A stretch of DNA of 64,000 bases from the human T2T-CHM13v2.0 reference genome, Homo sapiens, in assembly GCF_009914755.1 (NCBI RefSeq), contig NC_060927.1; one strand, written 5' to 3'. The notes under the pieces are model-generated. The model saw only the letters and a list, made by a program, of their open reading frames with translations. It was not told where the DNA came from and made no database searches. Every line of letters starts with the position of its first letter. Position 1 is the first letter of the stretch. Positions 1 to 64,000 of the stretch are shown here, one piece after another. The translations under genes and the position numbers were made by a program.

Positions 1-375
1 TATAATATAATATATAGTATAATATATAATATACTATATAGTATAATATAATATGTAGTATAATGTAATGTAATATATAGTAATAATATACTATACTATA
101 TATAGTATGATATAGTATATATATTACTATATACTATACATAGTATAATATAGTATATATATTACTATATACTATACATAGTATAATATAGTATATATAT
201 TACTATATACTATACATAGTATAATATAGTATATATATTACTATATACTATACATAGTATAATATAGTATATATATTACTATATACTACTAGCTTATATA
301 TAATATACTATATATGCTAGTATAATATACTATATAATATATAGTATATAGTATTATTTAGTAGTTATTACTATA
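1..375. repeat. AT-rich low-complexity tract containing about 5 copies of a 38-bp minisatellite (103-290)
   Basis: Unit tagtataatatagtatatatattactatatactataca starts at 103, 141, 179, 217 and 255. Confidence 0.9.
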
Positions 376-479
376 TTACTAAACAAATGCGATTTGTTTG
401 ATGTTCTGAAATAAGATTACTGCTTGCTTTTGAATTTGTTATATTCTAGCAGTAGAGGCAAGGACATAAACTAGTGATT

Positions 480-700
480 TCCATACAACATGGAAGTTAC
501 TTTTATAGAGATATGCTATGGGAGCACACAAAAAGAGCACCTAACCCAGCCTTGAAGGGAGTAGGGAGGAGAACCATGAAGAGAGAAATCAGGAAAATTC
601 TTTGGCAAGGAGATGCCTGAGATGGGACTTTAAGGATGATCAGATGTTGCCAAGCAAAGGGAGGAAGAGATGAAAGTGAAGAGAACATATTTTTAGAAAT
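480..700 (-). mobile_element. L2 LINE fragment (ancient)
   Basis: Purine-rich tract resembling antisense L2 (tgctatgggagcac...cacctaacccagc...gatgcctgagatgggactttaaggatga). Confidence 0.55.
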
Positions 701-714
701 CAAAAACTCAAGTT

Positions 715-930
715 AAGGCAGTGTAAAGTAATAATTAAAATCATTGGCTTTGAAGTAAGACAGTTGTGTGACCTTGCAAAGTTTAATTAACTCTCTTAAA
801 GTTTAGTTTCCTTATCAACAATACCTGTCTCACTATGATATTCATGAGAATTAAATGAAATAATGGATACAGCCTGTAATGTCCTCAGTTTGATGAAGAC
901 ACATAGTGGGTTTCTTAGTAGTTACTATTA
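715..930 (+). mobile_element. MIR SINE
   Basis: MIR core-like motifs: ggctttgaagt..gac, tgtgaccttg, tagtttcctt, gagaattaaatgaaataatg. Confidence 0.65.
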
Positions 931-1689
931 TTATTGACATCATTATTTCATGTAGTTAAAATTATTCAAGTATTCTTAATTTTTTGCTAGTCAATAATAC
1001 AACTATGTGTAAATTAATCTTCATATTTGTAATGTGAAACAATCATATTATTGATGATAATTACTGTCATCCCACCTACTTGTGTACATTAGTACATTGC
1101 TTCTGTTTTTTGTGATTACTACTTTATTACCTCTGGAGCTTAGCACACAAGGAGGTTAAGAAGCAGAGGGGCAGTGAGGTTAAGAATACTAAAATTTATT
1201 GCCACAGCAAAATGGGCCACAGTTAGGAAGTGGAATTATATAGCTATATCCCTGCTCCAACTATTACACGGCAGAAACTGTACAGTTATAAGTCAGGATG
1301 GCTGTCACAGAAACAGGAACCTTAGGAAGAGCTCTACCATATAAGCTGCAGCAGTAGGGTCTCTTACTGGACTGCATAGGTAGCACATGTAAGGGATGTG
1401 TTTTCTTCTCGGTTTTATGTCAGACCAGCCAATCGCAGACTTGCTTTACATTTCCAGAGATAAACAGCTATGTATATGGGAATCATTTATCCCCAATCAC
1501 CAATTTGCTTACTGACACTCCAACTAAGATGGCCTCTAGGCTTAATAATTTTATCCTCTTCAAGATAGGAATATTGATTTATATACTGACTACCACTAGA
1601 ATTATTAGGTGCTCTTAAGCTAAAGAAAATTATTTTCTGCTAATCTTTTAATCTGTTCCTATTACGGCAGCCTACTGATAGGCTTTATG

Positions 1690-1860
1690 TATAATTAAGT
1701 TCTCCAAGCCTCAATATACCCATCTGTTAAATGGAGATAATAATAGTAGTTATCTCATTGGGATGTTATAAGGATTAAATAAAAGAATGCATGTAAAATT
1801 CTGCATGCGATGCCTAGAATATCATAAATACTCAATATATGTTAGCATTTAATATTTATT
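1690..1860 (+). mobile_element. MIR SINE
   Basis: aagcctcaat...catctgttaaatggagataataatagta...aggattaaat. Confidence 0.7.
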
Positions 1861-1899
1861 ATGTTACACAACTTGTTTAATCTTGTTGCCTTCATTGGA

Positions 1900-2285
1900 A
1901 CAAACTTTTAATGCTGTTTTCTGTATGTATTTTACAAATTATACATACAGTAAAATTAACTATTTTTCTTTTGGTGTACAGTTTCATGTTTTAAACACAT
2001 GTATGATTTCTAAAACTATCACCACAATAAAAATAAAGAATATTTCCATCATTTCCCACAACTCTCACTTTCTGTCCCTTTATAGTCACTCCTCTCCCCA
2101 ACTCCTAACCCTTGGCAACCACTGATTTGTTCTCCATCACTATAGTTTTGCCTTTTGGAGACTGTTACATATAAGTGGTTATATATTATGTAACCTTTTA
2201 AGCCTAGCTTCTTTCACTCAGCAGAATGCCTTTGAGATTCATCCAAGTTATGTATCCATAATTTGTTATTTTTTATTAATGCTTT
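1900..2285 (-). mobile_element. Old L1M 3'-end fragment
   Basis: cccttggcaaccactgatttgttctccatcactatagttttgcc...ttctttcactcagcagaatgcctttgagattcatcca resembles the antisense L1MC/MD 3' UTR. Confidence 0.7.
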
Positions 2286-2709
2286 CTTTAAGTATGAGGA
2301 CATTTCAAGTATATGGTCATTTATTTCTTTTATAAGAATCCATCTGATAGGTATCCCTTAATAGAATCTTTGTATTAAATAACACCTGACACAGTTTAGG
2401 CTGGTACAACATTTAGTGTGGTACAGCATTATCAAACAACTGTGTTCCTTTAATCACTAATGATATTCATGCAATAAAAAGGATCTGTAATCTAATAAAT
2501 GTGAGAAATTTTGAATTCTATAAAAGTAAATTGGATTGCTTGCCATATGATTTCTCAGAATTTTTAACATATGCTATGAAATGCAAAATTCCTGAAAGGA
2601 GATATGGTTTTGCAAGTGCAAATTATCAAATTATCAAAATTAATTTTTTTCTGCTCGACAACTACCAAGTTGTATTCCACAGTTTGGGAAACATTAAACT
2701 AAAAATGAA

Positions 2710-3100
2710 AAATGTGGGCTTTTGAGTCTGGGTTTGAATCTTTGTCCTGGTACTCACTAGCTGCTTGACCCTGGACAAGTTTAATCTGCATTAATCCCAG
2801 ATTATTCATGTATAAAATGGGACTAATAGTACTTTCTTCATCAAGGTTGTTGTGAGGATTACACAAAATTTACTTTATATATACACATAGCACAATATAT
2901 GCCACATGGTAAGCACTCAGTAAATGGTAGCTATTTATTACTAGAGGCAATATATAGGAGTGTTTAGAATCATAGGCTTTGGAGTCTGGTAGATCTCAAT
3001 TTTCTTTTGGTTGTTGCTTCTTAGCTGTTATTTAACCTCATTAATAAAATGAGGACATTGCTTATGAGGATTAAAGATGATAATTAAATATTTAGTACAG
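2710..3100 (+). mobile_element. Two adjacent MIR fragments
   Basis: ctgggtttgaatc...ctagctg...tataaaatgggactaatagtac...gtgaggatt; a second copy starts near 2945. Confidence 0.6.
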
Positions 3101-4964
3101 TTAACCATGAGTGGTTCCCTGAGCACTTTCCTGAGGAAATAACTTTTTATTCAGTCACTCAGTAGTTTATAGATAAATGCATATATATTAACAACTAACT
3201 TCAGACCCAGAGTATTCTGATGCAGAGTCGTAATTAGAGCAGAAGAGGTTTTACTTCCTTTCAATATTAGAGAGGACATATTTCCAATGTATATACAAAA
3301 AAGCAGGGGGGGTAAATTGCTCCTTATCCTATGCTTGGATTAGTATTAGGGGATGAGAGTAAATTCACCTACTTTTACACAGGAAAAAAATAGATACGTA
3401 TGGCCTTTATTAATATTAATAGTAGGTAGTTAAGCTTAATATTATTATTAATATTATGAAAAGATACTACATTCTCTTAAGTCGTGGCCTTTTTTTGCAA
3501 AACAGAGCAAAAAACAAAGGTAAAAACCCCCACACTATTTCATAAATAACTATATTAGAAATGCTTTTTAAATCTGGATAAATCTTATTAATAATATAAA
3601 TATACATTTTATAGAAATAACAAATGTGCTTTTTAATGGCACCATTAGTAGGTTGGTCATTTACCATATCAAATCACTGGTGCAAGACTATTACTCAAAT
3701 CAACTGAAGTAAAATAAGTTAGAGTATTTTTGTTTATTTTGCTTATAACTCAAATATTTATGTCAGAATACTGATAGAATTATAAATAGAAAATAATACA
3801 CACATTTTATATGTATGTTTGTATAGAAGCTTTGTTAAAAAAAAAACCCTTTTTGGTTATATAGCCAGCATAAGATTAGTAAATGTCCCACTGATAATGT
3901 TTGGCGCCACACACAGTACAAAACGGAAGAGAAAAGGAAATCTTACAGAGCGATTTCTAGAAACAAGTAGATTCTTCAGCTTAGCAAATAGGATGTAAGT
4001 GAATTATGTAGATGAGCATTATATTCTCAAATAATTTGATACAATAAAAGCCTCTAGGTCTTTAAAAAAATTAGAAAAGAATATTTTCAATTTGGTATTT
4101 ACTTCTTACTTCTTGAAAATATTTCTTGCTAACACACTTTTTCTTTTGTACACATACACTAGAGATATGTAAGTATTGATTTGAGAAATGAAAAATGAAA
4201 AACTGTGAAATGACTTCATAATTTTCAGATAGCTATAATGTTTTAGAGGAATCTTAACCCCACTCTATTATCTAATTATATCTTATAAAGCAACAGACCA
4301 AAAATCTTGTTTAAAGTTAGTTGAGCAAGATATATGGAGTTTATACTGATCTATAGACTGGCCACAAGTAAAATAGAAAAGGCAATTTATCTTTGATTAG
4401 CTATCCTTCTCTTACATATTAGCTTTCTCCATCTTTTTATCTTTACTCTTTTTTCACAGAAACTCCATTATCTAGAATTCTTATTTTACCCTCTGCCATT
4501 CTGAGCTTTCCACTGTCACATTTCATTTTATATTAAAATTTGTCTCTTTTCTCTTGTACAGATTTTAGGCCCCATAGGCCAGCTAATTAATCTGATATTC
4601 TGACATAGACTAATATTCCAATGATAGTGATTTAGAGTTTGGGAACCAAGTAAAGTATGTGAAGATGTCCTTTTGAGAGTCAGTGAGCACATTTACCTTC
4701 CTCCAAGCTCACTGCCTTTCCCCAAACCTACCCCAATATGTTTAGACTGGTCCATTAGTAAATTTAATGTGAGAATGTACATCTAGAAAGTGGGAAATGG
4801 TAGAATAGTAGGTTATTGAATGAGAAATTTTGAGCCGGGCAAGTTTTTTGCTGTCTGTCATGTTATATGGTATGCAACAAAACCTGTTCTTTATAGGTTC
4901 AGTCCTGTGACTTTGTGTCATTTTAAAGGACTTCTGAGTCTCATTCATGTTTTTTCCTATGTAG

Positions 4965-5119
4965 CGAACCATTCATAATATTCTCTGGTGGGCTGTCCTA
5001 TGACAAAGCTTGTAGAAGACCAAGTTTAACCATCATGCATGGAAAAGCAATTACAGTACTTGAAATGGATCATCCTATTGTTGAATTTCTAACTTTATGT
5101 GAAACGCCCTATCCAAATG
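4965..5119 (+). CDS. STXBP5L: STXBP5L coding exon, 155 nt: EPFIIFSGGLSYDKACRRPSLTIMHGKAITVLEMDHPIVEFLTLCETPYPN(E)
   Basis: Acceptor ttttttcctatgtag|C, donor AATG|gtaagt; 1+153+1 nt, no stops. Confidence 0.95.
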
Positions 5120-5242
5120 GTAAGTAACTAAAATGAAACTATTAATGTTGAAAATCATTTTGGAAATGACAAGTTTCTAACAAAATTAAGGTTAAATATT
5201 TTCAGATGTCTACTGTGGTATAACGCTGTGAGCTACAAGTGC

Positions 5243-5590
5243 TGGAACAGGTTCTGCAACTGTACCTACTTGAGAAACTGGAAATAACACAGATGTAGTA
5301 CAGCAATGCTGGCATTTCAGGTTCTAATATCAGGTAAGTGCTTTAAACTTTGATTAGATGGTGGAAGCTGAGCTGGGAGGGTCTGATAAGGGTCCAGGGT
5401 GAAATCACTTGGGGAAGCTGAGGTCTCTTAATAGCCTCTCTCAGACCAGCTCCATCAATTCCATCCCAAAGCCAATCAAAGTTAAAGCACTTACCTGATA
5501 TCAGTAATCTGTAACTGTGGTGGTGCTGCATCTGTTTCACATCTGGCTTTGCTTCAGATGCAACTGCAGCACCTCTGATTACTCTAGTAA
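5243..5590. repeat. Imperfect ~350-bp inverted repeat (hairpin); core arms 5327-5355 and 5474-5501
   Basis: atatcaggtaagtgcttt(a)aactttgatt is the reverse complement of aatcaaagttaaagcacttacctgatat (28 bp plus one bulged A); outer arms 5289-5301 / 5523-5535 also pair. Confidence 0.9.
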
Positions 5591-5768
5591 TGCAGATGTG
5601 TGGTTAATGACTTTTTAAAATTTTGAGAATAGTCAGAAGGGACTTTGGGAGGAGAAATGCTTATATATTTTTATTATACTGAATATAAAGACTTTTTGTA
5701 AACATAACAACTAGTCTAAACTTATATGCAATCTGTATAATGAAATCTAATAATGATGAAATATTTTA

Positions 5769-5966
<198 letters not shown>

Positions 5967-6034
5967 TCATGTTACAACAACATAGTATGTGTGTATACAT
6001 TACTATATTTTTAAGACAGAATATGCAGATATAA

Positions 6035-6210
6035 GAGAAAGAGCACTGGACTTGGGGACAGAATATGTGAGGTTATGATTTAGCTCTGCCACTTACTAGC
6101 TAGGTGACCTTGGGCAAGTCACTTTACATTTATTAGTTTTATTTATCGTTTGTAGAAAGAGAATAGTAATATGGTCTCCACATGACTACTGGAAGGTTAA
6201 GTGAGCATAC
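6035..6210 (+). mobile_element. MIR SINE
   Basis: gagcactggact...agctctgccacttactagctaggtgaccttgggcaagtcactt. Confidence 0.75.
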
Positions 6211-9200
6211 TTCTTAAACTATAAAAATATATATGTTGTGAGTTCCACTATTATATGTATTAACTTACTTTAAATTATTTAGTCTCACATTTAAAAGATG
6301 GGATAAATTGATATTAAATAATAATCAATGTAGCACTTTATTTCCAAAGTTACTAGGACAGACAATTTACTTATGTTTTTAATTGTCAAATAATTATTGA
6401 ATCATTCTATGGCCCCAGTACTACAAGAACTTGTTGAGCATACAGATAAAGTATTAAACTAATCTCTGATGTCAAATTGCATAAAATCTGGTCAGATGAG
6501 TGAGATTATTATGACTTGTTAAGTTTAAGTAATGAAAGACCTTAATTAAGTGCTGAGTTGTATGGTTCAGAGTATAAATAATGTATTAATTTTTAAGTTA
6601 AATAGTCGTGGTTTCATGCATAGTAATAGCAGTTTTTGGAAAGAGAGAAAGGTAAGTCTGATTATGAGAGAGTAGAGTTGTTTAGGGAACAGAAGAAGAG
6701 AGAAACTGTCTTACAATATTTGTGAATCATCAGAATATAAGTGTTTTTTGGAGTTACAAAAATGAATAATGAAAGAATGTAGGAAGAGAGAACAGAAGAC
6801 CAACAGCTGAGCTTAGGAAAATGCCTCCTATGAAAAGCCTTGAGGAAGAAGATGTGTGAGCAATAGAAATTGAGAATGTGTGGTCTGTGTGTATATAAAT
6901 TTCTGCACGTTGGTAGAGATGTTAGGACAATTTCTAATAAGGTTCAATGAAGCATAAATGCAATGTAACCATTCCTATTCACTTTCAAGCCATATATAAA
7001 AATCTTTGTTTTTTAGCAATGTGGTAATGAGGATGGAACTTTTCACTTGTCAAAAGCTAGGAGATGTACTTTAACTCTATTGACAGTGCCGGAAAGGTTT
7101 CTGACCATATATCCACCTCAAGCAGAACCTAGTCCAAACCAGGACCCCAGAAACTTTCCTAATCTAGCTCCTTCATTAGAGGATTATTCTCCATGTAAAT
7201 CACATCCTTGAGTACATCCCCAGCTGTAATCTCTGGGATTATCATTGGTGTTGGATTGTGCCCCAGGACTCTCGGGGCACAATTGGTAGCTCGTGGAGAG
7301 GAGGGTGAGCACTGTTAGTGAGGCCAACTCGAGAGATGAGAATTAGGGTAAAAGCCATTTCTGAGGCCAGATCTCCTGGTGAGATAACACTAATATTATT
7401 TCACCCTTTTTGGGAGAAGGAAATATGGACCTGGCAGATTTGTACAAAATTCTTTCCCAGGAGCTGTACAGAGGCCAATGGGACAAGCAGAAATGACTGC
7501 CAATGAGGAGTCCTAATTGGAAGGGGATCAGTAAAGATTAGAGACTACCACAAATGTGTTGGCTACCCTGACCACCTAGATGAATTTAGAACTCTACAAA
7601 GGAACATTGAAAGCATGCCAGGGTTAAGGAGGACTAAAGAAAGGGCCTTGGGCCATGGCAGGCTAAATGCCACACCACAAATCTTTGCCAATTGGGCTTT
7701 TATTATTCCCTTGGTCTGTTTCACCAGTCCAGAGGACTAGAGGTGGTAAGCACAATGGAGATGTTGATAAATAGGCCAAATTATACAAATGTTTTCAATA
7801 ATTTGCCCTGTAAAATGAGTTCCTCGTGCATTATGAAGCCCTTGAGAGACTTCTCAGGTTGGTATAAATTTTCCAACAGGGCCTTAGCTACTGCCATGGC
7901 TATGGCCTGTTGACAATAGAAGGCTTCAATGCAATGCTAAAACATGTAAACTGTAACTAGTACATACTGATATCCTTGAGAGACAGGGAGCTGAAAAAAA
8001 TATTGTTGCCGTGCCTCAAAGGGACTTTTTGGTAATGTGAAGTGGTCCATGAAGCCACGAAATGGTTTTCCAATATGGTATTGTGGATATATTTCACACA
8101 GATACTAAGGTTGTGAGCTATCCCAAGGCATGCTTGCCATCTGTATAAATAATTGGCTGTTTTACCTTTGGCTAAAAGACATGTCTAGTAAGAGCATGCA
8201 GTTCTGCCTGTTGGACAGACCTGACATCAGGAAAGATAAGTAAAGTGGCAGAATTAAGCAAGTTATATTGGGTCATGGTAAGGGGAGGTGAGGATAGAAA
8301 AAGAACTGCATAGTTTGCTAGACTCTTTGTGATGTGAATTGAGGAGAGCCCCATTAGAGTGTGGAATACAGACAGTGAGGGGGGCCCCGTTACTATTTTC
8401 ATTGTGGCTTTTACAAAAGAAGAGACAACATCAACTTCTTTGAGACAAGGAGACTATAGTATCCTATGGGTACAGTTTGTGTCCAATTCTGATATTTTAA
8501 TTCACCTAGTTGGTTAGATTTTAAAAGGGGAAATCCCCTGAATGTCCCGAGAGCATCCCTAGTCTGGACTGGGGAAAGAGGGCTAGGGGACTCCATCAGG
8601 ATTTAGTTATAACCAAATGTTAGAGGATCTTAGGAGAATTCAGAATCTAGTCCAGTCTATAGCCAAATAACAAGGACTTTAGGGCAATGCACAATGTTAC
8701 AATCTAATAACAGATACAATTTTGCTTTTCTTAGAAGCATAACTTTTCCTCTCCACATTGATCATATAAGAAATCTCAGCTATTAGAACCTCTTGAAGCT
8801 AGATGGCCAGACCAAGTCAGGCATTAGATTTTACTTATAGTCTTAAGGTTCTTGGGCCTACCAGGAAGTGATAGTTTTTACTTACTCACTGTAAAACTAG
8901 GAACTCTTGAAGACAAGCATTTTAGGCACATTTTTACATATAACATTTCAGTTCATACCTTGGTAATATAACCAATGTTCCCAATTGTATCCTGCTTTCA
9001 AGAGAGATAAGATTTTTATTTAACTTATATAAATAAAAATAAGAATATTCATTTATAGCTTCTGAATTTTAAGGAATCAAGTAGGGAGAAAAAGCAAATG
9101 CTTCCACCTTTGTTCAATAGAGGATACTTTACCAAAATATTGCAAGCTATAGATAGCTTATGTCAGAAAATTTCCTTGAATTTGGAAAACAAAACATTTA

Positions 9201-9260
9201 AGCAACAAAAACATTATCCTTATCAATTACTTAATTTCATTTAAATAATTCTGTTTGGTT

Positions 9261-9547
9261 GGCCAGGTGCAGTGGCTCACACCTGTAATCCCAGCACTTT
9301 GGGAGGCTGTGTGGGAGAATAGCTTGAGCTCAGGATTTCAAGACCAGCCTGCACAACATAGCAAGATCTGTCTCTACTAAAAGTCAAAAAAATTATCTGG
9401 GTGTAGTGGTACACGCCTGTAGTCTTAGCTACTCCAGAGGCTGAGGTAGGAGGATCAAGCTTGAGCCCAGGAGATGGAAGCTGCAGCGATCTATGATTGC
9501 ACCACTGTACTCCAGCCTGGGGAACAGAGTAAGACTGTTTCAAAAAA
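9261..9547 (+). mobile_element. Alu (AluJ-like), full length
   Basis: Dimeric Alu with J-type features (gcttgagcccaggag, ctatgattgcaccactg). Confidence 0.9.
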
Positions 9548-10556
9548 TTTTTTTTTCTTTATTTTGATTAGCAATTTTGGACTATAGCCCATTGCAAATA
9601 CTTCTAGAGAATTTAAAACAATAACTGTGGATGACAAAAACCCAGAACAATCATAGCCAAAGATATGATGAGAATTTCCAATTGACAAGGCAATTTAGAT
9701 ATTTTGGTGGCATACAATCATTTAACATAATAATCATTATTATGGCACATATCTTGGCATATCAGAATTTTATACAATTTTACACTTTTTAATAAAGCCA
9801 CAAATATAACTTAAGGGAAGTTAAACACCATTCATAATTTGACAGCACTTCCTGTATTATTTACCAAATAAACCTAATCATTTAATATCTGTACAAGATG
9901 AGAGATAAACCCTTTGAGGCTCTTCAGGGGGCCTATGTGGAAAATTGTAAAATTAATTTTAGGCCAAAAGGCTTAACTTAAGATTTGGGTCCTGGAGAGA
10001 CCTGCCAAAGATGTTAAAAATTTCAAAAACTACTTTCTTTAATAGAATGGTGTTCACTGCTAAATAATAGTTACTTATTCAACCAAAGTAAGAGTAAAAA
10101 TCAGAAGATTTCAAAAGCAATACAGAAAGTTACATGGATGTAAAAACCTTAACCCTTGTAAAGTTCAGTTTTCTGAAGTAGTCAAAACCCAACAAGGACA
10201 GCATGAAGTACAGGAAGTTTCCTTGGTAAAACACAGAATCTGTGTTTCCTAGGCTCATATATTCCTTGAGCAAGGAATATGTGGTTCTTAGCAAGAGCAT
10301 ATGAAGTTCTGGTTACATAAAATAATTCAGACACATAAAGAAAAGCCAAGAGTACTCAATCAAGTTATACCGAGTAAAACATTGCTTTTCTGGACCTTCA
10401 GGATAAAAGTAAAACCAGAGAAACTAGGTAGTTCTCAGGAAGAAATGTGACAGAAATAGAAATTTGTTTGTAATTCAGAGGATGGTTGTTAAACACATTT
10501 CAGAATTAAAAATCAAAACCTCTTGCAATCTTACTAAAAGCAATTGAACCTTTGTT

Positions 10557-10925
<369 letters not shown>

Positions 10926-11493
10926 TTAACATCAAAGTTTATTCTTTAGAAAGACTGTCACAAATAATTTCTTTTAATTATAGCCAGCTTAATCACACCC
11001 AGAATTTCCTTCATAAGTTCCCATTCATGAACCTTATCATGATTTACTCAGACCATCTATGGATTACTGAGACACCCTGCCTCACTCTATACTTCCTCTT
11101 TCTTCTTAAGTAACCAGTTATATCGCTCTAGGAAAAAGATTTACCATGCAAGACTATCTCATGCAAAATTATTCTCTTATCTTTACATCTATAACTCTCC
11201 TTACATCTCTTTCTGTCTCTACTATTTACAGTTCCTTTCTATCTTGTTTCTATTTCCTTCCTAAATCCACATTTTGACACTCCCTTTAGATAACCTTTGA
11301 ATTAGAAAAAGTTATTTCTTCTCAATAAAAGACATTTTTTTCTCTTATTAAACACACCTTACTTTGGCATACTTTATATACAGAATTATATATCAATTGG
11401 AATTTTTAGCTTCTGGTAACCTTAAATTTTATTAAAAACATAGGAAACACAAAATCTTGATTTGCCTGTTACATATCATTATTTAACAGATAA

Positions 11494-11828
<335 letters not shown>

Positions 11829-12175
11829 TAATTGTCAGAAAAACGTGTTTCCCTATAACATATTTTTATGCATATTTAGTCTTTCTCTTAGTATTTCTAG
11901 TCTTTCTATTAAATTTAAGAAGCCAAGGACAACCCTATTTATGTTCAGCAGTTTGTTTCAGTTTTTATCGTATTTGAAAATGACTTGTACATTTAATGAG
12001 TCATCTATTATTTAATTTAGGATTTCAAATTACATAAAAATTTATAGCTATTTATCCCATTTACCTTTATTTATTTATTTTAGCAGTGTGCTGAGATTAC
12101 TTATGAAAACTGAGATAATAGACAAACTAGTCATCATTCCAAATTATTTATCTATTACTTATTTTATACAACTGC

Positions 12176-12669
12176 ATATCAGGCAAATATTATAAAAGTA
12201 ATGACCTTAAAGTCAAATAATTCAGAGGACACAGGCATTCCCATCAAATCAACAACCTTAGACTAGTCCCATTTGCCAAAAGATTTCTAAGTCAAATGTG
12301 AACTTGAAAAGTGCCTGGTCTTATTTGCTTAATTTATGAGTACTCATCTATTTATAAGCCAATTTGGTACCATAGACAAATACAACCAGACTTGTACATG
12401 CAGCCAGATACAAGTCTGGTTGTATTTGTCTATATCGGGCAAATATTATAAAAGTAATGACCTTAAAGTCAAATAATTCAGAGGACACAGGCATTCCCAT
12501 CAAATCAACAATCTTAGACTAGTCCCATTTGCCAAAAGATTTCTAAGTCAAACATGAATTTGAAAAGTTCCTGGTCTTATTTGCTTAATTTATGAATACT
12601 CATCTATTTATAAGCCAATTTGGTACCATAGACAAATACAACCAGACTTGTACATGCAGCCAGATACAA
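12176..12669. repeat. 238-bp tandem duplication (12176-12413, 12432-12669) with an 18-nt inverted templated spacer
   Basis: Copies offset by 256 bp with about 7 substitutions; spacer is a reverse-complement copy of sequence within 12372-12396. Confidence 0.95.
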
Positions 12670-14588
12670 ATAATGATCAAGCTTTAAATAAAGCTTTAGC
12701 CATATGTCAGGCATAACTCACTAGTTAAAAGGGATAGTTAGATTCAAACTTCGTCACTGTTAAACTAACAATTTTAGTTTAAATTTTTCTGTTCCACGTG
12801 GCTGAAGCCCCTTACTGAATTTTAGAGAAACCAGAGTAGCAAAGTAGTCGGGCGGACCGGCAGGAAGAGAGGAGCTAGTTGAAGAAGGTTAGCTCTAGAA
12901 TCAATTAGAAAGCCAATAAGTCTCTTTTCTACATTAGATTACCTAAGGTTCCTAGATCATAGAGGATCCCCAGTCCCATTATTTTTAATCACTATCAGAA
13001 ACTGGTATCTGGTGGGCTGATTAATGGGCAGCTTCTTTCTCTACCTGCCAGGATGATTAGGGCACTCCCATTTCCAATGGTCCTCTTGTTTATAATATGC
13101 ACATTGTGGCCTCAAGAGTGTACGGCCATTTTGGCCAGCAGTGGGGTCCCTAAGGGTCTTACCCATGGCCATTTGTTTTTCCTAGCATGCTCCATCTTGT
13201 GCCTCGACTGGTTGTGGCCAAGAGCCACAGCAAGCAGCATAGCTTGTTGTCTCATGTCGCATTGCTTTTGCCCTTCCTGGACTTGAATAAGATGATTAAA
13301 TGCCTTAAAAGCAATCTCGACTACTGGAGATATTGATATTCCCAACACCTTTTCTACTTTTTGTAGTTTTCCTCTTATGCCAGGGGCACTGTGACTGATA
13401 AAACTCTCAGGTTACCTGGATGTTCGGGGTTAATGTCAGTGTATTGCCTGAAGGCTTTAAGGACCACAAGAAAGGAAGAAGCATTTTCTTTGGCCACTGT
13501 TGTACCTTTATGGCTTGTGCTGCTGGAGTCCTGCTACAATTAACATTCCCCATTTTGCTTGGAAGTTTATCTCAGATGGCTAGAGCAAGGCCCTGCACTA
13601 GAAAGAGATATATATATTTTGGGTCTGCAATGTGGTACTTATGGAGATTCCTTCCCAGTGAATCACCCAATGGGTTGGGTATCCTCTAGTCTCCTAGGAG
13701 TACCTAAAAGGGCTGGAGGGAGCAATGTAGTCCCTCTATTAAATAATTTTCTAATTAGGCTGTTTCTGTGCCATCAAAATATTAACTGCTGCTTAAGCCA
13801 AATATTACTGCTCATATCAGAATACAAACAGAAACAGAAAAAGCCAATCAAACAAGACAAACCACAGCATTTTGGACTCTGAGTTTGATCCACTCAAAGG
13901 GAGCAAACAGACAAGGCTCAAACTTGTCCCTGCAAGCTTCAGACATCTTTAGTCCATTCTGGATGGGGAAGGTTGACCTCCAGCCAATAATCAAGCAAAT
14001 AATTTACTCAGTCTAGTTGACTGGAACAGACAGCGACCCTGAGTCAGGCCTCCTTGGCTGCCACTGGCAGCTCCTTCAGGGTTTGCTGAGTGGTCTTAAC
14101 AACATAAACAAGTGACTAGACAAACCCTAAACTTGACACATATACATATACACATCCAAGTTCCAAGTTCCCAGTCAAGTTCCTAGTCAAATTTATAATC
14201 GAGTGCCACGTGAACATACCCCCTTATTCTTCTTTCAATCAAAGTTGAAATCCCCTAACAAAGCCCCCTTGTGGAGGTTGACAAGGCTCCCTAGTGGAAG
14301 TTGATAAGAAAGGAGCTGAGAGTTGGTCACTTGTACAGAGATTAATTCACCACAAAATAAAAATAAAAAAGAGGAAAAAAAATGTGTTCCAAAATTCAAA
14401 ACTTCTTTTTGCTGCAAAAATGAAAGTAAAAGCACCAAAAGTCAGCAGGGCCATGCTGGGGAGACAGGAACCAAGAGTAAATCACTGAGTAAAACACCTG
14501 GACAGCTGCTCAGACCCTCAAGTGGATCCCATCCCTGATATGGAGCTGGTGAGCCACAGTCAAAACTGTCCTGAAAGGATTTAGAGAA

Positions 14589-14606
14589 GTCCGATTTGGG
14601 TCACCA
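14589..14606 (-). other. Retroviral primer-binding site, tRNA-Arg-like
   Basis: Minus strand TGGTGACCCAAATCGGAC matches 15/18 of TGGCGACCCAGATGGGAC (complement of a tRNA-Arg 3' end, recalled); 4 nt from the LTR end. Confidence 0.65.
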
Positions 14607-14610
14607 ACTT

Positions 14611-15080
14611 TGTTATTGAACTAAACTGGGTCCATTTGCCCATGCACAATGGAAAGCCAAACACTGAAGCAGCAGGTTTTTGCAGCAAGAAAGGTTTATC
14701 ATGAGTGAACTGGCAAGGAGACAGATGTCAAATCTGTCTCCCCAAGCTGGGGATTGAGGAAGGTTTTATAGTCAGCGCGTAATAAGTCATGATCTGATTG
14801 GATCTTGCCATAGGATGATGCCAGGAGGTATGCTCTGACTGGATCCTTCCCTGGTGTGATACCAGGGCTCTATCTGATCGGATCCTGCAGCCTACCATGC
14901 AATGTATGCTTCTTAATTTTAGTCCCTGTTCCTTGTTCTGGGCACTTAGGTTCTACCTGTGGTTGCATGCTTTGTTTATCTTGGCATGTTCAGGTTACGT
15001 GGCCTTCAATCTGGGAGTCCATGGCAACTGAAGAGCTTTGTTATGTAAAAGTTGAACCAGATTGATATGATATGGTTACA
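14611..15080 (-). mobile_element. ERV1 5' LTR (MER31/MER67-like)
   Basis: Minus strand begins TGTAACC and ends TAACA next to the PBS; TATA-like CTATAAAA near 14764-14771; subfamily from recall. Confidence 0.7.
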
Positions 15081-15577
15081 CAACCTATAAATATATTTCA
15101 AATTACATTGAATTGAAAGTAAACTTTTTATTATAAGCAGTGTTGCTCTTATACAGATGTGAATGTATGTCATATCCCAGAGAAGCAGAGATACTATTCC
15201 CTCAGTACATCTCCTTGTAGGCATAAAATCAGATCTAAAATACAAAGGTTATGGAAGAATAAGATAAATGTTTGTGAGATCAGGTGACAGATTCACTGTC
15301 TTCACATAATCCAATATTATCATCACTCCATGATTATTGAGATATATTTATACTATGCTACTTTTAATTTTTTTCTTGTTCTTTCTAGTGATCTTAATAT
15401 TAAATTTGAGAAGCACAACTTTTTTTAAGTGCTCTTTGTTACTTCTTACTTTGGCTTATAGTTTGGTCTTCTCACATCATTTAAATAATATTTGTATAGG
15501 GATAAAGGAAATGCAATTTTGCTGATTTTATAGTATATACAATATGAAAACTTTTCATTTTTTATTTTTACTTGTAG

Positions 15578-15650
15578 AATTTCAAGAACCCTATGCTGTC
15601 GTGGTACTTCTGGAGAAAGATCTCATTGTAGTTGATCTGACACAAAGCAA
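15578..15650 (+). CDS. STXBP5L: STXBP5L coding exon, 73 nt: (E)FQEPYAVVVLLEKDLIVVDLTQS(N)
   Basis: Acceptor tttttacttgtag|AA, donor GCAA|gtaagt; phase matches the preceding exon; Lgl/tomosyn (LLGL)-type motif. Confidence 0.95.
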
Positions 15651-16299
15651 GTAAGTTATCCATGTACAGATTAACACTTTTAAACTCTATTTATTTTAGA
15701 TTATTGGCATTTGTATTCTTTTGATAGGAAGTATTCTTTGTGTGAATATTGGTTTGCTAGAATTACAGAAATGCACTTTGGTTCAATGGTGAAAATTAAA
15801 CCAGAGGAATTTGGGAAACACTGAGAAAATTGTGAGACAACTTAAAGGCAGCACCTGATGTTTGGACAGAAGCATTGGAGACTCAGGACACATAAAATTG
15901 ATCACATTTTTGTTGTTTCCTTAAAGAAAATCAATCATTATGAAAACTTGTACAATGTGATAGCTGAGTAATGGAAAATGACACATGATAGAAGTATTAT
16001 TGCACTACTGCTGCAGACAACACAGAAGACCAGAATCTCAGGGGCAGAGAAGACAGGGGCCTTCTTTTACTTTTATTCCTTTTTCATTATGTCACAGGCA
16101 ATTGAAACAACTGTAGAATAATGCTATAATAGTGGTGCTCTCCACTCCTTTACATTGTCAGTAAAAATCTAACTGTACATTTTTATTATAATGGTAATAG
16201 CATGAAACTAATTTCCATCATTGTATGTTCTTCGCCCACTGATCTTTTAGCCTCATATATTTGTAACACAATTTTGTAAGTTGTCTCTCCTTGGCCTGG

Positions 16300-16582
16300 A
16301 ATGACTTTCTCTTCATTTTTTCTTCTTATTAATATCTGTAAGATTCTCAAGTCAGATATCACTTCCTTATTTAAAAAAATTCATTATCTATATAATTTGG
16401 CCACATATTCTAGTATGGGCTCTCATACCCCCCACATTTCTCTCTTCATAGCTTTTGACACAGATACAATTTTCTATTTGCTGTTGCTTAAAGATTGTCT
16501 CCCCACTAGGCTGTAGGCTCCATGAAGGAGGGGCTCTGTCTCCACATGGAGTCAGCTCTCAATAAATTTTTGTTGAATAAAT
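16300..16582 (+). mobile_element. L2 3' end
   Basis: tgtctccccactaggctgtaggctccatgaagg...ctcaataaatttttgttgaataaat is the characteristic L2 terminus. Confidence 0.75.
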
Positions 16583-17777
16583 CAGTCCAAATTCTACTCT
16601 TCAAGTTGTTTGTAAATGTAAGATCCAGGGTTCTTCCTCATACTAATTTGCAGATATTGTTCTCGGTGTTTGGAAAGGGATGTAGGATTTGGGCCATTAA
16701 ATCATCATAACTGGGAATTCTGCTTAGCTGCCCTATTTATCAACATTAACACTTTTTGGGTAGATGTAAGGATTTATGCTTGTTCTTCTAAGAAGTTCTA
16801 ATATGAGTCTTATTAAAACATACTCTTCTAATCTCATTGGTACTCAACTCGTCTTTCTACGTCATATTTGTTGGTTACTCGTACTTTGTCTAAGTATCTA
16901 ACATCTTTGCAGGCCCATTATACTTTACCTTTCATGCCCACTTTCTTCAGTATATATATATATATTTTTTTATTTAAATTTTGTTTTATTGTGATAGACT
17001 ATGTATAACATAAAAGTTACCATTTTATGTATACATACATTCTTGTGCTTTTCATTACCCTATATAAGTATGTGAATTAACATTTTGTTTGCAAGTTTTC
17101 ATCTAACATTTACCTTCTTTAGCATGTATTAAAATCTATGTGGCATTCCCATTTCATTGGTTATTACATGAAATTTAACATGTCAAAAACTGAGTATGTT
17201 CTCTTTCCTTCCAAATGGTTACCTCTCAGCTATACTGAATGTTAAACAAGTTGTAACTTTGGAATCTCTTTCAATTTTTTTCTTTTTATCTTTTTCTTTC
17301 CATTTAATCCCCAACCCGAAGGCAAGCATTAGGGTTTACAAATTATTTCTATTCTTGATTTCTTTATGTCTAAATTCCTCTAGTAAGTTTTTAGTTATTA
17401 TTTCTCTTTTTAATATCTTTTTGCCTACTCTTTGCCAATGTACTAAAACAATTTTTCTCAAAAATTTTCTCAATATTTCACTTTGTCAGGAGCCTATTAT
17501 CGTTACCTCTTGCTATTATCAAATTCTAAATTGTAGGCCTGGTCTTCAAGGGGTCCATTTATCTTCTAACTCTGTAATCTTAGAAATATTAATAATTTCT
17601 ACTCTGAAACAGAGAATCTCTGATATATCTAGTTTAACCTCTGGTACCTCTAGTTTAACCTACTTGTCCCTTAACTAGACATGAGTTTTTCCTTTACCTG
17701 ATTTTGCATATATAACTATTCTTATTTGGGATACTATCTGCAACATTTCAGATTGGTGGAAAGAGAACTCCTGCCAG

Positions 17778-17778
17778 A

Positions 17779-17810
<32 letters not shown>

Positions 17811-17826
17811 ACACACACACACACAC
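17778..17826. repeat. (AC)n microsatellite
   Basis: About 24 AC units with one AT interruption. Confidence 0.95.
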
Positions 17827-18268
17827 TATATTCTCTGGAGATTGGACTAAACTCCTAATTTTTAATTAAGTTCCTAATAATATGGCAAAAAACTGTTTTG
17901 TAACAAGCACCTCCTACCCTAAAAAAACACAGTGTGTCAGAAGTTATAGGATGACACAGACCTGGAACAGATATAGCATAGAATAATACTAATTTCCTCC
18001 TAGTACAGTGCCTTGTACATATGATGTTCTAAATAGCTACAGGAATTTTAAATTTGATTCTGAACTCATTTCCTTTTTAAGGTTATAGTAGGCTTGAGGA
18101 TATGAAAGTTATTACATCCATAAGTCTTTATTCCAACTATGTTCTCTAGTTTACATAGGAAATGATCTTTTAGATATACACAGTCACATACACACAAACC
18201 TACATATGACACACATCTTTTCATTATTCCTGCAAAAAAATTTAAAAGTTTCCTATATATTACCTCTT

Positions 18269-20497
18269 TGTCTTAGTCCCTTTTATATTGTTATAAAGGA
18301 ATACTCAAGGCTAGATAATTTATAAAGAAAAATTATTTGTTTGGCTCACAATTCTGATGTCTGGAAAGTCCAAGGTTGAGTGTCTGCCTCTGTTGAGGGT
18401 CTCAGGCTGTTTCTACTCATCTCAGAACGTGAAGGGAAGTCAGAGTGTGCAGAAATCACATGGTGAGAAAGAAGGCAAGAGAGAGAGGGGACAGGTTTCA
18501 GGCTTTTTTAAACAACCAGCTCTCATGGGAACGAAGAGTGGGAACTCGTCCTTAAGGGAAGACATTAATCTATTCATGAGGAATCTGCCCCTGTGAAGGG
18601 GAAAGACATCCCGATCATAGCATTCTTCACCTGAATCCCCAAAACTCATGTCCTCACATAAAAGATACAATCATTCTTTTCCAATAGTCTCAAAAGTCTT
18701 AATTCATTTTAACATCCATTCAAAAGTTCAAAGTCCGAAGTCTCATCTGAGACACAAAGTAAGTTACTTTCAGCTGTAAGCTTATAAAATATGAAACAAG
18801 TTCTTTACTTCCAAGGTAAAAATGGTTGTATAGGTATTGGGTAAACATTTCCATTCCAGTAGGAAGGCGTAACAAGTCTCATGTAGCTTTAAAACACAGC
18901 AGAGTAGACATTAAATCTTAAAGCTCCAAAATAATTTTCTTTGACTCCATGTCCTGCATCCTGGGAACATTGGTGCAAGGGGTGGGCTCCCAAGGCCTTG
19001 GCAGTCCTGTCCCCATGTTTTTGCTGTGCACAGCCCATGTGGCTTTCATATGTTGGAGTTGAATGCCTGAGGCTTTTCCAGACTGAGGTTGCACACTGCT
19101 GGCGGCTCTGCCTATGTGGCAGGTTTCAGCATGGGCACCCAGGCTTTTTGATATATCCTCTGATATCTAGGGGGCAGCTGCCAAGCCTCCATGTCTCTTG
19201 TGTTCTGGGTGCCTGCAGACTTAACACCATGTGGATGCCACCAAAGCTATGGCTTGTGCCCTCTGGAGCAGCAACCCCAGCAGTAGCTGGGTCCATTTGA
19301 GCCATAGTGGGAGCTGGAGTTGTAGGGATGTGAGGAACAGTGACCCAAAGGGGCACAGGGCAGTGGTGCCCTAGGCCTGTCCCCCAAAACCATTCTGTTC
19401 TCCTAGGCTCCTGTGATTGTGATGGGATGGGTGGCCTCAAAGATTTCTGAAATGCCTTTTGTCCATTGTCTTGACTATTAATACCTTGCTCTCTTACTGG
19501 TCATGCTAATCTCTTTAGGAAGTAGTTGCTTAGATTCCTCTCCTGAAAACACTCTTTTCTTTACTACCACATGGCCAGGCTGCAAATTTTTCAAATGTTA
19601 ATGCTCGTGTCCCTTTTAATTATAGATTCTTCCTTTAGGTGATTCCATTGTGGACATAATTTAGTGTAAGCTGTTAAAAGTAACAATGCCACTTCTTGAG
19701 CACTTTGCTGCTTAGAATTTTTTTCTTCCAGATACTCTAGGTCATCGCTCTTAAGATTAGCCTTCCATAATGCAGCCAAATTCTCTGCTACAGTGCAACA
19801 ATGCAGCCAGGTTCTTTGCTACAGTGCAACAATGGGGATATTTGCTCCAGTTCCAATAAGTTCCTAATTTCTGTCTGAGACCTCATTAGCATAGCCTTTT
19901 CTGCCCATATTTCTGTCAGTATTTTGGTCACAACTACTTAACCAATCTCTAAGAAGTTCCAAACTTTCCCTCATCTTTTTATCTTCTGAGCTCTCCAAAC
20001 TCTTCCAACCTCTACCCATCACTCATTTCTAAAGTGCTTCCACAATTTCAGTTATCTTTATAGCAACACCGCGCTCCTTAGTACTAATTTTCTGTCTTAG
20101 TCTGTTTTGTGTTACTAAAAGGAATACCTGAAGCTAGTAATTTATTTTTTTTCAAAAAAAATGTTTATTTTGTTTACAAGATTGGGCATCTGTATGTGGT
20201 GAGAACCTGAGCTGTTTTCACTCATGGTGAAAGGTGAAGCGGGGCTGAGCTGGTGTGTGCAGAGATTACATGATGAAAGAAGAAACAAGTGAGAAGGAGA
20301 AGGCTCCAGGCTCTTTTTAACAACCAGCTCTCACAGGAACAAAAAGGGAGAACTCATTCACCTCCAAGACAGGACATTAATCAATTCATGAAGGATCTGC
20401 CCCATAAGCCAAACACCTCTCATTAGGCTCCACCTCCAACACTGGGGACTAAATTTCAAGATGAGGTTTGGAGGGGACAAACATCCAAACCATAGCA
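18269..20497 (-). mobile_element. Full-length MaLR (MST-type) element: LTR 18269-18622, internal region, LTR 20093-20497
   Basis: Two homologous LTRs each reading tgtcttagtc...catagca, flanking MST-int-like sequence; the left LTR is about 50 bp shorter. Confidence 0.85.
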
Positions 20498-20932
20498 CTC
20501 CCATTGAAAGAAAGTCAAAATTTACTTATATTTTAATATTTATAAGGATACTAAATAAATATTTACCAATGTATATAGGTAAAGTGCTTGGTTTATTTTT
20601 AATGAATTAACTAAGTAAACTTGTTATATAATAGTTTCAGATTAATAGAATTCATTGTATCTATATTAGCAAAGCAATGCCACTGTGGAATGTTAGAATT
20701 ATGAGAAGTAAATTTTGAGCTTGAGTAAAATTTTACTAGTATTAATATTACATTTTATAAATTACTATTACAAAAAGAGCATTTTTGTTCATACAATTCT
20801 TGTTTTATGGTACTTAAAAAACAAGCAAAATTTATAGTGATGTTTAGAGACATTTTAGGGCTTACTTTATCAAAATTATTTTCTGTTTTTTTCTTTGTAA
20901 AATAACACTGATATATTGTCTTTATCTATTAG

Positions 20933-21080
20933 TTTTCCAATCTTTGAAAATCCATATCCCATGGACATTCATGAATCACCAGTTACATGCACAGCATACT
21001 TTGCAGATTGTCCTCCGGATTTGATTCTAGTACTGTATTCTATAGGAGTCAAGCATAAAAAACAAGGATACAGTAATAAG
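20933..21080 (+). CDS. STXBP5L: STXBP5L coding exon, 148 nt: FPIFENPYPMDIHESPVTCTAYFADCPPDLILVLYSIGVKHKKQGYSNK
   Basis: Acceptor tctttatctattag|T, donor AAG|gtaaaa; lies within ORF-track entry 20916-21128. Confidence 0.95.
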
Positions 21081-21421
21081 GTAAAAGTAGAAATTATAAA
21101 TAACTTTTTTTGTATTCATATCACATGATCATACTTTTTTCCATTACTTTATTTTCTTACATTCCATATAGGAGGACTTAACTAAATTCTTTTTAAGTTA
21201 TAAGCCAACATCTATTAAATACATAACTTCTTAAATTCAAATTTTCTAAATGCTACATAGCTTTAAGCCTATAGAAATATAATTTCTTATACAGAAGGTA
21301 TATAATTATATACTAAGATATACTTATCTAGTATGTACATTTATATACTAAGTATGTACTTATACTAATATATATTTGAGTCATAAGATGTAACCTTTAT
21401 TTTAGATGAAAAAATATGTTT

Positions 21422-21860
21422 AAATGTCCAACAATGATAGATTGGATTAAGAAAATGTGGCACATATACACCATGGAATACTATGCAGCCAGAAAAAAGA
21501 TGAGTTCATGTCCTTTGTAGGGACATGGATGAAATTGGAAAGCATCATTCTCAGTAAACTATCGCAAGAACAAAAAACCAAACACCTCATATTCTCACTC
21601 ATAGGTGGGAATTGAACAATGAGAACACATGGACACAGGAAGGGGAACATCACACTCTGGGGACTGTTGTGGGGTGGGGGGAGGGGGGAGGGATAGCATT
21701 GGGAGATATACCTAATGCTAGATGACGAGTTAGTGGGTGCAGCGCACCAGCATGGCACATGTATACATATGTAACTAACCTGCGCATTGTGCACATGTAC
21801 CCTAAAACTTAAAGTATAATAATAATAAATAAAATAAAATAAAATAAAGAAAATAAAAAG
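21422..21860 (+). mobile_element. Young 5'-truncated L1 (L1PA2-like) 3' end with poly-A tail
   Basis: Close match to recalled L1HS/L1PA2 3' UTR; gatgacGAGttag and aacttaAagta indicate non-Ta; G-rich tract at 21671-21692. Confidence 0.88.
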
Positions 21861-22401
21861 ACTCAGGTCTTCCTAGTTTATAATTAATTAATGGTTTAGG
21901 AAACATAATTATTAAAAGTTATTTGTTAAATAACATTCTAGAATTTTTTATTATAGTTTACTACAAGATTCAACTATTTACAATTGTAACAGATTATCTA
22001 TTATGATTTCTATTATTCTCCCAGGGCTGTTGGGATGGACAACTTCAAGAGACACTATTTACATAGCTTCTATGTTAAATGGCACCACAGTAGTTTGGTG
22101 GTACACAGACTATATGATGCATGTAGCAACACTGTATTTGTACAATTAAAAATACTTCTTTGATTTGTTTATATAAATGGTAAGATTGATTAAAATCTAT
22201 ATTTTTAAGGGAGATGGAATTGTGCATTTAGAGGTGTTTGTTCAATGAAAGAATTAAAAGACAGCTACACACTTCATTCTTGATGATTTTACACTTATTT
22301 TTCTTTAAGTGAGCTTTTTATCATTATTTTAAGCTATTTTCATTTTAAATTTCTAAGCCATTTAAACATGTATATATATTCTTTCTGGATAATCTGTTTA
22401 G

Positions 22402-22469
22402 GAGTGGCCAATCAGTGGAGGAGCTTGGAACCTTGGAGCACAAACATATCCAGAAATTATTATTACTGG
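22402..22469 (+). CDS. STXBP5L: STXBP5L coding exon, 68 nt: EWPISGGAWNLGAQTYPEIIIT(G)
   Basis: Acceptor ctgtttag|GAG, donor CTGG|gtaagt; WPISGG motif typical of Lgl/tomosyn. Confidence 0.95.
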
Positions 22470-22959
22470 GTAAGTAGATGTGTTTTGTGAGTTATTAGTT
22501 CATCAACAAAAAGATGTTTACTGAGTCTTGATACTTTTCCATAATTGTGTTCTATGCAGAATAATAGTTTAAGTAAAAGTAAAAATATAAGAAATAGCTT
22601 CTACCCAAAGATTCTCATCTTGACAGAGGATATAATCAAACCATTGGAAACATAATAACAGAAAAGAAAGCATAGATTATATCACTAGGAGAAGGTCAAA
22701 GTTGGGAAGTCATGAGATATTAGTCTTCATGGAAATCACAGAATATTAGCTTTACAAAGGCCCTTACAAACACTTATCTATTTCTGCCAAATTCAGGAAT
22801 CACTGCTCTGTATCTGTACGAGATGGTTATTTTAAATATTTCTCAAAACTTACAGCACCAGAAATAACACTCCTTTGTATGACAACCCACTTGATGTTTT
22901 AATATTAGGAACAAAAATAGAGACATAGCTAATGATAAATATGAGATTTAAAAAGTAAT

Positions 22960-23331
22960 TAAGGGATCTGCTAATGGGAAGATAGAGTAAATATATTTTT
23001 TCCTATTCTTCCCACTAAACAACTAAAAACTCTGGATATTACATATAAGACAAACATAAGATGACTGGGAAATGTGAAGACGCATCAGACCAAGTAGGAC
23101 CCCTAAGTCTTAGAGAATGACATGGAAGTCAGTTCCCTAAGTTTTCTTTCTGCCTCATATATCCCAGAATTAGAGCTAAAGAAGCTAGTAACCTAGAACT
23201 GGGAATAAACACAAATTAAAAATCCCAACAAAATCTAGCTCTCTTTAATCATAGAATGAAGAAAGTGGCAGTGTATCAAGACAGAAAACATATGGAAAAT
23301 AATCTCTCTACTTAGGTTTAACAACAACACA

Positions 23332-23371
<40 letters not shown>

Positions 23372-24755
23372 CCTTCCTCCCACACAAACTGTGGCCCCAC
23401 CCCAACTCACTCCAGTAAAAGCCAAGTGGAGAGCTTAGAGTTTCACCCTTATCAGGGTATAATGAGGTACCCCCAACTTCCCCAGAGTGTCAGATAAAGC
23501 AGAGTAGGGAGCTGGGGCTTTGAATCATGGTGGGTGAAACCCCTCCCCTGTGGTGTCAGTGGGGAGCTAGAATTCTCACCACTGCCTAGCAGTAATGAGT
23601 AGCTACCACTCCCTATCCCCTTCCCTGTGTCAACAGAAATAAATGAGGAAGGAAGAGAAGAAAGAGGGTGGGACTGCAAAGTATTAAGGAAATAATGGCT
23701 GAAAACTTATCAAATTTAGCAAAACAACATGAACCTTCAGATTCCAGAAGCTGAGCAAACCCCAATAAATCTATACCAAGATAAATTATTGTCAAACTTC
23801 TGAACAGTAAACACTGAAAGAAAAAAAATCTGGAAAGCCACAGTAGAGAAATGACATCTGACCTATGGGGCCAAACCAATTTGAATGACAGCAGATTTTT
23901 CATCAGAAACCCTGCCTGCCAAAAGGAAAAATGAGTAGTTTTCAAGTACTGAAAGAAAAGAACTATCAATCTTGAATCCTATAACCAATGAAAATATCCT
24001 TCAAGAATTAAGGCAAAATCAAGATCAAAATCTATCATTTCCAGATGCAATAAACTAAAAGAATTTTTCAACACCAAATCTACCATTAAAAAAGTAGCTA
24101 AAGGAAGTTCCCTACACAGAAAGGAAATGAACCTTGGTTCATCAAGAAGGAAGAAATAATGCAATAATAAAAGTATGGATAAATACAATAGGCTTTCCAT
24201 CTCTTGGATTTTTAAATGTATATTTTATGGTTGAAGCAAAGATTATAGTAACAGAGTCTGATGTTACTATAATCACATTGTCTGGTGTGGTTCTAAATGT
24301 GTATAGAGGAGATATTTAACACAATTATAAATAAGAGAGGGTAAAAGGATGTAAATAGAGTTAAGGCTTTTATATATCTTGAACTGGTAATAAGATGACA
24401 CTCATAGAATGTGATAAGTTGTGGTACAATGTAATACCTAAAAAAACTGTAAAAATTATGCAGAGGTACACTTAAAAACACTACTGACACGTCAAAATGG
24501 AAGCACTATAATAATTCAGGTAACAGGAAGGCAGAAAAAAGGAAACAGAAAAAATTATATGGTATACTGAAGCCCTAATATATCAATAATTATATTAAAT
24601 AGAAATGGTCTAAATACTTCCATTCAAATATAGAGATTGACAGAGTGGGTTAAAAACATGACCAACTATATGTTATCTGCAATACACTCACTTCAAATAT
24701 AACAGCATAGACAATTTGAGAGTAAAAAGACAGAAAAAAAAACTAAAAAAAGAAT
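22960..24755 (+). mobile_element. Old L1M 5' region / ORF1 / inter-ORF remnant, with (AC)n at about 23327-23372
   Basis: ORF1-like remnants (gaaataatggctgaaaactt..., ttcatcagaaacc, atgaaaatatccttcaagaat) and the ORF2 start region. Confidence 0.7.
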
Positions 24756-25526
24756 TAATTGAGAGTGATATCAACAAGGTGACAGAATAGGAAGCCCTAG
24801 ACTTTGTTCTCCACAGGCACACTTACTTTACAACAATATGTGGTCCAAAAAGCCATTAGGACAACTTCAGAAACCGTTTAGGAAGTCACAGTACCCCAGA
24901 CAAGCTCAAAGCCAAGAATGGTCACATTGAAATGGGTAAGAAAAGCAGGGCGTTTCAGCCACATCAGTCCTTTTTCCAAGCTGGCAGAGCTCACAATTAG
25001 GAGGAAAAGTGCAACTCATGGCTTCACCTTTACTCATGGCTTCACCTTTTTGAGGGAAAGAAAAGAGCGGAAGATATACACAATGTTCTGGATATATGTT
25101 ATAGCGGCTGCTCAAGGGACTAGTTTCTGTGTCATCTGATAGAGATCTGGCAAACTTTGGATTCCTGGGTGCCACTGAGAGCAAAATATATTTCAGTGGC
25201 TTGTAGCATCAGAGAACCTGCAGTATTTCAGACAGATACTAGAGCAGCAAGATACTACAAGTTCCTGAAAGAAACTGGAAAACTTCACTAGTTAGGAATT
25301 ACATGCACAAGCCCAGAGAAGACAAATTCCCATAAAAGGTTTGAGAGGCTCTTAGAATGTCTACCTGGGCTGATTTATGAAAAATGTTCCCTGTACAAAG
25401 TCAGTCCATAAGGATATGACTAATTTTTCACATTAAAGTCAACAAAAATAAAGCACACAAAGAGACAGGGAAACATGGCCCAATCAAAGAGACAAAAAAA
25501 AAAAAAAGTCCAGTAACTGATTTTAA

Positions 25527-26020
<494 letters not shown>

Positions 26021-27986
26021 TTAAAGAAACAGAAATCTGTGTATTACCTGACAAAGAGTTCAAAATAATCATCTTAAAGAAACTCAATATATTAGAGAAT
26101 ACAAATAGAAAACTAAACAAAATTAGGGAAATGATGCATGAACAAAATGAGAATATCAACAGAGTTTGAAATTATTAAAAAAAAACAATTCTAGATCTGA
26201 AGTATATGATAATTGATTTGAAAAATTCATTACAGAGTGTCAACAACAGACTTGGCCAAGCAGAAGAAAGAATCAGTGAACTTGAAAATAGGTCACTTGA
26301 AATTATTGAGTCAGAGGAACAAAAAGAAGAGGGCCTAAGAGCCTTACAAACACATTCAAGTGGACTGATGTACACATTATGGGAATTTAAGAAGGGGCGG
26401 GGAGAGAGAGAGAGAGACAGAGAGAGAGAGAATGGAGTAGAGAGAATGGAGCAGAGAGCTTACTTGAAGAAATAATGGTCAAAAATTTCCCAAGTTGGAG
26501 GAAAGAAATGGAAATTCAAATTCAAGAAGCTTAAACAAGTCCAATAATATGAACCCAAAGAAGCTCATAAAGAGACACATTATAATCAAACTGTCGAAAA
26601 TCAAAGACAAAAAGAAAATCTTGAAAGCATCAAGAAGAAAAGTTCTTATCACATGCAAGGAAATCCCCATGAGATTGTCAGCAGGTTTTTTAGCAGAAGC
26701 ATGGCAGACTAGAAGGGAGTGGGATAATATACTCAAAGTGCTGAAAGAAAAAAAACCCCACCAACTTAGAATGCTATATTTGTCATAACCAACTTCAAAA
26801 ATGAAGGAGCAATAAGACCTCCCTATATAAACAAAAACTGAAGGAATTCATCACAACTAGACATGTCTTACATGAATTGCTGAGAGTTCCTTCAGTTGAA
26901 ACAAACACACTAGACAACACCACCGAAGCATACAAAAACTTAAAAGCTCTCTGGTAAAGTTGAATTTATAGACAAATATAGAATATCGTAAGATTTTAAA
27001 GATGGTGGATAAATCACTTTGATTTCTGGCATATAATTTAAACAATAACAACATAAAAATTACTATAATACTATGATAATAGATGCAAAATATAAAAATA
27101 TGTAATTTGTGACATCAATAACATGAAGAGATAGTGAATGTAAAGGAGTAGATTTTTTGTATGTAGTTAAAGTTGTTATAGTTTAAAATAGATTGGTATA
27201 ACTAGAAGATATTTTATGTAATCCTGATGGTAAACACGAAGAAAATGCCTATAGAAGGTGCACAAAAGAAAATGAAAAAGGAATAGAAGTATGTCACTAA
27301 AAAAAAAAAACAAAACCCAAAGGAAGCCAGCAAGAGAAGAAAAGAAAGTCAAAATAACCACATAACATATAGAAAATAATAAAATGGCATTAGTAAATTA
27401 TTCTGTACCAATAATTATGTTAAATGTAAATTGATTAAACTCCCTAATCAAAAGACATAGAATGGCTTGATTGAAAAAAGTAGAACTATATGCTGCCTCC
27501 AAGAAACTCACTTTAGATTTAAGGACACACATAGGTTGAAAGTGAAAGGATAGAAAAAGATGTACCATGCAAATTGTAACCAAAAGAAAATGAGATGAAT
27601 ACATTTATATTGGACTTTAAGTCAATAACTCACAAGGGACAAAGAAAGACATTACCTAATAATAAAAGAGTCAATCCAACAGAAAGATATAAAAAGTACA
27701 AATATGTATGAACATAACAACAGAGCATCAAAATATATGAAGCAAACATTGACAAAATTGAAGAAACAAACAGAATAACACAATAATAGTAATATATTTC
27801 AATATCACATTTTCAGTAATGAACAGATCAACTAGACAAAAGATCAAGAAGGAAACAGGGTATTTGAAAAACACTATAGAACAATTGGGCCTAACAGACA
27901 TACAAAACACTATACCTAGCAATAGGAGAAAAATATTCTCCTTAAGCACACATGGACCTTGTTCTAGGATAAGTAATATGTTAGGC

Positions 27987-28329
27987 CAGGGGTCCACAAC
28001 CCCTGGGCTGCAGACCAGTACCAGTCCATGGCCTGTTAGGAACCAGGCCACACAGCAGGAGGTAAGTGGCAGGCAAGTGAGCATTACCACCTGAGCTCTG
28101 CCTCCTGTTAGATCAGGGACAGCATTGGATTCTCATAGGAGTACGAACCCTATTGTGAACTGCACATGCAAGAGATCTAGGTTGCACGCTTCTTATGAGA
28201 ATCTAACTAATGCCTGATGATCTGAGGTGGAACAGTTTCATCCCGAATCCATCTCTCACCACCCGCATCTGTGGAAAAGTTGTTTTCCACGAAACTAGTC
28301 CCTGGTGCCAAAAAGGTTGGGGAGTGCTC
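27987..28329 (+). mobile_element. MER1B-like hAT-Charlie DNA transposon
   Basis: caggggtcc...aaaaaggttggggag termini; 8-bp TSD tgttaggc / tgttagac. Confidence 0.88.
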
Positions 28330-28559
28330 TGTTAGACCACACATCTGTAGATGCAAGTTATTAGTAATGTTAGTTCTTTGGTTGAGTGGTTTCAATACGA
28401 TTATATTCTGTATATTAAATCTATGTTACATACATTGTTATTTTCATATCAAGTATTACATGATGAAAAATAAAATAGAATTAAATTTTGTAAGGGTATA
28501 TAGAGTCTCAGATCAACATCCTGCAGATTTTTCAGCAATAAAATTTAAAAATATCTATA

Positions 28560-29056
28560 AGTTTATAATTAGAGTAAACATACAAAGTCATTCATAGCAT
28601 CTTTATTTGTAACAGCCAAAAACTGAAAACAACCCAAATGTTCATCATTTGGTGAAGGGGTAAGTAGAGCATATCCATACAATGGAATACTATTTAGCAA
28701 CAAAAAGGAACAAATTATTAATACATGTAAGAAATATTATCCTCAAAAACATTACGCTAAGTGCATAATGCAGACACAAAATGTAGTAGATATTATGTGG
28801 GTTCCACTTATATAAAAATTCTAAGAAAAAAAGAATCTATATAAGCAGAAAGTAGATTATTGGGGATCTACTAGGGATGAGAAAGAGGGTTGCAAATTGC
28901 CATGAGGTAACTTTTTGGGGTAATGGAAATGTTCTAAAACTGGATGATGGTGTCAATGTGACAACTGTGTAAATTTACTAAAAATTATCAAACTGTACAC
29001 TCCCAGTGGGTGAATTTTATAGTTATGTAAATTACATCTGAATAAAGCTGTTAAAG
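28560..29056 (+). mobile_element. Old L1M 3' end
   Basis: aacaacccaaatgttcatc...atacaatggaatactat...aaatgttctaaaactgg...aataaagctgtt. Confidence 0.8.
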
Positions 29057-29094
29057 TAGAGTAAGCCACTCAGTGACTAACCCCCTCTCAAAAT

Positions 29095-32220
<3,126 letters not shown>

Positions 32221-32673
32221 TGATTATTACCAAATAATGATGCAACTCTAGATATATTTGGTGATTTGCTTTTATATTTTGAAACTTAACTGAATTTTAC
32301 TATGATATTCAATTCATATTTATATTAATATCAAAATTATCTATCCTTTTATTGAATATAAATAATTTTACATGAAAATATGTTGTTCACTTTCCACAGG
32401 CCATTTTTCATTGTTCTCCATTACACATATAACCTTTTTACAGTAAAGTCTAAGGAATTATTGTTCTTTTTCTAATCTTTAGATTTTAGTATATTGTTTA
32501 AGAAATGAGCCATTGTTTTAAGCTTAGAAATGGTTTAGCATACATTAGTTTTCATTAAAGTGGTATTTTTGAATCAAAATTGTATCAACAGTAACTCAAG
32601 TTTCTGTACATTTGGAGTGATTATGATTTTTATTTAGTATACTTTAATTAATGCTAATTTATTTCTCATCTAG

Positions 32674-32714
32674 TCATGCAGATGGATCAATAAAATTTTG
32701 GGATGCTTCTGCAA
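32674..32714 (+). CDS. STXBP5L: STXBP5L coding exon, 41 nt: (G)HADGSIKFWDASA(I)
   Basis: Acceptor tttctcatctag|T, donor GCAA|gtaagt; classic WD40 end motif DGSIKFWD; phases fit both neighbours. Confidence 0.94.
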
Positions 32715-34028
32715 GTAAGTTTCAAGTTTCTGTACAACAGAAACCAATTGGTTAATATTTACTTATAGCCAGCTACCACTTTTTAGTTTGGGCAATTAAA
32801 ATTTCAGATATATTTTTAGCACACATATGTGGCTGTGTTACAAAAATCTATTACCTACACTGTTAGATCAGTTGAAAGTATTATCTCTGCTTTACTTCTC
32901 TTCTATAATATAAGGTAAACAAGACTAAGTCACTCTTTGTCAGCAACCCATTATATCTACAAGAGGCATGATACATCAGAAAAAGTACCAAACTCTGTTA
33001 AATTAACTCTGTTCAAGGAATTTCCTTCACCCTCTACCTGTGTGGTCTTCGCCAAGTGCTTATATCCCTCTAGTCTTCACTTTTTTTTCCCCACTCATCT
33101 ACCACATCCTGCAAAGATCAAATGATTTGATAACTATAAGAACTCTTTTTAAATTCTTGAGAATTATGTAACTTACAGAATAAATAAGGTACTCTGCTCA
33201 ATGTTGAAGGAATGCAAAGATACTTAAGACTTCATTATACTCATATATACCCTTCAGAAAAATTGTAGTCATTAGAAAAGATAAAGAAATGCACATATAT
33301 AACTATAGGGAAAACAATATAAGAACTCTCAATGCAGTACCCCAGATCTGTTTGCTATCAGAAATGGGAGAGTCTTATTGAGACCTGGTAGATCCAGGAA
33401 AGGTATTTTGATGGAGTTAACATTTAGTGTGAGTTTTGGAAGTTAGTTAACTTTTGACAGGAATAGGAGTGAAGAACAAGTTAACAGTGACTCTAAGTTT
33501 CTGAAGATGAGTAACCAGGAAGATGTAGGTAACTCTTTTGGAAATAAGGAATAAAAGAGAGCTTTGAATTTTTTAGTAAAACCATAAAATTCAAGTAAAA
33601 ATATCCAGCAGGTAAGGAGAACAGTCAGAAATGGAAACCAATGAAGAAGCAGCATAAAAGTGATGTTTGAAGCTGTAGAAATGAATAGCTTCTGAGGAAG
33701 ACTGCAATAAACACACAAGCAGAGGAAGAAGGTTGAATATTGATGATACTCTTAGCCCACAAGGTAGAGTCCCTTGAGCAAGCAAACTAACTATCAGCAA
33801 GAGAAAAGGATTAAAAGATCTAAACCCACACATTCTGAAGTCCCCTTCTGACTTCACATAATAAAAAGCAACTGCCTAAAGAGAAACTCCAAAGGACAAC
33901 AGACTTTCTGTTGATGAATCTTCTCATGCAAACCTGAGTTTGTTCCTGGAACAAAATTCATTGCATAGTGATGCCATTGCTCCTTTCCCACCACCTCAAA
34001 GTCGCTTTTTGGCTTTTAAAATGTGGAG

Positions 34029-34460
<432 letters not shown>

Positions 34461-34640
34461 TTATCACATTTAGAATATAAATTGCAAATGATTGCAGCAT
34501 GTTTAATATTTTCACTGTAATCAAGGTCATATCTCCAACTTAATGGATGTCTTAAAAAAATTACTTAGTTTGCTAACTTTGTGAAACACTGTCTAATACA
34601 GAAAGCAAAATGAATTTGAATAACTGAGTTTATATTATTA

Positions 34641-35110
34641 TGTATCTTAGTTTTCTATTGCTGAGTAATAAATTACCACAATTTAACAACTTAAAACAAT
34701 ACCCATTTATCATCTCACTGTTTCTGTGTGTTAGGAATTTGATTATACCTTCGCTGGGTCCTTTGCTCAGGGTGTCACAAGACTGTAATCAAGGTGTTGG
34801 CTGGGGCTGAGGTTTCATGAGACTGAAGGTTCTCTTCCAAGCTTATGTAATCGTTGGCAGACTTCATTTTCTTGCACATTCAGAGCTCATGGTAGCTTGC
34901 TGCTTCAAAGCTAGCAAGAGTGTCTCTTTACCTTCAGGGAGGGCCTCAGTCCCTCTTTTAAGGGGGCCATCTGATTAGGTTTTGGCTGTTAAGAATAAGC
35001 TCTTTGTTGATTAACTCAAAGTCAACTAATTAGGGACCTTAATGATGTCTGCAATATCATTTTACTGTTGTCATGTAACATAAATAATCATAGGAATGAT
35101 ACCCTATCTG
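34641..35110 (-). mobile_element. MaLR solo LTR (MLT1-type)
   Basis: ttagttttctattgctg...aaattaccac...ttaaaacaatacccatttat...caaggtgttggctggggctg. Confidence 0.75.
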
Positions 35111-35534
35111 ACCTCAGAAGCCAGGCTATAGCACGCAATACAATCCTTTGTCTATTTTTTAAAAAATCTATTTTAGCTTGACATAATTTCAAGCTTACAA
35201 AAACATTGCAAAAAAAAAAAAAGTACTATGAAATGGTTTATACCTCTCAACCAGATTCTCCAAATATTCCTTTCCTCTCCCTGGCTCTCTCTTTTACTCT
35301 TTATCTCTTCCTTCCATACATTTTTCTCTCACACACATACATATATACATATAGCTTTTTTTCTTACGCATTTGAGAGTAAGTTGGAGACACATTACATA
35401 CCCCTAAATACTTCAGTGTGTATTTCCTACAAACATTCACTTACATAACCAGACTTCAGTCATCAAAACCAGTAGATTAACACTGACACAACACTATTAT
35501 CTAATCTCCGGATTTTATTCAGCTTTTGCAAATT

Positions 35535-35907
<373 letters not shown>

Positions 35908-36849
35908 GCAAATTAATATTCTTTACGACAAAAAAATCCAGGATTATTTTTGCATTTAGTCATTGTATCTTCTGAGTTTTAAAAACTCTGGAAAAGTTCC
36001 TGAGTCTTCATTTCATGACACTGACATTTTTGAGGAGTTCAGGCCGGTTATTTTATAGAATCTCCTTCAGTCTGGTTTTGACTAATGTTTCTCATTATTA
36101 GATTCAGGTGATGCACTTTTCACAGGATTCATATTTAAAACTTTACTCAAGGATCCTTTGTAGAATCATAGTTCTTTTATAGAGTTATTATCATCATGGT
36201 CTCCAATGGAAAAATATTCCCCCAAATATTCTTAAAAACAGTTCACAAACACAATGTATGAGATTATATCTGACCCTTTCTTGACACAGAGCCACTCAGA
36301 AAAGATCCCTTCTCAAATAGTTACAGATTCTTGGACTCCCAATATTGCTAACTGGTAAATTACAATGTTTCTTATCTGAAGGAGTGTCTAAAAATTTGTT
36401 GAGAGTAGTAAACCCTCTAGGAATACCATCAACCTCTCACCTAACAATCAAAGGGGAAAACTGAGATAAAGAATAGAGGAGTCTCCGCTAGGGAAGAATT
36501 ATTTTCAGTATTCCCATTTTAGACTTTCTGTGCCCCAATATTTTTATCAATAAATAATGATAAAAATACTTCCTTCATGAGACTTTTCTGAGAATGACAC
36601 AAGAAAGCAACTATATATTCCTTGGTATGTAGTATATATTCAAGGAATGTTTATTTTTTTCCCTGTAGTCTCCCTCTAGCTGCTGTACTGATATGAAAGC
36701 GTGGCATTGAATGCTTTACTGGTTAAAATGTAATTCACTTTGTCTACTTAGGTTTACTTTTGTTGTTTAACAAATATATTGGAAAAGCTTTAATAACATC
36801 TAAGAATTAAGTTTAAATTAGAAGATAACTGTGCTTCGATGTCTTATAG

Positions 36850-37067
36850 TAACTCTGCAGATGCTGTACAAGCTAAAAACTTCAAAAGTGTTTGAAAAAC
36901 AGAAGGTAGGAGAAGGAAAACAAACATGTGAAATTGTAGAGGAAGACCCATTTGCCATTCAGATGATTTACTGGTGTCCAGAGAGCAGAATATTCTGTGT
37001 ATCAGGAGTCTCTGCATATGTCATAATTTATAAATTCAGCAGACATGAAATTACAACAGAAATAGTG
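36850..37067 (+). CDS. STXBP5L: STXBP5L coding exon, 218 nt: TLQMLYKLKTSKVFEKQ...YKFSRHEITTEIV
   Basis: Acceptor gtcttatag|TA, donor GTG|gtaagt; lies within ORF-track entry 36831-37109. Confidence 0.95.
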
Positions 37068-37924
37068 GTAAGTTATTTAAAATTTAACTTTCACTTTTAC
37101 AGTTATTAAAAGAAAGCTATTATCATAGATTTGACTACTACTTGGTATGGTTTCCATGAAGTGTGCAGTATGTGGCTAGTAATACAATTCACAGGATTTT
37201 AAATTATTATTGTTACTTACTATAACATATTAATAAATGATTTGGCCTAAAAGGCCAAAACAATTCTCTATCAAAACTTGGTATTTTTTTCAATGTCAAA
37301 ACAAGCTTAGTATTTAAGTTAATCTTGTTACAAATTAAACATGTTACAATTTTCTCACTTTTCTCTTTGATGTTACATGAGTTGCATCTACCTGGCCGAA
37401 ATAAGTCAACTCTACAACATGATGTTTTGAACTATGTATATATTGTGGAATATACACCTATATATTCTTCTATATATACTAATAAAATGTATAGGTTTTA
37501 TACATATAGTTATTGATTTATTTTTGTATAAAAATCAAATTAATGCAGGCTTTGTTCTATACTTTTATTAATTTTTAAGTTTATCTGATTTGTATTTTCT
37601 CATCAACTGTTTGACATAAATAATTATTTCTCAGCTACAATAAGGTTATTTTTAATGATTTTCTATGTAGCAACATTTTTATGGGGTAGATCTAATTATG
37701 GGGCAACCTTACCTAATCTTAATTTTTAAATCAACGAAATACTCTGCTTATTCAAAAGAATAATGATTTTATGGGATAAATTAATTCTAAATGAAGCCAC
37801 CTATAAACAACTGTCCTTCTCTACCTTGCCCCTTTTACCAGAATATAAAGATTATTTACTATAGGCCTGGGTATAAGTGTTTTTACCTCAACAGCTAAAA
37901 TTAATATCACCCTTTTATTGTATA

Positions 37925-38210
37925 GTAGCTGAAAGCTAAGGCTTTGAGTCAGATAAACCTAGGTTTTAATTCTGGCTTTCCCATTAAATATCTGTGTGAC
38001 TCTGAACAAGCCATAAGTCAGTAGTAGAATGTAGCTATGATTCAGTTTCATCACATGTACAATTCCCTGTGTAAATAAAATGGGAAAATGGAAAATAAAA
38101 ATAAACTTGGAATATAAATACCAATTTCATAGGGTTCTTGTGATGATTATATAAAGACATTATAATAGTGTCCTTACTGTAGTAAGCACTCAATAATTGG
38201 TAACTGTTTT
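37925..38210 (+). mobile_element. MIR SINE
   Basis: ggctttgagtcagataaacctaggtttt...ctgtgtgactctgaacaag...catagggttcttgtgatgatt. Confidence 0.65.
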
Positions 38211-39115
38211 GTCACCACCAGAGGTTTTTCTGTAGTTTTAAAATAATTATGACAATAATTTTGGTGATATTCCCATAATGACATTTTTGTAAGTAATTGT
38301 TTTCAATCTTAAAAATGCTCATTTTTACATTATAAGGCAAATATGTGTTATAAAATCAGTTCTAATTAAATCATTTAATGCATTTTATGCATTCATAAAG
38401 TATTTAGTTTTAAAACTTTTTTAGTTTAATAAAGGTTTTTAGGTCACCTTTTTATTCCTATGTAAATTATTATATGTTTTTTATCAAGTAATTCTGATCT
38501 GCTAATTAGATTAAACAAAAGCCAAGGTAATGAAATAAACAACCAAAAATATGGAATTTTGTTTGGAAAATTTTTAGTGAATTAATGCAAAGTTAAAATG
38601 CAATGAAAGTTTTTTATACTAAAAGGCTTTAAACAAGTAATTTTTTCATACACACACAAACATACACACTACACACACATATACACGTTTGTGTGTGTAT
38701 ATGAAAAAAGTTTAATTTCTTTCATTGGAATAACCATAATCAACTTCTCCTTTTATTTTATCATATATCAAATTGTAATATATAAATTGTAATTTATACT
38801 ATATCTTAAAGTATATTTATTATATAAAAACTTTATCTTCACTGAGGTATTTTTCTTTTAATTCTGAAGTTTAAAAATTTACATTTTTTGTGATTGCCAT
38901 TGAATATTCCATATAATTAACTATTTGATTTAGTATGAGATACTTCTCAACTTTCCTGTAAATAGTATTGAACTTATTAATTTGAAAAAAACTGTGTGAA
39001 TGATTCCTAAAAAGTTATCAGGTATTTTAATGTGATTATTTATTATGACTTAGATTAAATTAAAACGATGATTATTAGTGTGACTTAAATTAAATTTAAA
39101 CTTGATTTTTTTAAG

Positions 39116-39288
39116 TCATTAGAGGTACGACTTCAGTATGATGTTGAAGATATTATTACCCCTGAACCAGAAACAAGTCCTCCGTTTCCAGATCTCTCAG
39201 CCCAGCTTCCTTCTTCAAGGAGTCTTTCTGGGAGCACTAACACTGTTGCTAGTGAAGGAGTAACAAAGGACAGTATTCCATGCCTCAA
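39116..39288 (+). CDS. STXBP5L: STXBP5L coding exon, 173 nt: SLEVRLQYDVEDIITPEPETSPPFPDLSAQLPSSRSLSGSTNTVASEGVTKDSIPCL(N)
   Basis: Acceptor tttttttaag|TCA, donor CTCAA|gtaaga; open frame, phase 0 to 2. Confidence 0.93.
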
Positions 39289-39600
39289 GTAAGAGTTTCT
39301 ACCAAATTTTCAAACAATTTTAGATATTAATCATATGTCTTTGAAACTGTGACAAATGAAATTAATTTTCTCTTATTATCAAGCTATTGTCAGGTGATCT
39401 ACAATTCTTCAGGGGTTACTCTGGTCTTTTCTTTGAACATCTGTGAAGAGGGCATAATATTTTCACCCTTCATTCACTTATTTATATATTTCCTTCCCAG
39501 AAGGACTCTAAAGAAAACATGGCTTTCACAGAATAGGAAGTTTGGCAGGGCAGAAACTTGGTGACATGCATGATATTTCCAATTGAAAAAGTATGTTTAT

Positions 39601-39897
39601 GGGGTGTGATGGCTCACGCCTGTATTCCCAACACTTTGGGAGGCTGAGGTGGGAGGAATGCTTGAGACTAGGAGTTTGAGAGCAGCCTGGGCAACATAGC
39701 AAGACCTTGTATCTACAAAAAATTTAAAAATTAACTGGGTGTGATGGTACACACCTGTAGCTCCAGCTTCTAGGGAGGCTGAGGCGGGACAATCACTTTA
39801 GCTCAGGAGTTTAAAGTTGCAGTGAGCTATGGTCTTGCCACTGCACTCCAGCCTGGGTGACAGTAAGACCCTGTCTCCAAAAAAATAATAATGATAA
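39601..39897 (+). mobile_element. Alu (AluJ-like) with TSD
   Basis: Dimeric Alu; aagtatgtttatg on both flanks. Confidence 0.9.
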
Positions 39898-40997
39898 TTT
39901 TTTAAAGAAGTATGTTTATGTAATTTCTTTAGCTTTCTTGGAATCAAAAAGAAAACCAAGTTTACTATCTACTACAAGAGTTCTATATTAGAAAAAAGGA
40001 TTTCTCTCATGATTGCTAGTATATTTCATAATCTTTCTTTTTTAAAACTATTTATTAATAAGCTAAACAAAGATTTGCATCATGTTCAATAAAACCTAAA
40101 GTTAACAAAGCCCATAGTAATATTTTATGATTTTAGTAATAGAGTATAAATTACTACTTACTGCTTCTATACCATCAAATCAAATATTTCTAGTGTTAGC
40201 TGGCTGGAGAATTAAACCTAAGCAGGGAATTTCTTTGAGCTGCATATCTACATTTGCCACTCAAAAAACTTTAGACAGCTAGTTTTCTCATTTCTTACAA
40301 ATATGCTTATGGAAAATTTAGAGATAAGATTTTAGGAGCAAAATTCATGCAATTAGCAGATGCTATACTTTTGTAATCATTGATTGTCCTCTCAAAATTT
40401 TCTTTTGATGTACATAAAAAGAAGGAAATATGAGCAAATATTACTGGGAGGAAAATCTACAAAGAGAAAACATCATCATAAAATTTTAGCTAGTGGATAT
40501 ATTTTTTGAAAGTAGCATCAGTAGTATTTGATAATTGGTTTGTTGGGAAGTATGAGAGAAAGATATTAGTCAGCTTTAAAGGAAAATAGGAATTCAGATG
40601 CTAGATATGTTGAACTCTTACACTGGAGGGTAGGTTAATGGTCATTTGTTTTATTGTTATGCTTTATAACTGATATATATGTAACATATATTACATTAGA
40701 AAAATAATTACATAATAAAAATAACTTAAAATAATATTCTCAAAAGAAAAAATTGAAATGATAAAGGCCAGTTGAAGTTGTGGACCTAACTGGCTGAAAA
40801 GCCACATAAAGAAATAACTAAGTAATCATAAGGGACTCAGCATATTTTGAGAAAACTAGAAGGCACCATCCATCTGCATGCTGCCTGCAATGCCTGGTGT
40901 TGTATATTTCTGTAGCATGATTCTATGTAAATTCTCAAGATAAGTTTGACCATGTTTATTTAAGCTGTATATAATAGGATTGTTTTTGTTCTTAAAG

Positions 40998-41123
40998 TGT
41001 GAAGACACGGCCAGTGCGAATGCCTCCAGGATATCAAGCAGAACTTGTTATTCAATTGGTGTGGGTAGATGGTGAACCTCCACAACAGATTACTAGTCTT
41101 GCTGTAAGCTCAGCATATGGAAT
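40998..41123 (+). CDS. STXBP5L: STXBP5L coding exon, 126 nt (symmetric phase 2-2): VKTRPVRMPPGYQAELVIQLVWVDGEPPQQITSLAVSSAYG(I)
   Basis: Acceptor tttttgttcttaaag|T, donor GAAT|gtaagt. Confidence 0.94.
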
Positions 41124-41399
41124 GTAAGTAATTAAACTTTTTTATGATATGTATTATTTAGCTAATATGTTTGATTTTTTAGATGTTCCTTGCTTAAGTC
41201 CTAAAAATGAAAAGAAGCCCTTACCTGGATTTTTATTAGATTAAACAATATATAAGAAAAATAATTTAAATTTACATTATGGTTTTTTGTTCTTTCTTGA
41301 AGTCAAACCTGTGATAGTGTTCCCAATTTTGATGTTAGTAGGAGATTGTTAGGATTTTATTACACTTAAACTGTGTTGTTTGTTTTTATATTGTCTTTT

Positions 41400-42700
41400 T
41401 TTCTCTTTATATTTCATTTTGGATACTTTCTTTTGACTTATCCTTTAGAGTTCACTAACTCCCTCTTCAACTGTGTCTGATCTGATGGTAGATCCACCTA
41501 TGGAGTTCAATTTCAGCTATTTTATTTTTCAGTTCTAGACCTTACATTTGATTATTTTAAAACATCCTGTTCTCTTCCTAAATTATCACTCTATTCTTTA
41601 TTTCTTTGAACATATTGAATGTATGACTTTAAAATGTGTTACTTTAAATATGTGTTTGATACTTCCATATTTGGTATCTAGTCTATTACATTTCTTAGTT
41701 TTGGGTCACATTATATTATGTTCATGTATGCCAGTTTGTATGATTTTTTTATTAGTTGTTCCTGGTTTTTTTTTTAATTGAGAAATGAACATTATAATTT
41801 GAGGTTCTAGATGATACTTTCCTCCAGAAAGTATCTACATTTCCTCTGGCAGTCTAGGTTAAAAAACTATTGAAGGGTCAGAACAACATAATTCAAGCAG
41901 ACATCAGGTCTTTGAAAGTTGGATTTTATTCCCATTAAAGCCTAATTTAATTTCAGTTAATCCTTATTTCTAGGTTGTAGCCCTCCACAGAGGTTGTGTC
42001 AAACTATACTCCCACCACCAATGTTTAGAATGTCTACTTTCCTACAACCTTTCTAACTACAATGTATAATCAAACTTTCCATCCTGGTCAGTTTGTTAAG
42101 TAAAGAGTAGTATGTTATTATAATATCAGTAAAATTTTTGTATATCTTAAGTGAAATTGAACATCTTTTCCTGTTTTGTGACATTCTGTTTCTATTCTTT
42201 GTCCATTTGTCTGTAAAGTTGTTGGCCTTCATAGAGATTTGTGAAAACTGTTTGCATATTAGGGAAGTTAGCTTTCTCTATAGTGTAATTTGCAATGATC
42301 TTCCCTGCTTTTGTTTGCTTTATGACTTTGTTTAAGATGGTTCTTACTTTAAAGAATTTTTTGCAATTCTATTTTTTGTTATCTTTTATGGCTCTGAATT
42401 TGTGTCTTATTTAAAAAGTCCTTCCTCACTTCAAGATAATAATAAAAATTAATAAAAACAAAAAAATTATGTTCTCTCTAATATGCTTTTTTTCTTTTAT
42501 ATGTTTAAATCTTTGATCTGTCTGGAATTTTTTTAAGTATAAGATATGAAGTAAGTATTAAACTATATTTTTTCCTGATGGCTAAGAATTGTGCCAATAC
42601 CGTTTCCTGAATACTTCATCTTTCTATGCTTATTTGGAATCAACTTTTATCAAATAATACATTACCTTATATATTTCACTTTTATTTCTGTACTTCCTAA
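41400..42700 (-). mobile_element. Ancient L1ME-like antisense fragments
   Basis: ctcttcaactgtgtctgatctg, tactcccaccaccaatgt, gtttaaatctttgatctgtctggaattt. Confidence 0.55.
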
Positions 42701-43199
42701 GCTGAGTCTTATAAGCTCCAAGAGAATGCCTTGAAACCATCAGTAAGGAGTCCATGGAAAAAAGTCTTATCTTTGAGTACCTGGAATTTTCTTCAGGGGG
42801 ATGTGGAGGATATATGTGAACATAGAGTATTGGGTGCTTGCTTCTTTACTAGAATATTATTTGATGGGAAAGCTGGCAACCACAGTTGATGGATGATGGG
42901 AGAGAAGGAATGGACTGTGGGATAGCCTACTGTTTCATTATTTGATACGGTAAGAATATATGATTATTCTCTAGCCCAAGTAATTACTGTGAAAGATAGT
43001 TGAGCTCAAGCCATCTTCTGAGTTCACTTCTCTAGAGTTTGACCTGTAAAGACAAGGGGACTTCAGAATTCAGAGACTATAAAGATGTGTCACCTGGTTC
43101 AGAAGCTGAAGTTTGTTAGAATAGATCAGATAAAAAAACACATTTCCCTTATAAGGGAACTGTGGAGGTGAAAGTTATTACAGAGCTTCTGAATAACTG

Positions 43200-43790
43200 A
43201 CACTTGTATGAAAATGACAGCTTGGACATCTATCTCATAGAGAGCCTCCACTGCAAAAATCCTAGTTCATGTGGCTACTAGAGTAAATTCCACCAAGTTT
43301 TAAAGAAATAAATTTTACAAGTATTACTTTAAATGTTCCTGAGAATTATTAAAGATGAAATCATGTTCATCTCATTTTATGGCCAACATAACTCGATGCA
43401 AAAACTTGAAAAGGGTATTACAAAAAGAGAAAGTTGTAAGTCTATATCATTTATGAACATGGATTTAAAATCCCAACCAAAATATAGATAAATCTAGCAA
43501 TTAAAAAAGATAACATATCATAACCAAGTTTGGTTTACACCAGGAATTCAAAGTTTTTAAACATTTTAAATTAATCAGTGTAGTTCATCACATTAGCAAA
43601 TAAACTAGAAAAACCATATGATGGTCTGGTCAGGAATGCAAAAAACAAAAACATCTGATAAAATTAAATATCCATTTATGACTTCAAAAGAAACTAATAG
43701 CTAAAATGGAAGGAATTTTTCTTAATCTGATACATTTTAGCAAATATGCTCTATGGTGAAATGTTAGAGACTTTGTCTTTGAGGAAAAAA
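43200..43790 (+). mobile_element. Old L1M ORF2 (RT region) fragment
   Basis: aaattccaccaagttttaaagaa...tcattttatggccaacataac...ccaagtttggtttacaccaggaattcaaag. Confidence 0.7.
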
Positions 43791-43799
43791 TAAGAGAAG

Positions 43800-44786
43800 T
43801 TTCTTAGTCCATTTGGGCTGCTTAACAAAATATCTTACAAATTGGTAATTTGTAACAACTAAGATTTATTGCTCACAGTTCTGGAGGCTAGAAAGTCCAA
43901 AATCAAGGTCTCAGGAGATTCAGTGTCTGTCTCTCTGCTTTGCTCTCTGCTTCAAATATAGCACCTTCTAGCTTTGTTTGCGATTGGCAGAAGGAGTGAA
44001 CAAACTCCCTCAGAATTCTTTTATGAGAAAATGAATTCCATTCATAATGGCGGAATCCTCCCAAAGACCCAGTCACCTTCCCAAGGCCCCAACTCTTAAT
44101 ACCATCACCTTGAGGATTAGATGGTCTGAATTTGGGGAAACACAAAAATTCAGACCATAACATTGTGACCTTGCTTCCCAAAATTTATGTCTTTCTCATA
44201 TGCAAAATACATTCTTTTGATTCTAATAGCTCCAAAAGTCTTAAAACATTTTAGCATTAACTCAAAAGTTTAACGTTCAAAGTCTCATCAAAATATCATC
44301 TGGGCTGGATGTAGTGGCTTACGCCTGTAATCCCAGCACTTCGGGAGGCCAAGGCAGGTGGATCACCTGAGGTCAGGAGTTTGAGACCAGCCTGGCAAAC
44401 ATGGTGAAACCCCATCTCTACTAACATTGTAAAAATTAGCTGTGCGTGATGGCACGTGCCTGTAATCCCAGCTACTAGGGATACTGAGAATCGCTTGAAT
44501 CCAGGAGGCAGAGGTTGCAGTGAGTTGAGATTGTGCCATTGCACTCCAGCCTGGGTGACAGAGTGAAACTCCATCTCAAAAAAAAAAGTCACCTGAATCA
44601 TATATGGGTGAGACTCAAGGTATGATTCATTCTGAGGCAGGTTTCTTCTCCAACTGTTACCTTATGAAATCAAACAAGTTATATGTTTCCAAAATACAAT
44701 GGTGGGATCAGCACAAGGTAAACATACCCATTCTAAAGGGAAGAATTAGGAAAAAAGAAAGGGATAATAGCTCCAAAGTAAGTCCC
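43800..44786 (-). mobile_element. MaLR (MLT1A-like) LTR 43800-44162 plus partial internal region, interrupted by an Alu and cut off at an L1
   Basis: cttagtccatttgggctgc...gctcacagttctggaggct...ttcagaccataaca, followed by MaLR-int-like sequence similar to 18623-18860. Confidence 0.78.
44303..44587 (+). mobile_element. Alu (AluS-like)
   Basis: Dimeric Alu with a short right-arm deletion; degenerate TSD (atcatctg / gtcacctg). Confidence 0.9.
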
Positions 44787-47700
44787 ATAAAACTCCCATC
44801 TCCCTGGGACAGAGCACCTGGGGGAAGGGGTGGCTGTGGGCACAGTTTCAGCAGACTTAAATGTTCCTGCCTGCTGGCTCTGAAGAGAGAAGTGGATCTC
44901 CCAGCACAGCGCTTGAGCTCTGCTAAGGGACAGACTGCCTCCTCAAGTGGATCCTTGACCCATGTGCCTCCTGACTGGGAGACACTAGCTGGCATGGGTC
45001 GACAGACACCTCATACAGGAGAGCTCTGGCTGGCATCTGGAGGGTGTCCCTCTGGGACAAATCTTCCAAGGAAGGAACAGGCAGCAATCTTTGTTGTTCT
45101 GCTGCCTCCACTAGTGATACCCAGGCAAACAGGTTCTGGAGTGGACCACCCAGCAAACTCCAGCAGACCTGCAGCAGAGGGACCTGACTATTAAAAGGAA
45201 AACTAACAAACAGAAAAAAATAGCATCAACATCAACAAAAAGGACATTCACACAAAAACCCCATCTGAAGGTCACCAACATCAAAGACCAAAAGTAGATG
45301 AATCCACGAACATGAGGAAAAACCAGCACAAAACGATGAAAATTCCAAAAACAAGAAAGCCTCTTCTCCTCTAAATCATCACAATTCCTCACCAGCAAGG
45401 GAACAAAACTGAATGGAGAATGAGTTTGACGAATTGACAGAAGTAGGCTTCAGAAGGCAGGTAATAACAAACTCCTCTGAGCTAAAGGAGCATGTTCTAA
45501 CCCAATGCAGGGAAGCTAAGAACCTTGAGAAAAGGTTAGAGGAACAGCTAAGTAAGATAACCAGTTTAGAGAAGAAGATAAATGACCTGATGGAGCTGAA
45601 AAATACAGCACGTGAAGCATACACAAGTATAAATAGCCAAATTGATCAAGTAGAAGAAAGGATATCAGAGATTGAAGATCAACTTAATGAAATAAAGCGT
45701 GAAGAAAGGATTAGAGCAAAAAGAATGAAAAGGAATGAACAAAGCCTCCAAGAAATATGGGACTATGTGAAAAGACCAAACCTATGTTTGATTGGTGTAC
45801 CTGAAAGTAACAGGGAGAAGGGAACAAAGCTGGGAAACACTCTTCAGGATATTATCCAGGAGAACTTCCCCAACCTAGCAAGACAGGCAACATTCAAATT
45901 CAGGAAATACAGAGAATATCACAAAGATACTCCTTGAGAGAGAAACCACAAGACACATACTTGTCAGATTCACCAAGGTTGAAATGAAGGAAAACATGTT
46001 AAGGGCAGCCAGAGAGAAAGGTCAGGTTACCCACAAGGGAAAGCCCATCAGACTAACAGAGGATCTCTCTGCAGAAACCTTACAAGCCAGAAGAGAGTAG
46101 GGGCCAATATTCAACACTCTTAAAGAAAAGAATTTTCAACTCAGAATTTCATATCTAGCCAAACTAAGCTTCATAAGCAAAGGAGAAATAAAATCCTTTA
46201 CAGACAAGCAAATGCTGAGAGATTTTGTCCCCACCAGGCCTGCCTTACAAGAGCTCCTGAGGAAAGCTGAGGCAGATTCTTCTCCAACTGTGAGCTTATG
46301 AAATCAAACAAGTTATATGTTTCCAAAATACAATGGTGACATCAGCACAAAGTAAACATACCCATTCTAAAGGAAGAATTAGGAAAAAAGAAAGGGGAAA
46401 TAACTCCAAAGTAAGTCCCATAAAACTCCCATGGAGTTTTGGAAAGAAAAAACCGGTACTAGCCACTGCAAAAACATACCAAATTGTAAAGACCATCGAC
46501 ACTAAGAAGAAACTGCCATCAACTAACAGGCAAAATAACCAGCTAGCGTCATAATGACAGGATCAAATTTACACATAACAATATTAACCTTAAATGTAAA
46601 TGGGCTAAATGCCCCAATTAAAAGACACAGACTGGCAAATTGGATAAAAAGTCAAGACCCATTGGTGTGCTATATTCAGGAGACCCATTGTATGTGCAAA
46701 GACACACATAGGCTCAAAATAAAGGGATGGAGGAATGTTTACCAAGCTAATGGAAAGCACAAAAAAAAAAAAAAAAGATTGCAATCTTAGTCTCTGATAA
46801 AACAGACCTTAAACAACCAAAGATCAAAAAAGACAAACAAGGGCATTACATAATAGTAAAGGGATCAATGTAGCAAGAAGAGCTAACTATATATATGCAC
46901 CCAATACAGAAGTACCCAGATTCATAAAGCAAGTTCTTAGAGACAGACAAAGAAACTCAGACTCCCACACAATAATAGGGAGACTTTTACACCCCACTGT
47001 CAATATTAGACTAATCAACAAGACAGAAAATTAATAAGGATATTCTGGACTTGAACTCAGCTCTGGAACAAGTGGACCTAATAAACATCTACAGAACTCT
47101 CCACCCCACATCAATGAATATACATTCTTCTCAGCACCACAATGCACTTATTCTAAAATTGACCACATAATTGGAAGTAAAACACTCCTCAGCAAGTGCA
47201 AAAGAACGGAAATCATAATAAACAGTCTCTCAGACCACAGTGCAATCAAGTTAGAACTCAAGATTAAGAAACTCACTCAAAACCATGCAACTACATGGAA
47301 ACTGAACAACCTTTTCCTAAATGACTACTGGGTAAGTAATGAAATTAACGCAGAAATAAATAAGCTCTTTGAAACCAATGAGAACAGACACAACGTACCA
47401 GAATCTCTGGGACACAGCTAAAGCAGTGTTTAGAGGGACATTTACAGCACTAAATGCTTACAAGAGAAAGCAGGAAAGATCTAAAATTGACACCCTAATA
47501 TCACAATAAAAAGAGCTAGAAAAGCAAGAGCAAAAATATTCAAAAGCTAGCAGAAGAAAAGAAATAACTAAAATCAGAGCAGAACTGAAGGTGATAGAGA
47601 CATGGAAAACCCTTCAGAAAATCAATGAATCCAGGAGCTGGTTTTTTGAAAAGATTAACAAAATAAATAGACCACTAGCCAGATGAATAAAGAAGAAAAG

Positions 47701-50516
47701 ATAGAAGAATCAAACAGGAACAATAAAAAATGATAAAGGGGATATCACCTCTAATCCCACAGAAATACAAGCTACCATCAGAGAATACTATAAACTAGTA
47801 TTTCTAGTTTATAATAAACTAGAAAATCTAGAAGAAATGGATAAATTCCTGGACTCATATACCCTCGCAAGACTAAACCAGGAAAAAGTCAAATCCCTGA
47901 ACAGACCAATAACAAGTTCTAAAATTGAGGCAGTAATTAATAGCCTACCAACCAAAAAATGTCCAGGAGCAGGTGGATTCACAGCCGAATTCTACCAGAG
48001 GTACAAAGAGGAGCTGGTACCATTTCTTCTGAAACTATTCAAAACAATAGAAAAAGAGGGATTCCTCCTTAACTCATTTTATGTGGCCAGCATCACCCTG
48101 ATACCAAAACCTGGCAGAGACACAACAAAAAAAGAAAATGTCAGACCAATATCCCTGATGAACATCGATGCGAAAATCCTCAATAAAATACGGGCAAACC
48201 GAATCCAGCAGGACATCAAAAAGCTTATCCACCACGATCAAGTTGGCCTCATACCTGGGATGCAAGGTTGCTTCAACATGTGCAAATCAATAAACGTAAT
48301 CCATCACATAAACAGAACCAATGACAACCACTTGATTATCTCAATAGATGTAGAAAAGACCTTTGATAAAATTCAACAGCCCTTCAGGCTAAAAACTCTC
48401 AATAAACTAGTAATTGATGGAACGTATCTCAAAATAATAAGAGCTATTTATGAGAAACCCACAGCCAATATCATACTCAATAGGCACAAGCTGGGAGCAT
48501 TCCCTTTGAAAACTGACACAAGATAAGGATGCGGTCTCTCACCACTCCTGTTCAACATTAATATTGGAAGTTCTGGCCAGGGCAATCAGGCAAGAGAAAG
48601 AAATAAAGGGTATTCAAATAAAAAGGGAGGAAGTCAAATTGTCTCTGTTTGCAGATGACATGATTGTATATTTAGAAAACCCTATCGTCTCAGCCCCAAA
48701 TCTCCTTAAGCTGATAAGCAACTTCAACAAAGTGGCAGGATACAAAATCAGTGTGCAAAAATCACTACAATTCCTATACAACAACAACAGACAAAGAGAG
48801 TGAACTCTCATTCACAGTTGCTACAAAGAGAATAAAATACCTAGGAGTACCACTTAGAAGGGATGTGAAGGACCTCTTCAAGGAGAACTACAAACCACTG
48901 CCCAAGGAAATAAGAGAGGACACAAACAGATGGAAAAACATTCCGTGCTCATAGATTCAATGCTATCCCCATCAAGCTACCATTGACTTTCTTCACAAAA
49001 TTATAAAAAAGTACTTTAAATTTCATATGGAACCAAAAGAGAGCCCGTATAGTTAAGATAATCCTAAGCAAAAAGAACAAAGCTGGAGGCATCATGCTAC
49101 CTGACTTCGAACTATACTACAAGGCTACAGTAACCAAAACAGCATAATACTGGTACTAAAACAGATATATAGACCAATGGAACAGAACCAAGTTCTCAGA
49201 AATAACACCACACATTTACAACCATCTGATCTTTGACAAACCTGACGAAAACAAGCAATGGTGAAAGAATTCCCTATTTAATAAATGGTGTTGGGAAATC
49301 TGGCTAGCCATATGCAGAAAACTGAAATTAGACCCTTTCCTTAGACCTTATACAAAAATTAGCACAAGATGGATTAAAGACTTAAACATAAGACCTGAAA
49401 CTATAAAAGCCCTAGAAGAAAACCTAGGCAATACCATTCAGGACATAGGCATGGGCAAAGACTTCATGACTAAAACATCAAAAGCAATGGTAACAAAGCC
49501 AAAATTGACAAATGGGATCTAATTAAACTAAAGAGCTTCTGCACAGCAAAAGAAACTATCATCGGAGTGACCAGGCAACCTACACACTGGGTGAAAATTT
49601 TTGCAATCTATCCATCTGACAAAGGTCTAATATCTAGAATCTACAAAGAACTTTAACAAATTTACAAGAAAAAAACAACCCCATCAAAAAGTTGGCAAAC
49701 GATAGGAACAGACACTTCTCAAAAGAAGACATTTATGCAGCCAACAAATATATGAAAAAAAGCTCATCATCACTGGTCATTAGAGAAATGCAAATTAAAA
49801 TCACAATGAGATATTATCTCACGCCAGTTAGAATGGTGATTATTAAAAAGTCAGGAAACAACAGATGCTGGAGAGGATTTGGAGAAATAGGAACGCTTTT
49901 ACACTGTTCGTGGCAGTGTAAATTTGTTCAACCATTGGGGAAGACAGTTGTGGCGATTCCTCAAGGATCTCAAACCAGAAATATTATTTGACCCAGCAAT
50001 CCCATTACTGGATATATACCCAAAGGATTATAAATCATTCTGCTATAAAGACACATGCACACATGTGTTTATTGCAGCACTGTCCACGATAGCAAAGACT
50101 TGTAACCAACCGAAATGCCCTTCAATGATAGACTGGATAAAGAAAATGTGGCACATATACACCATGGAATACTATGCAGCCATGAAAATGTATGAGTTCA
50201 TGTCCTTTGCAGGGACATGGATGAAGCTGGAATCCATTCTCAGCAAACTAACACAGGAACAGAAAACCAAACACTGCATGTTCCCACTCATAAGTGGGAG
50301 CTGAGCAATGAGAACACATGGACACAGGGAGGGGAACATCACACACTGGGACCTGTCAGGGGATGGGGTGCTAGGGGAGGGGTAGCATTAGGAGAAGTGC
50401 CTAATGTAGATGATGGGTTGATGGGTGCAGCAAACCCCCATGGCACATGTATACCTAGGTAACAAACCTGCACATTCTGTACATGTATCCCAGAACTTAA
50501 AGTATAATAAAAAAAG
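44787..50516 (+). mobile_element. Near-full-length L1 (L1PA7-like) with partial 5' UTR and disrupted ORF1/ORF2
   Basis: ORF-track peptides are ORF1p (45413-45937) and ORF2p fragments (MTGSNLHITILTLNVNGLNAPIKR at 46554; RT motif FADD in 48564-48803); 3' UTR and poly-A at about 50505-50516. Confidence 0.95.
46267..46440 (+). repeat. Ectopic 166-bp copy of 44632-44799 inserted in the L1, followed by an 8-nt snap-back
   Basis: Direct alignment by eye shows about 11 differences; ends aaaactcc-cat-ggagtttt. Confidence 0.95.
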
Positions 50517-51305
50517 AATAACTGAAAGATATATATTGATTATTACCATATTATATACTTGAATACACATTAAAGCGTAATAGATTGATTTCATCTAATG
50601 AATGCAAACAAAGCATTTATATATAATAAAAAGGGAAAAGCAGAGAGAGAAAAACCACGGCCACTTTCTAAACAATGAATTTTCTATTTTTTTTTCATTG
50701 TGAGATGCTAATGAGTTAGCAGCCGGCCAAAAGACCAGTCAGGGTATTTGCTTTTGGACAGCTGTATGAATCATCAACTAAACTGATTTCATTTATTTCT
50801 AGCTTTTCCAAAAGGCTTTAGCTGTTCAGTTTGTCGCACATATATGGAAGACATTTTCTGTATTATTTATGTCATTATCATTTAGTAGTATGCCTGTCTG
50901 AATTACACCAGGTCTTTATCATTCTTCTTCTTATAATTTCTCAATTTCACCCTTTTGGTCAAACTCAACCCCCAAGCTGACTGACCATGAGGGCCTCAGT
51001 CTCTTTATAGAACAGATTATTAGTTATATAGTACCTCATTACAATGCCTATGTAGCAGCATTTCAGTATCTGGACATTAGACATTAAGGGGGGAAAAAAG
51101 CATAAGACAATCATGATTATTATAAGAAATATGTGGAAACCACTTGATGTTCTAAATCCTGGTTGGCCGAAGTCTAACTAGGAAAATAATTTTCAAGGAT
51201 TAATGTGGTTAACTTTAGTTAACTCAGTGGCCTTACTATTCCATTCACTATTAATTGTTTACTCTTTTGAAGAACATATCAAGGGGCAACTGTTAAGTCA
51301 GAAAC

Positions 51306-51830
51306 TGTGAAGGGTCTAAGATGTTTCCCTCTTAGAAAATAGTAAATTTGTCTGCGACAGTATTATATGTGTGTGTGTGTATATATATATATGTATATAT
51401 ATATATAGACAGAAAATAGTCCTCTGGGTCAGAACAAAGATAGTTTATTAGTGACAGCAAAAGCAGCAGCTTAGTGCAAGATCTTGCATCAGTTCTCTGA
51501 GCCCACAGGGGAACATGGTGAGTGGCAGATGGTACTTGCATGTGCAACTGGGTGCATAATAAAAGAGGAACTCCAAGTTTTAAAAACTCACATCTTATGT
51601 AGGTCTGCTGGTGAACTGCCCATTTATCTTTACTCTGGAACATAAGCAAATATTCTCTGGGGAAGAAGAGAGGTTTTTTATCTCTACTACCCTGAAATGT
51701 CTCAAAGTAGGGAGATGCCCCTAAGCTTTACTATTCTGGGATGTCTCTTTATACAAACATAACTGTAAATGCCTTCACTAAAAGGACTGTGCAGTACAGT
51801 GAAGTACTAATGGAGAATGGTCTACCAATT
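51306..51830 (-). mobile_element. ERVL-type solo LTR (MER77/MER68-like) with an internal (TG)n(TA)n microsatellite
   Basis: tgtgaagggtctaagat...ctctgggtcagaacaaagatagtttatt resembles the recalled consensus; right boundary approximate. Confidence 0.55.
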
Positions 51831-52189
51831 GTAATGTGACCAGTTGTACATTATTATTTAGGATTAATTGTGCCAGTTTGTTTATATTAGCCTGTGAGAT
51901 CCTTAGACTTAAGTTGTGTTACTTGCCATTTGAGTCTATGTTTAGAAGTAAATTGCATATCTCACGTTTCAGTTTAAGAATTTTTTGCTGGAATAGAATT
52001 CTTGTAAGAACCTTTGAAATTCAGTCTTGTTCCCCTTTGGATATGTTGTGATATTGGGCTTTTGATAAAATATGAGTAGTCACTCATATTGAGGGTTTTG
52101 CTCTGAACTTGGAAAGATAATATAACAAATTTAAGAACTGAAAACTGGTCTTACTCTTTCAGTGTATGTTTCCTAAGAAGAAGAGCTTT

Positions 52190-53515
52190 TTTTTTTTTTT
52201 TTACATCATAAGCATAGTGTATTTTTTAAATTAAGAAATTCAACATTGATTCAGGACTATTTTCTACTTCACATACCATATTAAATTTCTAGATATGTCC
52301 CAATAATGTCATTTATATTGTCTATTCACAGAACAGAATCAAATCCAGGATCTGGCATTGCTTTTAGTTTTCATTTCTTCTTAGTCTCCTTTAATCGGGG
52401 GCAGTTCTTCAGCATTTTTTTTTTAGATGGTGTCTCGCTCTATTGCCCAGACTGGAGTACAGTGGCACGATCTCAGCTAACTGCAACCTTCACCTCCTGG
52501 GTTCAGGCAATTCTCATGCCTCAGCCTCCTGAGTAGCTAGGATTACAGGCATGCACCACCACACCCAGCTAATTTTTGTATTTTTAGTAGAGATGGTGTT
52601 TTGCCACGTTGACCAGGCTGGCCTTGAACTCCTGACCTCATGTGATCCGCCCACCTAGGCCTCCCAAAGTGCTGAGATTACAGGCGTGAGCCACTGTGCC
52701 TGACCCAGCATTTATTTTTTAACCTTCATATTTTTAGAGTACAGCCAATTATATTGTTAACTGTACCTCAGCTGAGTTTGTCTGATATTTCCTCATGATG
52801 AGAGTAAATTAAGCATTTTGGCAGGAATACCACAGAAACAAGGTAATGTCTTCTCAGTTTATCTTATCAGAAGGTACATGATCATGGATTGTCCTAATTT
52901 TAGTGGTGCTAATTTTGATTGCTTGTTAAGGTGATATCTACCAGGTTTCTCCACTATAAAGTTGCTGTTTCCCTTCATAGATAATAGTTTGTGGGGAGAT
53001 ACTTGAAAGTTTTTAAACTTCTTACTCATCAAACTTTCACCCATTACATTTAGCATCCATTGGTTATTCTCTGTTACCCTTCTATATTTATAAGTTAGAT
53101 TCTACTATTAAGAGACCATAACTCCCTATCCTATATAAACATTTATTTACTTGTTTACTATATAAGTATGAAATCTTAGATTTGCATTTTATTCAGTGAG
53201 TTAAGATCTGTTTCTATCATTTGTGCCTGTGATGCTCTAATTCTTCCAGATTTGACCATATGGAACCCCATCAAAATGGCTTCTATGTCCTTTTGATATG
53301 TTCCCATCGTTTTTTAGCAGTTTGTTATTTTCCAGTACAATGTGATGTTCAATATGTATCTTGTATATTCTTTAGTCTACCCCTGGAATCAGCTATCTTA
53401 GTCTTCTTTTACTGGAGAATGTTATTTAGAAAACAATGTCTGGGCACAATAGATGCTCATTTCTATTGTTGTCATTGCCTCTAGCCCCTATCAGTATACA
53501 AAGCTAAGAAAAAAC
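52190..53515 (-). mobile_element. L1MC-like 3' fragment
   Basis: attttggcaggaataccacagaa...ggtttctccactataaagtt...gtggggagatacttgaa. Confidence 0.7.
52415..52705 (-). mobile_element. Alu (AluS-like), antisense
   Basis: Dimeric Alu; cagcattt on both flanks. Confidence 0.92.
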
Positions 53516-53697
53516 AAACATTGAACACTTTTTGATATATATGAGATACAATTTTAAAGGATATATAGAGGTTATAATTTTGAAGTAGATTATCAATTTA
53601 TTCTTTTATATTCTTGCTTTTGGATTCTTCTAAGAAATCTTTTTATCATGAATGTCTTGTGAATTCAGTCAAATCCTTTTACTGCATCAATTAAAAC

Positions 53698-53888
53698 TGT
53701 ATTAGTCCATTCTCAAACTACTCTAAAGACATGTCTGAGATTGGGTAATTTATGAAGAAAAGAGGTTTAATTTACTCACAGTTCTGCAGGCTGTGCTGGA
53801 AGCAAAGCTGGGAGGCCTCAGGAAACTTACAATCATGGTGGAAGGTGAAGGGGAAGCAAGCACATCTTACTATGGTGGAACAGGAGAT
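53698..53888 (-). mobile_element. Truncated MSTA/THE1-type MaLR LTR
   Basis: tgtattagtccattctc...aagaggtttaatttactcacagttc...ggaggcctcaggaaacttacaatcatggtggaagg. Confidence 0.82.
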
Positions 53889-53889
53889 A

Positions 53890-56800
53890 TTTGTCCATTT
53901 TAAAATTTTCTTCCTGTGATTGATTTCTAGTTTTATACTATTGTGATCAGGAAAGGTACTTGATATGATTTCAATCAGCTAAGATTTGGTCTAACATGTT
54001 ATCTTTTCTGAAGAATGTCTCACATGTGCTGGAGAAGAATGTGTATTCTTCTGCTGTTGAATGGAATATTCTGTATGTGTCCGTTAGATCCATCTGCACT
54101 AACATATAGTTCAGGTCCAATTTTCTTTACTGATTTTTTGTCTAGATAATGTATCTATTGTTGAAAGTGAGAGTGTTGAAATGCCCTACTTTTATTGAAT
54201 TGCCATTTGTATCTCCCTTCAGTTGTGTTAATATTTGCTTTACATATTTAGGTATTCTGATATTGGGCACATATGTATTCATAGTTGTTATATCTTCTTG
54301 ATGGATTGACTTCTTTATTGTTATTTAATGATCCTCTTTGTCTTATGACAGTTTTTAACTTAAAGTCTGTTCTCTTCTGATATAATTAAGCTACCTCTGC
54401 TCTATTTTAGCTTCCATTTTTATAGAAATTCATGTTCATCCCTTCACTTTCAGCCTATGTGTAAGGCTAAAGTTAATCTCTTGTAGGCAGCATATAGTTG
54501 GATCTTAATTTTTGATCCATTCAGCCACTCTTCCTTTTGTTTGGAGAATTTAAACAATTTACATTTAAAGTAATGATTAGTAGGTACAAATTTACAATGC
54601 TATTTTTATTTTCTGGTTATTTTTAATGGATTCTTTGTCCTTCCTTTCTTGCTTGCTGTGTTCCCTTGTGCTTTGTTGATTTTCTGTAGTGATATGCTTT
54701 GATTCTTTTCTCTTTATCTCATATATACCTACTATGTTTCTGTTTTACAACTACGATGAGGTTTACGTGGAACATCTTATACTTAATAACAGTCTATTTA
54801 GAAATGATAACAACTCAACTTCAATTTCATTCAAAATCTCTACCATTTTACCTGTCACTCTCCTCCAGCACACATTTTATATTTATATATATTTTATATT
54901 GTGAATTTATTAACAAAACAACAAAATATTATACCTATAGTTACTTTTAATACTTTTGTCTTTTGACCTTTATACTGGACTTAAAGTTGATTTATACACC
55001 ATCATTTCAGTACTACAATATTGTGAATTTAACTATAAATTTACATTTATAAGTATATTTTATGCTTTTATATGATTTCATGTTACTAATTAACACCCTT
55101 CCATTTTAGCTTAATTTAAGATCCCTTTAGCATTTCTTGTAAGACAGGTCTAGTGGTGATGAACTTCATCATCACTTTTGTTTGTCTGTGAAAGTATCTC
55201 TCCTTCATTTCTGAAGAACAATTTTGCTAGATACGGTATTGTTGGATGGCAGTTTTTTTTTTTTCTTTTTGCGCTTTGAATAAATCATCCCATTCTCTGG
55301 TGCTGTATGGTTTCTGCTGAGAAGTGTTCTGTTAGCACTATTACTGTTCCCTTGTATGTAACAAGTTACTATTCTCTTACTGCTTTCAATTTTTTTTAAT
55401 GTTTGGCAGTTTGATTATAATGTGTCTGTGTGAAGCTGTCTTTTGGATTGAATCTGTTTGGGAACCTTTGAACTTCATAAATCTGGATATGTATATTTCT
55501 CTCAAGGTTATCAAAGTTTTCAACCATTATTTCTTTAAATGTACTCTCTGTCCCTTTCTCTCTCTTCCTCTGAATCTCCCATAATGTGACTATTGGTTCT
55601 CTTGATAGTGTTCAATAAGGGTTTCTTTTCTGTTTTTTGTTATTTTCAGTGTTCTATAGGGTTTCTTTCCTCTTTTCTATTCTTATCTATTTTTTGTACT
55701 CTGATAGTATAATTTCAAAAGATCTGTCTTCAAGTTTTCAAATTTTTTCTTTTGCTTGATCAAGTCGGCTAGCAGAGCTCTCTACTGCATTTTTTCTTTC
55801 ATTCATTATTCTTTTAGCTCCAGAATTTCTACTTGGTTCTTTTTTGTGATTTCTTTTTGTTGAACTTTAAATTTTATTCACGTATTATTTTCCATTGTTT
55901 CTTGAGTTGTCTGTTTACTCTTGTGTCTTGCTCAGCTTGAGCTTCCTTAAAAGAATTAAAATAATTATTTTGAATTTGAAAAATAATTATTTTGAATCAT
56001 TTTTCAGATAACTAATAGATCTCCATTTTGTTGAGGTCAGTTCCTGGATAGCTATTGTGTTCCTTTGCCAGTGTTATCATTCCCTGCTTTTTTGTGTTTT
56101 TAGTGAACTTGCATTGATGTTTGTATATTTGAGGCAACAAGTCACCTGATCTGGTCTTTTTGAAGTAGATACAGTGGGGAAATGCTTTCAGCTGTGAATG
56201 GCTACAAGGGCACCAGCTGGATGGGGTGCAACATCTCCTGTTTTAAGAAAGACACAGGTATGGTCTCAATGCAGTTTAATCAGCCGAAGTCAGTGTTGGC
56301 AAATACTGCAGGTATCCATGGCAGAAGCCAAAGTTGCAGATGTCTGTAGTAACTGTAGTGGTTAAGGCTGTTAAGGTCCTCAGTATTGAAAGCTGTTGAG
56401 TTTCTCCTATTCAACTTTTATCTCACATAGGGAAGTTCCAGCCAAAGTGATTCCTCTTGGCACTAAGTCTGATGTGCTGGCACACATGCAGCTGTGGTGG
56501 TGTTGGGATCCTGGCCACTGGTGCACAGTCAGCAATGCTGGTTCTGGGTGCAGGTGCCCAGAGCAGCCATGAAGCCAGGGCTCTGTGGTCAGAGGCACAT
56601 GTAACTGAGGTGGTGCCTGGGGCACAGGTGCATTTTTTTTATTTGGCATTGACACCAATGTCTGAGGCCTGGGCATATACAGATTGCCTATAGAGTAAGA
56701 ACCTGTGTCATCTTTGGGGAATGCCATGATGACTTGGTCCCAGGGGTGATGAGACATAGTAATAGCATGGAACATAGCAGTAACGTGGGTCCAGCGACAA

Positions 56801-59800
56801 CAGGGTGTATCAGAGGCCTGTCAGGTCACGACAGGGGCAGGATGCAGAGCAGTAGTCTGAAGCCCCAGTGAAAGTAGGTAAAAGCCCTGACTTATAACCC
56901 AAGGTAAGAGAGCAGTCAGTTATTTACTTATGAATATACAACTGCTTCATCATCATTTGTTGAAGATTATATATGTTTCTTAGCACTTTTGTCAAATATT
57001 ATTTGACCATGTATGTGTGAGTTTATTTCCAGGTACTCATCTGTTCTACCAATATCTAGGTCTGTCTTTATACCAATACCGGCCTGTCTTGATTCCTGTA
57101 CTTTTAATTAAGTCTTAAGATTATATAGTCTGTATCCTCAAACTTTCTTATTTTTCAGAACAATTTGGGCTATTCTAGGTCTATTATACTTCTCTATATA
57201 TTTTACAATCATGTTTTAAGTTTCTTAAGTAAAAAAGAAGTCTGCTGGGATTTTGTTTGAAATTGCTGTGAATTTGTAGATCAGTTTGGGGAAAAGTAAC
57301 AATATTGAATTTTCTAACCATTAAGCAAGGTACATCTTTCAATTTACTTAAGTCTTCTTTAATTTCTCTCAACAATAATTATAATTTTTAATGTACAGAT
57401 TTTCCACATTTGCTGTTAAATTTATTCATATGTATTTCATAATTGCAATGCCACTATGAATGTTGATTCAAGAGTTCCATAAATTTTAGTTCAGTGAAGG
57501 AGGTTCACAGTGTCGCTTACAAATTCTATATCCTTACTGATTTGTTTTCTCTGATTATTCTATCAGTTATTAAAAGAGGAATGTTTGCATACTACACCTT
57601 AATTGTAGATTTGTCTATTTTCCCTTTCAGTTCTATTGGTTTTCATGAATTTTGAAGCTTTATTATAAGATGAATCCACATTTAGGATTGCTATATCTTC
57701 TTAAGAAATTGATTCCTTAATCATTCTCCCTATATATCTCTCAAAATTTCCTTTTTCTGAAATAGACTTTGTCTATATTAGTATAGTCGTTTCAGCATTT
57801 TTTAAATTAGTGTTTTCATTGTAAATGTTTTCCATCATTTCGCTTTATATTTAAAGTGGATTTGTTGTAGGCACCATATAGTTGGGTCTTACTTTTTATC
57901 CACTCAGGCAATCTCTGCCCATAATTGGAGTGTTTCAGTCATTTACATTAATATACTTATCTATGTGATTGGGCTTAAGCCAAACATTTTCTAATTTGTT
58001 TTTCTCTTTGTCCCCCCACTCCCCCTTTTTTTTTTCTTCTTTTTCTCTGCCTTCTTCTCAGGGAAAGATTGCATATCTTTTAATGATTCTATTTTAACTT
58101 CATTATTGATTTATTAGATATACTTCTTTTAGTTTTTTGTTTGTTCTCAGGCTTACAATATGTATCTTTGAATTATCAAATAAGTAGATAAATAAATGGA
58201 ATGATACCACTTTTCATATATTTTAATAACTTTACAACAGCATGCTTCTATTTATCCTCCTGTTTTTTGCATTATTGTCATAAATTTACTTCCATATGTT
58301 ATAAACCGCATAATACATTGTTATTAATTTTACTTTAGTCAATTATCCTTTAAAGAAATGAGAAAAGTCTTTAATATTAATTTTCATATTTAACATTTTT
58401 GTTGCTCTTCATTATATAGTGGAGATCCATATTTCCATCTGGAATCATTTTTTTCTGTCTAAGATTTCCCTTATTATTTTTGTAACCCATTTATGTGAGT
58501 GATGAATTCCTTCAGCTTTTGTTTTTTTGCAAAAATTCTTTTCCACTGCTTGAAAGATGTATTTGCTGGGTATACAATTTTAGGTTGACATTATTTTTAT
58601 TTCTTACTGCAAAGATGCCACTCCATCATCTTTTGGTTTGTATAGTTTCATCTAATTTTTTTAATGATTTTATCATTTTAATTTTTACATGTAATAAATT
58701 TTTTTATCTGCCAGCTTTTAACATTTTCTCTTTGTTATTAGTTGTTTTCAGCAATATGATTATGATGCCTTTTTGTTTTTCTTCATTCTTATTCTGCTTG
58801 GGATCTTTAAGTTTCTATTATCTGCAGGCTTATTACTGTCTTCAAATTTTGTCTGTCATTTATATAAATTGGCTATCATTTTTTCAAATATGTTTTCTTT
58901 TGTTCTTCCTTTATGAAACTCCAATTATGGAGTTTTGTTTTTTAAAGTTTTAAAGATCTCATTTCATTTTAGGTAATTTCTGTTATTTCTTCAAGTTTAC
59001 TGTCTTAGTCTGGGATGTTGTAAACAAATATACTATAAATTGGGTAGCTTATAAACAACAGAAATTTATTTCTCACAATTCTGAAGGCTGAGAAGTCTAA
59101 TATCAAGGCACCAGTAGATTTGATGTCTGGTGAGAACCTGTTCCTTATAGATAGTACCTTCTAAATTCATCGTCACATAATGGAAGGGGTGAGGCAGCTC
59201 TCTAGGGCCTCTTTTATAAGGGCTCTAATTTTATCCATGAGAGCTCCATTTTCATGACCTAGTCACCTTCCAAAGTTCCCACCTCTTAATACAATCATCT
59301 TGGGGGTTAAGTTTTAACGTATTAATTTTGGGAAAACACAAACATTCAGAGGATAGCATTCTCTATTCTTTTCTACTATAATGTCTAATGTGCAGATAAT
59401 GTTTAAATTTCATATACATTTATATCTCTAAGGCTTTTTTATGTCTTCCATTCCTTCCTTTGTCACATTTGTATTTTCCTCAACCTTCTTGATTATCTGT
59501 AATATGCTTTGAAAAGCACTTTCATTATTTTCCATCTGCTAGTTTTATCATCTCTTTCATTTCTGGATATGTTTCTATTGAGCTATTTTTTCCTCTGGTT
59601 ATCATATTTTCCTGATTCTTTATATGCCTGCTACTTTTTATATACTAGATATTGTGAATTTTACGTTTTTGGTGGTATTTTGTGCCTTTTTTTAGTAGTG
59701 TTCAACTTTTTCCTGGAATGAAATTAAGTTACTTGGAATCTGTAGCTAATTTGTCTCACTGCTGAAGTGACACTCCTATATCTGCTGTTCCATGTATTAG

Positions 59801-60280
59801 GAGAGCTCTGCAGTTTCATTGGTAGTAGCATAAAATATTCTTAGCCTTGTGTGAGCTCTGGGAATTGTTCTGCCTTATCTTTTTGGTGGCTCTTTTATAG
59901 GTCTTGAGTAGCTTCTGCACATGGATGCACAGATTAGTACACAGCCGAAGTCTCAAGGACATCTTTCTGCAAATCTCTGGTATTCTCTCTCTGTGCAGTT
60001 TATTTTGCCTTATTAGTTGTAGCTGTTTTTGTAGTCTCAGTCTCTCATCTCTGCCTCCTCAACTAAATGAGACCATCAATCTCTCTTTGAGTTCTAGTTT
60101 CCTGTGCCCAAGCCTGGGAACTATCTTCAGTCACTAACACAGAACATTTGTGAAATGTATTACCTTGGTTGCTATCCTTCTCTCATCTTATTCTATGTTG
60201 CCTGTTGACCAATATGTGAAAACTGTTGTTTAATATATTTTTGCCCACTTTTCTAGTAATTTAAAATAGGAGATTAAATC
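53890..60280 (-). mobile_element. Series of old antisense L1M fragments (EN, ORF1, 5' UTR and ORF2 pieces)
   Basis: gagaagaatgtgtattcttctgctgttgaatgg, tcttgtaggcagcatatagttgg, ttgctgtgaatttgtagatcagtttgggga; internal boundaries approximate. Confidence 0.75.
59001..59358 (-). mobile_element. MLT1A-type solo LTR
   Basis: tgtcttagtc...gcttataaacaacagaaatttatttctcaca...acaaacattcagaggatagca. Confidence 0.85.
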
Positions 60281-60619
60281 TTTTCTCTTTACCAACTTTC
60301 TGACAACTACTGCCTGACTTCCCCAGCCCTAAGCTATAACTTCTCAGTATTCTTATTTTTAATTCCAAGACAAAAATAATTATTTATGGTATATAGAATG
60401 TCATGCATCCTAGTTGCCTACATTTTTTCAGTCATTATTGCATTTAGAAACTCTATCGTGTCTGTAAGCAGAAGTAATTTGCTATATTTTAACATAAAAA
60501 GTTTAAGGATACTAATTTGTTATAACTGGTAACATGTATAATATTGCATTTATTTATAATATTAAGATCAATTCTTTTTGCATGGAAAAATTTCAATGTA
60601 CTTTAAAAATAATTTTCTG

Positions 60620-60780
60620 ACTTGATACTCATAAAAGCTCTGTGAACCAGATAAATGTAGAAGTGTAATTATCATTATAAAGAAGCTAAGGCCAAGCAAG
60701 ATTCATTAATTTTTCTCAAAGTCACATATCCTGTAAGTGATAGAGATGAGAATTAAACCCAGATCTGACCAGTATAACAA
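60620..60780 (-). mobile_element. MIR SINE
   Basis: aagctaaggcc...ctcaaagtcacata...gagaattaaacccagatctg. Confidence 0.6.
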
Positions 60781-61761
60781 TACTTTTTTTCAGTTTCCAA
60801 AGTTTGTCTTACTGGAAGATGTAGAGCTCTATGTGAATTAGCAAAACATCTAGTATGGGTAGAAGTGTTGTTGTTGTTGTGTTTTAACTTGTGTAGTGAA
60901 GTGGAAAGAACCATTTTAAGAGTAAGCAGATGGTTTGTAAACAAGATTCAATCTAAATAATACAACATGGAACGTACATAAAACAAGCAAAACAACATTC
61001 ATATAACTAATGTTTAATAGTTTATGAAGCAAAAAGTACCGACAGAATTGTTCAGCTAGAGGGCATATTGTAAATGGAGAAAAATAAGAGTTAATGTATG
61101 CCTAATGGTTAAGATAATCAAAATGCCTACTTAGAAGAGCTGTCTTTTTTAAATTTCTCAGGAGATTTAGTTAAGTAATTAATCAAATGGTCTCTTTATC
61201 TTTTGAAAGGGGCACAAAATAAAGAGCACAAAAGTAAGAAACATTTAACTTTTTGTATCTCCTCATTTCTAATATAGTGTCAATGCCTTTGATATATGAA
61301 GTTAATTTTTATTTTTCTCTCTTTCAGAAGATAATTAATTTGGAGTCTAGTAGTTATAATTTTATTTGAAAAAGGCATCTAATTACATACGTAAGCATCT
61401 TTAGCTAGTGACATTTCTTAACCTATCTCCCCCTTGCATAGCAAAAAGGTTTTGTGTGATTCTTCTGTGAAAACATAAGGCCTAGTTTAAAGAGCGGATT
61501 GGGTAATCACGACTTACATGATAAAACTGCTGGCAAAATATAATTGCCGATCATCCTTTTTTTGTGGTAAATTGTATGCCTATTATAAGAAGACAGTTTA
61601 TCCATCATAAAGGCAAGGCATCCTTCTTGACTTTACACAAATCACTGCCCAACTTCCCCAACCCTAAGACATTACTTTTCAATAATCCTATGATTGATTT
61701 GAAGATAAAAATAATCATGCTTGTTGTGATACATTCTAGTTGTATTTTTTTTCTCTCTTAG

Positions 61762-61913
61762 AGTTGCATTTGGGAACTGCAATGGGTTGGCTGTGGTGGA
61801 TTTTATACAGAAGACAGTACTGTTAAGCATGGGGACCATTGACCTATATAGATCAAGTGACTTATACCAGCGACAACCACGGTCTCCTCGAAAAAACAAA
61901 CAGTTCATTGCAG
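61762..61913 (+). CDS. STXBP5L: STXBP5L coding exon, 152 nt: VAFGNCNGLAVVDFIQKTVLLSMGTIDLYRSSDLYQRQPRSPRKNKQFIA
   Basis: Acceptor ttttttttctctcttag|A, donor GCAG|gtagga; phase matches the 126-nt exon across a 20.6-kb intron. Confidence 0.95.
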
Positions 61914-62750
61914 GTAGGAGATAAAACAAGATGAGTTATGAACTTGATTTGGTCATCTGTGTTCTTATTTTTAGATTTCTTGTCTTTCTTCTCTGATACT
62001 ATTCAAATGCATGGCAAAATAAAATCAACATAATTTACAAAATCATGTAAGTAAAATAAATTGGGCAGAAACATTGTGAGAATCTTTGAAAGGGTCAGGG
62101 GTGTGTATGTTTAAACTTCAATTTGCTATTGAAGTTAGGAAGCATCTCAACTTTCTTAGGTTTAATTCCTAAGAAATAACAGAAAATAAGAAGCTATTAA
62201 ATGTAAAAATGCTATGAAAATTAGGGCTCTGTAGTTGAAAAAAACTGCTTGCAATGGTTGTGTCAAACAGGTTAACTTTCTTCTAAAATATCTGGTCCCT
62301 TTAAAGAGATAATTTTAGGTCATTTACTACTTTTAATTTTTTAAATTAATTCCATATTGTAGCTGACTCCTTTCCTTGTTGGATGATGACCTTCCTGAAG
62401 GTATTTTCACAATTCAATAAACATTTTTCATTAACATTTTTAAAGTACTATGACAGATGGCATTTTTCTTGGAAGGATCAATAAATCGATGTATTTAACT
62501 ATAAAAGAAAATAAACTTAAGGTAATTAGGATTTAATGCCAAACTTTGATATGCCAATTATCCAAAGTTTTACTGAAATTTTAGTATATATCCAAATAGT
62601 TGGCTTTATAAACACTGCCAAAGTTTTGCATATTTTCTGTCCATTGACAGTCCAGTTGGTAAAAGAAAATTAGGCCAAAAGGTTGCAGATGAAAATGCTT
62701 CTATAATATTAAGTGTTATTTTAGACAGTCCTTTAAAGTCTTCTACTTTG

Positions 62751-62888
62751 GGCCAGATATGGTGGCTTATGCTTGTAATTCCAGTACTTTGGGAGGCCGA
62801 GGTGAGAGGATTTCTTGAGGCCAGTAATTCAAGACCAGTCTACGTAACATAGTGTGACCCCATCTCTAATAATAATAATAATAATAAC
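62751..62888 (+). mobile_element. Alu left monomer (FLAM-like) with (AAT)n tail
   Basis: ggccagatatggtggcttatgcttgtaattcc...gaccccatctct followed by (aat)n. Confidence 0.82.
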
Positions 62889-64000
62889 TTTTTAAATTTT
62901 TTAATAAGTAAATAAAATAAAATTTCTACATTGTATTATTTAAAATAATTTATTGAATATTGATGATATTACTAAATATGACCATAGGAAAATATAATAA
63001 AAAATAAAAAAGGTACATGATGGTAGGTGTTATTTTCCAAGTGGCAGATATGTCAAATTTAACATCCAAATGTGATAATAAATGAATTTCCTTTTTGGAC
63101 TAATGAAACTTGTTATACTGAAACTCTTCTTGTTAACCTTTCTTTTGCAAAACTCAATGATTTCTGAATTACCAGTTTAGACCCTTTTGAGGGGCACAAA
63201 ATTTCTCTTTCAGAAACCAAGGGTTTTTAGTGAGGGATCTCAACTTTTAGCAATATTTTAGGAGAGCTAGAAATTTCAGTTTCTGGAGATTTTGCCTCTA
63301 TCACTACCAGATTTTGAAAGGAAGACAAAATAAAAAGCAACTGTACATTCACATAACGTGAGGTTTCCTCATGATTAGGAAAGACAAGTTTGAAGTTGAT
63401 GGACTCTAGGATAGAAAGGTGTTAGGGGGCAGTAGGCTATTTATAATTAAAAATTTAGTTCCTCAGTCATAATAACCATATTTCAGGTGTTCAGTTTGCA
63501 ATGCTAAAAGCACCAATATAATCAGAAAAGCTGTGAATCCTATGACAATATCTAAATCACTTGCTGGATATACACAGTGGGGCAAAAAAAGTACATAATT
63601 TGACAAAGGTAATACAATTATTATTTAATTTAAATTAAACTGCTTGAACCTTAACAGTTACTACTAGAGCTTAGAACATTGATGACTTTAAAATCAGGAA
63701 AATCTGTGAAGTTATAAACTCAGTTTGTGTTTAGTGTACAAGATGACACAGTGAGAACTCACTTTATATTATAACAATGAAGTATTAAAGACTGAAATCT
63801 TTAGCTTTCTTTTTAATTGCTGAAGGATTAAAGACAATCATTTTTTATTAATGAAATAATTTATACATATTAGTTACAAGCCAAAGAAGTGTATTTTGTA
63901 AAAACATATAAGGAAAATGTGCCATCTACTTTTATAAGACATTTAAATAAGATAAAAATAAATATTTATAAATATTTTTATATTAAATATTTAAATAAAT

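What the first reader, a model, noticed from the sequence alone, without database searches (positions are those of the whole stretch)
5177..5501. Candidate poison exon whose perfect 5' splice site is buried in a 28-bp intramolecular stem by a U1-like strand
Seen: 86 nt after the STXBP5L donor at 5119 there is a branch-point-like CTAAC (5177-5181), an acceptor attttcag|ATG (exon start 5206) and a fully consensus donor CAG|GTAAGT (5331-5339). These define a 128-nt exon. Spliced in phase it reads DVYCGITL-TGA (stop 5229-5231) and also frameshifts. The donor sits in the left arm (5327-5355) of a stem whose right arm (5474-5501) contains ACTTACCTG (5489-5497). Established: that 9-mer equals the splice-site-pairing 5' end of U1 snRNA, and RNA stems can mask 5' splice sites. 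Inference: pairing is nearly perfect (28 bp, one bulge) exactly over the donor while the rest of the palindrome is eroded, suggesting a maintained structural switch that gates NMD of tomosyn-2 mRNA. The pyrimidine tract is short, so extension of the upstream exon to 5333 is an alternative outcome.
Basis: partly seen in the sequence, partly recalled or inferred. Interest (0 to 1): 0.8.

Follow-up and report, generated by a model that had tools for sequence, protein, structure and literature searches.

The report
Hairpin-buried donor of STXBP5L poison exon
An already annotated, stop-codon-carrying alternative exon of the synaptic gene STXBP5L has its perfect splice donor inside a strong, single-copy RNA hairpin that should hide it, but whether this is a regulated switch or an accident of DNA history could not be tested here.

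Summary
The 128-nt exon 5206-5333 has an AG acceptor and the consensus donor CAG|GTAAGT. It reads DVYCGITL-stop in phase. The hub's gene table already lists it as an exon of other RefSeq transcripts, so it is not a new exon.

The stem 5327-5355 / 5474-5501 is 28 bp with one bulged A. It is the outer part of a ~200-nt imperfect palindrome, 5315-5514. The 191-nt fold gives -86.1 kcal/mol, z = -8.96, with 0 of 200 shuffles as good. The predicted cost of freeing the donor rises from 2-4 to 18-22 kcal/mol once the right arm is transcribed.

The "U1-like strand" is a tautology: any complement of a perfect donor equals the 5' end of U1. Rfam finds no U1 match.

No further copy of the palindrome was found in the human genome. 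This argues against an ordinary repeat family. Mismatches show no strand bias, G·U 4 versus A·C 4. Conservation, junction usage and NMD sensitivity could not be tested.

Verdict: a real, strong candidate for a donor-masking hairpin of a known kind. The claim of a maintained switch is unproven.

The parts
4965..5119 (+). Constitutive STXBP5L coding exon upstream of the alternative exon. Its donor is ATG|GTAAGT.
   Evidence: Hub gene table. Translation EPFIIFSGGLSYDK...TPYPN. The predicted opening energy of its donor is about 5.9 kcal/mol and does not change with the downstream hairpin.
5120..5205 (+). 86-nt intron before the alternative exon. It has a branch-point-like CTAAC at 5177-5181 and a weak pyrimidine tract.
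   Evidence: 9 of 17 pyrimidines at -20..-4. If this intron is retained, the frame stops after 2 codons (GK*).
5206..5333 (+). 128-nt alternative exon carrying a stop codon (poison exon). It is already annotated in other RefSeq transcripts.
   Evidence: Hub gene table ('exons of other transcripts 5206-5333'). The in-phase reading is DVYCGITL*, and 128 nt is not a multiple of 3.
5229..5231 (+). In-frame TGA stop codon, 102 nt upstream of the exon's 3' junction.
5331..5339 (+). Perfect consensus 5' splice site CAG|GTAAGT.
5315..5514 (.). Imperfect palindrome of about 200 nt, centred at 5414/5415. No other copy was found in the human genome.
   Evidence: Arm identity is 7/9, 30/32, 21/30 and 15/29 from outside to centre. 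The inner part reached its score in 1 of 1000 shuffles. Genome searches found only the locus itself.
5327..5355 (+). Left arm of the 28-bp stem. It contains the donor.
5474..5501 (+). Right arm of the 28-bp stem. It contains ACTTACCTG (5489-5497), the exact complement of the donor.
5375..5414 (+). Cluster of five G-runs (GGG or GGGG) in the intron just after the donor, on the left inner arm only.
   Evidence: 5 runs in 5340-5420. Only 0.36% of 6392 81-nt windows of this window have 5 or more. The mirror segment has 1 C-run. Reading G-runs as hnRNP H/F-type intronic enhancers is recalled knowledge and was not tested.

Best explanation
5206-5333 is a genuine, already annotated alternative exon of STXBP5L (tomosyn-2). 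Including it puts a stop codon into the WD40-coding part of the mRNA, so the isoform is unproductive and an expected NMD target.

Its perfect donor lies about 10-17 nt inside the left end of a ~200-nt palindrome that has no other detected copy in the genome. During transcription the donor is as accessible as the neighbouring constitutive donor for about 150 nt. Once 5474-5504 emerges, a helix of 28 bp or more closes over the donor, and a 9-bp U1 duplex cannot open it at equilibrium.

The most likely working is therefore a kinetic race between U1 binding and hairpin closure. Together with the weak acceptor, this keeps exon inclusion low. I read it as a built-in damper on an unproductive exon, not as a demonstrated regulated switch.

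The palindrome most likely arose at the DNA level, by inverted duplication or template switching that re-copied one arm. It did not arise as a mimic of U1.

Shown: the sequence, frame, stem, predicted energies and the lack of other copies. Inferred: that the stem forms in cells, that it lowers donor use, and that the isoform is degraded by NMD.
For: - Exon, splice sites and stop: plus the hub table.
- Stem: 28 bp plus one bulge. z = -8.96, 0 of 200 shuffles as good.
- Donor opening energy is 4.3 and 2.0 kcal/mol with transcripts ending at 5473 and 5488. It is 17.9 to 21.9 kcal/mol with transcripts ending at 5505 or later. The constitutive donor stays at about 5.9. The core-arm duplex is -46.2 kcal/mol, against -11.6 for the 9-bp donor:complement duplex.
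- No other copy in the human genome. BLAST of 411 nt and of 371 nt finds only the locus and its own arms. A 28-mer with up to 3 mismatches gave 1 match, itself. The core 22-mer gave 49 matches against 53 for the control. In up to 37 loci around pattern hits, no alignment extended beyond 60 nt. The 9-mer pair at 135-165 nt spacing gave 4 sites against 2 for the control, and the other 3 sites are unrelated.
- Stems that hide a 5' splice site from U1 are documented for tau exon 10 (PMC2483273, passages) and SMN2 exon 7 TSL2 (PMC1802598, abstract). A stem that controls a poison exon is documented for SF3B3 (PMC11162794, abstract and introduction).
- Template switching can create or re-perfect stems in one event (PMC8794818, abstract).
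Against: - There are no experimental or comparative data: no junction counts, no NMD-block data, no structure probing and no other species.
- The arms are 118 nt apart, and the donor and its complement 149 nt apart. From memory (Eperon et al. 1988, not seen here), hairpins with loops longer than about 50 nt masked 5' splice sites poorly in vivo. If so, U1 may usually win the race and the stem may matter little.
- That the exon is annotated at all shows the donor is used despite the stem.
- The genome search is word-based. A very old or very low-copy repeat family could have been missed.
Confidence: 0.5

Rival explanations
1. The stem is kept by natural selection as a regulated structural switch. 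A factor such as a helicase, G-run-binding hnRNP H/F or ADAR opens it in some states, letting U1 in and sending tomosyn-2 mRNA to NMD to tune its dose.
For: - The core arms match 30/32 while the inner palindrome matches 21/30 (Fisher p = 0.02). The terminal part matches 37/41 against 36/59 (p = 0.0012).
- No repeat family explains it.
- Five G-runs lie just after the donor on one arm only, in the top 0.36% of windows. This is a strand-specific feature.
- The energetics give a clean on/off contrast.
- SF3B3 shows that conserved stems can control poison exons (PMC11162794).
Against: - No conservation or covariation data could be obtained.
- Mismatches compatible with G·U on the transcribed strand number 4, against 4 A·C, so there is no sign of RNA-level selection, though the power is low.
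- The paralog STXBP5 has no such hairpin within 1.5 kb after the homologous exon.
- No paper found by the searches names this exon. Where passages were read, the STXBP5L splicing events described lie elsewhere in the gene: exon 24 / the 171-nt exon, and a 5' UTR event. The other papers were seen as listings only.
- A near-perfect core can come from one template-switch event (PMC8794818).
Confidence: 0.15
2. The stem does nothing in vivo. The palindrome is a neutral relic of a DNA-level event, either an inverted duplication or template switch, or a very old transposon with terminal inverted repeats. It happens to carry CAGGTAAGT in both arms. U1 binds before the right arm is made, or proteins keep the RNA open. 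The low-level exon is splicing noise limited by its weak acceptor.
For: - Both arms carry the 9-mer, so it was present when the palindrome formed. It was not tuned later on one arm.
- The identity pattern resembles a MITE: high in the terminal ~41 nt and lower inside.
- The flanks read TT|CAG...CTG|TA, close to a TA target-site duplication. Knowledge of Tc1/mariner ends is recalled.
- The G·U to A·C count is 4:4.
- The spacer is long, 118-149 nt.
- The pyrimidine tract is weak, 9/17.
Against: - No second copy of any part was found in 3.1 Gb. Both arms sit close to their common ancestor, so a family of even tens of copies at 20% divergence or less should have given matches.
- The predicted helix is extremely stable: -46.2 kcal/mol for the core arms.
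- The inner helices should speed closure.
Confidence: 0.28
3. The double-stranded RNA has another main role. It could be a substrate for ADAR editing, which would alter A residues in the donor (-2, +3, +4), or for Drosha/Dicer. In the second case the hairpin starts exactly at the intron's first base, as in a tailed mirtron.
For: - The outer arms form a nearly perfect duplex of about 45 bp in a brain-expressed pre-mRNA.
- The hairpin's 5' arm begins at the GT of the donor.
- An edited intronic dsRNA is reported in STXBP5L (PMC10172764, passages).
Against: - The reported dsRNA has a 17-bp Z-prone stem with edits in the loop. That does not fit this 28-bp stem, which is not Z-prone. No position is given in the text, and the six readable supplementary files have no STXBP5L entry. 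Two supplementary tables were too large to read.
- No miRNA family matches 5206-5600 at E up to 10.
- A 118-nt interior is far from pre-miRNA shape.
Confidence: 0.05

Closest known systems
Tau (MAPT) exon 10 / intron 10 stem-loop
   Same: Self-complementary sequence at the exon-intron junction limits U1 snRNP access to the donor of an alternative exon in a neuronal gene (PMC2483273, passages).
   Different: The tau stem is short and local, its exon is coding, and disease mutations prove its effect. Here the stem is 28 bp or more, closes across 118 nt, and the exon carries a stop. Nothing has been tested.
SMN2 exon 7 terminal stem-loop 2 (TSL2)
   Same: A structure over the 5' splice site lowers U1 snRNP recruitment and exon inclusion (PMC1802598, abstract).
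   Different: TSL2 masks a weak donor. Here the donor is a perfect 9-of-9 consensus and the helix is far longer.
SF3B3 conserved stem with concealed branch sites upstream of a poison exon
   Same: An intronic RNA structure sets the inclusion of a poison exon and thereby gene output (PMC11162794, abstract and introduction).
   Different: The SF3B3 stem hides branch sites, not the donor. It is conserved from fly to human and validated by SHAPE-MaP and genome editing. Here conservation is unknown.
Reverse-complement repeats made by template-switch mutation
   Same: A single replication event can create or re-perfect a hairpin stem. This would explain a near-perfect core inside an older, decayed palindrome (PMC8794818, abstract).
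   Different: That work concerns short stems in RNA genes. Whether a 32-nt tract here came from such an event needs outgroup sequences.
MITE (miniature inverted-repeat transposable element)
   Same: The size is about 200 nt, the termini are the best-matching parts, and the ends read CAG...CTG next to T-rich/TA flanks.
   Different: No other copy was found in the genome, and there is no clear target-site duplication.

Membership tests
Poison (PTC-introducing, NMD-type) cassette exon | Bounded by usable AG acceptor and GT donor, with junctions seen in transcripts | tested here: met
   The acceptor is ttttcag| and the donor is CAG|GTAAGT. The hub gene table lists exon 5206-5333 in other RefSeq transcripts. 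The transcript evidence itself was not seen.
Poison (PTC-introducing, NMD-type) cassette exon | Inclusion creates a premature stop more than ~50 nt upstream of a later exon junction | tested here: met
   The TGA at 5229-5231 is in phase, 102 nt before the exon's 3' junction, and eight more coding exons follow in the window alone (hub table). The 50-nt rule is recalled knowledge.
Poison (PTC-introducing, NMD-type) cassette exon | The isoform rises when NMD is blocked | not testable with these tools
   No RNA-seq data on hand.
5' splice-site-masking stem-loop (tau exon 10 / SMN2 TSL2 kind) | Donor nucleotides are base-paired in a stable structure | tested here: met
   This is a prediction only. 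All 9 donor bases are paired in the minimum-energy and centroid folds. Opening costs 18-22 kcal/mol.
5' splice-site-masking stem-loop (tau exon 10 / SMN2 TSL2 kind) | The structure forms in cells; destabilising changes raise donor use and compensatory changes restore repression | not testable with these tools
   Needs probing and minigene or ASO experiments.
Conserved regulatory RNA structure | Conservation across species with compensatory base changes | not testable with these tools
   No vertebrate genomes are held. Within-sequence proxy: G·U 4 versus A·C 4 among arm mismatches, no strand bias.
MITE / DNA-transposon-derived palindrome | Multiple related copies in the genome | tested here: not met
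   Only the locus itself was found. The core 22-mer gave 49 matches against 53 for the control. Hits did not extend. The 9-mer pair gave 4 sites against 2 for the control, none related. Very old or very rare families could be missed.
MITE / DNA-transposon-derived palindrome | Terminal inverted repeats flanked by a target-site duplication | tested here: inconclusive
   The terminal 41 nt match 37/41. The flanks are TT and TA. The 8-bp flanks TGGCATTT and TAACTGTG do not match.
U1 snRNA-derived sequence | Similarity to U1 beyond the 9-nt splice-site-pairing end | tested here: not met
   The Rfam scan of 4800-5900 at E up to 10 lists 11 weak matches, none of them U1. The 9-mer is simply the complement of the donor.

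The most novel reading that the evidence does not exclude
The palindrome is a selectively maintained, strand-specific RNA switch. The G-run cluster just after the donor recruits hnRNP H/F-type proteins, or ADAR or a helicase acts on the helix, and this holds the stem open in particular neuronal states. U1 then captures a perfect donor that is otherwise locked, and tomosyn-2 mRNA goes to NMD. That would be a structure-gated dose control of a brake on synaptic and insulin vesicle release.
Probability: 0.12. Interest if true: 0.65.

Novelty: new member of a known kind. Interest (0 to 1): 0.35.

Why it matters
STXBP5L (tomosyn-2) restrains vesicle fusion in neurons and beta cells, so a built-in way to divert its mRNA to decay would set its dose.

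If the hairpin controls the exon, it would be an unusually clear case of a perfect donor silenced purely by structure. It would also be an easy target for antisense oligonucleotides in either direction: mask the right arm to lower the protein, or mask the exon to raise it.

If the hairpin does nothing in cells, the locus is still a useful natural test of how far apart two arms can be and still hide a splice site during transcription.

As it stands, the exon is already annotated and the mechanism is of a known kind, so the finding is a good candidate rather than a discovery.

Tried and rejected
- Repeat origin. I searched the whole human assembly with 411-nt and 371-nt queries. I also searched with a 28-mer and two 22-mers at up to 3 mismatches, and with the donor/complement pair at 135-165 nt spacing. 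No family was found. The inner 22-mer gave 40 matches against 2 for the control, but the reversed control contains a CpG. The 9 loci kept from that search (L041-L049) align over 59 nt or less. I rejected it as a family signal.
- U1 or another RNA family. The Rfam scan at E up to 10 gave nothing meaningful over 5206-5600. The snoR124, snoR11 and snoTBR17 matches are far below their gathering scores.
- TDP-43 cryptic exon. STXBP5L is on TDP-43 target lists (PMC13343711, passages). That event is a 5' splice-site shift in the 5' UTR (bioRxiv 10.1101/2025.08.28.672801, passages), not this exon.
- Known STXBP5L alternative splicing. The SLM2/Sam68 targets are a 171-nt exon / exon 24 (PMC5397175 and PMC11077083, passages), not this exon.
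- Edited STXBP5L dsRNA (PMC10172764). It has a 17-bp Z-prone stem with edits in the loop and no position in the text. The six readable supplements had 0 occurrences. Tables S1 and S4 were too large to read and might hold the position.
- Paralog test. The homologous STXBP5 exon on contig 6 (76% identity) has no comparable inverted repeat in the 1.5 kb after it.
- Recursive splicing. The acceptor junction would read ATG|ATGTCT, which is not a reconstituted donor, so I rejected it.
- Cross-species conservation could not be attempted with any tool held.

Full report
**Observation.**
- CTAAC is at 5177-5181, and the acceptor attttcag|ATG puts the exon start at 5206.
- The donor CAG|GTAAGT is at 5331-5339 and ACTTACCTG is at 5489-5497.
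- Joined in phase to the constitutive exon 4965-5119, the 128-nt exon reads ...TPYPN-DVYCGITL-stop. It also shifts the frame.
- Retaining the 86-nt intron 5120-5205 stops the frame after two codons.
- The stop is 102 nt before the exon's 3' junction.
- The acceptor's pyrimidine tract is weak, 9 of 17. The two neighbouring constitutive acceptors have 13 and 14 of 17.
- The hub's gene table already lists 5206-5333 among 'exons of other transcripts', so the exon is annotated, not new.

**The stem.** 5327-5355 pairs with 5474-5501 as 28 bp with one bulged A in an A-run.
- Folding 5320-5510 gives -86.1 kcal/mol against a shuffle mean of -50.08 (sd 4.02). That is z = -8.96, with 0 of 200 shuffles as good.
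- Folding 5200-5610 gives z = -5.98, with 0 of 100 shuffles as good.
- A scan of the whole window for close inverted repeats listed 22 pairs. By my reading of the list, 18 are AT-rich low-complexity, two belong to a structure at 12.4 kb, one is a CA/GT hairpin at 38.6 kb, and one is this stem.
- The only two CAGGTAAGT sites on either strand of the window are the two arms. 0.58 are expected, and 8 of 100 shuffles give 2 or more.

**Extent of the palindrome.** I aligned the left half to the reverse complement of the right half.
- The palindrome runs from about 5315 to 5514, centred at 5414/5415.
- Identity from outside to centre is 7/9 (5315-5323), 30/32 (5324-5355), 21/30 (5356-5385) and 15/29 (5386-5414).
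- The inner part is significantly palindromic: 1 of 1000 shuffles reach its score.
- The exon body against 5505-5650 is not: 129, 281 and 153 of 1000 shuffles reach the score.
- So most of the exon lies outside the palindrome, and the donor sits 10-17 nt inside its left end.
- The near-perfect core extends 7 nt upstream and 16 nt downstream of the donor 9-mer. It is not 'exactly over the donor'.
- The core matches better than the inner part: Fisher p = 0.02 for 30/32 versus 21/30, and p = 0.0012 for 37/41 versus 36/59.

**The 'U1-like strand'.** The complement of a perfect donor is by definition the 5' end of U1, so this adds no information. An Rfam scan of 4800-5900 at E up to 10 gave 11 weak matches, none of them U1. 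None over 5206-5600 came near its gathering score.

**Energetics (predicted).**
- Making the nine donor bases single-stranded costs 4.3 and 2.0 kcal/mol when the transcript ends at 5473 or 5488.
- It costs 17.9 to 21.9 kcal/mol when the transcript ends at 5505 or later.
- The constitutive donor at 5117-5125 stays at about 5.9 kcal/mol throughout.
- The core arms give a duplex of -46.2 kcal/mol. A 9-bp donor:complement duplex, standing in for U1 pairing, gives -11.6 kcal/mol.
- At equilibrium the donor would be shut. There is a window of 149 nt of transcription between the donor and its complement in which U1 can bind.
- From memory (Eperon et al. 1988, not seen here), long-loop hairpins masked 5' splice sites poorly in vivo. 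That the exon is annotated shows the donor is used at some level.

**Origin.** I found no repeat family.
- BLAST of 411 nt and of 371 nt against the 3.1-Gb assembly found only the locus and its own arms.
- The 28-mer core with up to 3 mismatches matched only itself.
- A 22-mer of the core gave 27+22 matches against 44+9 for the reversed control.
- An inner 22-mer gave 24+16 against 2+0. The reversed control contains a CpG, so it is biased low.
- Aligning 5150-5700 to up to 37 loci around these hits gave no alignment longer than 60 nt. The best was 59 nt at 73%.
- The donor/complement pair at 135-165 nt spacing occurs at 4 sites genome-wide against 2 for the control. The other three sites are unrelated.
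- Both arms are nearly identical and so sit close to their common ancestor. A family of even tens of copies at moderate divergence should have shown up.
- The search is word-based, so a very old or very rare family cannot be excluded.
- The ends read TT|CAG...CTG|TA, near a TA duplication. The 8-bp flanks do not match.
- The paralog STXBP5 (76% identical exon) has no comparable hairpin in the 1.5 kb after its homologous exon.

**Selection or accident.** Among arm mismatches, 4 would be G·U on the transcribed strand and 4 would be A·C. This is no strand bias, with low power.
- In favour of strand-specific function, five G-runs lie at 5375-5414 just after the donor. Only 0.36% of 6392 81-nt windows of this window have five or more. 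The mirror arm has one C-run. That G-runs act as intronic enhancers is recalled knowledge.
- Against needing selection, template switching in replication can create or re-perfect a stem in one event (PMC8794818, abstract). That would give a near-perfect core inside an older decayed palindrome.
- Cross-species alignment would decide between these, and no tool here holds vertebrate genomes.

**Literature.**
- Searches for STXBP5L with 'poison exon', 'cryptic exon', 'nonsense-mediated' and 'NMD'+'exon', and for tomosyn-2 with 'splice', found 2, 7, 18, 11 and 28 papers.
- None of the titles, abstract openings or passages I saw names this exon. Most of these papers were seen as listings only.
- The TDP-43-dependent event is in the 5' UTR (bioRxiv 10.1101/2025.08.28.672801, passages).
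- The SLM2/Sam68 target is a 171-nt exon / exon 24 (PMC5397175 and PMC11077083, passages).
- An edited STXBP5L intronic dsRNA has a 17-bp Z-prone stem (PMC10172764, passages). Six supplements were searched without a hit, and two tables were too large to read. This does not fit the present stem.
- Supplementary tables of large splicing surveys were not searched and may list this exon.

**Comparison with known systems.**
- Stems that hide a donor from U1 are established for tau exon 10 (PMC2483273, passages) and SMN2 exon 7 (PMC1802598, abstract).
- A conserved stem that controls a poison exon is established for SF3B3, where it hides branch sites (PMC11162794, abstract and introduction).
- The present case works like these on paper. 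It differs in having a perfect donor, a much longer helix and a 118-nt interior.
- Membership in the functional class is not shown. The defining tests are probing, mutation with rescue, and conservation, and none could be run.

**Verdict.** The poison-exon part is already annotated. The stem is real, strong and without a detected second copy. The 'maintained switch' is unproven.
- Most likely (0.5): the hairpin and the weak acceptor together damp an unproductive exon through a race between U1 binding and stem closure, and the palindrome arose at the DNA level.
- Stem has no effect in vivo: 0.28.
- Selected, regulated switch: 0.15.
- Another dsRNA role: 0.05.
- Novelty: new member of a known kind. 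Interest: 0.35.

Noticed in passing
window 12341-12669: A 73-nt direct repeat, 12341-12413 and 12597-12669, is identical at 73 of 73 bases. It overlaps a perfect 25-bp hairpin with a 12-nt loop (12372-12396 / 12409-12433). It lies in the same 10.4-kb intron and is not low-complexity. Origin unknown.
   Followed up: partly
window 38641-38707: A (CA)n/(GU)n hairpin of about 21 bp with a 25-nt A-rich loop folds at -22.4 kcal/mol, z = -4.95, with 0 of 200 shuffles as good. It could be the 'short, heavily edited' STXBP5L intronic dsRNA with a 17-bp Z-prone stem shown in Fig S8 of PMC10172764. No position is given in the text, so this is a guess.
   Followed up: partly
window 5375-5414: Five G-runs lie within 40 nt just downstream of the poison exon's donor, on the left inner arm only. 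This is in the top 0.36% of 81-nt windows. They may be hnRNP H/F-type sites that could compete with closure of the hairpin.
   Followed up: partly
window 5315-5339 (+) and 5489-5514 (-): Each arm of the palindrome looks like a tiny exon unit: an acceptor-like tttcag (or ttacag on the minus strand), then 13-14 nt, then CAG|GTAAGT. The minus strand therefore also carries a perfect donor. No antisense gene is annotated there.
   Followed up: no
window 5517-5572: A second, smaller inverted repeat lies immediately 3' of the palindrome: 18-nt arms, 78% complementary, 20 nt apart.
   Followed up: no
window 5777-5900: A sub-threshold partial match to metazoan SRP RNA (model positions 1-121, 30.4 bits against a gathering score of 70, E = 7.6e-06) and weak mir-1285/mir-1268 matches. 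I read these as the start of an Alu element about 260 nt after the palindrome; the Alu reading is recalled knowledge.
   Followed up: no
window 41974-61752: The hub table lists a 19.8-kb 'exon of other transcripts' that starts at a good acceptor (tttctag|G at 41974). It ends at 61752, inside the pyrimidine tract 10 nt before exon 61762. This looks like a retained-intron model or a table artefact.
   Followed up: partly
window 1-360: A dense AT-rich tandem and inverted repeat block with a period of about 38 nt. It accounts for many of the inverted-repeat pairs.
   Followed up: no
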